64,000 nt of DNA from Oscillospiraceae bacterium. GTDB taxonomy: Bacteria > Bacillota > Clostridia > Oscillospirales > UBA929. Shown in pieces: positions 1-64,000 of the stretch. How positions within the stretch are numbered: the first letter of the stretch is position 1; each line of letters opens with the position of its first letter. The stretch is from the NCBI GenBank assembly GCA_031550325.1, contig JAVBOR010000026.1, positions 5,274-69,273 of the forward strand, given 5' to 3'. The notes beneath the pieces were generated by a model, which worked only from the letters and a program-made list of their open reading frames with translations, had not been told where the DNA came from and did no database searches. A program made the translations under genes and the position numbers.

Positions 1-219
1 GGCATGGGCAACTCGCTTATTCCCATGCTGTCCGGGTTTGCAGAGCTTATTGTGCGCTCGTCATCTGCGCTTTTCCTGCCCGCGCTCATCGGGGAGTGGG
101 GCGTTTATTTTGCGGAGTCGCTGGGCTGGCCGGTGCTTTGTATCGGGCTGGGCATCACGTTGGTGGCGGTCTACAGGCGGCGCGCAGCGGCAGAGCGGGC
201 GAGGCTCCCGAATTTCTGA
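1..219 (+). CDS. MATE-family efflux transporter, C-terminal fragment (starts before window)
   Basis: Frame open from base 1; GMGNSLIPMLSGFAELIVR...GVYFAESLGW resembles the last TM helices of MATE transporters. Confidence 0.65.
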   Translation, partial: GMGNSLIPMLSGFAELIVRSSSALFLPALIGEWGVYFAESLGWPVLCIGLGITLVAVYRRRAAAERARLPNF

Positions 220-268
220 GATCGGAGGCAAGGCGCGCGGGACACATGTCACCCCGGCGCTTTGCGGC

Positions 269-1531
269 CTACACTACGCGTACCGCGCCGACCGGCCTGA
301 TGGTCAGCGCGCGGCTGACCGCGCGGCCAAACAGCGCGTCCATTTGATTCATGTAGTCTCCGACAAGCAAGTGCGGCACAAACGCCTGAATGGTTCCGGC
401 AAACCCGCCGCCGTGCACGCGCGTTGCGCCGCTTCCGCTCAAAATGCGCTCCGACATCGCCAGGGCGAGGGCCAACGTCTGCGCTGGCTCGGCGCACACG
501 TTTTGCAGATACATGTACGACGAGCGCCCTGAGGCGTTGATCAGCCGGAGAAAGGCCTTGAAGTCCGTGTCGTCCAGCGCCGCGACCAACTTTTCCACAC
601 GGTCGTTTTCGGAAAAGAAGTGGTGGGCGCGCAGAAGCGCGCGGCCGGGGAGCGTCTGCCGGAGCGCGGGCAGCGCGCCATAAAACGCTTCGGGAGAGAC
701 GTCCCGCAGGACATGTCCGCCTAAGGCGCGCGCCACGTCTCTCATCTCCCGGGGGATGGCAGCGTATTTGTCGGTCAGCGTGGCATGGCTGTCAAAAGGG
801 CCGGAGATGCACAGCGTATATCCAAACGCCGAAAAATCGACGTCCATTTGCCTGACCACGGGATTTTCCGGGTCTTGAAAGTCTATGGCGATCATGCCGC
901 CGTGCGTGCAGGCCATTTGATCCATGAGCCCCACGGGCTTTCCGAAAAACTCGGTTTCGGCCCGGCGCGCCGATTTTGCCAGACTGACGGGCGGGAGCAG
1001 GCCCCGGCCATACAGATGGTCGAGGATCAGCCCTATGAGTACCGTAAACGCAGCCGACGAGGATAGGCCGGAGCCGGAGTCAACCTGCGAGTCCACGCTG
1101 GCGGCTATGCCGCCGGGCGGCGTGCCGCCCTCCGAGAGGGACGCTGCCATGCCGCGCACCAGCGCGGCTGACGTACCGCGCTCACCGGCTCTGGGCAGCA
1201 GGCTTCCCAGATCGACGGCGATGGCCTTATGGCCCGGGGAGGACACGCGGAAATAAGGCTCGGCGCTGCGCATTGCGACCGCGATCATATCCAGGTTGAT
1301 CGCTGCTGTGAGAACGCTGCCATGGTTGTGGTCCGTGTGGTTGCCGCCGATTTCGGTGCGGCCGGGCGCGGAGAACAGCATCATATCGCCGTCCCCAAAC
1401 GTGTCAACGTGCCGGTCGATCAGCGCGCACAGACGCGCGGCGGCGGCTTGCGCCTGGGCGCCGTACAGGCGGCGCAGCCGGACGTCATGCTCCCCTGAGC
1501 GGAGGGATTTCATTAGTTGTATGGCGTTCAC
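269..1531 (-). CDS. galK: Galactokinase (GHMP kinase)
   Basis: SAPGRTEIGGNHTDHN, GSGLSSSAAF, GLMDQ and RVHGGGFAG motifs. Confidence 0.92.
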   Translation of the reverse strand: MNAIQLMKSLRSGEHDVRLRRLYGAQAQAAAARLCALIDRHVDTFGDGDMMLFSAPGRTEIGGNHTDHNHGSVLTAAINLDMIAVAMRSAEPYFRVSSPGHKAIAVDLGSLLPRAGERGTSAALVRGMAASLSEGGTPPGGIAASVDSQVDSGSGLSSSAAFTVLIGLILDHLYGRGLLPPVSLAKSARRAETEFFGKPVGLMDQMACTHGGMIAIDFQDPENPVVRQMDVDFSAFGYTLCISGPFDSHATLTDKYAAIPREMRDVARALGGHVLRDVSPEAFYGALPALRQTLPGRALLRAHHFFSENDRVEKLVAALDDTDFKAFLRLINASGRSSYMYLQNVCAEPAQTLALALAMSERILSGSGATRVHGGGFAGTIQAFVPHLLVGDYMNQMDALFGRAVSRALTIRPVGAVRVV

Positions 1532-1739
1532 AGCATGTCCTCCTGCCGATGTTTATCGAGTATCGCCGAGCCGCTTGGCGGGGGATAAGGCTACGGCCAC
1601 TCCATTATAGTCGGGTTTGAGGCCGAGAGCAAGCCCTGCCCGCATCCCGTATGGGCGGCGGGAAGGGGATTGCGCATTTTGCCGTTATCCCCAAGAGAGA
1701 GCGAGCGCCTTGGACAAACCAAAACAAAGGAGGCCGACC

Positions 1740-2762
1740 ATGAAAGCGCTTTTCATCGGGGGAACCGGAACCATCAGCGCAAGCGTGTCTTCACTTGCCG
1801 CTCGGCGGGGCTGGGAGCTCTGGCTGCTCAACCGGGGAAACAGGTCGTCGCTCGCGCCGGAGGGCGTCAACTGTATTCAGGCGGACATCCAGGATGAGGG
1901 CGGGGTGGCGGCGCTGATCAAAGACGCGCATTTTGACTGCGTTGTCGATTTTATCGCGTTTTTGCCCGAGCAGGTTCGCCGCGACATCAGGCTTTTTGCC
2001 GGGAAAACAGAACAGTACATCTTTATCAGCTCGGCCTCCGTCTACAAGCGCCCGTCCGGCAGTGTGTACATCACCGAGGGCACGCCGCTGTACAACCCCT
2101 ATTGGCGATATTCGCAGGAAAAAATAGCGTGTGAGGAGTGCCTGAAGGCCGAGTATCGCGCGAGCGGCTTTCCGTTTACATGCGTACGCCCGAGCCACAC
2201 GTATTCCCACCTGACGCTGCCGCTGCCGCTGCACGGCGCGAAAGGTTCGTGGCAGACGGTAAGTCGCATGCGCGAGGGAAAGCCCGTGATTGTTCCCGGA
2301 GACGGGTCGGCGTTTTGGACGCTGACGCACAGCGAGGACTTTGCCAAAGCGTTTGTCGGGCTGATGGGAGAGGGGCGCGCCATCGGGGAGGCCTATCACA
2401 TCACCTCGGACTTTTCCCTCACATGGAACGAGGTTCTGCTGACCGTGGCGCGCGCGCTGGGCGTCACGCCCGATCTGCGGCATATCTCCTCAGACTTTTT
2501 GGCAGCCTGCGACAACATGGGGTACGGGCTGCGCGGCGCGCTGTTGGGCGACAAGTCTGTTTCGGCGCTGTTTGACAACGCGAAGATCAAGGCTGCCGTG
2601 CCGGGCTATGTGGCCACGATCTCGGCGGAGCAGGGGCTGCGCCGCTCCGTAGAGCACATGCTGGCTCACCCGGAGCTCCAGAGACCGGACGAGGATTTTG
2701 ACGTCTGGTGCGACAAGGTGGCCGCCGCGCATGAGGCCGGCCTGGCCGCCTTTGGCGCATGA
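1740..2762 (+). CDS. NAD-dependent epimerase/dehydratase (extended SDR)
   Basis: ATG at 1740 after AGGAGG; MKALFIGGTGTIS Rossmann motif; YSQEK catalytic YxxxK. Confidence 0.88.
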   Translation: MKALFIGGTGTISASVSSLAARRGWELWLLNRGNRSSLAPEGVNCIQADIQDEGGVAALIKDAHFDCVVDFIAFLPEQVRRDIRLFAGKTEQYIFISSASVYKRPSGSVYITEGTPLYNPYWRYSQEKIACEECLKAEYRASGFPFTCVRPSHTYSHLTLPLPLHGAKGSWQTVSRMREGKPVIVPGDGSAFWTLTHSEDFAKAFVGLMGEGRAIGEAYHITSDFSLTWNEVLLTVARALGVTPDLRHISSDFLAACDNMGYGLRGALLGDKSVSALFDNAKIKAAVPGYVATISAEQGLRRSVEHMLAHPELQRPDEDFDVWCDKVAAAHEAGLAAFGA

Positions 2763-2773
2763 GGATCGTTTGG

Positions 2774-3060
2774 TTCAAACCTGCTCAGAGGCCAAAACCA
2801 AACCTTCGCTTTGTCAAAGAACCCCATCGAGCTCCCGTCCTTTTGCGATTTTCGTATCGAGCCTGACATTATCGATGTCAGGTTCTTGCTGGATCGAAAA
2901 ACGCAAAAGCGTAGAAACTTCAAGGTGTAGGCGAATTCATTTCGCCGGAATCTTTCCTTTAAAACCTCCTCAGAGGTTTATTCCAATCTCTCGTTACTGT
3001 CGAAAAACAAAGTTTTTCAACAGTCCGTGTCAAAGAACCAAAGGTTCTTTGACAATCTGA
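2774..3060. repeat. Composite palindromic intergenic element (REP/MITE-like)
   Basis: Several hairpins; TGTCAAAGAACC-AAA-GGTTCTTTGACA at 3028-3054 and half-copy CGCTTTGTCAAAGAACCC at 2807-2824; homologous to 31438-31489 and 56498-56592. Confidence 0.8.
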
Positions 3061-3087
3061 TGCGCCTCCGCCCAAAAATTGATTTTC

Positions 3088-3115
3088 TTGACTTTGCTTT
3101 GAAAACATGTATAAT
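3088..3115 (+). promoter_or_regulatory. sigmaA promoter of rpsF-ssb-rpsR
   Basis: TTGACT-N16-TATAAT. Confidence 0.75.
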
Positions 3116-3148
3116 AATATGGTCTGTCTGCTGCTGAGTATGGCAGAA

Positions 3149-3196
3149 CATCCTTGCCTTCGGCCTGACCGAAGGCCATATGTCCAGAAGGAGGTG
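3149..3196 (+). promoter_or_regulatory. S6:S18 ribosomal protein leader (autoregulatory RNA)
   Basis: TCCTTGC + hairpin CCTTCGG/CCGAAGG + CC..AAGGAGGTG pairing over the rpsF RBS, the architecture of Firmicutes S6:S18 leaders. Confidence 0.65.
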
Positions 3197-3203
3197 CAAC
3201 ACT

Positions 3204-3503
3204 ATGGCAAAAGTCACCGCTCAATACGAGACCATTTTCATTTTGGATCCCGCTCTCAGTGAAGAGGACACCAACACCCTTGTGGAAAAGTTCAAGTCGC
3301 TTGTTGAGGCCAACGCCACAATCGGCGAGGTCGATCTCTGGGGCAAACGCCGCCTGTCGTATCCGATCAACGACCTGAACGAAGGGTACTATGTTCTGAT
3401 CAACTTTGAGTCTGTTCCGGATTTTCCGGCCGAGCTGGATCGCGTGTACAAGATTACCGATGGCATCATGCGCAGTCTGATCATCTGCAAGGATGAGAAG
3501 TAG
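3204..3503 (+). CDS. rpsF: 30S ribosomal protein S6
   Basis: YETIFILDP, WGKRRLSYPI, EGYYVLINF. Confidence 0.97.
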   Translation: MAKVTAQYETIFILDPALSEEDTNTLVEKFKSLVEANATIGEVDLWGKRRLSYPINDLNEGYYVLINFESVPDFPAELDRVYKITDGIMRSLIICKDEK

Positions 3504-3514
3504 GGGGAATTACG

Positions 3515-3961
3515 ATGCTGAACAAGGCCATTTTGATGGGGCGGCTTACAAAGGACCCCGAGCTGCGCCGCACACAGTCCGGTCTCTCTGTGACATCGTT
3601 TACGCTTGCTATCGACCGTGATTTTGGCGGCAAGGGCGAGGAAAAGCAGACCGATTTTATTGACATTGTCTGCTGGAGAAACACTGCCGACTTCACGGCC
3701 AAATGGTTCCACAAGGGCCAGCTGGTTGCGGTGGCCGGGCGGATTCAGCAGCGCAAATGGCAGGATAAAGAGGGCAACAACCGCTACAGCTTTGAAGTCA
3801 TCGCGGATGAGGCCCATTTTGCGGAGCGCCGTTCCGACAGCCCTACAGCTGAGAAATATGACGTCCCCCCGCGCACCGAGCCCAGCATGTCCGCGCCGGC
3901 CATGAACGCGCCGTCCACCTTTGCCGAACTCGATGAGGACGACGGGGAGCTGCCGTTCTAA
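3515..3961 (+). CDS. ssb: Single-stranded DNA-binding protein
   Basis: MLNKAILMGRLTKDPELR; acidic tail DDGELPF. Confidence 0.97.
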   Translation: MLNKAILMGRLTKDPELRRTQSGLSVTSFTLAIDRDFGGKGEEKQTDFIDIVCWRNTADFTAKWFHKGQLVAVAGRIQQRKWQDKEGNNRYSFEVIADEAHFAERRSDSPTAEKYDVPPRTEPSMSAPAMNAPSTFAELDEDDGELPF

Positions 3962-3994
3962 ACCGCTCTCAATTTGAAAAAGGAGGGTTTCTCT

Positions 3995-4231
3995 TTGGAT
4001 ATGGATCGTGGATCACGCTCCCGCAAGCGCCGTAAGGTGTGCTCCTTTTGCACCGACCGTGTGGAGCACATTGACTATAAAGACGCCGGGAAGCTTCGCC
4101 GTTTTCTGTCCGAACGCAGCAAGATTTTGCCGCGCCGTATGACGGGAACCTGCGCCGCCCATCAGCGCCAGCTGACGCTGGCCATCAAGCGCGCCAGACA
4201 TGTGGCGCTGCTGCCGTTTGTCACCGACTAA
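3995..4231 (+). CDS. rpsR: 30S ribosomal protein S18
   Basis: [27 protein letters not shown]; start TTG 3995 (or ATG 4001) after AGGAGG. Confidence 0.97.
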
Positions 4232-4246
4232 ACGCAAGCCATAATG

Positions 4247-4293
4247 AAAAAGGTCCCTCCGCGCTGTAACGCTGCAGCGCGGGGGGACCTTTC
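4247..4293. terminator. Bidirectional intrinsic terminator
   Basis: AAAAAGGTCCCTCCGCGCTG...CAGCGCGGGGGGACCTTTC hairpin between convergent genes. Confidence 0.8.
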
Positions 4294-4299
4294 AGCTTG

Positions 4300-4779
4300 T
4301 CAAAGGGTTTTGGTCAGCGTGTCGTCATCAAAAACCCAGTCGCGCACGTTGATCACGTTGTATTGTCCCTCGGATTTACGCCCGATGAAGCGGCTGATGC
4401 CGGCGTTAATGATCAGGCGGCTGCACATCGCGCAGGGAAGCGCTTCAATCAGCTCGCCGGTTTTGACGTCGCGCCCGACCAGATACAGCGTGGCGCCGAA
4501 CATGTTCTCGCGCGAGGCCGAAATGATGGCGTTTGCTTCGGCGTGCACGCTTCGGCACAGCTCATAGCGTTCGCCGGACGGGATGCCGAGCTTTTCCCGC
4601 GTGCAGACGCCGAGGTCGCAGCAGTTGGTGCGGCCGCGCGGCGCGCCCGCGTACCCTGTGGATACGATGGTGTCATGATGAACAATGATGGCCCCATAGT
4701 TGCGCCGCAGACAGGTGCCGCGTTCCAGAACCGTTTCGGCAATGTCCAGATAGTAGTTTTCTTTGTCGATGCGATCCAT
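4300..4779 (-). CDS. dCMP deaminase / ComEB-family zinc deaminase
   Basis: TCLRRNYGAIIV, HAEANA, PCAMC. Confidence 0.9.
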   Translation of the reverse strand: MDRIDKENYYLDIAETVLERGTCLRRNYGAIIVHHDTIVSTGYAGAPRGRTNCCDLGVCTREKLGIPSGERYELCRSVHAEANAIISASRENMFGATLYLVGRDVKTGELIEALPCAMCSRLIINAGISRFIGRKSEGQYNVINVRDWVFDDDTLTKTL

Positions 4780-4848
4780 GTCGGTCCTCCCAACCACAAA
4801 AAAGAGTTTGCCGCCGCCTGCGGCAAGCAGACAGCGGCAAGCCGATGA

Positions 4849-5541
4849 TTATACCATTCGCGCAGTAGAGACCTTGACGCCGGGGCCCATCGTGGAGGCT
4901 ACCACGCATGAGCGGATATACTGACCTTTGGCGGCTGCGGGCTTGGCCTTGACGATCGCGCCGAGCAGCGTGTCAAAGTTTTCGCCGAGCTTCTCAATGC
5001 CGAAGCTGACCTTCCCCAGCGGACAGTGAATGATGTTGGTCTTGTCCAGACGGTACTCGACCTTACCGGCCTTGATGTCGGCGATGGCGCGGGCAACGTC
5101 CATGGTGACCGTGCCGGCCTTGGGGTTCGGCATAAGGCCTTTCGGGCCGAGAACCTTACCCAGACGGCCGACCACGCCCATCATGTCAGGCGTCGCGACG
5201 ACCACATCGTATGCAAAGAAGTTTTCGCTCGTGATCTTGGTGACCATTTCCTCGGCGCCCACAAAATCGGCGCCGGCGGCCTCGGCTTCCTTGGCCTTGT
5301 CGCCCTTGGCAAACACCAGAACCCGCATGGTCTTGCCGGTTCCGTGGGGCAAAACAATACTGCCGCGGACCTGCTGGTCTGCGTGGCGGCTGTCGACGCC
5401 GAGCTTGACGTGAACCTCAACGGTCTCGTCAAACTTGGCCTTGGCGGTCTGGATGACCAGATCAAACGCTTCGCTGGAGTCGTACTGTCTCAAACGATCG
5501 ACCAGTTTGGCCGAATCGATATACTTTTTACCACGAAACAT
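4849..5541 (-). CDS. rplA: 50S ribosomal protein L1
   Basis: [35 protein letters not shown]. Confidence 0.98.
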
Positions 5542-5555
5542 ATGTCGTCCCCCCC

Positions 5556-5981
5556 TTACTCTTCTACCACGACGCCCATGCTGCGGGCGGACCCGGCAAC
5601 CATACGCATAGCGGATTCCACGGAGGCCGCATTGAGGTCGGGCATTTTGAGCTCGGCGATCTTGCGGACATCCTCTTTACTGATCGTGGCGACTTTGGTT
5701 TTGTTGGGTTCGGCCGAGCCGGACTCAATCTTGCAGGCCTTTTTGATCAGGACGGGAGCGGGGGGCGTTTTGGTGATGAAAGAGAAGCTGCGGTCGGAGT
5801 ATACGGTGATGACGACGGGGATAATGAGGCCGACGTCATTTTTGGTGCGCTCGTTAAAATCCTTTGTGAACTGCATGATGTTCACGCCGTGCTGGCCCAG
5901 CGCGGGGCCGACCGGGGGCGCCGGGGTCGCTTTGCCGGCGGGAATCTGCAGCTTAATTAATCCGACAACTTTTGAAGCCAT
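5556..5981 (-). CDS. rplK: 50S ribosomal protein L11
   Basis: [19 protein letters not shown]. Confidence 0.98.
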
Positions 5982-6000
5982 TATTGTTCCTCCTGTAAAA

Positions 6001-6037
6001 TGTGGTCGTGTCGACCGGGGCTGTCCCGGTCTCCCAC
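6001..6037 (-). promoter_or_regulatory. L1-binding leader upstream of rplK
   Basis: Minus strand GTGGGAG-ACCGGGAC/CCCCGGTC hairpin-GACCACA, resembling the Firmicutes L1 leader. Confidence 0.6.
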
Positions 6038-6061
6038 TGCGAGGGAATGCGAGGGAACGGT

Positions 6062-6586
6062 TTACGCGACTATGGTTTCAACCTGGTCGAGCTCAAGCTC
6101 GACCGGGGTTTCGCGTCCAAACATGGAAATGACGACGCGCACGCGGTTTTTATCCAGCGCAATGTCCTCGACAATGCCGATGAAGTTTTCCAGCGGGCCG
6201 TCCGTGATTTTCACGGAGTCACCCACGGCATAAGACACAACAATCTCATGCTTTTCAACGCCAAGCGCGGACACTTCGGATTCGGTGAGCGCAACGGGCT
6301 TGCTGCCCGGACCCACAAAGCCGGTGACGCCTCTGGTGTTGCGCACAACATGCCAACTCTCGTCGGTCATAACCATCTTCACCAGCACATAACCGGGAAA
6401 GATTTTACGGTCAACGGTTTTGCGCACCGAATCGGTGATCTCCGTGACTTCTTCCATAGGGACGTTCACGTCGAAGATCAGATGGTGCAGCTTCCTGTTT
6501 TCAACAGTTTTTTGGATGGTGGCAGCCACTTTGTTTTCGTAGCCCGAGTAGGTGTGTACGACGTACCATTTGGCGTTGTCAGACAT
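6062..6586 (-). CDS. nusG: Transcription elongation factor NusG
   Basis: [31 protein letters not shown]. Confidence 0.98.
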
Positions 6587-6591
6587 AGTTT

Positions 6592-6846
6592 CTATCCTTT
6601 TGCAAATGTGTTGATGAGTATTTGAACGAGCTGGGTAAACAGAAAGTCAAAGCAGAATATGATCACGCCCATGAGGAGTACCGCCGCGATGACAATGAGC
6701 GTATTGTTAACGACCTGCTTCGGGGTTGGCCATACGACCTTTTTGAGTTCCGAGCGCATCTCGCGGAACCATTTCGCTATCCTTGACCCAAAGTTCACAA
6801 AGAAGTTGGGTCTAGGATCGGTCTTTTTCTCAACTTCAGACATCAT
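6592..6846 (-). CDS. secE: Preprotein translocase subunit SecE
   Basis: ELKKVVWPT plus TM helix; lies between rpmG and nusG. Confidence 0.95.
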   Translation of the reverse strand: MMSEVEKKTDPRPNFFVNFGSRIAKWFREMRSELKKVVWPTPKQVVNNTLIVIAAVLLMGVIIFCFDFLFTQLVQILINTFAKG

Positions 6847-6854
6847 GCACCATC

Positions 6855-7004
6855 CTACTTAGTTTCTTTGTGGGGCGTGTGTTTCCGGCAGAAACGGCAG
6901 TACTTGTTCATTTCCAGTCTCTCGGGGTCGTTTTTCTTGTTCTTAATGGTGTCGTAGTTGCGTTGTTTGCATTCCTGACAGGAAAGGGTGATTTTTACAC
7001 GCAT
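6855..7004 (-). CDS. rpmG: 50S ribosomal protein L33 (Zn-binding type)
   Basis: [17 protein letters not shown]...[16 protein letters not shown]. Confidence 0.97.
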
Positions 7005-7166
7005 GAATCGGCGCCTCCTTATCGTGAAAGCCGCGCGGTGCTCCGGCAGCTTTCCAGCCTCCCTGAATCGGGGCGTCATGCTGTGGAAACGGGAGAAAAT
7101 CTGCAGCGCGGCTCAGTAGCCGCGCCCGCTCACAGCAAAAAAAAGAACCCCTTACAGGTAAGGAGT

Positions 7167-7195
7167 ACTTTATCACAAATTGCGAATTTCGTCAA
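7167..7195 (-). promoter_or_regulatory. sigmaA promoter of rpmG-secE-nusG
   Basis: TTGACG-N17-TAAAGT on minus strand. Confidence 0.65.
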
Positions 7196-7236
7196 GTGTA
7201 TTCGGTAAAACAGCGCGTTTGGCAGGTCAATAAACG

Positions 7237-7647
7237 CTATTTTCGGCCGCGGCGCGTACCGCGCTTGTCGGTGTGCTGCCGCAGATCGCTCATTTTGCTC
7301 TCCGAGTCGGACATGAACTGCTTGAGTTTATCCTCGAACGTCAGCGCGGCGGGCGCCTGAGCGCGGCGGGCTCCGGAAAAACCCTGAGGACGCTCGGCGC
7401 GGGGCGCGGGAACCTCCAGGTTCTTTTTGATGGAGAGATTGGCGCGGCCTTCCGGGTCAATGGCAATGACCTTTACGGTGACCTCCTGACCCTCGGTCAG
7501 GTGCTCACGGATGTCATTGACATAGGTGTGCGATATTTCGGAAATGTGAACCATGCCCGTCCGGTTGTCGGGCAAGGAAACAAACGCTCCAAACTTGGTA
7601 ATCCCGGTGACTTTTCCGGAAAGAACTGAGCCAACTCCAATTTCCAT
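7237..7647 (-). CDS. S1 RNA-binding domain protein (YabR/YugI-like)
   Basis: GKVTGITKFGAFV, GMVHISEIS, FEDKLKQF. Confidence 0.92.
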   Translation of the reverse strand: MEIGVGSVLSGKVTGITKFGAFVSLPDNRTGMVHISEISHTYVNDIREHLTEGQEVTVKVIAIDPEGRANLSIKKNLEVPAPRAERPQGFSGARRAQAPAALTFEDKLKQFMSDSESKMSDLRQHTDKRGTRRGRK

Positions 7648-7715
7648 AGACGGCGGACTGCCTCCCTGTAAAGTATCTGGTGGATGCTTTAAAACAAAAC
7701 TGTGCGGCAAAGAAT

Positions 7716-7994
7716 TCAAGGAGACACATCAAAAAAAACGATCTCACCAGGCTTCACGTATCCAAATTTCTCGCGGGCCAGCCGGGTGATCGCTTCCGAG
7801 TCGAGTTCAGAGTCGATAGCTTCCGACAGAGCGGAATTGGACAGTCGCTTCGCCTCCACCCGCTGCTGAAGCTGCTCGGTCATGGCCCTTTTCTCGTTGA
7901 TCTGAACCTGCAGGACGAGCAGCATCATCGCGCAATAAACCGCGAAAATGGCCACGACCACTTTGGAGAACAGACCCATTCGTCGCTTTTTCAC
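7716..7994 (-). CDS. divIC: Septum formation initiator (DivIC/FtsB family)
   Basis: GTG start after GGAGG; basic N-terminus, TM, coiled coil, LAREKFGYVKPGEIVF. Confidence 0.88.
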   Translation of the reverse strand: MKKRRMGLFSKVVVAIFAVYCAMMLLVLQVQINEKRAMTEQLQQRVEAKRLSNSALSEAIDSELDSEAITRLAREKFGYVKPGEIVFFDVSP

Positions 7995-8484
7995 GGCGGG
8001 AACCTCCGGTTCTTTTGTGTTCACGGAGACCGACAGCCTCCAAGTCATGGGATGTAGTTTTTATTCTATTCCTTTTTTCAATAAAAAGGAAGTGGTCTTG
8101 CGTATTTTTTTTCGAGGAAACGAAAAAACCCATAAGCTTGACGAAGGGACGCGTCAAAATACGCACAGCCGCCATCAGCCAATCGAGAACGGTTGTTCCC
8201 ACCGCACGGAAAACCCGGGAAAACAGCTTAAAGTACAAAAACGCGCCAAGTACCATGCCGACCATGGCAAATAAGCGAAGTTCGCCGCCGCCCAAATCCA
8301 TGGCAAACCAAAAAGCGGCCACGGCACACACGGCCCAAAAGACAATATCCAGCAGCGCGGTGACAAACCAGAAGTTTGCGCGCGCACGGATGATGCGCAT
8401 GATGTCATACAGAACGCCGAGCGCGGCGCCCAAAAGCATGGACCACAGAAACTCCAGGCCCTGCCCGGTAACCGAGACGGTCAT
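7807..8484 (-). CDS. yabQ: Spore cortex biosynthesis protein YabQ (C-terminus unusually overlaps divIC)
   Basis: LGAALGVLYDIMR, LLDIVFW, GELRLF; position after yabP. Confidence 0.85.
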   Translation of the reverse strand: MTVSVTGQGLEFLWSMLLGAALGVLYDIMRIIRARANFWFVTALLDIVFWAVCAVAAFWFAMDLGGGELRLFAMVGMVLGAFLYFKLFSRVFRAVGTTVLDWLMAAVRILTRPFVKLMGFFVSSKKNTQDHFLFIEKRNRIKTTSHDLEAVGLREHKRTGGSRREKATNGSVLQSGRGHFRGLLRDDAARPAGSDQREKGHDRAASAAGGGEATVQFRSVGSYRL

Positions 8485-8759
8485 TTGAAGACACGCGACC
8501 AGAAGCCGCCGCCGGACGGCACATCGTCCTCATATTCCAGAGAGATAATCAGCCCTTCTACGCTGAGTTCACCGCCCTCAATATTAAGTTTATCGATGTG
8601 TAAGCCGTTTCCTTTAATAATCAGAGCGCCCTTACTGGTCATACAGATGACACTGTCCTCGTCAAAGCTCTCCACGTCCTCCACGCCGGCAATCGCCATG
8701 CGGCTGCGTCCCTCCAAAATCACGTGATGCGGCAGTCCGCGGTTTGTGTCCGCCATCAT
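8481..8759 (-). CDS. yabP: Sporulation protein YabP
   Basis: HVILEGRSRMAIAGVEDVESFDE, GLHIDKLNIEGG. Confidence 0.92.
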   Translation of the reverse strand: MMADTNRGLPHHVILEGRSRMAIAGVEDVESFDEDSVICMTSKGALIIKGNGLHIDKLNIEGGELSVEGLIISLEYEDDVPSGGGFWSRVFK

Positions 8760-8793
8760 CGCAGCGCCCCCTCTCAAAACTTGTGTTTGTACA

Positions 8794-8822
8794 AGTATAT
8801 GGCCGGGGGCAGGCAAGTATGT
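8794..8822 (-). promoter_or_regulatory. sigmaE-type promoter of yabP-yabQ
   Basis: ACATACT-N14-CATATACT; yabPQ is sigmaE-controlled in B. subtilis. Confidence 0.7.
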
Positions 8823-8825
8823 CCC

Positions 8826-9080
8826 TTACATGGGCTCGGAGGGAAGTTCGCGGTAGAGTGTCACGGAGCTTTCACGCGAGACGTGTTCGCTGACAGACAG
8901 CACCTCCACGGTCAGGCGGCGCGCGCCGAAGCGTACGGAAATCACATCGCCGACCTTGACCTCGTACGATGCCTTGGCCGGTTTGCCGCCCACCGTGACC
9001 CTTTCGTTGTCGCAAGCCTCGTTGGCGACCGTGCGGCGCTTGATCAGCCGGGAAACCTTAAGGTATTTGTCCAGGCGCAT
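8826..9080 (-). CDS. yabO: S4 RNA-binding protein YabO/RqcP (Hsp15-like)
   Basis: MRLDKYLKVSRLIKRRTVANEAC. Confidence 0.92.
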   Translation of the reverse strand: MRLDKYLKVSRLIKRRTVANEACDNERVTVGGKPAKASYEVKVGDVISVRFGARRLTVEVLSVSEHVSRESSVTLYRELPSEPM

Positions 9081-9237
9081 TGCCGCCCTCCAAACTGTAA
9101 GCATAGCCGTCTCTCTAACGGATTGCCCAAAAGGCAACCCCGTGTAGCGCGTCCCGCAAAAGAGCGGGGGGCGCGAACCGCGGGGGACGCGCAAATGCGC
9201 GTCTTCGCTATTGAGACGGCCACGAAAATCATGCCGA

Positions 9238-9513
9238 TTAGTTGTTGACAGCGTCTTTAAGGGCCTTACCGGGTTTAAAAACCGGAGACTTCGAGGCCGA
9301 AATGGAGATTTTTTCTTTGGTCTTGGGGTTGCGGCCAACGCGCGCTTTGCGGTCTTTCACTTCAAAGGAGCCAAAGCCAACGAGTTGAACTTTATCGCCG
9401 CCGGTCAGGGCATCGGAAACGGTGTCGAATACCGCAGTGATCACGCTTTCGGAGTCTTTTTTAGTAAGACCGGTTTTTTCAGCCACGGAGTTGACAAGCT
9501 CAGCTTTGTTCAT
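9238..9513 (-). CDS. hup: DNA-binding protein HU
   Basis: [22 protein letters not shown]. Confidence 0.97.
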
Positions 9514-9543
9514 AGTAGATGATCCTCCTCATGTTCTTCTGAA

Positions 9544-9573
9544 TAGTATGCTAACGGCCAACAAAATCCATAC
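9544..9573 (-). promoter_or_regulatory. Putative sigmaG-type (forespore) promoter of hup
   Basis: GTATG-N18-CATACTA on minus strand. Confidence 0.5.
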
Positions 9574-9604
9574 GCCGTTATAGCCAAAAGGTTGCAGGGA
9601 AACA

Positions 9605-10243
9605 TTAGGACAGTTCGTCCACAAAACGGCGGCAACGCGCAAGCAAGGCCTGTTCGGCGTCCAGCCCGGAGGCGCAGGCGCGCTTTACAAGGTCAAACAG
9701 CTCGTCCCCCAGCTCGTCCTGCGTCATCGAGCCGCTCTGCGTCGGCGCAATGAGCTTTGCCTTGCCGGCGCGCGAGATCAGCTTGCCGGCCTTCATGAGC
9801 GCGGGCAGGGTGGAGGGAACGGCGCGCAGCGGGTCGAGCGGCTGGGTTTGTCCTTTGGTCTGACGCTTGATCTGATCCCACTGGGCGAGAACCTCTTGAG
9901 AATCCTTGACCTGCGACTGGCCAAACACATGCGGATGGCGCGTGATCAGTTTTGTACAAATTCCCGCGATCACGTCGTCGATGGAGAAGTCTCCATGCTC
10001 GGCGGCCATCTGGGCGTGAAACACCACCTGAAGCAGCACATCGCCCAGCTCTTCGCACAGAGCGCCCGTGTCATGGAGCTCTATGGCCTCCAAGGCCTCA
10101 TAACTCTCCTCCAGAAGATTCGCGCGAATGGACTCGTGCGTTTGCTCCCGATCCCATACACAGCCCTCCGGAGAGCGCAGAATCCGCATGACGGACACCA
10201 ATGTATTCCAATTTGGCAATCCGTCCATTAGCAAATCTATCAT
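9605..10243 (-). CDS. mazG: MazG-family nucleoside triphosphate pyrophosphohydrolase
   Basis: LRSPEGCVWDREQTH, EELGDVLLQVVFH, RHPHVF. Confidence 0.92.
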   Translation of the reverse strand: MIDLLMDGLPNWNTLVSVMRILRSPEGCVWDREQTHESIRANLLEESYEALEAIELHDTGALCEELGDVLLQVVFHAQMAAEHGDFSIDDVIAGICTKLITRHPHVFGQSQVKDSQEVLAQWDQIKRQTKGQTQPLDPLRAVPSTLPALMKAGKLISRAGKAKLIAPTQSGSMTQDELGDELFDLVKRACASGLDAEQALLARCRRFVDELS

Positions 10244-10278
10244 ATCTTTAGCCTTTCTTCAAGTGTTTTTTTAATTTC

Positions 10279-11880
10279 TTACTTTATTCTTAAAAATTTC
10301 GCAATATTTTCCCCCTTGGGTATTGACATAAGATCGGATTTTGGCAACGCACGTAACAAAAGCACTAAAACGAAATAACATAAACAGCCCAAAAGAATGG
10401 CGCCAAGAAGTGAAATGGTGTTGCCCGTAAAGCGGATGAACAGGAAATAGCTGCCCCGCGCGACAAACGCCATGCCCAATGCGGCGATGAGCGGCTTTAT
10501 AAAAACCGAGAGCGTGCGCGCGCCTGAGCGCGTGACGCGCAGGATAAACAGCAGATTGAGCACAGAAATCAGGGCGTAGCACAAAACGGTGCCGATGGGC
10601 GCGCCGTTAATGTTGATGGAGGGGTTGCCGACAAGCACATAGTTGCAGACGATTTTCGCCAGCGCGCCCACCGCCATGGTGGCCACGGGCAGCGAGACAA
10701 GTCCAAGACTCTGCAAAATCGCCGAGGTGAGCGAAACCAGACTGACAAAAATGATGCCGATGGCCAGCGTTGACAGCAGGGGAGCGCCGATGGCGACGCC
10801 CTCGGGGTGAGCCCCGTAAAACATCGTGAGGATGGGGTTTGACAGCACCATCATACCCAGCGCCGCGGGGAAGACCAGCAGCGACGTGACGCGCAGCGAA
10901 GAGCGGACGGTACTGACGACAAGCTTTTGGTTGCGGTTTGTACGCGCCGCCGAAAGAGCCGGGATGATGCTGATGGACAGCGGGATGATGAAGCCCGGCG
11001 GGAAGTTAAAAAACGTAATGGCCCAGGTATACGCGCCGTAAACCTCTTTGGCGGCCTGCTCGGTAAAGCCCGCAGCGCTCTGCAGCCGGCCCAGAACGAG
11101 CGATGTGTCAATCAGACTCGTGATGTTGAGTACCGCCGAGCCGATGGTGATGGGCAGGGCGATTTTGAGCAGTGTGGAGAGAATGCCGCGGCGCGAATGG
11201 TTTTGGCGCCCTTCGGGGGCGTGAGGGCGCTTGACAAAAAACATGTATACGGCGGCGAGCGCTGTGCCGACGCTGACGCCCAAAATGGCAGCCGAGGCTT
11301 GTATGTCGATGCCGAAGGACGCGTTGACGGCGAGGTGGACGAGCAGAAGGCCAAACGCCGCTTTGCCCGCGACTTCAATGATTTGGGACATGGCCGTGGG
11401 CTTCATGTTGCCCATACCCTGATGGTATCCGCGGAAAGGACAGATAATGCACACAAAGAAGATCGCGGGCGCGATGGCGCGGATGGGGGCGACGGCGTCC
11501 CCGGCGTCGTTCATCCATACGGCGATGACCGGCGCGCCAAAAAACATCGCTAATGATCCCACCACGCCGATGACAAAGAAAAGCGTGGAGGCCACGCGGA
11601 AAACCTCACGCGATTCCTGAGGACGGCCCAGCGCTTCGGCCTCGGAGACCATTTTGGAGATGGCCACGGGAAGGCCGGCAGTTGACAGCGCGAACAGCAC
11701 CGAGTAAATCTGGTAGGCCACCTGAAAATGCGCCGAGCCCTCCTGCCCCAAGATGTTTTGAATGGGGATTTTATAGACCATGCCGATGAGCTTGACAAGC
11801 CCGGTGGCGATGGCAAGAATCAGCGCGCCGTGCAGAAAGCTCTGTTTCGCATCCTTTTGGATGCGACGGGATCCGGACAT
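10279..11880 (-). CDS. SpoVB/YabM-type polysaccharide biosynthesis flippase (MOP superfamily)
   Basis: SFLHGALIL, AGLPVAISKMVSE, FRGYHQGMGNMKPTA; many TM segments. Confidence 0.9.
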   Translation of the reverse strand: MSGSRRIQKDAKQSFLHGALILAIATGLVKLIGMVYKIPIQNILGQEGSAHFQVAYQIYSVLFALSTAGLPVAISKMVSEAEALGRPQESREVFRVASTLFFVIGVVGSLAMFFGAPVIAVWMNDAGDAVAPIRAIAPAIFFVCIICPFRGYHQGMGNMKPTAMSQIIEVAGKAAFGLLLVHLAVNASFGIDIQASAAILGVSVGTALAAVYMFFVKRPHAPEGRQNHSRRGILSTLLKIALPITIGSAVLNITSLIDTSLVLGRLQSAAGFTEQAAKEVYGAYTWAITFFNFPPGFIIPLSISIIPALSAARTNRNQKLVVSTVRSSLRVTSLLVFPAALGMMVLSNPILTMFYGAHPEGVAIGAPLLSTLAIGIIFVSLVSLTSAILQSLGLVSLPVATMAVGALAKIVCNYVLVGNPSININGAPIGTVLCYALISVLNLLFILRVTRSGARTLSVFIKPLIAALGMAFVARGSYFLFIRFTGNTISLLGAILLGCLCYFVLVLLLRALPKSDLMSIPKGENIAKFLRIK

Positions 11881-11938
11881 TCAACCACTACCTTACCCAA
11901 TATCAACTTGCCGCGCAAACAACCGCAGCCGCACTGCA

Positions 11939-11967
11939 ACCATATGACTCCCAAAGCTAAAAAATGC
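11939..11967 (-). promoter_or_regulatory. Putative sigmaE-type promoter of the SpoVB-like flippase
   Basis: GCATTTT-N14-CATATGGT on minus strand. Confidence 0.5.
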
Positions 11968-13231
11968 AGGCCGCCTTGCGCGCGGCGTCCATCACCCGCT
12001 CGCGGTCGATGGTGGGAAATTCGCCATCTTCATAGAGAACGCGCCCGCGCACCATGGTCATCCGGACATCGCTCCCGCGCGCAGTGTAAACCAGATGGGA
12101 GGAGACGCTGTAGCAGGGGGTGAGATGCGGTTTGTCGAAGTCAAGAAGGACAAGATCCGCGTCAAGCCCGACCTCAATGCGCCCGGTCTCATTGCTGCGG
12201 CCGGCTGCCGCCGCCCCGTTTTGGGTCGCCATCGCCAGAACGTCGCGGGCAGTGACCGCACAGGGGGATAGCTGCGCCATGGCGGCAAACTTGAGTTCCT
12301 CAAACAGGTCATGGTTATTGTTGGAGGCCACGCCGTCGGTGCCGAGGGCGACATTGACGGCGCCGCGCAGCATCGCGGGAATATCGGCAACGCCCGAGGA
12401 CAGCTTGAAGTTGCTGACGGGGTTGTGCACGGCGGTCACGCCGCGGCCCGCCAAAAGAGCCAGATCGCCTTCCTCAATGAACACGCAGTGCGCTGCCACG
12501 CCGCCATGGGGCCAAAGCCCGGCCTCACAAAGCACCTGCACAGGGGTTTTGCCCCCGTGGCGCTGCCTGCACTCCTCGTGCTCGCGCCTTGTCTCTGAAA
12601 TATGAATGTGCATGCGCAGGCCCTTTTCGGAGGCCAGCTGCGCCATGGGTGCCCAGAGCGCGCCGGTTGACGTGTATTCGGCGTGCACGGACGCGTCGAT
12701 GCGGATCAGGCCGCGGTCGTGTCCATGCCAGCGCTCGGCAAGTCCGGCCGTCTCATGATAGGCGGCGCTGTCGGGCCAGCTGAAGCCCTCGGGCTGCACG
12801 CAGCCACGTGAAAGGTTGGCCTTGACCCCCGCCGACGCCACAGCCTCGGCCATGGCGTCGCAGTGGTCATACATGTCGATAACACAGGTCGTTCCCCCGG
12901 CAAGGCACTCCATGAGACTAAGCAGGGTGCCCACGCCGACAAGCTCGTCGGTGAGTTTGGTCTCTGCAGGCAAAATGTGGCCGAACAGCCAATCCTGCAG
13001 GTTGAGATCATCGGCAAAGCCGCGCAAAAGCGACATGGGCAGATGGGTGTGCGCGTTGATCAGCCCCGGAATAAGCACCATATGCGGGCGGGCGATGACA
13101 CGCCCGGCCTTTTCCGTGGGCTGCTCCGAGCCGACATAGGCGATTTTGCCGTCCCGAACGCCGACGTAGGCCGGGGAGAGCACGGAGCCGTCGGGCATAA
13201 GCGCCGACACCCCGGAAAACAACATATCCAT
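11957..13231 (-). CDS. Amidohydrolase, 5'-methylthioadenosine/S-adenosylhomocysteine deaminase-like
   Basis: PGLINAHTH, HIHISET, AAHCV, LGTDGVASNN. Confidence 0.88.
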   Translation of the reverse strand: MDMLFSGVSALMPDGSVLSPAYVGVRDGKIAYVGSEQPTEKAGRVIARPHMVLIPGLINAHTHLPMSLLRGFADDLNLQDWLFGHILPAETKLTDELVGVGTLLSLMECLAGGTTCVIDMYDHCDAMAEAVASAGVKANLSRGCVQPEGFSWPDSAAYHETAGLAERWHGHDRGLIRIDASVHAEYTSTGALWAPMAQLASEKGLRMHIHISETRREHEECRQRHGGKTPVQVLCEAGLWPHGGVAAHCVFIEEGDLALLAGRGVTAVHNPVSNFKLSSGVADIPAMLRGAVNVALGTDGVASNNNHDLFEELKFAAMAQLSPCAVTARDVLAMATQNGAAAAGRSNETGRIEVGLDADLVLLDFDKPHLTPCYSVSSHLVYTARGSDVRMTMVRGRVLYEDGEFPTIDRERVMDAARKAACIF

Positions 13232-14053
13232 TTACATGGTCTCCAAACAGCGTAATATCAATTGGGAAAACTTCTTTTTCGAGGCCTCGGAGGTGTCGAG
13301 AACCTCCTGCTCGCTCAGCTCATGGGCCTGAAGTCCTGCCGCCATATTGCAAATGAGCGAAAAGCCCAGGATGCGCATGCCCGCGTGGCGGGCGGCAATG
13401 ACCTCGGGAACCGTGGACATGCCCACGGCGTCTGCGCCTAAAAGGGCGGCGACGCGGATCTCGGCGGGCGTCTCGTACTGAGGCCCCTGGAAGTACATGT
13501 ACACGCCCTCGCGCAGGGGAACGCCGACAAGCTGCGCCGCCGTGCGCGCGACGTCCTGGAGCGTGGGCGTATAGGTGTGGCTCATGTCGGGAAAGCGAGG
13601 GCCGATCGCCGAAAGGTTCGGGCCGCGCAGCGGAGACTGATCGGACAGCTTGATGTGATCGGTGATCAGCATGATGTCCCCTGGCGTGAACGCTTTGTTG
13701 ACGCCGCCTGTGGCGTTGGTCACGAGCAGGGTGTCGGCGCCGAGCATGCTGAGCGCGCGCACGCCGTGCGCCGCCGTCAAAAAGTCATAGCCCTCGTAGT
13801 AATGAAACCTGCCCTGCATGACCGCCACGCGGCGTCCGGACAGACGCCCAAAAATCAGGCGTCCCTGGTGGCCGGGCGCGGTCGAAACGGGAAAGCCGGG
13901 GATGGTGACGTAAGGGAAGTAGACAGCGTCTTCGCAGAGGTCGCCCAGCGCGCCCAACCCCGAGCCGAGGATGAGGATGATTTCCGGCGCGAAGGGGATT
14001 CGGTCGCGCAGGTACGCGACGCTCGCGTCAAGCGCTTTGGCGTGATCATCCAT
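13232..14053 (-). CDS. punA: Purine nucleoside phosphorylase (trimeric type)
   Basis: ILGSGLG, GRFHYYEG, GPQYETPAE, GMSTVPE. Confidence 0.94.
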   Translation of the reverse strand: MDDHAKALDASVAYLRDRIPFAPEIILILGSGLGALGDLCEDAVYFPYVTIPGFPVSTAPGHQGRLIFGRLSGRRVAVMQGRFHYYEGYDFLTAAHGVRALSMLGADTLLVTNATGGVNKAFTPGDIMLITDHIKLSDQSPLRGPNLSAIGPRFPDMSHTYTPTLQDVARTAAQLVGVPLREGVYMYFQGPQYETPAEIRVAALLGADAVGMSTVPEVIAARHAGMRILGFSLICNMAAGLQAHELSEQEVLDTSEASKKKFSQLILRCLETM

Positions 14054-14057
14054 GGCG

Positions 14058-14453
14058 CTATTCCATTGACGTGCCGCAGTATCGGCAGTAACGATCGTCT
14101 CGGCTCAGCTTCTGGCTGCACTTTGCGCAGATTTTGATCTGCTTGAGCTCGTTGATGCGCTGGTTGATCTCCTGAATCGCGTTTTGGTCCTTGTCTACGG
14201 TCGCCAGAAGGTCGTCAACGCTGTCCGTGTCGGTGTTGGGGTCAAGGTGGGCGCTGTACACAAGCTGGCCGATGCTCTGCATGTTTTTGTTGATGTCGTG
14301 CTGCAGGTCGCTTATCTGAAGATTCAACCGCGTGATCTCCCACATGTCGCTGGCTTTTTTGCCGGCGGTGTCCAGCGTGCGGCCGGCAGCCTCTCCGGCG
14401 ATTGAGGCCGTGGATTTGACCTTTTCCAAAAAGTCTTTTACAGTGTTTCCCAT
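14058..14453 (-). CDS. Zinc-ribbon domain coiled-coil protein
   Basis: ATG 14453 after AGGAGG; coiled coil then CAKC...YCRYCG. Confidence 0.8.
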   Translation of the reverse strand: MGNTVKDFLEKVKSTASIAGEAAGRTLDTAGKKASDMWEITRLNLQISDLQHDINKNMQSIGQLVYSAHLDPNTDTDSVDDLLATVDKDQNAIQEINQRINELKQIKICAKCSQKLSRDDRYCRYCGTSME

Positions 14454-14613
14454 TCTCTTTTCCTCCTTTGAAAATGTTGAATCGAAGAGCGCATCGCCTC
14501 GCGCCGCGAGAATAAGCCTGCCGCTGCGCGAAAATGCCGGTCGGCTTCGCCGCCCCTGTTTTTCGCCTCCGCTTGGTCTTATTCTCGCTGCTCGGCGATT
14601 CGGCTCTTCTTTT

Positions 14614-15549
14614 TTACAATACTCCGCCGCCGATGAACTCACGCAGCAGGGACTTGACCGACAAAAGCGATATATCGATTGCCGAAAAGGCCTCCAGGCA
14701 GGGCCGCACCTGCCGCAGCTCATCCAGCCGCTCCACGGTTTCGGGCACTTCGGAAAACAGCGCAATGGCGTGGTCGCGCAGTACGGGCGTCTCGTACGCC
14801 AGCGCCGTGTCAATGGTGATGTCTGCAAGGTGCTTGTAGGGGGAGATGTAGAGCTTCTCTCCGCGTCTGACATTGGCCCAGAGCTGCATTGTGCGCGCCG
14901 CGTCCCAGCCGCGGAAATTGTCGTCGCGGATGATGCGGCGCACCAGGCGCAGCCATGTTCCCTTAAAAAACAACTCGCCATTTCTGCGAATGTTTGAGCG
15001 CGCGGAGACGTAAACGCGGGTGGCGGCGACGTCGCCCTTGAGCAGGGCCGGATTCAGCGCGTGGATGCCCTCAAAAATGGCGACCTCTTCCGAGCGCAAG
15101 CGAACAATTCGTCCCGGATCCTCGGCGCGCATCTGCCGCGTGAAGTCATACCGGGGCATCTCAACCTCATGGCCCGAGGCGAGCGCGGTGAAATGTCGCG
15201 TCAGCAAGGGAATGTCCAGACAGTCGGGCGACTCAAAGTCGATGTTGCCGCGCTTGTCTTTGGGGTGCGTCTCGGGGTTCAGGGTCAGAAAGTAATCGTC
15301 CATGGACAGGACATGCGCGCGGATGCCGATGTAGCTCAGCGCAAGCCCGAGCTTGCCGGCCGTGGTGGTCTTGCCCGACCCGGAAGGACCGGCCAGCAGG
15401 ACGACGGGACGCCGGGTCGAGTGGGTGGCAACGGCGGCGGCAGCCATAGCGAGGTTTGTATTGAGCGCTGCGTCGCACTCGGCCAACAGCCCCCTGGGAT
15501 CGTTGACGGCGCGGCGGTTTATGTCGTTAAAGTCAAAGCTGATCGCCAT
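14614..15549 (-). CDS. Uridine/nucleoside kinase family protein
   Basis: LAGPSGSGKTT, LSMDDYF, EGIHALNP, RRIIRD. Confidence 0.88.
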   Translation of the reverse strand: MAISFDFNDINRRAVNDPRGLLAECDAALNTNLAMAAAAVATHSTRRPVVLLAGPSGSGKTTTAGKLGLALSYIGIRAHVLSMDDYFLTLNPETHPKDKRGNIDFESPDCLDIPLLTRHFTALASGHEVEMPRYDFTRQMRAEDPGRIVRLRSEEVAIFEGIHALNPALLKGDVAATRVYVSARSNIRRNGELFFKGTWLRLVRRIIRDDNFRGWDAARTMQLWANVRRGEKLYISPYKHLADITIDTALAYETPVLRDHAIALFSEVPETVERLDELRQVRPCLEAFSAIDISLLSVKSLLREFIGGGVL

Positions 15550-15567
15550 GTAACGGCTCCTTTTCGA

Positions 15568-17004
15568 TTATAATGCGGGGTTTTGGGACGAAAATAAATC
15601 TTCCTGCCGCCAAAATTGATCCAAAAGCGCCAGGCTGCGATCCAGTTTATCACAGTCGGATAAGTATTCCAAGGGAAACTTGGCATGGCAGACGCGCTCG
15701 ATACGCCCCGTGCGGCCCTCGACGAGCTTGCTCGCGCCGCCCGCGCCAACCGCCACCACGGTGTGAAGCTCTTCCATCATGCACAGATTGTAGAGGCCGA
15801 ATTTTTCGTCTTTGCGCCAGCCCACGTTTTCAAACCCGCCCGACATAAACTTCTGCCTATAAAGGTAATAGGGGGCGTATCCGGCGCGGCGCAACGACTC
15901 GTCCGCGAAAGAGAGCATCTCGCCGACGCCCTGAGCCGACAGGGAGTCATCGTTTTCAAAACGCGAGCCCTTCTTGACGCTGAGGGTGTGTACCGTCACA
16001 TGCTCCGGGGCCAGAGCGAGGATTTGCTCAAGTGTGCGGGAAAAACCCGAGGGCGTGTCCCCGGGAAGCCCGGCGATCAAATCGGTGTTCAGGCACGCGA
16101 AGGAGGCCTCTCGCGCCAGCGCAACGGCCTCAAACACCTGTCCGGCCGTGTGCCGGCGTCCTATGGCCCGCAGAAGCTCGTCGGACAGGGTTTGGGGGTT
16201 GACACTGACCCTGTCTACGCCGCGGCGCTTGAGGATAGAGAACTTTTCGGCGCTGACCGTATCGGGCCGGCCGGCCTCTACGGTGAGCTCGCGCAGGGCG
16301 CTCAGGTCAAAATGCCCGAACAGCGCGCCGAGCAGCGCGTCAAGCTGGGCGGCGGACAGCGTGGTGGGGGTTCCCCCGCCCACATATAGGGAGACAACGC
16401 GGCGGCCGTGCTTTTTGGCCAGCGCGCCGGTGCGCGCGATTTCGTCGAGCAGCCGCTCCAGATAGGGGGCGATCAGCCCGCCGGACTTTTCCACGTCGCT
16501 GGACACAAAGGAGCAGTAGGCGCAGCGCGAGGGGCAAAAGGGGATGGACACATAGAGCGAAACGTCATGCGCGCGCAGGCTATCGCGGACGCTGCCCGCG
16601 GCGCGGGCGCACTCGGCGGCCATCAGCGCGCGGGAAGGGGAGACGTGATAGCGCTCCCTGAGCGCGCGGGCTGGATCTTTGCCCGCGTCGGCGAGTTTCA
16701 GCGCGAGTTTGGCCGGACGGATGCCCGTCAGCGAGCCCCAGGGCGGCTGCTCGGGAAGAAGAGGGCGCGCCGCCGCGTAAAAGCTCCGGCGCAGACCGTG
16801 GTCAACGGCGCCGCCCTCGGCCAAAACGCGCGCCACCCCTCGGGAGGACTGTCCATGGAGCGTGATGACGGTGACACAGGTGAGAAATTTCTCTCCCCGG
16901 TGCAGCGAGGATACGGCCTCGCCGGCCTCCAGACGGCCAAAGTAGTTAAAGAGCGCCTGCTCCACGGGCCAGCGCCGGTCGTGTCCTGTGAGGATAAGCT
17001 TCAT
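15568..17004 (-). CDS. hemZ: HemZ-type radical SAM protein (coproporphyrinogen dehydrogenase-like)
   Basis: PWGSLTGIRP, FCPSRCAYCSF, YVGGGTPT, EAGRPDT, PYYLYRQK. Confidence 0.9.
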   Translation of the reverse strand: MKLILTGHDRRWPVEQALFNYFGRLEAGEAVSSLHRGEKFLTCVTVITLHGQSSRGVARVLAEGGAVDHGLRRSFYAAARPLLPEQPPWGSLTGIRPAKLALKLADAGKDPARALRERYHVSPSRALMAAECARAAGSVRDSLRAHDVSLYVSIPFCPSRCAYCSFVSSDVEKSGGLIAPYLERLLDEIARTGALAKKHGRRVVSLYVGGGTPTTLSAAQLDALLGALFGHFDLSALRELTVEAGRPDTVSAEKFSILKRRGVDRVSVNPQTLSDELLRAIGRRHTAGQVFEAVALAREASFACLNTDLIAGLPGDTPSGFSRTLEQILALAPEHVTVHTLSVKKGSRFENDDSLSAQGVGEMLSFADESLRRAGYAPYYLYRQKFMSGGFENVGWRKDEKFGLYNLCMMEELHTVVAVGAGGASKLVEGRTGRIERVCHAKFPLEYLSDCDKLDRSLALLDQFWRQEDLFSSQNPAL

Positions 17005-17636
17005 TCGCTGAGAGCCTCCAGCATGTTGGCGTTGTAAACGCGTTCACGGGCCAGGGTGGTGGACACGTCGTGCCCCGGATAGACAAGCTTGTCGCCCGGG
17101 AGCGCTGCCAGCCGGCGCAGGGAGGCCAGCATGTCCTGATAATTTCCGCCCGGAAGGTCGCAACGGCCGCAGTCGTCCTCAAACAGCGTATCCCCGCTGT
17201 AAAGCGCGTCGCCGCAGAGAAGGCAGCAAGAGCCTGGCGTGTGGCCGGGCGTGTGCAGCCAGGCGAAGGAGGTGTCGCCGAGGGTAAATGAATCGCCCTC
17301 GGACGCCTGCTTATCGGCCGAAAAGTTCAGCCCGCGCCCGATGCCGACTTTGGACAGGGACAGCGAGGAATGGCGCAGATGACCCGCGTCAAGCGCGTGG
17401 ATGACAATGAGCGCCCCGGTGGCCGAGCGCACCTCGGGCGCTGCCAGCACGTGGTCAAAGTGGCCGTGGGTCAGAAAAATGAACTTCGCGTCAAAGCCCT
17501 CGTCCCGAAGCAGGGCCAGAATGCGCTCGGCGTCGTCGCCCGGGTCGATCACCGCGCACTCGCGCGTTCTCTCATCGGCCACGATGTAGCAGTTGGTCTG
17601 AGCGGCCCCGACCAGAAGCTGTCTGTGTATCGTCAT
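17001..17636 (-). CDS. MBL-fold metallo-hydrolase (glyoxalase II-like)
   Basis: THGHFDH, HTPGHTPGS, GDTLF, PGH. Confidence 0.92.
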   Translation of the reverse strand: MTIHRQLLVGAAQTNCYIVADERTRECAVIDPGDDAERILALLRDEGFDAKFIFLTHGHFDHVLAAPEVRSATGALIVIHALDAGHLRHSSLSLSKVGIGRGLNFSADKQASEGDSFTLGDTSFAWLHTPGHTPGSCCLLCGDALYSGDTLFEDDCGRCDLPGGNYQDMLASLRRLAALPGDKLVYPGHDVSTTLARERVYNANMLEALSE

Positions 17637-18105
17637 CGCAATCCCTCCGCAGTCTTTTTCGTCCGAGCAGCCCTGGAGTCGATCAGCAGGGTGACCGGGC
17701 CGTCATTTTGAGAGAAAACCTGCATCTCGGCGCCAAAAATACCCGATTCCACCACAAACCCCTCGCGGCGGCAGAGTGTGATGACGGCCTCATAGAGCTC
17801 GGCCGCCTGCTCGGGCCGCGCCGCGCCAGCAAAGCTCGGACGGCGTTGCGACACATCGCCGAACAGCGTAAACTGGCTGACAAGCAAGAGCTGCGCGCCG
17901 GTGTCCCTGGGCGAGAGGTTCATCTTTCCTGAGCTGTCCTCAAAGACGCGCAGACCGCATATGCGGTCCGCCATATACTGAGCGTCCTCCGGAGTGTCGT
18001 CTAGTCCTACGCCGAGCAGCACCAAAAAGCCCTTGCCGATCGAGCCCGCCACCGAGCCGCCGACCTCAACAGAGGCGTTTTGTACGCGCGTGACCACGGC
18101 GAGCA

Positions 18106-18106
<1 letters not shown>
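17633..18106 (-). CDS. dtd: D-aminoacyl-tRNA deacylase
   Basis: VSQFTL, RPSF, NDGPVT. Confidence 0.95.
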
Positions 18107-20307
<2,201 letters not shown>

Positions 20308-20310
20308 GAT

Positions 20311-22359
20311 TCAGTCTCCTTCCGAAACCCGGCACATATACCGGTACAGTGCCGACGAATCCAAGTCGGCCTTATCGCCGTAGTCCCGGACACAGACGGT
20401 AAAGCTGTCTGCCCCCTTGGTCAGGGAAACAAGCCCAAGCTCGGCGAAAACCTCCAGACACAAAAGCGTGCGCGCCTGGGACGCGTGCACACCGGGAACA
20501 AGGGTGCGCGCCAGCGCGAGCGGCGGCAGACTCAAGGGGTCGGCTGCCACGCGCCTGAGCGCGCGCCATACAGCTGCCAGATCACCGCGGGAGGGGACGA
20601 CGGCCAAGACATCCCCGCTGGCCGAGTGCGTCAAAAGCTCATGATAAAGGCGCAGTTGGGCGACGCGCCGCTCATGGGCCGGGCGGCAGAGCCTGAGATC
20701 CGCCACGTGCAGCTGAAGCTGCGTCTCATGCCGAAAATAGTTGATCTCCAGATGAAAGGCCACGTCAACGCAGTCGCCCTCGCGCACGTCCAGCTCACGC
20801 ACGTCTGCGCCAAACCAGACTGCCTGAAAACTTCCCTCGTCCGTGAGCAGCTTGGCGCGCATATGCTTGCCGCCGCCGATCGGCACGAGATCAGAGAGAA
20901 CGGCGTTTTCCAGCACAAACAAGGGCTGCGGATTGCCCAGGCCGAAGGGTTCAAGCGTATTGAGGCTCAGGGCGGCGTCAAGCGTGAGCAACGCCGGGCT
21001 GAGCGCGGCGTCAATGAGCAGCTGGGAGGGCGGCGGGGGCGGGAGCGCGGCGCAAATCTGCTCCACACGCGCGGCAAACGCTGCCAGGTTTTTTCTGGGG
21101 AGAGAAAAGCCGGCTGCCAGCTCATGGCCGCCAAAATGGTCAAGCAGGTCGGCGCAGCCGCGGAGCACGTCCACCAGGTGAACGCCCGGAATGCTGCGGG
21201 CGCTGCCTTTGCCCGTGTCCGCGTCCATACAAATTAAAAACGCGGGACAGTGAAAGCGGTTGACAAGACGGGAGGAGACAATGCCGACAACGCCCGAATG
21301 CCAGTTTTCGCCGCACAGCACGACGCAGGCGCTGTCCGGCGCGGCTGGTAGCTGTGCCAGCGCCTCGGCCATGATGGCGTTTTCCAGCGCCTGACGCTGG
21401 ATGTTGAGCTCGCAAAGCTCGTGCGCGAGTTCCGCGGCGCGGGCGGCGTCCTCGGTCAGCAGCAGACGCACGGCCTGCTCGGCGTTTCCCAGGCGGCCGG
21501 CGGCGTTGATCCGCGGCGCCAGCACAAAGCTGATCAGCGCGGCGTTGACCGGGCGGTCCAAAGCCGAGGCCTCGCGCAAGAGCGCGTTGAGCCCCGGACT
21601 GCAGTGATGGCGGATGGCATTGAGCCCGGCGCTGACAAGAACGCGGTTCTCGCCGGTGACCGGCATGATGTCGGCCAGCGTGCCCAGCGCGACAAGCTCG
21701 GCGTAGTCCTCAAGCGCCGCTTTCGCGTTTCCCGTCATAGCGCACACAAGCTTAAACGCCACGCCGACGCCGGCAAGCGGCACAAACGGATAATCGCTGT
21801 CGGGTCGGTAAGGGTTGACCACGGCAACGGCGTCGGGCAAAAGCTCGGGGCAGTGGTGGTGGTCGGTGATGATCAGGTCAAGCCCGATTTGCTTGCAAAG
21901 CTCGGCCAGGTCGACCGCGGTAATGCCCGCGTCGACCGTGACCACAAGAGAAACGCCGTCCTCGCGCAGCGAGCGTAGCGCCGATTCGTTTAGGCCGTAT
22001 CCCTCTTCAAAACGGTCGGGGATGTGGTAAACGCAGTGCGCGTTCTGCCCGCGTAGATAGCGCGTGAGCAGGCAGACCGACGTAATACCGTCGACATCGT
22101 AGTCGCCGAACACCGCGATGTGTTCGCCGCGCTCCAGTGCCAGGCGAAGGCGGCGGACGGCCTTGTCCATGTCGGGCAGGAGCATGGGGTCAAACAGCCC
22201 GTTGGGCGAGGCGGACAAAAACGCCTTGACGGACGGGGCGTCGCGCATGCCGCGCGCCGACAGCACGGACGCGATGACCGGAGGAAGCCCAAACTCGCTG
22301 AGCGCCTCGTGCGCCTGGGGATCAGGCGTTCTGACGGTCCATTGCTCATATCTTGTCAT
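20311..22359 (-). CDS. recJ: ssDNA-specific exonuclease RecJ
   Basis: GDYDVDG, ITDHH, PRINAAGR, GGHELAAG, LEPFGLGNPQP. Confidence 0.96.
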   Translation of the reverse strand: MTRYEQWTVRTPDPQAHEALSEFGLPPVIASVLSARGMRDAPSVKAFLSASPNGLFDPMLLPDMDKAVRRLRLALERGEHIAVFGDYDVDGITSVCLLTRYLRGQNAHCVYHIPDRFEEGYGLNESALRSLREDGVSLVVTVDAGITAVDLAELCKQIGLDLIITDHHHCPELLPDAVAVVNPYRPDSDYPFVPLAGVGVAFKLVCAMTGNAKAALEDYAELVALGTLADIMPVTGENRVLVSAGLNAIRHHCSPGLNALLREASALDRPVNAALISFVLAPRINAAGRLGNAEQAVRLLLTEDAARAAELAHELCELNIQRQALENAIMAEALAQLPAAPDSACVVLCGENWHSGVVGIVSSRLVNRFHCPAFLICMDADTGKGSARSIPGVHLVDVLRGCADLLDHFGGHELAAGFSLPRKNLAAFAARVEQICAALPPPPPSQLLIDAALSPALLTLDAALSLNTLEPFGLGNPQPLFVLENAVLSDLVPIGGGKHMRAKLLTDEGSFQAVWFGADVRELDVREGDCVDVAFHLEINYFRHETQLQLHVADLRLCRPAHERRVAQLRLYHELLTHSASGDVLAVVPSRGDLAAVWRALRRVAADPLSLPPLALARTLVPGVHASQARTLLCLEVFAELGLVSLTKGADSFTVCVRDYGDKADLDSSALYRYMCRVSEGD

Positions 22360-22555
22360 TGCGCCGAACGTCCTTTCCGCATCGCTAAAGTAACCATCAT
22401 AATATCACAGTCCCGACCGATTAACAAGGGCCAGTGTCCGCGGTGACCGGATCGTTGGAAGCTGCGACGCATAAAGCCGCCCCTCGTTGCACGCAGCACA
22501 TGAGGAGCGGCTGGAGACGCGATAAGCGATGACCCCGCCGGGAGCCAACAGAGCT

Positions 22556-24559
22556 CTAATATTTTCCGAAGTCGGCTGTCATGTCGCTGGGCGGAAGCGC
22601 AGTATCCTGGTCATACGGCGACATCACGCGGGGCTGGTCGCGCAGCTTGAACTGCTGAATTTGTTCCTGCAGATGGACGCTCTGTCCGCTCATCTCCTGG
22701 CTGGAGGCCGCAAACTCCTCGGCAGTGGCGCTGTTTTGCTGCACGACAATGGCCACCTGGTCAACGCCCTTGTTGATGTGCGCGATTTCCTGTGCCTGCT
22801 CGCCCGAGGACTTGGCGATGTCACTCATAATCTTGCTGCTCTTGTTGATGCCCTCCACAATTTCCTTCAGCGAGGTGGCCGTCTCGGCCGCGATGCGCGC
22901 GCCGAGTTCGGCTTTGGTGATGGAGTTGGCAATCAGCCCGGAGGTGTCCTTCGCGGCTTCTGCGCTCTTGGCAGCCAGCGAGCGGACCTCCTCGGCGACA
23001 ACGGCGAAGCCTTTGCCGTGCTGTCCGGCCCGGGCGGCCTCGACGGCGGCGTTGAGCGCAAGGATATTGGTCTGGAACGCGATCGAATCGATCACGCCGA
23101 TGACTTTTCCGATGGAGTTGCTGGCGTCGTTGATTTCCTTGACCGCCTGCATCATCTGGCTCATCTGGGTACTTCCCTTTTCGGCGCTGAGCTTGATGGT
23201 GTTGCCGAGCTCCGCGGCCTGGTTTGTCATGTCCACATTTTCGCGGGTTTGACGGTCAACCTGGGAAAGGTACTGGCTCAGGGACTCGACCGTGACCGAC
23301 TGTTCGGTCGCGCCCTGCGCCAGCGACTGGCTGCCCTGAGCAATTTGCGAAGACGCGTTGGACACCTGAGTGGCCGCGTCCGCAATCGAGTTCATCACCT
23401 GATTGTTGTGATCCATCAAGTGGACAATGCTGTTTCCGATGATGTCCTTGTCCGAGCGAACGCCGAAGTCAAAGCTCAAGTCGCCCTCGGAAAGGCGCGA
23501 CAAGGCCTCGGCCTGCGCCCGGATGCCCGACACCATCTCAGAAAAGGAGGCTTGCAGCGTACCCAGCTCATCCGTGCGGTCGCACTTGATGTCAACTGAA
23601 ATATCTCCCGTGGCCAGCGTGGCGGCGCCTTTGGCAAGATGCTTGATCGGGGTAATCAGACTCTTGATCACAAAATGCAGCACAAAATAAGTGACCACTG
23701 TAAATGAAACGATTATAATGGCCCAGATGGTGTAGATCCAGCCCATGTCAATTTCGGGGATGCCCACGAAGACGATTCCCGTAACGGTTCCGTCCGGGTT
23801 GACAATGGGGGTGTAGGATGTGTAGTACGGGCGGCCAAGCACCGCGTTTTTCCCGGTGACCGATTTGCCCGCGCCGATAATCTGTTTGGAGAGCTCTTCG
23901 CTCAGCACCGTGCCGACTGCGCGCTGGCCGTTGTTGAGCAGCGTGGTGGCCACGCGCATGTCGCCCGCAAAAATGGTCACGTCGGTTTTGGTCATGTCTT
24001 TGATATCGTCGACATAGGCGTCGGTGTCAATTTTAAAGGCGACAAAGGACGTTCCGACCAGAACGCCGCTATCGTCATAGACGGGCGCGCTTGACGTGAT
24101 GCAGAAGCCCAGGTCGGTTTCGCTCGTGTACGCGAGGGTTTGACCGCTGAGCGCTCCCTGGACAATCGGCAGAGAGGAGATGTCCACATCGGCCGCATCG
24201 CCGCCCATGTGAAAGATCACGCCACCCGTCTCGTCCGTCAGATACAGCTCGTCGCAGCCCGCCGATCTGTACAGATCGTCAAAGGACGACTCCAGTTCGG
24301 CCGTGTCGCGCGACTCCATCAGCGCCGCAAGTCCGTGTGTGTTGCTGATCACGGTCACACTGGTCTTTGCGTTTGCGAGCGTGCGTGCATTTACTCCCGC
24401 AACCGTAGCGGAGGCAGAGTCAATCGTGTTTTCCATCGCGTCATTCACTAAACTGATCGACGTCAACATACTAACGCTGATAAAAGCAGCGGCAAGAACC
24501 AGCAAAGGGATCACCGTCAACAAAATAAGCTTGAAGCGAATGGTGTGAACAAATTTCAT
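22556..24559 (-). CDS. Methyl-accepting chemotaxis protein (Cache sensor, HAMP)
   Basis: TM-Cache ([14 protein letters not shown])-TM-HAMP; [34 protein letters not shown]; C-terminal DFGKY. Confidence 0.95.
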
Positions 24560-24648
24560 GATGAGCCTCCATATCATTGTCATAACGTTTGTGCTTTGAC
24601 AAACGCCCGAACGGCGCATGCCAAAGCACGAATGCACTCCAATGATAT

Positions 24649-24676
24649 TCATCGGCGTTTTACCGGGAGGACTAAA
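24649..24676 (-). promoter_or_regulatory. Putative sigma28 (SigD/FliA) promoter of the MCP
   Basis: TTTA-N16-GCCGATGA on minus strand. Confidence 0.6.
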
Positions 24677-24753
24677 GGCAAAAAACCATTTATCTTCTTG
24701 CAAAGAAAAATTGTGGCAAGCGCCTCGAAGCGCGTTTGTCAGCGCGCCGAAAG

Positions 24754-26175
24754 TCAGTCTGCGCCTGCCTCGGCCTGTGAAAGCGCGTCGGCCAAAGTGC
24801 TTGCCCAGGGCCGGTCGGATGCGAGCTGAGACAGGCGGTAGGCCAGCCAGGGCCCGTTGAGCCGCAGAATGTTCAGTACGCGTGCGTCGGACAGCCAGCC
24901 GGGCGGGGCGTCGGGCGGGGCGCACAGGATGGCCCGGCGCAGGGAAAACCAGAGCTCGGCCCAAAAATCATAGACCTCCAGCCGGAGAAGCGCGAGCGGA
25001 TAAAGGGAAAACGCCAACAGAGCGCTTGCTTCGCTGACCGGACGGTCGGCGGTTGCGATGTTCTGGAAGCGGAGCAGATATCGTACGGCGCGCGCGTGAC
25101 CGGGCTGCGCCGTCAACGTGACCATCAGGCCGTCGTCGCGCGCGATGAACACGTCGAGCCACCGCGCGTCAAGCTGCCGTGAGGAATCCAGCTGCACAAG
25201 GTTGAGCAGCGCCTCGCGCAGCACCTCATAGCCCACGGGAATATTCTCCCCGTAGCGCTTGTAGAACCTGCCCGGCGTGTCCAGCTCCAGCGCCAGCGCA
25301 ATGACGGCGTGCGGGCGGCGCATCCCTGAAAGATGGCGCTCCAGAACCGTCAGGGCCTCGCGCGTACCAAACGCGGCCATCGCGGCCGTGAGAGGCAGCT
25401 CCAGTTCAGATAGCGTTGCCGGATCGCCGGAAAAAACGTCGTCGCAGAGCGCCGACAAAAAAGCGAACAGCTCGTCTGTGCGCTCCTCCAGAACCGTCAT
25501 GGCTGACACCGCTTGCAAGAGCTCCCTGCGGGAAGCTTTGCCGCGCGGGGGAAGGTGGGCGCGCGCCCTCTCCAGCAAGGCCTTTTCAGCCGGGTCGCAC
25601 CGGGCTTCGGGCTTTGGAGGCTCTACAGCGCCGCCCAGCGCGCGCCGCAGAGCCTCTGTGCGTCTGCGGCCCGGCTCGGTGCGCCGCTGGTCATGAGTGG
25701 TGATGAAGGGCAGAAGCTCAGGGCCGAGGCGCAAAAGCGCGCCCCACGCGCGGTCGGACGTTTCTTCCGGGCCGTCCAGACAGGCCAGAAGGTCGGGGAC
25801 GAGACGCAAATCCGGCGGCGGCGCGAGAGGCGCGTCGGCTGCCGAAATCGCGCGGCGCAGGGAGAGCAGCGTGCGGTAGGATATCTGCTGCCCCTCCTGA
25901 GACAGGCCGCCCGGCACGATGGGCGTCGTTTGCCCGGCCTCAGGCCGCCCGGCGCGGGCCCGCCAAAGCGCCAGCGCCTGACCGAGGAGAAGCGAAAAGG
26001 CCTCGGGCGACTGTTCGGCGGCAAAGCCGCGGCAGAGAGCCGCGGCGGCGGTCAGCGAGGCGGCCTCCAACTCCGGGACTAGCGCCAGAAACTGCTTCCC
26101 GGCGTCGGGAGAGGCGCAGCCGGCCAAGGCCCAACGGCGGCAGTGCTGAAAAAGCGTGTTGACGATCTGCTCCAT
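24754..26175 (-). CDS. Hypothetical alpha-helical (HEAT-repeat-like) protein, partner of the SWIM protein
   Basis: 473 aa, Leu/Ala-rich helical; [14 protein letters not shown] and LDARWLD segments; follows the SWIM gene. Confidence 0.55.
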
Positions 26176-26198
26176 GGCGCCAGCCCCCTTTCGTTACG

Positions 26199-27509
26199 TT
26201 ATGAGTCCAGCCGGAACAGGGAGCGCGCGCCGAGCAGGCAGAGCGGCTGCGCCGTGTACGTTCCGAGCGCTGAAAGGCCGATGCGGACAAGGCAGGCCTC
26301 AAACGCGCTCATGTCCAAAAGCTCCATCAGGTCAAGCACGCGCGCCTGGCCCGAAAGCGCGAGCTGCCTGCCGGCGCCGTCGGCCAGCGCAAGGCCGTCC
26401 TGCGTGCGGCAGACGCGGGAAAAGCGCGTAAGCGCCACAGGCGGCGTCCAGCCAAACGGGTCGGATAGCCGCTCCCGTACATAGGCGTCAAGCGCCTCAA
26501 AGTCGGGCAGAGCCTGCGCGAGCGCGTCACGCAGATGGGCCTGCTCAATGGATGCGGCGCTGAACCCCTTCCACCTGACGCGGTCGTGCAGCGGATAGCG
26601 GAACAGCTTCGGGACGAGCGCCACGTCGTGAAAAGAGTCGCTCTCATGGGTAAACCGCGTTGCAGCCAGCGGGCGCAGCGCGGTTGTGAAGACCAGTCCG
26701 CCGCCGTCAAGGTCAATCCAGACGCCGGTTTCCTCCAGACGGCGCGCGGCGGCGTTTTCGGATACCATAAAGCTCAGCTGGAGAAGGCGGGCGTCCACCG
26801 AAAAGCGTCCGAGCGACTCGAGGTCGCTGAGCGTCCACGCGCGCCCCAAAAAACTGTCAAGCATGGGATCGAGGTGACCGCCGGGACGGCCAAGCTCTTC
26901 CAGCGCGCGCCGCCCCAGCGCGTACAGGTTAGTGAGCACTGTCAGGGCGTCGTCTACTGCGCCCGTGGAGTAAAGCAGCGCAAACTCGTCCAGTCGCTCG
27001 CGAATCCCAGGCAAACGGGCCTCGGTCAGGGCTTTGCCCTCGGCTAGCAGCGTCTGGAGGGCCTTTGCGTCAAGGGATGAAAGTCCGCGCGCCCAAAGGT
27101 CCGACAGCGTGGAGATACAGCGCTCAAGCGCCCGGCGCTGGGCGTCCCGCCATTTCGGCGCGACGGCCGCGTTTTGCATTTCGGAAAAGGTCATCTGCTG
27201 ATATGTCGCCGTGTCGCCAAACGTTTCGGGCAGCGGGGCGAAGCGGCCGGGATCACGGATGTAGGAGAGCAGCAGCCCGATCGCGTGCTTGCAGGGGGAC
27301 TGGCGCGAGGGGCAGGTGCACTTGCAGCGCGGCGGCTCGTTAAGCTCGACCGTCACGGCGTAGGGCCGGGACGCGCTTCCCGGACACAGCCCGGAAAGCT
27401 GCCCGGCTCCGGCGTACAGGCCCTCAAGGGTGTCCGCGAGCGCGCGGCCGCCCTCCAGCGCGCGGGCGGTCGGCGCCAGCGTCTCCACATAGGCTTCGGT
27501 CAAGAGCAT
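26199..27509 (-). CDS. SWIM zinc-finger protein (YehQ-like)
   Basis: GSASRPY...CKCTCPSRQSPCKHAIGL is the SWIM CxC-xn-CxH motif. Confidence 0.85.
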   Translation of the reverse strand: MLLTEAYVETLAPTARALEGGRALADTLEGLYAGAGQLSGLCPGSASRPYAVTVELNEPPRCKCTCPSRQSPCKHAIGLLLSYIRDPGRFAPLPETFGDTATYQQMTFSEMQNAAVAPKWRDAQRRALERCISTLSDLWARGLSSLDAKALQTLLAEGKALTEARLPGIRERLDEFALLYSTGAVDDALTVLTNLYALGRRALEELGRPGGHLDPMLDSFLGRAWTLSDLESLGRFSVDARLLQLSFMVSENAAARRLEETGVWIDLDGGGLVFTTALRPLAATRFTHESDSFHDVALVPKLFRYPLHDRVRWKGFSAASIEQAHLRDALAQALPDFEALDAYVRERLSDPFGWTPPVALTRFSRVCRTQDGLALADGAGRQLALSGQARVLDLMELLDMSAFEACLVRIGLSALGTYTAQPLCLLGARSLFRLDS

Positions 27510-27512
27510 GGG

Positions 27513-27998
27513 CTACAGTCCCCTGCCGGGACTCTTAAACAGTCCGAGTTTTTCAACCGCAAACAGAAGGGGAAGCCCAAGCCCAAAGCAGACGACAAGC
27601 TGGCCAAACCCGACCTGCGCCGAGAAGAGGAAAAACGCCGCGTCGGGAGCTTCGGGAACGGTAACGCTCAGCACGGCGCCGACGACAAAGGCGTTGATCA
27701 CAACGGGCGGCAGCGGCGCGAGCCACCTGAGCTTGATGCGCGCGGTCAGCAGGCCGGCTGCCAGCGTGGCCAGCGAGCCGAAAATGATATCGGGAAGGCC
27801 GTTGCCGCCCAATATATTGGCCAGAGCGCAGCCGATAAACAGCCCCCAGGACGACATGGGAAACAAAAAGGGAAGAATGGTCAGCGCCTCGGAAATCCTG
27901 AACTGTACGGGTCCGTAGGAGATCGGGGCGAAAAGAAGTGTCAGCAGGGTATAGACGGCCCCGATCAGCGCGGCCTGGGCAATTGTTTTGATTTTCAT
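27513..27998 (-). CDS. queT: QueT queuosine-precursor transporter (ECF S component)
   Basis: APISYGPVQFRISEAL, GLFIGCALAN, DIIFGSLATL. Confidence 0.9.
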   Translation of the reverse strand: MKIKTIAQAALIGAVYTLLTLLFAPISYGPVQFRISEALTILPFLFPMSSWGLFIGCALANILGGNGLPDIIFGSLATLAAGLLTARIKLRWLAPLPPVVINAFVVGAVLSVTVPEAPDAAFFLFSAQVGFGQLVVCFGLGLPLLFAVEKLGLFKSPGRGL

Positions 27999-28012
27999 GA
28001 AACACCTGTCCT

Positions 28013-28702
28013 CTATGGAATCTGCGCGCGCCCGGCGTTGGGAAGCCCCCTCGCGGCGCGCACCCTGTCGATCCAAGGTTTAAACTGGTTATAAAGCGCG
28101 CGCTCCCGCGCGGAGCGCAAAAACGGGGAGAAGCCGTACCCCTCGATCCACTCCTTTTCGCGCTTGTACAGCACGTCCATGCGTTTACAGCGAAACTTCG
28201 CGGCGGGCGGATGAAGATGACAGAGCGACTCAATATCGCCAGCGGTGCGAATGCCGAGCGCCCAAAGCACACAGGCCGGCGCGAGCAGCCGCGCGGCAAA
28301 AATATTCGCCTTATACTCCTCCGGGTGGCGGGTGTCCAGGTCGCCGTCGTTTTGCCGGGTCACGCGCGCCTTTCCCAGGGAGATAAACTGGTGCCCGCAC
28401 ACGAGGTGGCCCACCTCGTGTGCGAGCGTGAAACGGATTCGGTTGTTGTCTTTATGAAGGTCGTTAAAAAAAATGTAACACTGATCGTCAATGGACAGCG
28501 TGAAGCCCTCGTTGCGCAGGGCATGCTCATGGAGTCCCAGGGAGTCGATCAGCCCTTGCGCGTCCCGATAGGTGAAGACTTCAATGCCCATGGTCGCTGC
28601 CAGCTTGGAAACGCTGAAAGGCAGCTCGTCGATGCCATAGCGCAGCAAGATCTCCCAGGAGGCGTTGCGCGCGCGCTTGTACAAATTGTAAAAGTTTTCC
28701 AA
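28013..28702 (-). CDS. ImmA/IrrE-family metallo-endopeptidase (anti-repressor)
   Basis: RIRFTLAHEVGH (HExxH) and EYKANIFAARLLAP; adjacent to an XRE repressor. Confidence 0.9.
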   Translation of the reverse strand: MENFYNLYKRARNASWEILLRYGIDELPFSVSKLAATMGIEVFTYRDAQGLIDSLGLHEHALRNEGFTLSIDDQCYIFFNDLHKDNNRIRFTLAHEVGHLVCGHQFISLGKARVTRQNDGDLDTRHPEEYKANIFAARLLAPACVLWALGIRTAGDIESLCHLHPPAAKFRCKRMDVLYKREKEWIEGYGFSPFLRSARERALYNQFKPWIDRVRAARGLPNAGRAQIP

Positions 28703-28791
28703 AAATCGGCACCCCGCTGAACATTGTGTCAGAGAATTGGCGGAAAGTACAGCCCCAATTCAAAAAAACATTGCAGCGGCCGCGCCCGGCT

Positions 28792-29175
28792 TTACAGTTT
28801 TTCCGCGGCAGAGGGATCGTGCTCATCCTGTGACAGCGCCCTGACAATGCGCCTGAACGTCTCCAGCTGCTCCGGCGTGACATAGATGACTTCATTGTAC
28901 CCGTCCCGGCCGAAAACTTCAATACGCGTTCTGTCCAAAGGAAAAATATTGCGCTGCGGGTTGACGTTTTCCACCGGAGCGGGATTGTTGGTGCGCCCAA
29001 GGATGAAGTCGACCGAGCAGCCGAGCAGCTCGGACAGGGCGATCAGATTTTTGCCTGCGGGGTTCTTTTTGCCGCTTTCCCATTCGCTGACGGTCGGCTG
29101 TGAAACGCCCAGCGACAACGCGATTTCTTTCTGACTGATGTGCTTGGCCTCGCGCGCACGCTTAAAATTACTCAT
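28792..29175 (-). CDS. XRE/ImmR-like HTH repressor
   Basis: ISQKEIALSLGVSQPTVSEWESGKKNP...LGCSVDFILGR. Confidence 0.92.
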   Translation of the reverse strand: MSNFKRAREAKHISQKEIALSLGVSQPTVSEWESGKKNPAGKNLIALSELLGCSVDFILGRTNNPAPVENVNPQRNIFPLDRTRIEVFGRDGYNEVIYVTPEQLETFRRIVRALSQDEHDPSAAEKL

Positions 29176-29252
29176 AGCTATCTCCTTTCTCATCAATTCT
29201 TCCTTTCCCTTGCTCTATGCCGGGCGTTATGCACCCGACTTTATCTGCGACC

Positions 29253-29349
29253 ATTATATAGCCAAAAGTTATAAAAGGCAAGAAGAATATCTTAGCGAAA
29301 AGCTATTGACAAATCAAAAAATGGTGAGATAATATAGCCACCAGCGAAT
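29253..29349. promoter_or_regulatory. Divergent promoter pair with three operator-like repeats
   Basis: Minus: TTGCCT-N17-TATAAT (29281-29253); plus: TTGACA-N16-GATAAT (29306-29333); repeats TATAGC-N5-GTTATA, CTTAGC-N5-GCTATT, TATAGC-N5-GCGAAT. Confidence 0.8.
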
Positions 29350-29366
29350 ATGAGAGGAGAATAAAG

Positions 29367-29576
29367 ATGAGAGTATGGCTAAAGACAATCAGATGCGAGC
29401 AGGGGAGGACCCAGCGCGACGTGGCGGACGCCGCGGGAATCCGGCAGGCTGCCTACTGCAACATTGAAAACGGACGGCGACGCCCGAGACCGGACGTCGC
29501 CAAGCGCATTGGAAGGAGCCTGAGTTTCAGCTGGACGAGGTTTTACGACGAGGAGGAGGACGGACGTGTCGTTTAG
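29367..29576 (+). CDS. Cro-like XRE HTH protein
   Basis: 69 aa, TQRDVADAAGIRQAAYCNIENGRRRP; GAGGAG RBS; divergent from the repressor. Confidence 0.9.
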   Translation: MRVWLKTIRCEQGRTQRDVADAAGIRQAAYCNIENGRRRPRPDVAKRIGRSLSFSWTRFYDEEEDGRVV

Positions 29577-29832
29577 AAAACGCCGTGGCGTCAGGCTCAG
29601 CTACAACCGCCAGGGGCTTGTCCACTTTACGTGTTTGGACTATCGCAACCAGCCGACCGAGGTGCGGCGCAAGATCAGGGAGCTTTGCCGGTCGGCCGGC
29701 GGCGAGTACTCCGAGGCGCTGTTTGAGGCGCTCACCACCGACAGGTCGGCCGTGCAGATCTGCCAGAGGCACTACATAGCCAGCCCGACGACGCTGTATG
29801 AAATGCGCCGAAAGTTCTACGAGCGGTGGTGA
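29566..29832 (+). CDS. Small basic phage-type protein, possible transcriptional regulator
   Basis: 88 aa, GGAGGAGG RBS, overlaps the cro-like gene; C-terminal SAVQICQRHYIASPTTLYEMRRKFY looks HTH-like. Confidence 0.7.
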   Translation: MSFRKRRGVRLSYNRQGLVHFTCLDYRNQPTEVRRKIRELCRSAGGEYSEALFEALTTDRSAVQICQRHYIASPTTLYEMRRKFYERW

Positions 29833-29849
29833 GCGCCCCGGAGAAACTG

Positions 29850-31346
29850 CTAAAACGGGCTCCCCCAGAGCTCTATCAGCCTCAGGCGGGTCGGCGCGTC
29901 GGCGTTTTTGTAGTCCTCCCACTGATCGGGCTTCCATACGGCGCGCCGCGCGGGCGCGCGCTGGAGTTCAAAACGCATTTGCGACCTGATATGGTGCGCG
30001 ATGGCCAGCGCCATGACGCAGTCGTCGTGCGCTCCCGCCTCGGCCTCCGGCCTGAAACTCTTGCCGCGCACAAATGTGAGCATCTCCGAAAGCGTGTCAG
30101 CGTCGCACACGAGAGTGGGATCCTCGCGCACGGCGCGAATCAGACCGGACAGGATGACAGGGCGCGTAACCGATGTGGTGCGAAAGCCGTATGCGTGCCC
30201 GGCGGATACCGTGAAGCTGTCCTCCCGCTCGCGCACGTACTGGTTCGGGTAGCCGAGCCGGTCAAGCTCTTTGACAGGGTAGGTGGAGAAGTTGGTCTCA
30301 ATGCCGATGAGGGCATTGTGGTAATGGACGCCGAGACAGAACATCTGCCTGGCGTAAAGATCCTCGTCAAAGCGATGGCGGAGCGTGGCGACCTGCTGTC
30401 CGCTGATGTTGTCCAGCACCTGCCCGACAAAGCTGTCCGAGCCGTCTCCCGCCGTGTCACCACCGATGACGTAGGGCCTGCCCGCCTGCGGCGCGGCGTA
30501 CAACTTGATTGGCCCGCCGATGTCGTCGACCCAGGCGATGGAGCTCAGCGCCTGCCCGTCGTCGCAATAGGTGAAGTAGCCCTGCGCTATGGGTCTGATG
30601 TTCATGGCAAGCCGCCCGCTGATGTCGGCTGCCGGGAACACCGTTTGCCCCAACGCTCCCCAACACCCGAGACAGTACACGGTGTAGTAATACTCGTCTG
30701 TCTGCTTGAACCCCTCCAGCACGCGCACGGCAGCCTCGTCGAGAAACCGGTTGTCCTTATAGGTGCTGTGGTGCGTCAACGCGTCGGCGTCGATCGTGTC
30801 GAAGAAGCGTTTCTTGAGCCAGTGCGTCGCGCTGACCGGGTTAAAGGTGATGAGAATTTGCTTGTACTGCGGCGTTTGCCCGCGCAGGCGGATGTCCAGC
30901 TGATGAAAATCTGCCTCCTGCAGCTCGGAGGCCTCCTCAATCCAAATGCCCGTGATGCCGAAGATGGATTTCAGCTTGTCCGGGTCGTCCAGACCGGCGA
31001 ACACAATCTCTGAGCCGTTGATGAAGGTGATGCGCAGATCGCTTTTGTGGCACCGCGCGAGCTGATCGGCGTAGTGCTCGGCGATCTGCCCGCAAAGCTG
31101 CCTAAAGCAGCTCTCCCGCAAGGTTTTTGCCACCTTTCGACACACAAGCCAGCGATGGCCGGGTTCGCCGGTGACGCGTTCGAGGATCTTGCGCCCGGCA
31201 AACACGGATTTGCCCGAGCCGCCGCCGCCCATCAGCACAAGATAGCGGTGCTCGTCGGCAAACAGGTCGTAAAACGCTTTGTTGGTCGTCTTCATCAGCG
31301 TGTCCCGCCAATGCGCCAGCGCCGCGAGGTCTTTTTCTTCCCTCAT
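29850..31346 (-). CDS. Phage terminase large subunit (PBSX-type ATPase plus nuclease domain), stand-alone
   Basis: Walker A GGGGSGKS, Walker B IWIEEA, TFNP, HSTYKDN; nuclease acidic residues GGDTAGDGSD and HDDCVMALAIA. Confidence 0.93.
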   Translation of the reverse strand: MREEKDLAALAHWRDTLMKTTNKAFYDLFADEHRYLVLMGGGGSGKSVFAGRKILERVTGEPGHRWLVCRKVAKTLRESCFRQLCGQIAEHYADQLARCHKSDLRITFINGSEIVFAGLDDPDKLKSIFGITGIWIEEASELQEADFHQLDIRLRGQTPQYKQILITFNPVSATHWLKKRFFDTIDADALTHHSTYKDNRFLDEAAVRVLEGFKQTDEYYYTVYCLGCWGALGQTVFPAADISGRLAMNIRPIAQGYFTYCDDGQALSSIAWVDDIGGPIKLYAAPQAGRPYVIGGDTAGDGSDSFVGQVLDNISGQQVATLRHRFDEDLYARQMFCLGVHYHNALIGIETNFSTYPVKELDRLGYPNQYVREREDSFTVSAGHAYGFRTTSVTRPVILSGLIRAVREDPTLVCDADTLSEMLTFVRGKSFRPEAEAGAHDDCVMALAIAHHIRSQMRFELQRAPARRAVWKPDQWEDYKNADAPTRLRLIELWGSPF

Positions 31347-31437
31347 AAAACAATACCCCCTGAGCCCAATTTGCCCTGGCAAGGGCGCGGGCTCGGGGGT
31401 AGTTTATCATCGGGGACGCGTCGGTTATCACAAAGTT

Positions 31438-31489
31438 CCTCGTTTTGTCAAAGAACCTTTGGTTCTTTGACAAAACGAGGGCAGGATCA
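31438..31489. repeat. Perfect 20-bp-arm palindrome, member of the dispersed repeat family
   Basis: CCTCGTTTTGTCAAAGAACC-TTT-GGTTCTTTGACAAAACGAGG; reverse complement plus GCAGGATCA matches 56543-56586. Confidence 0.9.
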
Positions 31490-31519
31490 GCTTCACCTTC
31501 GGTCTTTATTCGCCAAAGG

Positions 31520-32644
31520 TTATGCTCGCCAGACAGTCTTTCGGGTCGGCTCCAGTTCAAAACCCATGTCGCCAAGCGCTGTCTCCACCTGGGAGGCACC
31601 CTCGCCACTCCAGCCGTGCGAGCCAAACGCGAGGCCCTTGCGGTTTTTGGGGGCAAGGCCGCGCATATAGGTCAAAAACGCGGCGACCTGCGGCATCAAG
31701 TTGCGGTTGAGCGTGGGACTGCCCACGGCGATGAACGAGGCGTCCAGAACGGATGCCATGGCCGTGGAGATGTGCGCTGTTTTCAGGCAGACAAGCTCGG
31801 GGCGCATTCCGCGTCCCCGGAGCTCAAGCGCCAGACTCTCCGCCATGTCGCGCGTCGCGCCCCACATGGTGTCGTACACAATCACGGCTTTAAGTTGGTC
31901 GGTCTCGTTGCGCGCCCACGCGGCGTAGCGGTCAAGCATGTCGCCGATATACGAGCGTAGCACAACGCCGTGGCTCGGACAGACCGTGTCCACAGAGAGC
32001 GGCGTAATTTCCCCAAGGAGCTTTTGCACCTGCATGCCGAAGGGGAGCACGATGTTGGCGTAGTAGTCGCCGGCGCGCTCAAGCAGCCTGTCGCGGCCGA
32101 TTTCATCGTCAAATCGCTCCAGCGAGGCGATGTGCTGGCCGAGGGCGTCGTTGCAAAAGAGTGTTTTGGCGCCCGGAAGATAGGTGGTCATGCTGTCCGG
32201 CCAGTGCACCATCGGCATGAGGACAAACGAAAACTCATACTGGCCGGTGCGCAGGGTTTCGCCGGTTTTGACCACATGCACGTCGGCGCCGGCCATGGCC
32301 GACGGGTAGTACGCGGTTAATCCTTTGAGCCCGTTGGGAGAGGTATAGATGGCGGCGTTTGGCGCAATCCTGCGCAGTTCAGGCAGAGCGCCGGAGTGGT
32401 CGGGTTCGACGTGGTTGGAAATGTGGACGTCAATGCGCGCGGGATCAATCACCTCGCTGATGTTGCGCAGCATGTCCTGCGTGTGCGTGGCCTTGACGGT
32501 GTCCACCAGCGTGACGCGGTCATCCAAAATGAGATAGGCGTTATACGTGGTGCCGTACGGCGTGAGATAGCCGTGGAAATTGCGCACATCGTAGTCAATG
32601 GCGCCAACCCAGTAGATATTGTCGTTAATTTTGACTGCGCTCAT
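31520..32644 (-). CDS. fprA: Flavodiiron protein (FprA, A-type flavoprotein)
   Basis: GTTYNAYL, NHVEPDHSG, HWPDSM, PSHG, YDTMWGAT, GSHGWSG. Confidence 0.93.
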   Translation of the reverse strand: MSAVKINDNIYWVGAIDYDVRNFHGYLTPYGTTYNAYLILDDRVTLVDTVKATHTQDMLRNISEVIDPARIDVHISNHVEPDHSGALPELRRIAPNAAIYTSPNGLKGLTAYYPSAMAGADVHVVKTGETLRTGQYEFSFVLMPMVHWPDSMTTYLPGAKTLFCNDALGQHIASLERFDDEIGRDRLLERAGDYYANIVLPFGMQVQKLLGEITPLSVDTVCPSHGVVLRSYIGDMLDRYAAWARNETDQLKAVIVYDTMWGATRDMAESLALELRGRGMRPELVCLKTAHISTAMASVLDASFIAVGSPTLNRNLMPQVAAFLTYMRGLAPKNRKGLAFGSHGWSGEGASQVETALGDMGFELEPTRKTVWRA

Positions 32645-32670
32645 AAAGGATTCTCCTCTTCTCTCTGATG

Positions 32671-34269
32671 TCACTCTGTCACAAGCCAGTTAGGCCAGTT
32701 GTAGAAAGCGTTGGAAGCCGTCGGCGTGAGGCCGGAAATCTTGCCGCGCTGGGTGCACGCAAGCTTGGAACGAAAGCAAACAACCATGAACGGCTGCGTT
32801 TCAAACAGCCTGTTGTATACGCGCTGCGCCGCATAAAGTTCCGTTTCGGGCGGGGCCAGGGCGAGCGCTGCCAGACGCGCGTCAAGCTCCTCGTCGGCAA
32901 ACTTCGGATAGTTCCAAAGGCCGTCGGCTGCCAGCAGGTTTTTAAGCGAAAAGTCGGCCGGAAGCTTCGTTTCGCCGACATACAGGTCGTATTCCAGCGC
33001 GCCGAGCGCCGCCAGATAATCGGGATAGGAGAGCTTTTTCACGCTGACCTGAATGCCGAGCGCGCGCAGAGTCTGGGCATACTGCTCGGAAATCACGATG
33101 CGCGCGTCACTTTCGGCGTTGACAACCAAGTCAAGCAAAAAAGGCTCTCGCCTGTTTCTGCCGGCGGAATACTCCAGCACGCCGTCCGCGTCATCGTCCG
33201 AGAAACCGAGCTCCAGCAGGCGGAGCATGATGGTGTCGGAGCTGTTCGTGGGGGACGGGGTCAGGAGCTTTCCCCGCGCCGAGGCGGGCGGAGCGGGATT
33301 TGCCGTCGGTGCGGCAAATCCGCCGTAGGCAAGCTCGGTCAGACCAGCGCGGTCAAGCGCGCTGGCCAGCGCCGCGCGCACCTCGGGGTTGTCCAGCGGC
33401 GCTTTGGCCGTGTTGACGCCGATAAACACCATATTCGTCGTGGGAATGTCCCAGGTTTCCATGCTCGCGTGCAGTCCGGGCGCCACGGGATCAAACAGAT
33501 CAAGCGTCATCAGGCCGACCATGCCGTTTTGAAACGAGTAAACCAAATCGTCCTGCCCGGAGACCGGGGTGAGATCCACGCGGCTCAGCGGCAGGCGCTG
33601 ATGCCGCCACCAGTCCGAAAACGCCAGCAGGTAGGGGCTTTCTTCCTCAAAGCGCACGGCGTAAGGGCCGGTGCCGGGAGAAAAGTCGGAGGCTGCCTCG
33701 TTTGCCGGCACGATGGGAAAATCCAGCAGCGCGACAAAACGGTCCTGCGCCGAAGACAGGACAATCTCCACCGTTTGATCGTCGATCGCCGATACCGAGG
33801 ACACGAGCGTAAACCGGTCGGCGTAGGGCGACATCTCCAGCATAGCCTGCCCCAGGGAATAGATAACGTCGTTTGCCGTCATGGACGCGCCGTTGTGGAA
33901 CAAAACGTCTTGCCGCAGCGTAAGCAGATACGTCTGGTTGTCCGCCGTACTCCAGGCAGAGCACAGCAGCGGCTGTGGGTCAAACGCCTCGTCCAGTGCA
34001 AACAGCCCTTCATAGCAGAGTTTGCTCCACTCGTCGTTGTAGCGCAGCTTGTCGAGCAGCGGACGGTAGGGCAAGGTTTCGCTCCACGGCAGGCCGAACG
34101 TATGCGACCTGGCCGGGCCGGCGGGCAGCACAATATTTGCCGACGGCGTTGGCGTCGGCGATGTGTCGTCGCCGGGCAGGATAAGGCGCACGGAGGGATT
34201 GGGAGGGCCGTCCTGACAGCCTGCCAGCAAAAGCAAGATCAGGAGCAGGAGCGCGGCGGTTCTTTTCAT
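32671..34269 (-). CDS. ABC transporter substrate-binding lipoprotein (family 5, OppA-like)
   Basis: Lipobox LLAGC; YEGLF, FHNGASMTANDVIYS, GTGPY, VRAALASALDR. Confidence 0.88.
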   Translation of the reverse strand: MKRTAALLLLILLLLAGCQDGPPNPSVRLILPGDDTSPTPTPSANIVLPAGPARSHTFGLPWSETLPYRPLLDKLRYNDEWSKLCYEGLFALDEAFDPQPLLCSAWSTADNQTYLLTLRQDVLFHNGASMTANDVIYSLGQAMLEMSPYADRFTLVSSVSAIDDQTVEIVLSSAQDRFVALLDFPIVPANEAASDFSPGTGPYAVRFEEESPYLLAFSDWWRHQRLPLSRVDLTPVSGQDDLVYSFQNGMVGLMTLDLFDPVAPGLHASMETWDIPTTNMVFIGVNTAKAPLDNPEVRAALASALDRAGLTELAYGGFAAPTANPAPPASARGKLLTPSPTNSSDTIMLRLLELGFSDDDADGVLEYSAGRNRREPFLLDLVVNAESDARIVISEQYAQTLRALGIQVSVKKLSYPDYLAALGALEYDLYVGETKLPADFSLKNLLAADGLWNYPKFADEELDARLAALALAPPETELYAAQRVYNRLFETQPFMVVCFRSKLACTQRGKISGLTPTASNAFYNWPNWLVTE

Positions 34270-34889
34270 AGGCCGATGACGGCTAGCTGCACGCCGCGGT
34301 CTGCCTTGTGGCGGCGGTGCGACCAGTAAAGGTCGGAGCTGCAGCAGGTGCAGGCCTGAGAAACGAAGATGTCGCCGACGCCGGCGTCGCGCAGCCACAG
34401 GGCGTTGACGCCGCGCAGATCGACATGCGGTTTGCCGCCCGCGTAGGTGACAAAGCCGCTGGCTTCTGCGCCCAGCGCCTCGGGAACCTCGGGGCCGGTC
34501 TCATAGCACGCGGCGCATACGCATGGACCGATGAAGGCCTGCATGTCGGCGGGTACGCAGCCAAACCGCGTGGTCATGGCCTCGACGGTTTTGCGCGCGA
34601 CGCGAAGCGCCGTGCCGCGCCAGCCGGCGTGTGCCGCGCCGATGGCCTTACGGCGGTGATCGTACAGCAAAATCGGCACGCAATCGGCCCACTTGACACC
34701 GATAAAAACCCCGGCGCGGTCTGTGATGAGCGCGTCGCCCTCGGCATAGAGGTACTCGGAGTCGACATGCAAAACGGTGTCGCCGTGAACCTGCTCGGCA
34801 GTGTACAGCGGAGCGTATCCCATCGCGCGAAGCGTCGAGGCGCGCGCCTCCAAGTCCCTGGGGAGCCTTTTTGAAAAGAAAAGCGTCAT
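34266..34889 (-). CDS. pgeF: PgeF/YfiH-family protein
   Basis: QVHG, DALIT, ADCVPIL, HAGWRG, IGPC. Confidence 0.9.
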   Translation of the reverse strand: MTLFFSKRLPRDLEARASTLRAMGYAPLYTAEQVHGDTVLHVDSEYLYAEGDALITDRAGVFIGVKWADCVPILLYDHRRKAIGAAHAGWRGTALRVARKTVEAMTTRFGCVPADMQAFIGPCVCAACYETGPEVPEALGAEASGFVTYAGGKPHVDLRGVNALWLRDAGVGDIFVSQACTCCSSDLYWSHRRHKADRGVQLAVIGL

Positions 34890-34908
34890 GAAACCATCCT
34901 TAATTTAA

Positions 34909-36342
34909 TCAGCCCTTGGCCGGGGACGTGACAATGCCTTTCTCAGGGGAGCGGGAAAACTGTGTATACTTGTACTCGGAGTGGATTTGGAGGTTCTCTG
35001 GGCCGATAACAATGCGTGTGCCCGCGTAGGCAGAGCCCAATACGTTGACCGTGCCGTATCCGGCCGTGGTCATACGCTGCTCGACGTCGGTGAGCTCCAT
35101 TTGCAGCGCGACAAGCTTTTCCTGCTGCGCTGCGCGTGTGGCGAGCATTTGCAAGAGCTTGGTCGGCTGGTCTTCGCGCAGACGGTTCTGGGCCTTGAGC
35201 GCCTCAAAATAGGTGATCAGGCGCTCCAGATCCCCGAGGTTTTTCTGAACCGCGGTAATTTCCTTGGGCAGCGTGTCCATGCGCAGAAGGTTGTGCGGAT
35301 CGGAGCCGACCTCCAGTATAGACTCCTGTGTGGCGGTCGCCGAGCCGATGTCGCGGCACTCTATGGAGTTGCGCGCCGTGATGCGGCTGGACAAAATGCC
35401 CGCATGCGCGCCGACAATGCGCACGTTGCCGCCGGCCTGAATCGTGCTGTTAATGCACATGCCGGTTTCGATGTTGAGAAAGGAGACCAGCGTGGCGTTT
35501 TGTACGTACTTGCAGCGAATGTCGCCCTCGGCCTCCACGCGGCCCACGTTCTTGCCGTTGACGCCCTCCTGAATGACGACATTGCCCCCGGCCTTGATCA
35601 CGCCGCCCTCCAGGCAGCCCTTGACCGTGACATTGCCCTCGGCATTGACCTCAAAGCCTGAGAACACATTTCCCTTCACCACGACATTGCCCAGAAAATG
35701 AATGTTTCCGGTGGAGAGATCGACGTTCTCGCTGACTTCAAAGACGTTTTGAACGCATACGGAGCGGTTGACCTGATCGACCTGACCGTCGGTGGCGGCG
35801 AGAAGGCACAGGCCGTCCTGCGAAATGGATGTGTTTTTGCCCACGGGAAGCACGGCCTCGGCGGCCTGCTTCGGCGCGATGGGCTGTCCGGTGACGTCCA
35901 TACCGGGCGTGCCCGGTGTCGCCGGAATCTTGGTGCACAGCACATCGCCCGCGCGCACATTGTGGATCAGGCCGAGCTGCTTGTAGTCGACCGAGCCGTT
36001 TGGCAGCAGCTGCGGGCGCGCCTCGCGCGACCGGGGAAAGTGATACTGCACCCGGCCGGGCACGCCGGCAACAGGCTCAAGGGCGGCGGCTACGAGAATG
36101 GGGACGGAGTATTGCGGGTTGGCTGCCGTCTGTGCAACGACATCGGTCAGAATGCCCGTGACAACGCCGCGTTCTGTCAGCAGGGCCTGGAGCGCTGCTG
36201 AATCCAAGTCGGCGCCTCCATGCTCGGGCGGTCTGATCTTTAAAAACGCTTTTTTCCGATCCGGGGCAATGCTGATCTCAGCTTTTGCGTCAACCGGAGG
36301 GGGCGGGGCGGGAGTTGTAGAAGTTGTGGGGGTAGTGTCCAT
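34909..36342 (-). CDS. FapA/DUF342 flagellar assembly protein A family
   Basis: GSVDYKQLG, GMDVTG, VDLSTGNIHFLGNVVVKGNV beta-helix repeats, coiled coil. Confidence 0.85.
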   Translation of the reverse strand: MDTTPTTSTTPAPPPPVDAKAEISIAPDRKKAFLKIRPPEHGGADLDSAALQALLTERGVVTGILTDVVAQTAANPQYSVPILVAAALEPVAGVPGRVQYHFPRSREARPQLLPNGSVDYKQLGLIHNVRAGDVLCTKIPATPGTPGMDVTGQPIAPKQAAEAVLPVGKNTSISQDGLCLLAATDGQVDQVNRSVCVQNVFEVSENVDLSTGNIHFLGNVVVKGNVFSGFEVNAEGNVTVKGCLEGGVIKAGGNVVIQEGVNGKNVGRVEAEGDIRCKYVQNATLVSFLNIETGMCINSTIQAGGNVRIVGAHAGILSSRITARNSIECRDIGSATATQESILEVGSDPHNLLRMDTLPKEITAVQKNLGDLERLITYFEALKAQNRLREDQPTKLLQMLATRAAQQEKLVALQMELTDVEQRMTTAGYGTVNVLGSAYAGTRIVIGPENLQIHSEYKYTQFSRSPEKGIVTSPAKG

Positions 36343-36404
36343 GTGGTCAAACTCTCCTTTCCTAATCGCGAAGCGCCTCGATTAGGCAGTGCGGGCAATA
36401 CCTT

Positions 36405-36433
36405 ATTGTATCAATGAACATGGTGCTTGTAAA
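36405..36433 (-). promoter_or_regulatory. sigmaA promoter of the fapA-pgeF-SBP-fprA run
   Basis: TTTACA-N17-TACAAT. Confidence 0.6.
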
Positions 36434-36448
36434 GAACATTAAGCCGCG

Positions 36449-37525
36449 CTAGACGATCAAAAGCTCTTTGGGCGCGCGCATCAGGTTTGTACAGCCCTCC
36501 TGCGTGAGCACAATCACGTCCTCAATGCGAACGCCGAATTTCCCGGGAATATAGATGCCGGGTTCGGCCGAGATTACCGCGCCCACGGGCAGCGGCTGAA
36601 CGCTCATCGGGCCGGCGCCGGGGTTTTCATGGACCTCCAGGCCGATGCCGTGGCCAAATCCATGGCCGAAACACTCGCCGTATCCGGCCTTTTCAATGAC
36701 GGCGCGCGCCGCCGCGTCAATCTCTCTTCCCGTAACTTCGGCGCGCGCCGCCGCGATGCCGGCTGTTTGGGCCTCGAGCACGATGTGATACACGGCGCGC
36801 ATGTCCTCGCTTGCGTGTCCGATGGCGACGGTTCGGGTCATGTCCGAGCAGTAGCCGTCCTTCACACAGCCAAAGTCCATCGTGACAAAGTCTCCATCGG
36901 CCAGCTGCCTGTCGCCCGGAACGCCGTGGGGCAGGGAACTGTTGGGCCCGGAGACGACAATGGGCTCAAAGCTCATGCTGTCGGCGCCGTGGCGCAGCAT
37001 GCGGTAAATGAGCTCGGCTGCAACCTGCTTCTCGGTCATGCCGGCCCGCAGCACGCCGCCAAGCAGCTCCTCAAGCGCCGCCTCGGCAATGCGTTGGGCG
37101 GCGGTCATGCGCTCAATTTCGTCCGGGCCTTTAACAGCGCGCAGCGCTGCCAGCGCGTCCTGCGCCTTGATGAGCTTGAGCCCGAGTTTGTCCAGCCAAC
37201 CCTCGTGCGCGCTCACGGTCATGGTGTCGGCCTCGAAGCCGACGCGCTTGGCTTTGCAGCGGTGAAGCGTTTCGGCGGTGAGCGTCTGCGCCGACTTGTC
37301 CTTTGTGCTCATGTCCACTCTGAACTGGGTCACTTTCTGGCGCGCGACCTCAATGTAGCGGAAATCGGTGAAGAAAAATCCCTCGTCCCTGGTCACCAGA
37401 ACAACACCGGCCGAGGTCTCCAAACCAGTGGCATAAAAGCGCGCGACAGGCGAGGTGAGCAGGAGCGCGTCCAGCTTCTGCTCGGCGAGCAGTTCTTGCA
37501 CAACGGCTAATCTTTGCATATTCAT
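36449..37525 (-). CDS. Xaa-Pro peptidase (M24B)
   Basis: DFGCVKDGYCSDMTRT, HGFGHGIGLEVHE, EPGIY, GVRIED. Confidence 0.94.
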   Translation of the reverse strand: MNMQRLAVVQELLAEQKLDALLLTSPVARFYATGLETSAGVVLVTRDEGFFFTDFRYIEVARQKVTQFRVDMSTKDKSAQTLTAETLHRCKAKRVGFEADTMTVSAHEGWLDKLGLKLIKAQDALAALRAVKGPDEIERMTAAQRIAEAALEELLGGVLRAGMTEKQVAAELIYRMLRHGADSMSFEPIVVSGPNSSLPHGVPGDRQLADGDFVTMDFGCVKDGYCSDMTRTVAIGHASEDMRAVYHIVLEAQTAGIAAARAEVTGREIDAAARAVIEKAGYGECFGHGFGHGIGLEVHENPGAGPMSVQPLPVGAVISAEPGIYIPGKFGVRIEDVIVLTQEGCTNLMRAPKELLIV

Positions 37526-37573
37526 CCTCCTAAAAATGCGGTAACGACTCATATACGGGCCAAATGCGGCGGT

Positions 37574-38419
37574 TTACGCGCCGCGGACAAACTCTTCAAA
37601 TACGGCGCGCATCTCGGCGGAGTCCTCGGCCTGTGTGCCGGCTGACTCGCAGATGACGACGCCCTCGTACGCACGGGAAGCCAGGTGTGCGGCAAGAGGC
37701 CGCCAGTCCGGGCCGAACCCGCCGGTGTCGGCAAACGTCCGGTGGCGCTTTTCCCCCGATGGTCCAAATTCTATGTGGGAGAAGTGGATGTGTATGCGCC
37801 TGGCGCGCGAAAGGCCCAGCGCGTTTTCCACGCTGTCCAGCACGCCGGCCATGGCGGAATCGCCGTCGACTGCGCCGAGAGAACGCGCGTACAGGTGGCC
37901 GAAGTCGATGCACGGCAAAAACCGTTCGTCGAGCGAGCACAGGCAGAGTACCTCGTCCAGCGTGCCCAGCTGCCCTTTTTTACCCATGGTCTCCAGGCAA
38001 AAAAAGGTTTCCGGCCACTGCTCGGCGCGTGCCGTGTCCAACATATGGCACAGCGCGGCGGTGGCGTCCCCCAGCGCGGCGGCGCGATCCTTGCCCGCGC
38101 TTCCGCCCGTGTGCACAACAATGCGCGAGGCACCCAGCCAGCCAGCCGCCTCGCAGCATCGGCGCAGGTAATCGATGTTTTTGTCCAGAAGCGAAAGGTT
38201 GGACAGGCTGATGTAATACGGCGCGTGAACCGACACGGCGACGCGGCTTGCGCTCATGGAGGCGCCGATGGCGCGGGCCGTGCTCTCGCCCATGGAAACG
38301 CCGCGCCCAAACTGCACCTCGTATGCGCCGAGTCCGCGCAGAGCAAGCCATGGGGCGATGTCGGCGGTTTTTCCCCTGTAGCTGTCGCTGTGCCCGGCCG
38401 GGCCAAAGATCAGGCTCAT
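37574..38419 (-). CDS. Endonuclease IV-like TIM-barrel protein
   Basis: VHAPYYISL, LETMGK, CIDFGH, HIHFS, GEKRH, ICES. Confidence 0.85.
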   Translation of the reverse strand: MSLIFGPAGHSDSYRGKTADIAPWLALRGLGAYEVQFGRGVSMGESTARAIGASMSASRVAVSVHAPYYISLSNLSLLDKNIDYLRRCCEAAGWLGASRIVVHTGGSAGKDRAAALGDATAALCHMLDTARAEQWPETFFCLETMGKKGQLGTLDEVLCLCSLDERFLPCIDFGHLYARSLGAVDGDSAMAGVLDSVENALGLSRARRIHIHFSHIEFGPSGEKRHRTFADTGGFGPDWRPLAAHLASRAYEGVVICESAGTQAEDSAEMRAVFEEFVRGA

Positions 38420-38904
38420 GATGATTTTGAGCGGCTGACCACAAGCCGCTCGACTGACATGCGCAGCCGGGTCAGCGGCGAGCTGGAAAGCGGCCTGATA
38501 AAGCAGACGCGCATGCCGGCGCGCCGCGCGGCGGGAATGTCGGTAAAGGCGTTGTCGCCCAATAGCACAAGACGCTCGGGAGCGTGGCCGAGCGTTTCGG
38601 CCATTTTGAGCAGCGCCTTAGGGCTGGGCTTACGCGCGTTTGCAATGAACGGGACGCCGAGCGCCCGGCAGAAGACGCGCACGCGCTCGGGACTGCGGTT
38701 GTTGGACACGACGCCGAGCGCAATAGACGCCTCGCGCAGAGACGACGCCCAGGCCAGCATGGCCGGGCGCGGCAGAGCTTCGCCGTGCGTGCCGAGGGTG
38801 TTGTCCAAATCGGCCAAAACGCCGAAAAGGCCGCGCCTTGTCAGCCAGTCGGGGGTGACGAGAAGGACGCTGTCGGCCTGATCGTCGGGAACAAATCGCT
38901 TCAT
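38416..38904 (-). CDS. YqeG-family HAD IIIA phosphatase
   Basis: DLDNTL, VSNN, ARKP, GDNAFTD. Confidence 0.88.
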   Translation of the reverse strand: MKRFVPDDQADSVLLVTPDWLTRRGLFGVLADLDNTLGTHGEALPRPAMLAWASSLREASIALGVVSNNRSPERVRVFCRALGVPFIANARKPSPKALLKMAETLGHAPERLVLLGDNAFTDIPAARRAGMRVCFIRPLSSSPLTRLRMSVERLVVSRSKSS

Positions 38905-39024
38905 AGGATTCTCCTCGCTGGACGCTTGAGCGCAAAGCTTGTGTCCGGACATTCTAAGTTTTGCCACTTGCCCGTATACTTAATCGGAGGCGGCAAGGCC
39001 ACATGCGGACAAGGGGGAAGAAGG

Positions 39025-39801
39025 ATGAAGCTAAACTATATCTTGTGCGCCGCGCCGGGTCAAACGCGCGACGCAGCCCGCTACGGGCTGCCAATGGCGC
39101 ATATGGCCTGGCAAATCGGCTCGTCGCTTTCGCTTGTCGAGGGCGGCATCAGCGCGTCCATGCGCGGCGGATTTATGGTGCTGGGGGACGCTTTGTATGA
39201 CGGAGGGGGCAGGGACCCGGGGCAGCTGATCGACAAGGTGGCGCAGGAGTGCGTGCTGCGGGCGTTTGACGGCGTGGTCTTCGACCTTGAACAGACACGC
39301 GGCAAAATGCTTGAGCATTTTGTGTCGGAGGGCGCGCCCTATCTGATCAGGCGCGGGCTCCGCATCTACCTGCCTGAAAAGTACGCGTCTTGCTGCCCCA
39401 ACGCCATGGTGCTCATCCCCACGGCCATGATGTCGGGCTCGCTGTCCGCGCGTCTGCGCGATGCCGTCGAGCGGTATGGATACCGCGTGGCGCTTGAGAT
39501 GGAGCGGCTGAGCCGCGACATCGCGCTGCCGTCGCCCAACAGCGCCGGGACGCATCTGCAAAGGCGTGAGCTGAGTGAGTATCTGACCCAGCGGGGCGGC
39601 GTGAGCTTTTTTTCGCAGGAGATGTGTTCGCGGTATTTCACGTATAAGACCACGCAGGGCGGGACGCACTTCGTTTTGTTTGACGACGCAGCCTGCATCC
39701 AGAAGAAAGCGCAGCTTGCCCAGCGCCTTGGCGTGGAACAGGGGTTTCTGCTGTACCCCGAGGTGGACGATATCCTTCCGGCGCTCGTCGAACAAGGTTA
39801 G
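39025..39801 (+). CDS. Hypothetical protein, glycoside hydrolase family 18-like barrel
   Basis: FDGVVFDLE (DxxDxE-like); YFTY...HFVLFDDAACIQKK resembles the C-terminus of GH18 spore hydrolases. Confidence 0.5.
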   Translation: MKLNYILCAAPGQTRDAARYGLPMAHMAWQIGSSLSLVEGGISASMRGGFMVLGDALYDGGGRDPGQLIDKVAQECVLRAFDGVVFDLEQTRGKMLEHFVSEGAPYLIRRGLRIYLPEKYASCCPNAMVLIPTAMMSGSLSARLRDAVERYGYRVALEMERLSRDIALPSPNSAGTHLQRRELSEYLTQRGGVSFFSQEMCSRYFTYKTTQGGTHFVLFDDAACIQKKAQLAQRLGVEQGFLLYPEVDDILPALVEQG

Positions 39802-40295
39802 CAGCCCGCGCGCATTTTCAAGTAGAGCTTTGCCGTGACCATCGCGTCGGCCAGAGCCCGGTGATAGCCCGGCGATTCAATCCCCAGATGCTCGGCCAGC
39901 GGCTGCAGGCTACGCGAGGGCAGATGCGGGTAGAGCCGGCGGGCCCAGATCAGCGTATCGTCAACAGCGGGCGTATAGAGTATGCCCGCATCGCGGCAGT
40001 AGCGGCGAAGAAACGACATGTCAAACGGCGTGTTGTGGCAGACGACCGTGTCGTCGCCCAAAAAGTCCAGCAGGGTCGGCAGAAGCTCGGCAAAGCCGGG
40101 GCTGTCCGCCACCATTTCGGGGGTGATGCCGTGCACCCGGATGGCGTCGAGAGGGATGGGCCCGTCGGGCCGGCACAGCGAGGCCAGATGGAAGTCGATC
40201 TCACTGTCCCGTACGCGTACGGCCGCGAACTCGACGACTTCGCAGGTCTGGGAAGAAAACCCCGTGGTTTCAAAGTCAAGGGTGCAAAAATTCAT
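39798..40295 (-). CDS. DEDDh 3'-5' exonuclease (DNA Pol III epsilon-like)
   Basis: LDFETTG, HNTPFD, HRALAD. Confidence 0.92.
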   Translation of the reverse strand: MNFCTLDFETTGFSSQTCEVVEFAAVRVRDSEIDFHLASLCRPDGPIPLDAIRVHGITPEMVADSPGFAELLPTLLDFLGDDTVVCHNTPFDMSFLRRYCRDAGILYTPAVDDTLIWARRLYPHLPSRSLQPLAEHLGIESPGYHRALADAMVTAKLYLKMRAGC

Positions 40296-40511
40296 GGCTG
40301 TTCCCCCGTTAAGTAGGCATGAAACATTCGAGGCAGATGACAAAAACTTGAGGCTGATCACAAAAACATTTCCGACCCGAAGCCGCACAGCGGTGTTTGT
40401 CTTCAATCAGGTTCCGTGGCCGTCTTTCATTTTCCTCCGGCCGGGCGGAGGAAAACCGGAATCCAACCGCCTGTCGAAGCGGTTTTGGCTTGAGAATAAG
40501 TCGTCCTGCTG

Positions 40512-40559
40512 TTGACAGAACAACCTGTTTCAGATATTATAGTATAAATTATCAAACAA
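40512..40559. promoter_or_regulatory. Overlapping divergent sigmaA promoters (guaB / exonuclease side)
   Basis: Plus TTGACA-N17-TATTAT (40512-40540); minus TTGCCT-N17-TATAAT and TTGACT-N17-TATACT extend a few bases further right. Confidence 0.65.
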
Positions 40560-40578
40560 GGCAAGTCAATCCCGTTAA

Positions 40579-42126
<1,548 letters not shown>

Positions 42127-42177
42127 ACGGGCTCCGCCTCGGTATTTGTTTTGCTTTTGGGAGAATAGGAGCTAACC

Positions 42178-42984
42178 ATGAAACTTTCTTTTTCTACTGT
42201 CGGCTGTCCCCAGTGGACCTGGAGCGAAATCCTGTCGGCGGCGTCCGATTTGGGCTATGACGGCCTGGAGATCCGCGGGCTTGGGGATGATCTATACCTG
42301 CCCGACAACAAGTTTTTCAAACCTGAACGCCTTGAGCAGACGGCGAAGGATTTGGCCGCCCGGAAGATCGGGCTGGCCTGTCTGGCGTCGGACATCTTTT
42401 TGCAGGACGCTTCGATCGACGCAGTGTCTGCGCTGCGCGCCTACATCAAGCTGGCCGCCGCGCTCAAAGCGCGCTGTATCCGCGTGCTCGGCGACGCTTG
42501 GGCCGAGCCGGGCGAAAATGTAGATGACGAGCTTGTGCGCAGCCGTCTTTGCCAGCTGGCGCCCGACGCGCAGGACAGCGGGGTCATGCTGCTTGTGGAG
42601 TCAAACGGCGTGTTTGCCGAGAGCGCGCGCCTCAGGGCGCTGCTTGACGGCGTGGGCAGCGCCAGCGTCGCCGCGCTGTGGGACGTAAACCACCCTGTAC
42701 GATTTTTCAACGAGCGGGTTGAGGAAACCTATGAAAATATTGGCCGATACGTTCACCATGTACACATCAAGGACAGCGAGTTCGACGGAGGCAAGCTGAA
42801 ATACAAAATGCTTGGCTACGGCACGCTGCCCATTAAAGAGGCGCTGACGCTGCTTAAGCGCGGCGGATACTCGGAGTTTCTGTCGCTTGAATGGACCAAA
42901 CGGTGGAATGAGGATCTGGAGGACGCGGGTATCGTGTTTGGGCACTATGTCTATGAGATGAAAAAGATGCTGAGGAGCCTGTGA
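42178..42984 (+). CDS. Sugar phosphate isomerase/epimerase (AP endonuclease 2 barrel)
   Basis: MKLSFSTVGCP, GYDGLEIR, LWDVNHP, HVHIKD, SLEW. Confidence 0.85.
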   Translation: MKLSFSTVGCPQWTWSEILSAASDLGYDGLEIRGLGDDLYLPDNKFFKPERLEQTAKDLAARKIGLACLASDIFLQDASIDAVSALRAYIKLAAALKARCIRVLGDAWAEPGENVDDELVRSRLCQLAPDAQDSGVMLLVESNGVFAESARLRALLDGVGSASVAALWDVNHPVRFFNERVEETYENIGRYVHHVHIKDSEFDGGKLKYKMLGYGTLPIKEALTLLKRGGYSEFLSLEWTKRWNEDLEDAGIVFGHYVYEMKKMLRSL

Positions 42985-44141
42985 TCGACGCAGCCGCTCT
43001 TTTGCGCGCGCGAAACGCGCGGGCCGACGCGCCCGCGCTTGCCTGCGTTCGCGTGTTTGGATGTCAGCAGAACGAGGCCGACGGGGAGAAGCTGCGCGGC
43101 CAGCTGCTGGATTTTGGGTATGGCCTTACTGACGACACGGCAATGGCCGATGTTGTCGTGTTCAATACCTGCGCCGTGCGCGGCCACGCCGAACAGCGCG
43201 TTTTGGGAAACATCGGCGCGCTTTCGCATACCCGAAAACAGGGACAGATCGTGGTTGTCTGCGGCTGTATGGCACAGCAGAAAGGTGTGCAGGACGTCCT
43301 GCGCAAGAGTTATCCGCTGGTCAGCCTGGTGTTCGGGCCGGCGCTGTTGCCGCGCTTTGCCGAGCTTTTGTGGCGTGTGGTTCATCAGGGCGGCCGCCAT
43401 TTTCACCTGGAGGACGCCACAGCGCCGGTTAGCGAGGGAGTTCCTGTTTTGCGCTCTCCGCCGCCGCGCGCGTGGATCACGGTCATGCAGGGCTGCGACA
43501 ACTTCTGCTCCTACTGCGTTGTGCCGTATGTGCGCGGACGGGAGCGCTCCCGCGCGCCGGAGAACATACTGGCTGAGGCCTCAGCGCTCATCGCCGACGG
43601 GTACACAGAGCTCTTTCTGCTCGGGCAAAACGTCAACTCCTACAGGCCGGACGACGGGACGACGTTTGCCGGGCTTTTGCGCGCGCTCAATGAACTCGAC
43701 GGCGACTTCTCCATCCGCTTTATGACGTCTCACCCAAAGGACGCCGGAAGCGCCCTTTTTCAGGCGATGGCCGAATGCCGCCATGTCGCGCCCATGCTGC
43801 ACCTGCCGGTGCAGTCTGGCTCAGACCGTATTCTGCTGGCGATGAACAGGGGGTACACGCGAGAGCGCTACCTCTCTCTGGTCGCCGAGGCCCGCGAGGC
43901 AATCCCCGGGCTGAACCTGACGAGCGACATCATTGTCGGATTTCCGGGCGAAAGCGAAGAGGATTTTGATGAGACGCTTTCGCTGGTCAGAGCTGTCCGC
44001 TTTGACAGCCTGTTTACCTTTTTGTACTCCAAGCGGGAGGGCACGAGCGCCGCGCGCCTGGAGGACCATACGCCGGAACGAATCAAGAAGGAACGCTTTC
44101 AGCGGCTTCTGGAGCTGCAAAAGGAGGTGGAGCATGGCTGA
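42981..44141 (+). CDS. miaB: tRNA methylthiotransferase MiaB-type (no C-terminal TRAM domain)
   Basis: FGCQQN, NTCAVR, GCDNFCSYC, LLGQNVNSY, HLPVQSGS; upstream of mutS-mutL-miaA. Confidence 0.85.
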   Translation: MIDAAALLRARNARADAPALACVRVFGCQQNEADGEKLRGQLLDFGYGLTDDTAMADVVVFNTCAVRGHAEQRVLGNIGALSHTRKQGQIVVVCGCMAQQKGVQDVLRKSYPLVSLVFGPALLPRFAELLWRVVHQGGRHFHLEDATAPVSEGVPVLRSPPPRAWITVMQGCDNFCSYCVVPYVRGRERSRAPENILAEASALIADGYTELFLLGQNVNSYRPDDGTTFAGLLRALNELDGDFSIRFMTSHPKDAGSALFQAMAECRHVAPMLHLPVQSGSDRILLAMNRGYTRERYLSLVAEAREAIPGLNLTSDIIVGFPGESEEDFDETLSLVRAVRFDSLFTFLYSKREGTSAARLEDHTPERIKKERFQRLLELQKEVEHG

Positions 44142-46743
44142 ACATACGCCCGTGATGCAGCAGTACACAAGGATTAAGCAGCAAAACCCCGACTGCATCC
44201 TGTTTTTTCGCTTGGGCGACTTTTATGAAATGTTCAATGAGGACGCCCGCACGGCGTCTGAAATGCTTGACCTGACGCTGACCACGCGTGACCGCGGCGT
44301 TGTCAACGAGGAGGATCGCACGCCGATGTGCGGCGTTCCCTACCATTCGGCCGAGGCGTATATCGCGCGTCTGATTGAGCGCGGCATGAAGGTGGCCATC
44401 TGCGAGCAGGTGGAGGATCCAGCCACTGCCAAAGGGCTTGTGAAACGCGAGGTCGTGCGCATCATCACGCCCGGAACCGTTCTGGAGTCAAGCCTTTTGG
44501 ACGAGGGCCGCAACAACTTTTTGGCCAGCGTCTACCTGGACGCCGACTCGGCGGGCATCTGCGTGGCCGACGTCTCCACGGGCGAAGTGTACACCACGCA
44601 GATTCTTGAGGCTGACCGCGTGCAGGGGCTCTTGTGCGAGTTCGGGCGGTTTGCGCCGCGCGAGGCCGTGCTGAGCGGCGGCGCGGCCGGCGACGAGCGC
44701 GTGACCGCGTTTTTGCGCGAGCGGCTGAGGTGTCTGGTCCAGGCGGGGGAAGAGAGCAGCTTTGGAAAGGCCGAAAGCGAAAGACTTGTTCTGGCGCAGT
44801 TTAAGGCGGCCTCGCTGGAGGCGCTTGGGCTCGGGGACAAGCAGGCAGCCGTGCGGGCTGTGGGAGGACTGCTGTCGTATCTGAGGGAGACCGCCAAGTC
44901 CGAGCTGACATTGATGGCCACGCTGCACGTCTATGAACAGTCGCGCTTTATGGAGCTCGACTTCACGGCCAGACGGAATCTGGAGCTTACCGAGACACTG
45001 CACGGCGGGGAAAAGAAGGGCTCGCTTTTGTGGGTTCTCGACCAGACGGGCAGTTCCATGGGCTCGCGCCTGATTCGGTCCTGGCTTGAAAAGCCGCTGA
45101 CCGGGCCGCCTGACATCATGCGCCGCCAGCACGCCGTGGCCGAGCTTTTTGGCAATACGATGCTCCGCGGCGAGCTCCGGGGCATTTTGAAGGCCCTGCC
45201 CGATATGGAGCGCCTGATGTCGCGCATCGTGTACGGCACCTCCAACGCGCGGGACATGCGCGGTTTAGCGGCTGCCTGCCGGCGCGCGCCGGGCGTGCTG
45301 GAGTGGCTGAAGAGTCTCAAATCAGCCGCGTTTGTCGAGCTTTCGGCGGCGATCGACCCGCTTCAAGACATATCAGCGCGGCTCGAGGCTGCCATTGTGG
45401 AGGCGCCGCCGTTTTCCATCCGCGAGGGCGGCTTTATCAAGGACGGCTATGACGGGGAGATCGACCGACTGCGCGCGGTCGTGAGCGACGCGCGGTCGGT
45501 TGTCGCGCAGATGGAGGCGCAGACCAAGGCCGACACCGGCATCAAAACGCTTAAGGTTGGCTACAACAAGGTTTTTGGGTACTATTTTGAGGTGTCCAAG
45601 TCCTATTTGCATCAGGTTCCGGAGCATTTCATCCGCAAGCAGACGCTGGCCGGTTGCGAGCGGTACATCACCCAGGAACTCAAGGACATGGAGACCCAAA
45701 TCCTCATGGCGGGGGACAAGCTTGTGGCGCTTGAGTCGGCGCTTTATGAGCAGCTGCGGCAGTGGCTGACCGAAAACGCGCACCGCCTCCAGCAAACGGC
45801 ACAGGCGCTGGCGAAGACGGATGTGCTGTGCGCGCTGGCCGAGGCGGCGGCGCGCAACAACTACTGTATGCCCGTGGTTGATTACTTCGACAAAATCGAC
45901 ATCGTCGACGGGCGGCACCCGGTGGTTGAGCGCATGCTGACCGACAGCCTGTTTGTTCCCAACGACACCCATATGTCCTCCGAGGCTCCTTCGGCCATCA
46001 TCACGGGGCCGAACATGGCCGGAAAGTCCACCTACATGCGCCAGGTCGCCCTCATCACGCTCATGGCGCAGATGGGATCGTTCGTGCCGGCGAAATCCGC
46101 CACGATCGGCGTCGTCGACCGCGTCTTTACGCGCATCGGCGCGTCGGACGACCTGACCGGCGGACGCTCGACGTTTATGGTCGAGATGACCGAGGTGGCC
46201 GACATTCTGCGCTTTGCCACCAAGAGAAGCCTGATCATTTTGGACGAGGTCGGGCGCGGGACGTCCACGTTTGACGGGATGAGCGTCGCGCGGGCGGTTT
46301 TGGAGCATGTCCACACCAAAATCGGTGCGAAGGTGCTGTTCGCCACGCATTACCATGAACTGACCGATCTTGAGCAGCAGCTGCCCGGGGTCAAAAACTT
46401 TAACATCGCCGTCAAAAAACGCGGAAAGGACATCATCTTTCTGCGGCGGATCGTACCCGGCGGAGCCGACGACAGCTATGGCGTTGAGGTGGCGCGTCTG
46501 GCCGGACTGCCCGAAAGCGTCATTGCGCGCGCCCGCACGATTTTAAGGGAACTCGAAGCCGAAGCGCCCGTGAAGGCACGCGCGGCCGCGTCGCGGCAGG
46601 GCGAGGACGACCAGATTTCTCTGGAAAGCCTCGCGTCGGAGGAGCTCCGCCGAAAACTGCTCACGCTTGACGCCAACACGCTCACGCCGCTTGAGGCGCT
46701 CAACATGCTGTTCGCGCTGCAAAAGAAAGCGAGGGACGGCTGA
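44134..46743 (+). CDS. mutS: DNA mismatch repair protein MutS
   Basis: TPVMQQY, FRLGDFYEMF, TGPNMAGKST, DEVGRGTST, ATHYHEL. Confidence 0.98.
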   Translation: MAEHTPVMQQYTRIKQQNPDCILFFRLGDFYEMFNEDARTASEMLDLTLTTRDRGVVNEEDRTPMCGVPYHSAEAYIARLIERGMKVAICEQVEDPATAKGLVKREVVRIITPGTVLESSLLDEGRNNFLASVYLDADSAGICVADVSTGEVYTTQILEADRVQGLLCEFGRFAPREAVLSGGAAGDERVTAFLRERLRCLVQAGEESSFGKAESERLVLAQFKAASLEALGLGDKQAAVRAVGGLLSYLRETAKSELTLMATLHVYEQSRFMELDFTARRNLELTETLHGGEKKGSLLWVLDQTGSSMGSRLIRSWLEKPLTGPPDIMRRQHAVAELFGNTMLRGELRGILKALPDMERLMSRIVYGTSNARDMRGLAAACRRAPGVLEWLKSLKSAAFVELSAAIDPLQDISARLEAAIVEAPPFSIREGGFIKDGYDGEIDRLRAVVSDARSVVAQMEAQTKADTGIKTLKVGYNKVFGYYFEVSKSYLHQVPEHFIRKQTLAGCERYITQELKDMETQILMAGDKLVALESALYEQLRQWLTENAHRLQQTAQALAKTDVLCALAEAAARNNYCMPVVDYFDKIDIVDGRHPVVERMLTDSLFVPNDTHMSSEAPSAIITGPNMAGKSTYMRQVALITLMAQMGSFVPAKSATIGVVDRVFTRIGASDDLTGGRSTFMVEMTEVADILRFATKRSLIILDEVGRGTSTFDGMSVARAVLEHVHTKIGAKVLFATHYHELTDLEQQLPGVKNFNIAVKKRGKDIIFLRRIVPGGADDSYGVEVARLAGLPESVIARARTILRELEAEAPVKARAAASRQGEDDQISLESLASEELRRKLLTLDANTLTPLEALNMLFALQKKARDG

Positions 46744-48476
46744 TGGCCCGGATTGAGCGGCTGCCGCCGCAGGTGGCCAACCTTATTGCCGCCGGAGAGG
46801 TGGTCGAGCGCCCGGCTTCGGTGATCAAAGAGCTCGTCGAAAACGCCGTCGACGCCGGTTCAACGCTGATCACCGTGGAGATCAGGCGCGGCGGAGCCTC
46901 CTTGATGCGCGTGACCGACAACGGCTGCGGCATCGCGCCCGATCAGGCGGGCACGGCGTTTTTGCGCCATGCCACGTCCAAGATCAGGACGCAGGAGGAT
47001 CTGTTTGAGGTCAAAACGCTTGGCTTTCGCGGAGAGGCGCTGGCCGCGATTGCCGCGGTGTCGCGCATTGAGCTGTTTTCACGCGAGCGCGGCGCGAGTG
47101 CGGGCGTCTCGCTGTCGCTGGAGGGCGGCTCCGTCACGGAGCAGACCGAGTGCGGATGCCCCGAGGGGACGACGGTTCTGGTGCGCGAGCTCTTTTTCAA
47201 CACACCCGCGCGGCAGAAGTTTCTCCGGCGCGACGCCACCGAGGCTGCCCACGTGCAGGAGACCGTGACCCGCGCCGCGATGGCGCACCCCGAAATCTCG
47301 TTCAGGCTGATCAAGGACGGGGCGCAGAGCCTGCATACGCCGGGAAACGGCGTGCTGCTCGACTGCCTGTACAGTGTCTATGGCAGCGAGTTTGCCCGGT
47401 CGCTGCTCGCCGTGGAAAGTCAGGCGGTCAGCGGTTTTGTCGGAAAGCCCGAGGCGGCGCGCCAGTCGCGCGCCATGCAGTTCTTTTTGCTCAACGGCAG
47501 GCCGGTGCGCTCCCGCACCCTGACAGCGGCGCTGGAGGAGGCCTATAAAAACGAGCTTCCCGCCGGACGGGTTCCGGTGTGCGTGCTTCATCTGCACTTG
47601 CCCTACGACAGCGCCGACGTCAATGTGCATCCGGCCAAGCTGGAGGTCAGGTTTACCAGAGAACGCGACGTTTTTGACATGGTCTATTTCGCGGTCAAAA
47701 ACGCGCTTGAAAGTGACAGTTCCCGCCCTGAACTGACGCTGGCAGCGCCGAAAACGGCGGCGCTGAGCTTTTCTGCGCCGCCTGCCGACGCCGGCGCGCC
47801 GGCGCTTCCTGGGCAGAGGGCGATGTCCGTGCGCGACCCCTGGACGGCGGGAGAGCCGATTGTTTGGCATGGCCTTGTTCCTCCGCCCGCGCCACAGGCT
47901 TCTGTTTTGCCCGGGCTGCGGTCCTGGCGGTACATTGGCGAGGCGCTCGGCGGCTTTTTGCTCGTCGACGACGGCGAGGCGCTTGTGCTCATCGACAAGC
48001 ACGCCGCGCACGAGCGCATCTTGTTTGAGCGGCTCAAGGCGGCGCAGGAGAGCCCTATGGCCCAAATGCTGCTGTCGCCCGAGGCTGTTGCGCTGTCGGC
48101 TGCTGAATGCGATGCGCTGCTGGAGTCGTCCGGCCTGCTGAGTGAGTTGGGTTTTGTTTTTGAGCTGTTTGGGCCGTCATCGCTTCTGCTGCGCGCGCTT
48201 CCCGACGTTTTGGAGGCCGAGAACCCGGCGGCTCTGCTGACAGAGCTGGCGGCGCTTCTTTTGAGCGGCAGGCGCAGCGCGACGCTCCGCGACGACGTGC
48301 TGGAGCTTGTGGCCTGCAAAGCGGCCGTCAAGCTTGGCGGCGGCGGCAGCGATGGCGATTTGCGGGCGCTTTGCCAAACGGTGATGGAGACCCCGACGCT
48401 GCGGCACTGTCCGCATGGCCGGCCCGTCGCCATCGAGCTGACGCGAGACAGGCTGAAGAGGCAGTTTGGCCGATGA
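46743..48476 (+). CDS. mutL: DNA mismatch repair endonuclease MutL
   Basis: IAAGEVVERP, GFRGEAL, DKHAAHERILFE, ACK, CPHGRP. Confidence 0.97.
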   Translation: MARIERLPPQVANLIAAGEVVERPASVIKELVENAVDAGSTLITVEIRRGGASLMRVTDNGCGIAPDQAGTAFLRHATSKIRTQEDLFEVKTLGFRGEALAAIAAVSRIELFSRERGASAGVSLSLEGGSVTEQTECGCPEGTTVLVRELFFNTPARQKFLRRDATEAAHVQETVTRAAMAHPEISFRLIKDGAQSLHTPGNGVLLDCLYSVYGSEFARSLLAVESQAVSGFVGKPEAARQSRAMQFFLLNGRPVRSRTLTAALEEAYKNELPAGRVPVCVLHLHLPYDSADVNVHPAKLEVRFTRERDVFDMVYFAVKNALESDSSRPELTLAAPKTAALSFSAPPADAGAPALPGQRAMSVRDPWTAGEPIVWHGLVPPPAPQASVLPGLRSWRYIGEALGGFLLVDDGEALVLIDKHAAHERILFERLKAAQESPMAQMLLSPEAVALSAAECDALLESSGLLSELGFVFELFGPSSLLLRALPDVLEAENPAALLTELAALLLSGRRSATLRDDVLELVACKAAVKLGGGGSDGDLRALCQTVMETPTLRHCPHGRPVAIELTRDRLKRQFGR

Positions 48477-49348
48477 CAGACCTTTTATGTGTGGTCGGCC
48501 CGACCGCTTCGGGAAAGACAGGGCTCTCCATTGAGCTGGCGCTGCGGTATGGCGGCGAGGTCGTGTCCTGTGACTCCATGCAGGTGTACCGTGGAATGGA
48601 CATCGGGACAGCCAAGCCATCGGCCGAAGAGCGGCGGGGCGTGCCCCACCATATGCTGGACGTTGTGCCGCCGGACTTTGCCTACTCCGCAGGGCAGTAC
48701 GCAAAGCAGGCTGACGCCTGTGTCCGGGACATTCTGGAGCGGGGGAAACTGCCCATTGTCTGCGGGGGAACCGGGCTGTACCTCAAAGCGCTCTGCGGAG
48801 GAATGGCCGATCTGCCCGACTGCCCGCGGCTCGACCACGGGCCGGACGCTTACGAGCGGCTTTGTCAGGTTGACCCTGAGGCGGCCGCCCGCCTGTTGCC
48901 CCGTGATCAAAAGAGAATCGGCCGCGCGCTCGACGTCTATTGCGCGACAGGAATCCCGCTGTCCGAGCATCAGAGACAAACCGCGCCGCCCAGCTACCGC
49001 CCGCGCTGTGTCGGCATCGGTCTGGAGCGGCAGGAGCTTTACGCGCGTATCGACAGGCGCGCGGACGACATGCTGGCGCACGGGCTTGTCGAGGAGGTTC
49101 GGGCCTTGCTCGCCGGCGGCCTTTCCCGCGGCGCGACGTCCATGCAGGCGCTGGGGTATAAAGAGGTCGCGGCGTATCTTGACGGGCAAGCGTCTCTGGA
49201 GGCGGCGGCTCTGCGCATCAAGCAGGGGACAAGGCGGTACGCCAAGCGCCAGATGACCTGGTTTTCCCGCCAAAACGACGTTTATTGGATAAAAGGAAAT
49301 TTTTTCAATAACGTGAATATTTTTGTAGAAAACATATTCCATATATGA
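48473..49348 (+). CDS. miaA: tRNA dimethylallyltransferase
   Basis: [39 protein letters not shown]. Confidence 0.96.
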
Positions 49349-49395
49349 TATACTACCGACTATGCCGGAGTATACAATGTTGGGGGAAGAGAAAA

Positions 49396-49650
49396 ATGCA
49401 AAAAAACACGAATTTACAGGATCTTTTTCTGAATGCCGCGAGACGGGACCGGACACCGGTGACGTTGTTTTTGATAAACGGCTTTCAAATCAAGGGTCTT
49501 GTACGGGGTTTTGACAACTTTACGGTTGTTGTGGACAGCGAAGGCAAGCAGCAACTCATCTACAAATCCGCCATTTCTACCATTTGTCCGTCGCGCCCTG
49601 TCAAATTGACCGAAGAGGCCGAGGCGGACGTTGAGGCGGTTCCGGTCTGA
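49396..49650 (+). CDS. hfq: RNA chaperone Hfq
   Basis: [28 protein letters not shown]. Confidence 0.96.
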
Positions 49651-49654
49651 TTCC

Positions 49655-50863
49655 ATGAAAAATCAAGGCGTATGGGTAACGCGCATCACCGCGCTGGTGC
49701 TCTGTCTTTTTGTCTGTGTGTTTATGGGCTATCACGTGTTGCGCGCGCTTGCCGAGCCCATTGCCACCGCCACGGCGGTTTTGCTCCCCACCGAGGAAAC
49801 CGCGACGTTCAGCGGCGTGGTGGTGCGCGACGATGTCCGGCTGGACATGCCCGATGGCGTCATTGACTTGCAGGTGGGCGAAGGGGAGCGCGTGTCCAGA
49901 GGTCAGGTTCTCGCCGTGACGTATGCCGATGCCGGTACAAAGCTCATCTATCAGCAGTTGCGCGCGCTTGAGCGCAGCCGCGACCGGCTGGAGACCGTCA
50001 GGAGCAGCGAGGTGAGCGTGATGAGCGCCGTGTCGATGGACAAGCTCATCCGGCAGCAGATCGTGCAGGTGGCAGGCGATGTGGGAAAGGGAGATCTGCG
50101 CGCGGCGGACGCCTCCGGAGAGCAGATGAAGGCCCTGTTGTTCCAGCGGGAATATGCGTTTGGAAACATTCAGAACCTGGACGGCGCCATTGCGCGTCTC
50201 GACGAGGAAATTGCGTTGTTCGAGAGCGATGTGTCGGATGTTACGCAGTCGATGCATGCGCCCGAGGCCGGGCTGTTTTCCACGCAGGTGGACGGGCTGG
50301 AAAGCGTCTGGACGCCCGCCGGGCTGGCGGAACTCACAACACAGGACGCCGTTGAAAAGATGAAAGTCGGCGGACAGACCCTGTCGGGAAACACCGGCAA
50401 GCTCGTCTTCGGCATGGAGTGGTATCTTGTGACGGTGCTGGACGAGGAGGTTGCCGACGCGCTGAAGCAGAGCGCTTTTATTCGGCTCGGGCTGCCCCTG
50501 GAGCTCACGATGCGCGTGGCGTATATGTCGGCTCCGGTTGAGGGAAAGCGCGCTGTCACCTTTGCGAGCAAAGGGGCGCTTGCCGACGTGGCCGGTCTGC
50601 GCGTTGCGGACGGGGAGATTGTGCTGGCCGAGAACAAAGGGCTGCGCGTCCCGAAGGAGGGAATGCGCGTCGATGAAGACGGGAACTCCTACGTGTACTG
50701 CGTCGTCATGACCCAGGTGGTCAAGAAAAAGGTCGACGTCATCGCCGAAGTCCAGCGGGAAAACTATTTTCTCGTGAAATATGACCCCGGCAAAGGTCTG
50801 CAGCCGGGCGACGAAATTATTACGGTCGGAAAAGATCTGTACGATGGGAAGATCATTCGGTGA
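49655..50863 (+). CDS. HlyD-family / membrane-fusion-like protein (clostridial gene upstream of yggS)
   Basis: N-terminal TM, EGERVSRGQ, coiled coil, APEAGLFS..DGLE, GLRVPK. Confidence 0.7.
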   Translation: MKNQGVWVTRITALVLCLFVCVFMGYHVLRALAEPIATATAVLLPTEETATFSGVVVRDDVRLDMPDGVIDLQVGEGERVSRGQVLAVTYADAGTKLIYQQLRALERSRDRLETVRSSEVSVMSAVSMDKLIRQQIVQVAGDVGKGDLRAADASGEQMKALLFQREYAFGNIQNLDGAIARLDEEIALFESDVSDVTQSMHAPEAGLFSTQVDGLESVWTPAGLAELTTQDAVEKMKVGGQTLSGNTGKLVFGMEWYLVTVLDEEVADALKQSAFIRLGLPLELTMRVAYMSAPVEGKRAVTFASKGALADVAGLRVADGEIVLAENKGLRVPKEGMRVDEDGNSYVYCVVMTQVVKKKVDVIAEVQRENYFLVKYDPGKGLQPGDEIITVGKDLYDGKIIR

Positions 50864-50965
50864 CGCCGGCGCAGGCAGGATGTCTGCGCCGACGTTGCCG
50901 CCGGGGTGCTCGCGCTTATGGGGCGGGCGCCTCTTTTCATATCAAAGTTCGGAGGAGGAAACGCT

Positions 50966-51697
50966 GTGGACAACATTGCCGATCGCGTAAGCGCCGTGCG
51001 GGCAAAAGTGGCTGCCGCCGCGCTCAGCGTCGGCCGGGACCCGGCCGAGGTGACTTTTTTGGCCGCGACCAAGGTTCAAACAGTTGACAGAATCCGCGCC
51101 GCCATTGTGGCCGGCGTGGACGCTGTGGGGGAAAACCGCGTGCAGGAAATGCTGGACAAAATGGATGCGTACCGGGGCGTGCCGCTGCACTTCATCGGTC
51201 GTCTGCAGCGCAACAAGGCCAAGTTTGTGGTGGGGCGGGTCGACCTGATTCAGTCCATCGACTCCTTGCAGCTGGCGCAGACGGTCAGCAGGCTGGCCCA
51301 GGAGCGGGAACTTGTTCAGGACGTGCTGGTTGAGGTCAACATCGGCGGGGAGCTCAGCAAGGGAGGGTTTGAACCCGAGGCGCTGCGGGAGGCCGCCATA
51401 CAGGTTGCGCGCCTTGACGCGGTCTGCCTGCGCGGGCTGATGTGTATTCCGCCCTATGGTCTGCCCGAGCACGAACAGGAAATACTATTTTTGAGAATGC
51501 GAGATTTTTTTGTTGACATAAGGCAGAGCATCTGTGATAATACAATTATGGGTTATTCTACACCCAGATCGTTTGATACGCTGTCCATGGGGATGAGTGA
51601 TGACTTTGAACTGGCTGTACGATGCGGCTCCACGCTGGTGCGTGTGGGCAGCGCTGTCTTTGGCCTGCGTCCCGCGGCCGCTGGCCCGGCGGGATAG
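50966..51697 (+). CDS. yggS: YggS/YlmE PLP homeostasis protein
   Basis: AATK, GENRVQE, HFIGRLQRNK, LSMGMSDDF, VRVGSAVFG. Confidence 0.95.
   Translation: MDNIADRVSAVRAKVAAAALSVGRDPAEVTFLAATKVQTVDRIRAAIVAGVDAVGENRVQEMLDKMDAYRGVPLHFIGRLQRNKAKFVVGRVDLIQSIDSLQLAQTVSRLAQERELVQDVLVEVNIGGELSKGGFEPEALREAAIQVARLDAVCLRGLMCIPPYGLPEHEQEILFLRMRDFFVDIRQSICDNTIMGYSTPRSFDTLSMGMSDDFELAVRCGSTLVRVGSAVFGLRPAAAGPAG
51513..51541 (+). promoter_or_regulatory. Internal sigmaA promoter for sepF-divIVA inside yggS
   Basis: TTGACA-N17-GATAAT with TG extension in an AT-rich patch. Confidence 0.65.
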
Positions 51698-51725
51698 AAT
51701 TGTTTGTTGAATTGGGAGGACCATC

Positions 51726-52163
51726 ATGGGTTTTTTGGACGAGCTTAAGAGAATTACAAAACTGACTCCGGAAGATGACGAGGATACCTTTACAGATTTT
51801 ACCCAGCCGGAGCCCCGGTCGCGCGCGGCGGCCAATGAAAGCGGACGGTATCAGGACAAAGTCCTGAACATCCACACAACCACGCAACTGCAGGTTGTGC
51901 TGGTGCAGCCGGAGCACTTTGAAAGCGCCTCGGACATCGCCGACCACCTGCGCGAACGCCGCACCGTGGTGCTGAACCTGGAAAAGGCGCACCGTGACGC
52001 TATCCGCCGTCTGGTTGATTTTCTGTCCGGTGTCGTATACGCGCAGGGCGGGAAGATCAAGCCCGTGGCAAAGAATACATACATCATTACGCCCTACAAT
52101 GTGGACATCATGGGCGGCGATTTGATGGATGAGCTTGAGAGCAACGGCTTTTACGTATTATAG
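51726..52163 (+). CDS. sepF: Cell division protein SepF
   Basis: IADHL, VVLNLE, RRLVDFLSG, ITPYNVDI. Confidence 0.95.
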   Translation: MGFLDELKRITKLTPEDDEDTFTDFTQPEPRSRAAANESGRYQDKVLNIHTTTQLQVVLVQPEHFESASDIADHLRERRTVVLNLEKAHRDAIRRLVDFLSGVVYAQGGKIKPVAKNTYIITPYNVDIMGGDLMDELESNGFYVL

Positions 52164-52259
52164 GGCGCTGCCGGACCGATGTTTAGCAAAGCGCCGCAAA
52201 GGCGCCCGCTTTGCCGGTGAGGCGTGTTTTGCCTTACCGTTTCTGGGGAGGGAATCGAT

Positions 52260-53081
52260 ATGCTGACGCCGCAGGAAGTTCAGGACAAGAAGTTCAAGCA
52301 GGCCTTTGTCGGCGGCTACGACATGGCCTCTGTGGATGATTTTCTGGAGGCGCTGACGCAGGATTATGCACAGCTATATAAAGAAAACGCCGTACTCAAA
52401 AGCAAAATGAAGCTGCTGGTCGGCAAGGTCGAGGAATACCGCAGCAGTGACGACACGATCCGGCAGGCCTATCTGGCCATCAAAAAGCAGGCGGATGAAG
52501 AGCTTCAGACTGCCCGCGAGGAGGCCAGACGCATTGTCGAGGACGCAAGCGGAGAGGCAGGAAGCGTCAAGGGCAAGCTTTCCGATCAGATCAAGCTGGA
52601 GGAGCGCCGCCTGGCGGAGGCCAAAGAGCAGACGGGCGCTTTTGTCGGTGCCCTGCGTGAGCTGTATGCTTCGCAAATGGATAAGTTGAGCTTTATTCCG
52701 CTGATGGAGTTTGTCGATACGCCCAAACAGCGTCGCGAGGAGCAAATGCTGAGCGCCGCGCTGGAGATTGAGCATTCGGTTTCCGAGCAGATCAGGGCTG
52801 CCGAAGCCGAGGAAGAGGACGAGAGCACACAGACCTTTTTGCTGGGTGCCGAAGAGCCGGCGTCAACAGGCGGAGCCGTGACGCAGGAGGCGCTGGAGCA
52901 AAAGCAGGAGGAAATCTTGAACTCGTTTGAGATCAAGTATCCGCCCGGAGCGCTTGGGGAGTACGAGAGCTTCGCGCAGCGCGAGGACGACACCGAGATT
53001 CCGCGCCCGAAGTATGAGTTCCCCGGCATTGAGCTCCAGTTTGGCCACGGCATTGATCAGCAGAAGACTGCAAAAAAGTAA
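52260..53081 (+). CDS. divIVA: DivIVA-domain protein
   Basis: MLTPQEV..F..GGYDMASVDDFL followed by coiled coil. Confidence 0.9.
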   Translation: MLTPQEVQDKKFKQAFVGGYDMASVDDFLEALTQDYAQLYKENAVLKSKMKLLVGKVEEYRSSDDTIRQAYLAIKKQADEELQTAREEARRIVEDASGEAGSVKGKLSDQIKLEERRLAEAKEQTGAFVGALRELYASQMDKLSFIPLMEFVDTPKQRREEQMLSAALEIEHSVSEQIRAAEAEEEDESTQTFLLGAEEPASTGGAVTQEALEQKQEEILNSFEIKYPPGALGEYESFAQREDDTEIPRPKYEFPGIELQFGHGIDQQKTAKK

Positions 53082-53174
53082 GACGACCAATACACGGCAT
53101 GAGAGTTTCGGTCTTTTCGCCGGAGCCTCATGCCCTTTGTTTTTTTTGCAGAAAAACTTGGAAAGAAGGGTTGA

Positions 53175-54137
53175 TTGAATGTCTATGACGGTTTTGCCCT
53201 TGGCGCCGCGCGTGAAGGTGTTCTCATAGACGTCCGGCTGGCGGACCCCTTTGGGAGGGACGGTGAAAAGCTGGCGGCCGGCGCGCACGCAAAATTTGGT
53301 CAAAATGTCGTCAGGTGGCTTGGGAAAGGGTTTACAAAGCCCGACTGGGTCTTCGTCTTTGAAGAGCATGGCGACATCGTCGGGGGCGCTGCCTTTAACG
53401 AGTTTGAGCCCATGGAGCTCTCTGTGCTGGACTTCACGCTGGACGGCGCGTATAAGAGCGACGGAAGCGGCTTGCTCGAAGAAAGCGTCCGGCTTGCGCT
53501 GAGGCCCGGCATGCGCACGGTGGACTATACGCTTTACAACGACACGGCAGATTTTGAGGAGATTCGCGAGATTTTTCTGGCGGCGGGGTTTACCGTGTGC
53601 CAGAATAAGCTCTCCTTTGTGTTTACAAAGGAGAGCCTCGACGAGGTTTCGAGCGCGCTGACCATGAAGCCCTTGACGCAGCTGGACGAAATGACATTCG
53701 TGCAAGCCGTCGCGCGCGTGACCGAGTCGACTCTCGACGGGAAAATGGCTGCCGACGCGCTGCGCTTCGGCGCGCTGGCGGCTGCCCAGACGTATGTCGA
53801 CGGGCTCAGGCGGCTTGACAACCGGCCGGAATGGTGGAAGCTTGCCTGCGACGAACACGGCGAGTTTGTCGGGCTCATCGTTCCGCAAAAGCTTGGGGAG
53901 CGCGTCGGCGCGATCAACTACATAGGCGTCGCGCCCGAAAAGCGCGGGCGCGGATATGTGCTTGAGCTTTTGCGCGAAGGGACGCGCACGCTCCTGAGCG
54001 CCGGTGTGACCAAGGTGATTGCCGATATCGACGTGCACAACGCGCCGATGGACGACGCGCTGCGCAGGGTCGGATACGATTTTGACTGCGAGGAGTGTGT
54101 GTTGGAAAAACGCGTAACGGAAGACGAGGGCATGTAA
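53175..54137 (+). CDS. GNAT-family N-acetyltransferase (tandem domain)
   Basis: YIGVAPEKRGRGY acetyl-CoA motif, DIDVHNAPM. Confidence 0.82.
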   Translation: MNVYDGFALGAAREGVLIDVRLADPFGRDGEKLAAGAHAKFGQNVVRWLGKGFTKPDWVFVFEEHGDIVGGAAFNEFEPMELSVLDFTLDGAYKSDGSGLLEESVRLALRPGMRTVDYTLYNDTADFEEIREIFLAAGFTVCQNKLSFVFTKESLDEVSSALTMKPLTQLDEMTFVQAVARVTESTLDGKMAADALRFGALAAAQTYVDGLRRLDNRPEWWKLACDEHGEFVGLIVPQKLGERVGAINYIGVAPEKRGRGYVLELLREGTRTLLSAGVTKVIADIDVHNAPMDDALRRVGYDFDCEECVLEKRVTEDEGM

Positions 54138-54160
54138 GAATAAAATGGGAGGGTATTGAG

Positions 54161-54466
54161 ATGATCAGACATTTGGTAAGCTGGCGATTTCAGGAGCATC
54201 TGACCGAGGAGCAAAAAGGTGAGTACGCGCTGAGCATTAAAGAGAAGCTGGAGGCGCTTTGCGACGTCATAGAGGGACTCGAGTCGATGAACGTGATTAC
54301 GAAGCCTCTGCCTTCCAGCACCTGCGAAATCATGCTGGAAAGCACGCTGGCCGATCAGGCAGCGCTGGACGCCTATATTAAGCACCCGGATCACCAGAGC
54401 GCTGCGCGCTTCATCAACGAGGTGACAACGGGGAGAAATGTTCTCGATTTTGAAGTCCGGGGATAG
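54161..54466 (+). CDS. Dabb-family (stress-responsive alpha/beta barrel) protein
   Basis: MIRHLVSWRF...LDAYIKHPDHQ...VLDFE. Confidence 0.88.
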   Translation: MIRHLVSWRFQEHLTEEQKGEYALSIKEKLEALCDVIEGLESMNVITKPLPSSTCEIMLESTLADQAALDAYIKHPDHQSAARFINEVTTGRNVLDFEVRG

Positions 54467-54490
54467 CTTCGCTGTCTATCGGGGTTTGAT

Positions 54491-54535
54491 CCACGTAGGG
54501 CCTGCCGACTAAGGCGGCAGGCCCTACGTGGTTTT
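54491..54535 (+). terminator. Intrinsic terminator
   Basis: CCACGTAGGGCCTGCCG/CGGCAGGCCCTACGTGG followed by TTTT. Confidence 0.8.
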
Positions 54536-54663
54536 ACGCAAAGGGACGAGGAACAAACTGCTGAAGTGTCAGACTCGGCGCGGAAACCGATATAGGACGG
54601 GAGTGCGAAACACTTTTTGGAGTGTCCGCGAGGGAACAGGCGCACCGCGGCGGCACACTGTTC

Positions 54664-54692
54664 TTGAAAACTCGGCCATTTTGTGATATAAT
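54664..54692 (+). promoter_or_regulatory. sigmaA promoter
   Basis: TTGAAA-N17-TATAAT with TG extension. Confidence 0.75.
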
Positions 54693-54754
54693 CTGGCTTG
54701 CCACTAATTCGTCGCAGAATCAAAGTGGAGATTCATTTTGAAAGGGTGAGTACT

Positions 54755-56281
54755 TTGAAAGCAACCCTCAAGCGCGTCTTGACACTCGGACTGGCGTTGT
54801 GCCTGTTGGGAGGACTTGCTGCGCCGGCGCTGGCGGCCGAAGAGACGCCTGTTCTGATTTCCGCGCCGCTGCCCGACGTTCTGGTCTTTGCGGGAGAGAA
54901 TGTTGTCGTGTTTGACGATGTCGGCCCGGAGTTTTCCAGTGACGGCGTGGTTATGCTTCCGCTGCGCAAAGTGATGGAGAGTTTGGGCGCAGACGTGGGC
55001 TATGACAACGCCACACGCAAGATTACGGTCAAGCATGGCGGCACAACGGTTTCGTTTGCCATCGGATCCAAAGTGGCCACAGTTTCCAGCGGAGGAAAAA
55101 CAGTTGATTACACGATGGCGGCCGCGCCGATGTATATCTCTGGGCGTACGCTGGTGTCGGGCAGCATGCTGCATGACTGTTTTCAGTTGATGGTGTCTTC
55201 CACAACCGGCATGGTGGCCATAAACGACCTTGGCGCGCTGGCGGCCGAAATTGACAAAGACTACACCATCATGAACAAAATCATGTCTGTCTCCGCCGAT
55301 CCTATGGCAACGTATAAGACAACCGGTACATACAGCGGAAAGGTCTCAGCCGCGCTCCCGAAGGGAGACGGAACAAACGCAAATCTTTCTCTCCCGCTCG
55401 ATGGAACCATTTCGATGACCAATCAGGGCAACAACCTTGCCCTGCAAGCCGCGATGAGCGTCGGACTCGACGGCATCGCGCCGCTGATCCTGGACAAAGA
55501 GTCTCAGGACATGATCGCGTTGATCGCGCCTCTGCTGAAGGACATTAGCGTTCAGGTGCTGTTTAACGAGCAGGGCACGATGTATGTCAGCTGCCCGCTG
55601 CTGATGACCCTCCTGTCCCTCGACGCCGATTGGATCGCCATCGATCTCAAGGAGCTTGGCGTGGACATGTCGCTCATGTCGCCGCAAACCCTTACGTTTG
55701 GCCAGCTGATGGCCATGATCATGGACATGGAGAGCCAAGTTACGTTCATGAACTACGACATGCTGCAAATCATGCTGACGATGTTTGACGGCGTTTGTTC
55801 GGATAAGCGCTTTGTCGTCACCGGGACAACCGCCCAGCCGACGTATACGCTGACCATGACCACCGACAGCCTGATCAGCCTTATTTTGACCTCCGCCAAC
55901 AGCATGCTGCCTGAGGAAGAACAGCTCACAAAGAGCGATATCCTTGCAGATCTGGGCGACTTTACGATGAACATGAAAATGTCCTATACCATCACGGGGG
56001 CGCACACCTACAAGTCGAGCGTTTCGCTTTCCATGTCGCTTGCCGCTGACGGCAACAAAGTGACCATGGATGTTACGGGAACCCAGAACTTGCCCGGCAA
56101 TAGCGCCATGAACCTCACGTTTGCCATTGTGACTCCCGAGATGAACGTCTCTGTTTCGATGAAGTATGACCTGAACGTTGTCGAGACTGAAGAGCTGGCG
56201 ATAACCTCGCCCCCGCCCGGTGCAAAGATTGTGACGATCGAGGAGCTTATCAAGGCGTTGGAGCTCGAGCCTGCCGCCTGA
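54755..56281 (+). CDS. Secreted protein with copper amine oxidase-like N-terminal domain
   Basis: Signal peptide ending APALA; MLPLRKVMESLGADVGYD and APMYISGRTLV motifs. Confidence 0.82.
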   Translation: MKATLKRVLTLGLALCLLGGLAAPALAAEETPVLISAPLPDVLVFAGENVVVFDDVGPEFSSDGVVMLPLRKVMESLGADVGYDNATRKITVKHGGTTVSFAIGSKVATVSSGGKTVDYTMAAAPMYISGRTLVSGSMLHDCFQLMVSSTTGMVAINDLGALAAEIDKDYTIMNKIMSVSADPMATYKTTGTYSGKVSAALPKGDGTNANLSLPLDGTISMTNQGNNLALQAAMSVGLDGIAPLILDKESQDMIALIAPLLKDISVQVLFNEQGTMYVSCPLLMTLLSLDADWIAIDLKELGVDMSLMSPQTLTFGQLMAMIMDMESQVTFMNYDMLQIMLTMFDGVCSDKRFVVTGTTAQPTYTLTMTTDSLISLILTSANSMLPEEEQLTKSDILADLGDFTMNMKMSYTITGAHTYKSSVSLSMSLAADGNKVTMDVTGTQNLPGNSAMNLTFAIVTPEMNVSVSMKYDLNVVETEELAITSPPPGAKIVTIEELIKALELEPAA

Positions 56282-56312
56282 GCAAGCTGGCCTGCGTGTT
56301 TGATCTCTACGC

Positions 56313-56351
56313 CTCGAGCCTGCCACTTTTGCGGCAGGCTCGAGTATTTTT
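56313..56351 (+). terminator. Intrinsic terminator
   Basis: CTCGAGCCTGCC/GGCAGGCTCGAG followed by TATTTTT. Confidence 0.75.
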
Positions 56352-56372
56352 GCAAAGACGCGAGCCCTCCTG

Positions 56373-56592
56373 CGTTTTGCAGACAAAGAGAGCTTTGTCT
56401 GCAAAACGATGATAAAGTGGTCGGCTCTGTGGAGCCTCACAAAGAAAGGCTTTCCCGGAATGAATCCAGGAAAAAGGGTAACAACAACGGTTTCGGAAAT
56501 TCATTTCTCAAAACCGTTTCCCTTCAAACCGCCTCAGCGGTTTGATCCTGCCCCCGCTTTGTCAAAGAACCCTTGGTTCTTTGACAGACTGA
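56373..56592. repeat. Composite palindromic intergenic element (REP/MITE-like)
   Basis: Hairpins at 56373-56408, 56526-56543 and 56560-56586; homologous to 2934-3060 and 31438-31489. Confidence 0.8.
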
Positions 56593-56624
56593 TTGCCCCG
56601 GCGCCGTTTGGCGCCGGGGCAATC
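56591..56624. terminator. Terminator-like hairpin downstream of the giant adhesin
   Basis: GATTGCCCCGGCGCC-GTTT-GGCGCCGGGGCAATC. Confidence 0.7.
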
Positions 56625-56632
56625 TCTTACGT

Positions 56633-59600
56633 TTAGGTACTCTTCTTCTTGCCGAGCAGCACGCCCAGCGCGGTCAATCCGGAACCGATGAGGCCCAACA
56701 GGCCGAGGTTAAAGCCGCCGGTGTACGGCAGGTCGCCCAAGGGGATATCATCTTTAAACTCGTCATCGTCGGGGAGCTCCGGTTCTTCCGGGACAATGGC
56801 GGGGGGCTGAACGGGAATTTCAGGATCGGGGAAGTTGGGTTCAGGTTCGGGTTCAGGTTCGGGTTCGGGGCCGGGAGGTGTGGTCTTTTCGGGTTTGTTG
56901 GTCACAGTGACCGAAGCCTCGTCCTTGTTTTGGTATTCAAGTTTGACGTCGGGGGAGTAGGTCACTGTGTAGCCGGTCGGCAAGGACTCAACCACGCCGT
57001 AGGTATGTCCAAGCGCAAGGCCATCAAACCATCCGGTCCACTGATTCTGTGCGGTGAGCTCGATATGCCTGTCATTCTGAAGCACACCGTCAATGACCAG
57101 GTACACGGTGATGCTGGTGTTGGAGCCGCTGCCGCTCGTCCATTTTTTCACTACGTTCAGTTTGCCCAGCGCATCGGCAAAACGGTTGATGAAGCGGATG
57201 AAGACAGGCGAGCCGGTCTCGTCGGACGAGATGCCGCCCTCAGTGATCAGAGCGTCCTGCATATCGCCGTTGGTGCTCTCAATGTCGCAGCCCTCAAACG
57301 CCTCGGGTGTGTTCTGGGGCTCTTTTTCCTCCACGACATAGGTCGTTCCCAGCGGGAGTCCGCCGATGCTCAGGTACTGATTGTTGGCCAGCGTGAAGGT
57401 GTAGACGCCGTACTCGCTCGTCTGCGTAAAGTTGATGTCACTGAGCGTGAGGTCGACGCGCTGTCCGCTTTCCATGCTATAGGCCGCCAAAGCTTGCAGG
57501 GCGCTCAGGTTAAACGGCGCGGGATTGAGCAGGGAGCCGGGGATGAGCTGGAAGTCTGAGTTATAGTCCACGTATTGTCCATTGTCGAGGGTGTCCTTGA
57601 GGCCGTCGATACGGTTGATTTTATCAACCACGTCCTGCAGTTCCTTTGCGACGGACGCGTATCTCTGTTCTTCGATGACCGCGGGGTCAAGGTTATAGGC
57701 CTCCAGCGCGTCCTGCACGGCCTGATCGATAGCCGCGATGTCCTCGACCTGACCTGCGCCCAGACATTCGCCGCAGAGGGCGCTGACATTGCCGTTTACG
57801 CAGTCGCTGCAAGTGGTGCCGTCCTCATCCAGGAGGCCGTCTCCGCCGCAAACACCGCAGGGTTCCAAAACGGTCGTGGCACCGGTGCACGTCGGGCAGG
57901 TCATCAAGGGGATCAGCGCTTTCGCGCCGGCTGTGATCGACCCGTTCTCATCCACGGTCAGGCGCAGGGTGTCCAGCGCCTGCTGGCAGGCTGCCTGATC
58001 GATGACGATTTCAGCGAGCTCTTTGGCGAGCCGGATTTGCTCCATGGTGAGCGTTTCCGCCGCGGTGGCGAGCTTTGCCAGCTGCTGCTCAATGGCCCAC
58101 TGGATGTACGGGGTGTCTGCCTCGGGCTGGAACAGTTTCAGCGTAAACTCGAACGGAGCGGTCAACAGGGGAGAACCGGGCGAGGCGATGACGCTCTTGG
58201 TCAGGACAATGCTGTTAAAGGGAATGTCGTAGTTTTGCAGGGAGATGACGTCAACCTCGGGACGCAGCTTGGACGTGTCCTCAGAGATCGAGTTGACCAC
58301 GCCGTCCGCGCCGAGAATCCACGGACTGTAGTGAAGCTGCTGGTCGGGCGTCAGGTCTTCGCTCAGACTGTACGTTGTGCCGACGGGAATGCCCGCAATG
58401 GACACAAACGAGTCGTGTTTGACGGAGAAGTTGACGGTCAGCTGGGTGCGCTCGAGATTGAGATCACGGTTGACATCGGGCGCGCCCGATACGGTGAAGT
58501 ACCCGTCAAGAATGTCCTCCGGCCAGGGGAGGCCGGCTGTGGAGAAGAGCACTTTGACGGCAAAGGTTTCGTCTGCGTTAATATTCTCGGCGTCGAAGGA
58601 GAATACGTTCTTGGTAATTTCCAGAGCGCCGGTACGGCGAGTGTTGGTGACGACGCAGTGGCTGGTCGACTGATCGGCAATGACGCCGCTTTCACGCGCG
58701 AACCCTGGGGTGTAATAGTGGTTGCCAGGATTTTCGGTGATCTTGTAGCCGATTCCCGCGGGAATCTGCTCGATGGAACCGGTTTGTCCGGCCTTCAGGG
58801 TCAGCACAACGCGCTTGTTCTGCGTGTCCAGAACCCCGCCGGTAATTTGTGACGCTGTGAGGAACAGGCTCGGGTCGATGATGGCGCCGTTGTCCGAGAA
58901 GGTGACGTAGAAAACATAGTCCTCGGCGTCAAACTCGGGCCCGCTGATTTGTTTGGTCAGATCCAGGCCGCCCGTGAGGCGCTTGTTGGTGAAGACAAAC
59001 GAGAGGCCGGGGAAGCTGGATGCGGACTTGTCGCCCATGGTGGCGGTGAAAGTGGGGCTTGCCGAGGCGTTTATCAGCGTCTGTGCGCTGCCCTGCACGT
59101 CGGAGATGTTTCCGCCGATAATCGTGTACTGGAAGCTTTCGCCTGCAATGCTTTGGAGCGTGTATGTCGGGGGAACGCCGATTTCGGTTACGGTGTAAGT
59201 TTCCAGGGTGTCGAGGCCAGTAAAGGTGGCCACCTGTCCGGCGGAAAGAGAGAACTCACCGTTTTGTCCGGTGGGGAAGCTGCCGGGCAGACCGTCGATC
59301 GTGTAGCTGATGGGGAAGGACAGGCTGTCGCCGGCGATTTGGAATGAGAAGACATCCTGCGGACTGGCGTATCCATCCACTGCTTTTGCCACGCGGAGAA
59401 TGCCGCCGTCCTTGCTGTAGGAGTTTTCGCAGATGACGCTGACGCTGGTCTGGTCGGTGACCTCAAAACTGATTGTCCGGTTGGCGGGGGAGACCGGTTC
59501 GTCCTGTCCTACCTTGAAGCTTGTGCCGAGGTAGGTAAACCGTGTAATGTCGGGCGGAGTCAGTTCGGTCAGCGAGTAGGTTCCGATGGGAAGGCGGTTG

Positions 59601-62600
59601 TTGATGTAGCTCAGGCCGCTGGCGTTAAGCGTGATCGTCAGCACGTTCGTGCCGTTGTCGCCGCCTGTCCAGTCTGCCGGGCCGGTGAGCGTGAAGATAA
59701 ACGAAGCGGTGCCGAGATCCTGTCCGGAGAGATCGCCGCCAAGGTCCTTCTGGAGCTCGAAGCCGGCGCTTTTGGCCACGTACGTGTTGACAAAGTTGGC
59801 CTCGGCCACAGTTCCGCCCACAGAGAGCGTGGTTGTGCTGCCGGTGCCGCCGTTGACGGTTGTACTCAGGCGGTACTGCGCGTTGGCGGCTGAGGAGTTC
59901 TCGGAAACTGTGTACATGCCGCCCGGAAGGTCACTCAGCAAGAGGGAGGGCGCTGCGCTGGTCAATGTGACTGTGTAGCCGCCTGTGCCGGACGGAGTAA
60001 GGCCGGAGCCTGTCCAGTCGGCGGGGCCAATGACGGTAAAGTCATAGCTCCAGGTTGTCGCGCCGAGCTCATCGTCTGCGCCAATCGCTTTGGTGATGAG
60101 CAGCGAGCCGGTCTGCCGTGTATAGGTGTTTACAAAAGAGAGCGTGGAGCCTGTCGCGCCGGAGAGCGTCGTCGGTGCGCCGGCGTCGACGCGTATGAAA
60201 CCGGCCACGGTCTGGTTGCTTTCCACCACAACATAAGTTCCTGTGGGAAGCCCTTTGAAAACGGCCGTTTCGCCGTCACCCAGCAAAAACTGTCCGTCGG
60301 CGTTGGTTGTGGCCGAATCGGCGGCGCTGTGGTTTTTCACCAGGTTTGCCGGGGCTATGGAACCAGCGTACAGTGTAAAGGTGAAGCTTTTATCAACGGG
60401 GAAGCCCGAAGAGGCGGGGGCATTGACGGTCTTGTTAACCGTCAGATCGCCGGTTTGTCGGGTATAGGTGTTGGTCACGGTGATCGTGGGCGTGCTGTCC
60501 AGCGTCACGGAGGCGCTGGCGTCAGTGGGACTCTGAGTCACGACGAGCTGATAGCTGGTCGGCGTTTGGGGCGTTGTTTCGACAACAAGGTATGTTCCCA
60601 CGAGAAGCCCCGTAAACTTCGCGGTCTCGCTTGCTTTCAGCGTGAACTTGCCGCCGGCGTCCGTGGTGAGAGGCTGTCCCGACTGAATCGTGTAGATCTG
60701 ATTCGCGGCGGGGACGTTGCCGCCCGTTTCCACGCGGTACAGGGTAAACTCATAGGAGGCGCCCGAATCGGGGAAGGTCTCCCAGGCGGGTACGCCGTTT
60801 GTGACGACGGTCTTTTTGACGTTGAGCGAGCCCGTCTTATAGGTGAAGGTGTTGGTAAACTCAAAGCTTATGCTCGAAACTGATGCGGTGATGGACTGGC
60901 TCTGCGCGGCGGGAAGGGTGAAGCTGACATCCGCTGGAATGGTCAGGCCGGTGCTCTCCTCGGTCACCGCGTACTGGCCCGCGAGAACTGACGCAAAGGT
61001 GGCGGTCTGGCCGGGCAGCAGCGCGAAGGTGCCCTGCGCGCTGGTGATTCCCGAGCCGGTGGGATTGGCCAGCGTAAACGCCTGGCCGCTCAGCGGGGTC
61101 GATCCGCGCGCGATCTTGAAGGTGAAGCTCTGTCCGGCAAACGCGGCGGCGGCATTGCCGGCAAGCGCGTTCTTTTTGACCGTCAGCGTGCCTGTGGCGT
61201 GCGTGTTGGTGAACAAAGCGGTTTTGGTGGCCGTGGTGACCGTGCCGCTGGTGTCGGATGAGGTGGTGGTGTAATTGTTGTTTGTAGTCTCTGCAAAGGA
61301 GAAGGACACGCCGATCGGCACGTTGCTGAAGGTGGCGGTCTCGCCGTTTTTCAGCGTGAAGGTACCGGAGGCGGAGGTCTTGTATGTGTTTGATCCGACC
61401 GTGTAATCCTTATTGGCCCAAACGGTGTTGTTGACCTTGACGGTAAAGGTGAAGGAGTCGCCGACGTCCGTTCCGGACACGATCTTCTTTACCGAGATGA
61501 TGCCGGTCGTCTTGCGTTTGTTGGTGCACTCCACCGTAACGGTGCCGCTTTCGGAAACAGTTCCGATTTGGTTTGTGAAGCTCGGATCATATTCGCTGTC
61601 GGCCTGTTCGGTGACCGCGTAGGTTGTCCCTGCGGGGATGCCGGAAATATCGACGGATTTTCCGCCTGTGGAGCCCTTGAGCGTGAAGGTGAGGGTTTTG
61701 CGGTCGGCGCTCCAGGAAAAGCTATCTGCGCCGGTCACGGTGGCTGTCGCGGGCACCGCTGTGCCGAAGGTCACGGTGAAGGAAAAGATCTTGTCGGGAT
61801 CACCATAGCTGTCCAGCTTTTTCGTGACTTTTAATTTGCCGACTTTCAGCGCGTAGCTGTTTGTAAAGGTCAGCTTGGAGCCGCTCGAGAGTGTACCTGT
61901 GGCGGTGGCGCCAGACTGGGAGGAACCCGAGCCAAGAACATATGTGGTGGTGCGCGTGTAGCCCGTCAGTTCGGCGGAACTGGTGAGCTCTTTCACCGTA
62001 TAGACTCCGGCGGGAAGACCGGTCAGCGTGATCGACGTCTTTGCTTTGGTCAGCGTAAACTTGTATGTAGTGCCGCTGACAAACGTCAGGCCTGTAGCGC
62101 CTGTCCAGCCCGTAGGGCCGGTGATTTCAAAGTCGATTCCGTTGGGGAAGTTATCCCATGTGGCGCCGGAAAGCAGCTTTTCAATTTCGAGGGAGAGCGT
62201 TTTGCGCAAATTGGTAAAGGTGATGAGACCCGCGGTCTGGTTATTGGGAACCGAAACAGTTGAGTTCGCGCTTCCAAGATTGACCGCCCCGCCGGTGATA
62301 GAGTCCAGCGTGTAGCTTGTGTTGGCGGTTTCCGTCACGATGACGCTCGCGCCGGCCGGGAGTCCGGCAATGGTCACGACGTCGTTGTGTTTGATCCCCG
62401 AAATGATGCCGTTGGTCGTGCTGTAGGACGACGAGTTAACCGTGTAGCTTCCTGAGTACAGCGCGCCGTCCACCCTGACGGTAAAGGAGAAGGTGTCGCC
62501 CGAGTCAAGGCCGGTGACCAGCTTTTTGAACTGTATGGCGCCCTTCTGGCGTGTGTATTTGTTGGTGACGGTGGCTTCGCTCTGGCCGTTGTTCGCCACC

Positions 62601-64000
62601 GAGGCGGTCGCGCCGCTGCCGCTGACGGCAAGCGTGTAGTTTGCGATGTCCGAGGAGCCCGTTTCTGTGACGGTGTATGAGCCGGGGGTCAGGCCGGTGA
62701 GTTCCTTAAACCAGTTCCCGTTTTCGGGGAGCGAGAAACTCGTCGTATAGCTGTCAGGGCCCGTAACGCTGAAGGAAAAGCTTCTGCCGACCGTTTGGGT
62801 GTTCAGGTCTCCCGTGACCGCTTTGATAACTTTCAGTTTGCCGGTCTGTTTGGAGTAGTTATTTGTATATTTGGCAGTGGCGGTCTCCTTGTCTTTAACG
62901 GTTACGCTGCCCGACCAGCCGTCCGCGCCCTTGATGACGCTGCTGCCGTTAAACGAGACCGTGAGATTGAGAAGGGTAACCTCAATGCCGGTATCGCGTT
63001 CTTTGACGGTATAGGTGCCGGGAACCAGACCTGAAAGAGTCTCTTTCCAGACGCCGTTATTGGGCAGGGTCACAGTCTTTGTGTATCCGTTGGGGCCGGT
63101 GATGTCAAAGATGAAGGACTTTTGGCCGATCGCGGTCAGCTGCTCGGAAGAAAGACCGCTTCCCGTGAGAACTTCCTTTTCAATGGTCAGGCTGCCGAGC
63201 TTCTGACGATAGGTGTTGGTTATCAGGGCGCTCTGGGATGCGCCGGAGGTCATGGTGCCGTTGATAATTCCGTTTGCCGGCGTGGTTGTGAGCTCGTAAC
63301 CAGTTTTGTCCGCATTAAGCTCCTGAACCGAATAGTTGCCGATCGGCAGGTCGGTGAGCGTCTCAGAGGTATGTCCGCGATAGAGCTTGACGGTTTTTTG
63401 GTAGCCGTCGCCGCCCGAAACCACAAACTGCAGCGCGTTGTCCTTGTCGGGGAAAGCGTCCCAGCTCAGAGCGCTGTCTGCGCCGAAGCTCTTGGTCAGG
63501 GTCAGACTGCCGACCAGATAGGCGTTTGTGAAGGTCAACACCTTTTGCTCGCCGTTCATCGGGATAACGGCCTGCTTGGCGGCTGTATCCATGGTGTACC
63601 GTACCGACTGGCCGTTCTCGAGCTCGGTGACGGTGATGACAGAACTGGCCGGGATGTTTTTAAACACGGCGGTCTGGTTTCCGGTCAGCGTGAACTGCCC
63701 GTTGGCGTCCGTCATCTTGTTGGCGGGAACAGGGCTGACGCCCTCATACAGCTCGTAGGCCTCGCCGCTGTAAGCGCGCGCCTGCGCGCCCGGGGCGCTT
63801 TGCCAGGTGATGGAGAACTTAAACGCCTCGCCGTTCTTTCCAAGCCCGTTATGCAGGGCCTTTACAACCTTTACCGAGCCGGTCTCCAGCACCTTGACGT
63901 TGGCAAACCGGTGGGCGTTGGCCGCGGGGACTGCGGCGCCTGAGGCGTCCGTCCAAACAACGGTGTTTTGACTGTTGACCTTGAAATATTTAATGGAAGG
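56633..64000 (-). CDS. Giant sortase-anchored surface protein with tandem CnaB/pilin-like Ig domains (5' end outside window)
   Basis: Frame open to window end (>2450 aa); repeated G-x-L-x-(V/I)-x-K...Y-x-V-x-E...(F/V)TN units; (PE)n linker; LPYTG + TM + KKK. Confidence 0.93.
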   Translation of the reverse strand, partial: PSIKYFKVNSQNTVVWTDASGAAVPAANAHRFANVKVLETGSVKVVKALHNGLGKNGEAFKFSITWQSAPGAQARAYSGEAYELYEGVSPVPANKMTDANGQFTLTGNQTAVFKNIPASSVITVTELENGQSVRYTMDTAAKQAVIPMNGEQKVLTFTNAYLVGSLTLTKSFGADSALSWDAFPDKDNALQFVVSGGDGYQKTVKLYRGHTSETLTDLPIGNYSVQELNADKTGYELTTTPANGIINGTMTSGASQSALITNTYRQKLGSLTIEKEVLTGSGLSSEQLTAIGQKSFIFDITGPNGYTKTVTLPNNGVWKETLSGLVPGTYTVKERDTGIEVTLLNLTVSFNGSSVIKGADGWSGSVTVKDKETATAKYTNNYSKQTGKLKVIKAVTGDLNTQTVGRSFSFSVTGPDSYTTSFSLPENGNWFKELTGLTPGSYTVTETGSSDIANYTLAVSGSGATASVANNGQSEATVTNKYTRQKGAIQFKKLVTGLDSGDTFSFTVRVDGALYSGSYTVNSSSYSTTNGIISGIKHNDVVTIAGLPAGASVIVTETANTSYTLDSITGGAVNLGSANSTVSVPNNQTAGLITFTNLRKTLSLEIEKLLSGATWDNFPNGIDFEITGPTGWTGATGLTFVSGTTYKFTLTKAKTSITLTGLPAGVYTVKELTSSAELTGYTRTTTYVLGSGSSQSGATATGTLSSGSKLTFTNSYALKVGKLKVTKKLDSYGDPDKIFSFTVTFGTAVPATATVTGADSFSWSADRKTLTFTLKGSTGGKSVDISGIPAGTTYAVTEQADSEYDPSFTNQIGTVSESGTVTVECTNKRKTTGIISVKKIVSGTDVGDSFTFTVKVNNTVWANKDYTVGSNTYKTSASGTFTLKNGETATFSNVPIGVSFSFAETTNNNYTTTSSDTSGTVTTATKTALFTNTHATGTLTVKKNALAGNAAAAFAGQSFTFKIARGSTPLSGQAFTLANPTGSGITSAQGTFALLPGQTATFASVLAGQYAVTEESTGLTIPADVSFTLPAAQSQSITASVSSISFEFTNTFTYKTGSLNVKKTVVTNGVPAWETFPDSGASYEFTLYRVETGGNVPAANQIYTIQSGQPLTTDAGGKFTLKASETAKFTGLLVGTYLVVETTPQTPTSYQLVVTQSPTDASASVTLDSTPTITVTNTYTRQTGDLTVNKTVNAPASSGFPVDKSFTFTLYAGSIAPANLVKNHSAADSATTNADGQFLLGDGETAVFKGLPTGTYVVVESNQTVAGFIRVDAGAPTTLSGATGSTLSFVNTYTRQTGSLLITKAIGADDELGATTWSYDFTVIGPADWTGSGLTPSGTGGYTVTLTSAAPSLLLSDLPGGMYTVSENSSAANAQYRLSTTVNGGTGSTTTLSVGGTVAEANFVNTYVAKSAGFELQKDLGGDLSGQDLGTASFIFTLTGPADWTGGDNGTNVLTITLNASGLSYINNRLPIGTYSLTELTPPDITRFTYLGTSFKVGQDEPVSPANRTISFEVTDQTSVSVICENSYSKDGGILRVAKAVDGYASPQDVFSFQIAGDSLSFPISYTIDGLPGSFPTGQNGEFSLSAGQVATFTGLDTLETYTVTEIGVPPTYTLQSIAGESFQYTIIGGNISDVQGSAQTLINASASPTFTATMGDKSASSFPGLSFVFTNKRLTGGLDLTKQISGPEFDAEDYVFYVTFSDNGAIIDPSLFLTASQITGGVLDTQNKRVVLTLKAGQTGSIEQIPAGIGYKITENPGNHYYTPGFARESGVIADQSTSHCVVTNTRRTGALEITKNVFSFDAENINADETFAVKVLFSTAGLPWPEDILDGYFTVSGAPDVNRDLNLERTQLTVNFSVKHDSFVSIAGIPVGTTYSLSEDLTPDQQLHYSPWILGADGVVNSISEDTSKLRPEVDVISLQNYDIPFNSIVLTKSVIASPGSPLLTAPFEFTLKLFQPEADTPYIQWAIEQQLAKLATAAETLTMEQIRLAKELAEIVIDQAACQQALDTLRLTVDENGSITAGAKALIPLMTCPTCTGATTVLEPCGVCGGDGLLDEDGTTCSDCVNGNVSALCGECLGAGQVEDIAAIDQAVQDALEAYNLDPAVIEEQRYASVAKELQDVVDKINRIDGLKDTLDNGQYVDYNSDFQLIPGSLLNPAPFNLSALQALAAYSMESGQRVDLTLSDINFTQTSEYGVYTFTLANNQYLSIGGLPLGTTYVVEEKEPQNTPEAFEGCDIESTNGDMQDALITEGGISSDETGSPVFIRFINRFADALGKLNVVKKWTSGSGSNTSITVYLVIDGVLQNDRHIELTAQNQWTGWFDGLALGHTYGVVESLPTGYTVTYSPDVKLEYQNKDEASVTVTNKPEKTTPPGPEPEPEPEPEPNFPDPEIPVQPPAIVPEEPELPDDDEFKDDIPLGDLPYTGGFNLGLLGLIGSGLTALGVLLGKKKST

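Follow-up and report, generated by a model that had tools for sequence, protein, structure and literature searches.

The window analysed here is a stretch of 64,000 nucleotides on one contig (C36) of a 2.04-Mb Oscillospiraceae draft genome comprising 69 contigs. At 28013-31489, all five open reading frames reported in an earlier note on this DNA were confirmed at their coordinates, and these together with profile matches corroborate the presence of ImmA-like, XRE, Cro-like, 88-aa and full-length large terminase (TerL) genes. The cassette comprises the following features:

28013..28702, minus strand: ImmA/IrrE-type M78 metalloprotease (229 aa, HEVGH motif visible in the translation)
28792..29196, minus strand: XRE/CI-type repressor (134 aa, same orientation as ImmA; HTH_3, E 1.2e-17)
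29253..29340, no strand: divergent promoter/operator region between xre and cro (promoter scan and repeat family D3)
29281-29253, minus strand: P_xre, TTGCCT-17-TATAAT
29306-29333, plus strand: P_cro, TTGACA-16-GATAAT, with TG
29367..29576, plus strand: Cro-like HTH protein (69 aa; HTH_3, E 6.9e-12)
29566..29832, plus strand: orf88, the 88-aa gene (11-nt overlap with cro)
29850..31346, minus strand: TerL, large terminase (498 aa from the ATG at 31346; reading frame open to a TTG at 31382)
31438..31480, no strand: perfect palindrome with 20-nt arms, an inverted repeat between fprA and the late promoter P_late described below

The ImmA-like protein, encoded by a single-copy gene, matches Pfam Peptidase_M78 (E 1.5e-9), phrog_1914 (E 2.9e-36) and the metallo-protease family phrog_87 (E 9e-12) and is predicted to be the anti-repressor protease of the switch. 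The PHROG matches of XRE are repressor families (phrog_8, phrog_4 and phrog_3), and cro homologs adjoin xre in two related loci (L056 and L094). In the divergent region the promoter scan returned 5 sites vs 1.3 expected, and the repeat AT(T/A)ATATAGCCA occurs at 29253-29264 and 29329-29340, one copy overlapping the -10 element of each promoter (P_xre, P_cro). The overlap of cro and orf88 lies behind a ribosome-binding stretch, GAGGAGGAGGA.

As the earlier note had read them, the flanks are ordinary genes, encoding QueT (E 6.6e-43) and an FprA-like flavoprotein with ODP and flavodoxin domains. The reading of terL as following orf88 in the same direction was not sustained: terL lies on the minus strand, convergent with cro-orf88 (stop codons 17 nt apart), and does not belong to the same operon. 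The GC content described as host-like holds for terL (0.57-0.64), whereas the switch region (0.51-0.59) falls below the flanks (0.60-0.69).

TerL matches Terminase_3 (E 2.1e-50) and phrog_3717 (E 7e-69). Its Walker A (GGGGSGKS), Walker B (IWIEEA) and TFNP motifs are invariant in all five aligned homologs, as are D297, E350 and D441/D442 among its acidic residues, in agreement with the intact motifs noted previously, and its closest relative of solved structure is Sf6 gp2 (E 1.7e-12, ATPase domain). The protein is thus predicted to be an intact P22/Sf6-like ATPase-nuclease of the PBSX family. A search of its own genome with TerL gave a single match, the sole terminase of large type found, and the TerL_ATPase family profile and the HK97 capsid family gave no further match in the genome.

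The sequence of orf88 itself has no Pfam or PHROG match; its family comprises 361 representative clusters of ~90 aa. The AF2 model is a small four-helix protein (pLDDT 97) that matched no PDB fold at E <= 0.001, the best fold match to sigma region 4 (E 5.3) not being significant. Members of the family show weak matches to HTH_28, HTH_Tnp_1 and HTH_23, and orf88 carries a weak C-terminal HTH signal. Homologs, detected in one of five relatives searched, occur upstream of the small terminase gene terS in a relative with a contiguous cluster (G029) and in 19 of 40 related loci; in relatives, genes of this family lie directly upstream of a late promoter and terS. Considering only this position and the weak HTH signals, orf88 is a putative late-gene activator.

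Particle genes at two other loci

The earlier note saw no other phage genes beside the cassette. This stands for C36, where tblastn with the cluster proteins of relatives found nothing beyond terL and orf88, but not for the genome: tblastn with the G029 cluster proteins placed terL and orf88 on C36, terS on contig C32, and portal, scaffold and capsid on contig C47. The proposal that the particle is encoded elsewhere was therefore borne out in silico by the cluster on C47, with terS at a third locus on C32, both contigs being devoid of integrase. The orphan terS on C32 (phrog_606, E 1.9e-9) has as neighbors an MMPL transporter and a PNPOx-like gene starting 17 nt past the terS stop. The C47 block (~15.4 kb), which lacks a terminase, contains portal (phrog_156, E 8e-47), scaffold-like, cement-like, capsid (major head; phrog_371, E 6.5e-20; Phage_capsid_4, E 9e-14), tail, virion structural (phrog_3287), endolysin (Peptidase_M15_3, E 2e-21) and holin-like genes, next to an MCP gene, CotJC and CotJA/B. 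Since C47 terminates 746 nt past p303, within an open reading frame, the right end of the particle cluster lies outside the contig. TerS and the portal gave weak P22-type matches below the Pfam cut-off (GP3_package, E 6e-6; P22_portal, E 5e-6), suggesting P22/Sf6-type affinities for TerL, TerS and portal alike.

The ~20 element genes each have an open reading frame and are single copy in the genome, and all breakpoints fall at gene boundaries. Integrase, replication and excision genes were found at none of the three loci; matches to tyrosine (n = 4) and serine (n = 3) recombinases are all on other contigs (C8, C66; C37, C35, C31), and no integrase/recombinase family matched on C36. The window has no tRNA gene, and direct repeats flanking the cassette were not above chance level, with no att-like repeats. 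The palindrome at 31438-31480 is not an att site; it is a copy of a genome-wide repeat (14-mer half-sites 52 and 67 times in the genome; 13-mer half-sites with 133 occurrences, spread over 48 of the 69 contigs) that probably serves fprA as a terminator or insulator. A still-mobile element, either a phage satellite or an active phage able to reassemble or dependent on a helper phage, would agree with the lysogeny-type switch, and the available text of one preprint cautions that satellites can pass for gene transfer agent (GTA) candidates (bioRxiv 10.64898/2026.07.08.737213). The lack of integrase, replication and excision genes at all three loci and of att-like flanking repeats, and the failure to detect in the genome any further phage marked by a gene of the TerL_ATPase or HK97 capsid families, make this extremely improbable.

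Dispersal over three contigs could in principle arise in a metagenome-assembled genome in 69 pieces if contigs from different organisms had been binned together or a contiguous prophage misassembled, and independent Logan contigs fail to span the terL/fprA junction because they break at the genome-wide palindromic repeat. Against such an artefact, a Logan contig of 8420 nt from a DNA run, which may stem from the same sample as the assembly, spans 27900-31467 with 0 differences, including the queT/immA and orf88/terL junctions, which are therefore not peculiar to the present assembly. Likewise, terL (35 kb into an 81-kb contig), terS (12 kb into 40 kb) and portal (83 kb into 99 kb) lie inside contigs, and each locus is bordered at gene-boundary precision by host genes on one side or both; half-sites of the one palindromic repeat family are present on C32 (4), C36 (6) and C47 (2), and estimated contamination is 0.04%. 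An artefact is accordingly regarded as highly improbable. Contigs from RNA libraries also cover the cassette locus, which is no measure of transcription.

A promoter-like motif common to the three late units

The motif P_late is a 33-nt promoter-like sequence,.TGTGATAAC..AC.CG.C.....T..TA..CT, with exactly three copies in the genome:

31401..31433 of the window (C36), minus strand: copy ahead of terL, TTGTGATAACCGACGCGTCCCCGATGATAAACT
C32:11899-11931: copy upstream of terS
C47:83176-83208: copy upstream of portal

The copies end 10 to 54 nt ahead of the respective start codons and are the only homology shared by the three loci. Over both strands (4.07 Mb), the 16-nt pattern TGTGATAACNNACNCG matches 3 times, in each case before terS, terL or portal, against a calculated chance expectation of ~0.06; the runner-up sites for P_late, which lie antisense within genes, agree at 16 of the 19 invariant positions. 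Depending on which hexamer of P_late serves as the -10 element, the portal leader could be as short as ~3 nt.

In five relatives searched, the motif itself gave nothing beyond control level. The architecture GAC[AG]C[GA]-N10-TAnnnT, a pattern picked post hoc with the data already inspected, precedes terS in 5 of 19 relatives with orf88 and in none of 21 without it (0 on reverse strands; mean of 0.125 loci in shuffles), suggesting that the P_late architecture is that of the terS-upstream region of the family. The additional copies are probably derived, as the estimated median spacing in relatives is 2 nt between terS and terL (n = 39) and 0 nt between terL and portal (n = 45, including 13 gaps of >=63 nt).

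This motif also bears on the possibility that TerL alone was co-opted under ImmA/XRE as a defence or suicide effector, the inducible nuclease or anti-phage module put forward in the earlier note. Such a module would fit the intactness of the TerL ATPase-nuclease, its proximity to an inducible switch and its separation from terS and portal; however, terL is transcribed toward the switch and not from it, and it shares its promoter motif with terS and the portal-capsid-lysis cluster, a sign of joint use in packaging. The data thus lend nothing to this alternative, which is considered very unlikely.

Gene order and distribution in relatives

In 80 related loci, drawn from other genomes, the usual gene order is orf88-terS-terL-portal-scaffold-cement-capsid. 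In L056, a full-phage relative, xre and cro are followed by ~7.5 kb of early/replication genes, including a replication initiator (phrog_3584, E 9e-50), and then by orf88, in contrast to the overlapping cro and orf88 of the present cassette. G029 holds a contiguous cluster of ~19 kb, from orf90 through the last phage-strand open reading frame, whose neighbors are an Orn/Lys/Arg decarboxylase plus spermidine-synthase pair on one side and PPDK on the other; among the proteins scanned, it gave no integrase or replication matches.

Close terL homologs were present in 5 of 30 family genomes, the present capsid type in 4 and the present terS type in 1. The expectation that the cassette is kept across relatives failed, as it was not found in family members with the terL type nor, like the terS type, in the sole congener searched (G001, 80% complete); the ImmA type was absent from searches of G001 and all other genomes with the terL type. 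Partial sets were observed in G013 (94% complete; terL and portal, capsid not found), G005 (97% complete; capsid and terS-terL, portal not found) and G001 (tail and lysis genes only), as would be expected from differential decay. This patchy distribution counts against an old, fixed GTA. Nor does terL stand apart from temperate phages as anticipated, since its type nests among ordinary phages carrying replication genes; the nearest atlas clusters of the capsid are viral.

These observations would agree with a temperate phage of this type, common in Oscillospiraceae, having integrated, lost modules by deletion and had its remainder scattered by rearrangement, in which case the genes would be inert and would owe their intactness to the recency of these events. 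Gene order around fprA differs between the two congeners, implying frequent rearrangement and making neutral prophage scattering possible, and the nearest relatives of the element proteins are 55-67% identical at best, so that the scattering events are undatable. Neutral wreckage would not readily account for ~20 open, single-copy genes with every breakpoint at a gene boundary, nor for late fragments that each start with P_late, found nowhere else in the genome, when in most contiguous relatives the gaps are too short to accommodate such copies. Similarly, the replication module is cleanly gone, leaving cro and orf88 overlapping behind the ribosome-binding stretch. Neutral decay is therefore a possible but rather unlikely explanation, and the earlier view that the locus is not random prophage debris is upheld in silico by the particle genes elsewhere and the P_late common to the three late units.

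Proposed particle system and comparison with known systems

The explanation that we favor, with moderate confidence, is a P22/Sf6-like particle system that is defective in replication, co-regulated and divided among three loci, either GTA-like or PBSX-like. The cassette would be the control centre and DNA-packaging motor of this phage-derived, short-tailed system, whose ancestor may have lost its integrase and early/replication module, the remainder coming to lie at three chromosomal places: ImmA, XRE, Cro and orf88 on C36, together with terL, which is inverted and has a separate promoter; an orphan promoter-plus-terS unit on C32; and the ~15.4-kb portal-to-holin-like block on C47. It can be hypothesized that a stress signal activates ImmA, leading to cleavage of the XRE repressor, upon which P_cro would fire to give Cro and translationally coupled orf88; orf88 would in turn switch on the three late-promoter copies, so that expression of terS, terL and the particle and lysis genes would coincide. 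With its genes tens of kb apart and no replication module, such a particle would be unable to carry the element or to propagate it and would instead have to package other cell DNA by headful, in a GTA-like or PBSX-like manner. A putative kit of this kind, spread over three loci behind copies of one promoter, has the appearance expected of a GTA.

The control logic resembles that of PBSX, a defective prophage of Bacillus subtilis with an xre repressor, an ImmA-like gene (xkdA), the sigma-like late activator Xpf and the XtmA/XtmB terminase, which packages about 13 kb of host DNA. In both, an ImmA-like gene and an Xre-type repressor face divergent early genes followed by a small late activator (presumptive here) and terminase, TerL belongs to Terminase_3 (the 'PBSX family'), and the system is replication-defective, the carriage of host DNA being conjectural in the present case. 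Unlike PBSX, which is contiguous and myovirus-like, the present set is podovirus-like and split three ways, and orf88 has no detectable sigma-factor similarity to compare with Xpf. As in the ImmR/ImmA pairs of ICEBs1 and phi105, an M78 HExxH protease gene adjoins and is co-oriented with an XRE repressor gene at a divergent promoter; in contrast to these, the switch would directly control only Cro and orf88, excision and conjugation genes are lacking, and repressor cleavage is a prediction. The packaging affinities of TerL, TerS and portal are with Shigella phage Sf6 (gp2) and Salmonella phage P22, complete, autonomous phages with headful packaging and generalized transduction, to whose proteins the present ones show low identity.

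RcGTA of Rhodobacter capsulatus is a multi-locus GTA with a direct activator, GafA, and shares with the present system the spread of particle genes over several loci, a dedicated activator (predicted here) and the absence of replication and integration genes. It is siphovirus-like and alphaproteobacterial, has terS and terL in its main cluster, is under host CtrA and quorum-sensing control and is vertically conserved across a whole order, whereas the present system is patchily distributed and has kept a phage-type repressor switch.

The closest precedent appears to be FpGTA of Faecalibacterium prausnitzii, a podovirus-like GTA encoded, according to the available text of its description, in two operons ~125 kb apart, one of 10.5 kb with terS, terL, portal and capsid and another of 5.5 kb with tail and lysis genes (Nat Commun 2026;17:2046, PMC12946183). 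Its particles and their ~9-kb packaged DNA were shown by experiment (PMC12946183); particles of the present system are a prediction. In the present genome terS and terL each stand alone while capsid, tail and lysis genes lie together, and the system comes with an ImmA/XRE/Cro switch and a small HTH protein. Going by that description, both have a host among Oscillospirales-type Clostridia, podovirus-like TerS, TerL, portal, scaffold and capsid with tail and lysis genes, no replication genes and more than one chromosomal locus, and GTA-like packaging is described there as prominent in Oscillospiraceae and Ruminococcaceae (PMC12946183).

The switch cassette and the large terminase

The five genes that the earlier note had grouped into a phage-type cassette were recovered on contig C36 from the ORF list and by profile searches; the gene identities were upheld and one point was revised, the orientation of the large terminase gene (terL), which lies on the minus strand and converges on the 88-aa gene (orf88). 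The features of this locus are as follows (coordinates refer to the window).

28013-28702, minus strand: ImmA-like M78 protease (PF06114, 38.1 bits at a cut-off of 22 bits; HEVGH in the translation)
28792-29196, minus strand: XRE repressor (HTH_3, E 1.2e-17)
29367-29576, plus strand: Cro-like HTH gene, cro (ORF list and profile search)
29566-29832, plus strand: orf88, 88 aa, without a family (ORF list and profile searches)
29850-31346 (or to 31382), minus strand: terL (Terminase_3, E 2e-50; PF04466, 171.6 bits)
31438-31480, inverted repeat: perfect palindrome with 20-nt arms and a 3-nt loop, CCTCGTTTTGTCAAAGAACC
Flanks of the cassette: QueT and an FprA-like flavoprotein (profile search)

As in switches of the ImmR/ImmA type, the M78 protease has an HExxH motif and adjoins a co-oriented XRE repressor gene with a divergent promoter. 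The xre-cro gap holds two divergent sigma-70-like promoters, with 10 and 11 of 12 positions matched, each of which overlaps one copy of a 12-nt repeat; as predicted from the sequence, this arrangement of promoters and repeats is the classic layout of a repressor switch. The start of orf88 overlaps cro by 11 nt and lies behind a GAGGAGGAGGA stretch. The orf88 family comprises 361 representative clusters with a length of about 90 aa, and an AF2 model of orf88 consists of four helices (pLDDT 97), an earlier model from 3 sequences having been poor (pLDDT 62.7). The good model gave zero matches in the PDB at E <= 0.001, no Pfam match exceeded the family cut-off and a word-index search returned orf88 itself only, while weak HTH matches were found in the C-terminal half of family members, the best of them to HTH_Tnp_1 (E 2e-7) in one member. 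Just upstream of queT, the minus strand at 24754-27509 encodes a 436-aa SWIM zinc finger protein (E 6e-7) and a 473-aa protein without a Pfam family.

The stop codons of terL and orf88 are 17 nt apart and terL is not a downstream member of the cro operon; as a speculation, antisense interference might arise from its convergence with cro-orf88, no terminator being present in between. In TerL, Walker A (GGGGSGKS), Walker B (IWIEEA) and the TFNP motif are invariant in all five homologues aligned (54-63% identical), as are D297, E350 and D441/D442, the putative catalytic residues of a C-terminal RNase-H-like nuclease, and the phrog_2 match spans residues 37-491. The N-terminal part is an ASCE ATPase in which the Walker A, Walker B and coupling motifs are all present, as in Terminase_3 proteins of the P22-Sf6 group, and the best relative of solved structure was Sf6 gp2, the match spanning the ATPase domain only. 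Judging from these motifs, TerL is intact. The affinities of TerL, the small terminase and the portal protein are of the P22/Sf6 type, in which packaging is headful. A phage collection contained 0 records covering at least 80% of TerL (the best reached 55.7% identity over 43% of the query), and no TerL relatives were found in viral contigs by a single-sequence scan.

With regard to the assembly, terL is at least 33 kb away from both ends of its contig, and an 8420-nt Logan contig from an invertebrate gut metagenome (DNA run), which may stem from the source sample of the window, reproduces 27900-31467 with 0 differences. This contig ends inside the palindrome, which is part of a genome-wide repeat family (133 13-mer half-sites on 48 of 69 contigs, including C32 and C47) at which independent unitig assemblies stop, so that the terL/fprA junction is without an independent bridge. 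In its sequence features the palindrome family is REP-like or terminator-like, and the palindrome was ruled out as an att site, being a genome-wide repeat. Neither tRNA genes nor flanking direct repeats longer than expected by chance were detected in the window. The sequencing data covered were contigs from a single study (one DNA run, two RNA libraries), with run X3 yielding none here: metatranscriptome contigs from invertebrate gut cover 29356-30453 (cro-orf88 and the 3' half of terL) in one piece and the 5' half of terL up to 31423, with DNA carry-over being possible, ends and gaps not being transcript boundaries and coverage being no proof of transcription.

Late genes on two further contigs and the motif before them

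The own genome of the bacterium (G000; 2.04 Mb, 69 contigs, 95% complete) was searched by tblastn with the proteins of G029, a relative from another family. The latter has a contiguous one-strand cluster of orf90 (42% identical to orf88), terS, terL, portal, scaffold-like, cement-like, capsid and tail genes plus more ORFs, flanked by a decarboxylase and spermidine-synthase pair on one side and by PPDK on the other. The matches to terL and orf88 fell on C36, those to portal, scaffold-like, cement-like and capsid proteins on C47 and that to the small terminase (terS) on C32, bearing out in silico the earlier proposal of a particle encoded elsewhere in the genome.

C32:11944-12471: terS, 175 aa (PHROG 606, the same as for terS of G029)
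C47:83219-98620: portal-to-lysis cluster with, in this order, portal (670 aa), zinc-ribbon ORF, scaffold-like, cement-like, major capsid (332 aa), p204, 622-aa virion protein, tail-fibre-like protein, three proteins, M15 endolysin, 57-aa holin-like ORF and p303

ORFs were obtained with a greedy caller, those of the p204 homologues in relatives and of the PNPOx-like gene after terS being set by hand. The M15 endolysin also has a peptidoglycan-binding domain. The cluster on C47 is preceded by cotJA/B, cotJC and a chemotaxis receptor gene and is followed almost at once by the contig end; terS is flanked by an MMPL transporter gene plus a 452-aa gene and, on the opposite side, by the PNPOx-like gene, which starts 17 nt past the terS stop. 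Every gene of the element, as the phage-derived gene set over the three loci is called here, is present in single copy in G000, and no further terminase or HK97-type capsid family was detected in this genome. The set for head, packaging, tail and lysis is complete-looking, with all genes open at the three loci. No integrase or recombinase gene was found at these loci, C47 ending just past the cluster, and the 4 tyrosine- and 3 serine-recombinase matches of the genome are all on other contigs. Neither p178 nor the 1239-aa neighbour from the congener G001 had a match elsewhere in G000. An ~80-nt GC-rich direct repeat is located at C47:85625-85900, where 446 nt separate the zinc-ribbon ORF from the scaffold-like gene, with a further copy at about 14505-14597 of the window (C36:19778-19870); it inflates the called 377-aa scaffold ORF, the true start of which is probably much later.

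The strongest single result is a triple, genome-unique promoter-like motif (P_late). The regions upstream of the three late units have in common the 33-nt motif.TGTGATAAC..AC.CG.C.....T..TA..CT, and its 16-nt core, TGTGATAACNNACNCG, occurs 3 times in the whole genome on both strands, all of them at terS, terL and portal, with ~0.06 occurrences expected by chance. The next-best sites of the genome, with 16 of the 19 invariant positions matched, are antisense and intragenic, in one oxidoreductase-like and one trmD-like gene (named by eye). From the end of the motif to the ATG there are 12 nt at terS, 10 nt at portal and 54 nt at terL. The motif contains two candidate -10 hexamers. By reading of the sequence, TGTGATAAC resembles the extended -10 of P_cro, the switch promoter towards cro, and at terL it stands 16 nt downstream of a TTGACA supplied by the right arm of the palindrome. 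The three loci share nothing else, and the motif copies are therefore not leftovers of a larger duplication. In relatives, P_late had zero exact matches and few with 1 mismatch, which were not beside phage genes where checked, and 80 related loci contained no site with at least 15 of the 19 invariant positions.

Gene order, distribution and descent among relatives

A scan of species-representative genomes returned 534 TerL relatives, the best 80 of which are 50-64% identical and belong mostly to Oscillospiraceae and Clostridia MAGs from guts and rumens. The usual order in these best 80 of 534 loci is orf88-terS-terL-portal-scaffold-cement-capsid on one strand, with the same terS type directly upstream of terL in 39, the same portal type directly downstream in 48 and both in 29; several of the 80 are cut by contig ends or have other module types, and a few are arranged differently. 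Between the terS stop and the terL start, the median estimated gap is 2 nt (n = 39; 36 of up to 50 nt); between the terL stop and the portal start it is 0 nt (n = 45; 13 of at least 63 nt), so that most relatives are without room for separate terL and portal promoters. The extra P_late copies of G000 are probably derived.

Upstream of terS, the architecture GAC(A/G)C(G/A)-N10-TAnnnT, which is shared with the three G000 sites, was observed in 5 of 19 relatives having an orf88 homologue and in 0 of 21 lacking one (0 on reverse strands; a mean of 0.125 loci in shuffles), this being a pattern picked after inspection of the data and 3 of the 5 positive loci being near-identical kin. Its presence in orf88-bearing relatives links the motif with the orf88-type phages and their late promoter, and orf88 is the obvious candidate for the activator of P_late. 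At one related locus (L056), ~7.5 kb of early genes separate xre and cro from orf88 and terS downstream, and a replication initiator (phrog_3584, E 9e-50) is encoded among them; at another (L094), the cro-orf88 interval contains an SSB gene. The whole early-gene interval is absent from G000, in which cro runs straight into orf88.

Close terL homologues are present in 5 of 30 family genomes, the capsid type in 4 and the terS type in 1, the ImmA type was found in 0 of the other genomes with the terL type, and a search of 5 relatives for orf88 turned up homologues in 1. The check proposed in the earlier note, synteny of the cassette across related genomes, turned out negative, given these patchy types and a congener, G001 (80% complete), in which the cassette was not found. 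The element is lineage-specific and, by this distribution, is not fixed in the host lineage. In the relative G013, terL and portal lie together, apart from a p204-p622-lysin-p303 operon at a second locus, with no capsid found; G005 has a capsid gene and terS-terL, with no portal found, and G001 has tail and lysis genes only, partial gene sets that look like differential decay. A separate tail/lysis operon (p204, p622, p603-like, lysin, holin-like, p303) was seen in genera g1, g5 and g7, in 8 of the 30 genomes of the family; it has its own AT-rich upstream region and is often without head genes nearby (L021 = G013:C65 ~9080-14550; L022, L023, L025, L038).

Further loci showed particular arrangements. 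The orf88 homologue of G019 (55% identical) is alone between host-like genes at 7659-7991 of L035 (G019:C152), away from the contig with terL, portal and capsid, so that the putative regulator gene is dispersed in this relative too. At L024 (G019:C99), 525-3385, terL and portal are separated by an insertion of ~2.8 kb without a convincing gene, the junction normally being 0-20 nt. Upstream of terL in G013 (L014, G013:C141, 8244-8360) there are tandem CAATTGACAATT/AACAATT repeats, with at least 6 TTGACAATT-like copies over both strands, a repeat block that looks like an operator array.

Concerning descent, the nearest homologues of the element are 55-67% identical and synonymous sites would therefore be saturated for dN/dS. 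RecJ is 53% identical to that of G001, 43-44% to those of G013, G017, G019 and G005 and 40% to that of G029, and the element proteins, at 39-67% identity to their homologues in the RecJ-compared genomes, are as conserved as RecJ or more; host and element proteins being about equally diverged, vertical and horizontal histories are indistinguishable. For terL, portal and capsid, the levels of identity to a common set of relatives are correlated (rho 0.33-0.64), which is weakly compatible with a single origin. Host gene order is poorly kept even between congeners, and the surroundings of fprA in G001 are unrelated (dnaA, dnaN and gyrB-like ORFs nearby, by eye), so an empty insertion site is not definable. 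The tail/lysis operon of G013 has ddl and pepF-like genes (named by eye) in its vicinity, and the G000 counterparts of these two are 10 kb from portal; as order and orientation differ between the two genomes, this neighbourhood is left as a hint.

Proposed working and comparison with known systems

In the proposed mechanism, loss of the XRE repressor mediated by ImmA would allow the expression of Cro and orf88, and orf88 would cause the three late promoters to fire, leading to particles and lysis. Such particles, if any, would hold other DNA of the cell, because the genes of the element are not co-packageable or replicable. With regard to what is expected of a gene transfer agent (GTA), the element genes could not be packaged or propagated together, as judged by their dispersal (terS on C32, terL on C36, portal-to-lysis on C47) and not by head capacity, and the three loci are without genes for integration or autonomous replication, C47 ending just past the cluster. 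From its genes, the element is predicted to be a domesticated phage system resembling GTAs or PBSX. The three loci are rather likely to form one co-regulated, replication-defective system; that the element is a working GTA can be proposed only tentatively. It is possible, although on the doubtful side, that an early, lineage-specific domestication took place, in which a P22-like temperate phage came to be without integrase and replication genes, its switch was wired directly to orf88 and its late promoter was copied to the front of terS, terL and the portal-to-lysis block once these had moved to three chromosomal sites. If this early domestication is true, promoter copying and not clustering holds a split virus-derived machine together, and its trigger is stress-driven repressor cleavage, not a quorum or cell-cycle circuit of the host.

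GTAs are hard to spot in genomes because they resemble dead prophages. Conservation across relatives, the usual GTA test, here fails or is undecidable; the signal of a sequence-internal test is clear, with a genome-unique motif before each scattered piece, at junctions that are without an intergenic gap in most contiguous relatives. Prophage callers would miss scattered single-gene loci such as terS and terL. A 2026 preprint describes GTA-like coverage in Oscillospiraceae without a gene cluster detected under cluster-based criteria (bioRxiv 10.64898/2026.07.08.737213), and loci missed in this way could account for such packaging. If the element works, it adds a three-locus, switch-bearing system to the recently described podovirus-like GTAs of gut Clostridia, orf88 and P_late become a concrete candidate regulator-promoter pair, and shared promoters, not gene clusters, may serve as a cue in the search for Oscillospiraceae GTA genes still to be identified. 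A non-working element would remain a well-resolved case of a prophage dismantled at gene boundaries.

The closest precedent is the GTA of Faecalibacterium (FpGTA), a podovirus-like system whose two operons lie 125 kb apart and whose particles measure 40 nm and package ~9 kb of DNA; the same paper reports that GTA-like packaging is prominent in Oscillospiraceae (PMC12946183). Particles have been seen for FpGTA, whereas those of G000 are predicted. The separate tail/lysis operon of the family genomes is reminiscent of FpGTA operon II, and Faecalibacterium-titled records were absent among the best 80 of 534 terL relatives. The switch and putative late activator of G000 are alike in logic to those of PBSX, the defective prophage of B. 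subtilis, and of ICEBs1, an element with an ImmR/ImmA switch. In contrast to the single contiguous late operon that follows the switch in PBSX-like systems, the late genes of G000 are spread over three loci, with terL running opposite to the direction expected from the switch. What is new in comparison with these systems is the degree and manner of splitting, with terS and terL each alone, a promoter copy for each late unit and a phage-type switch that has been kept.
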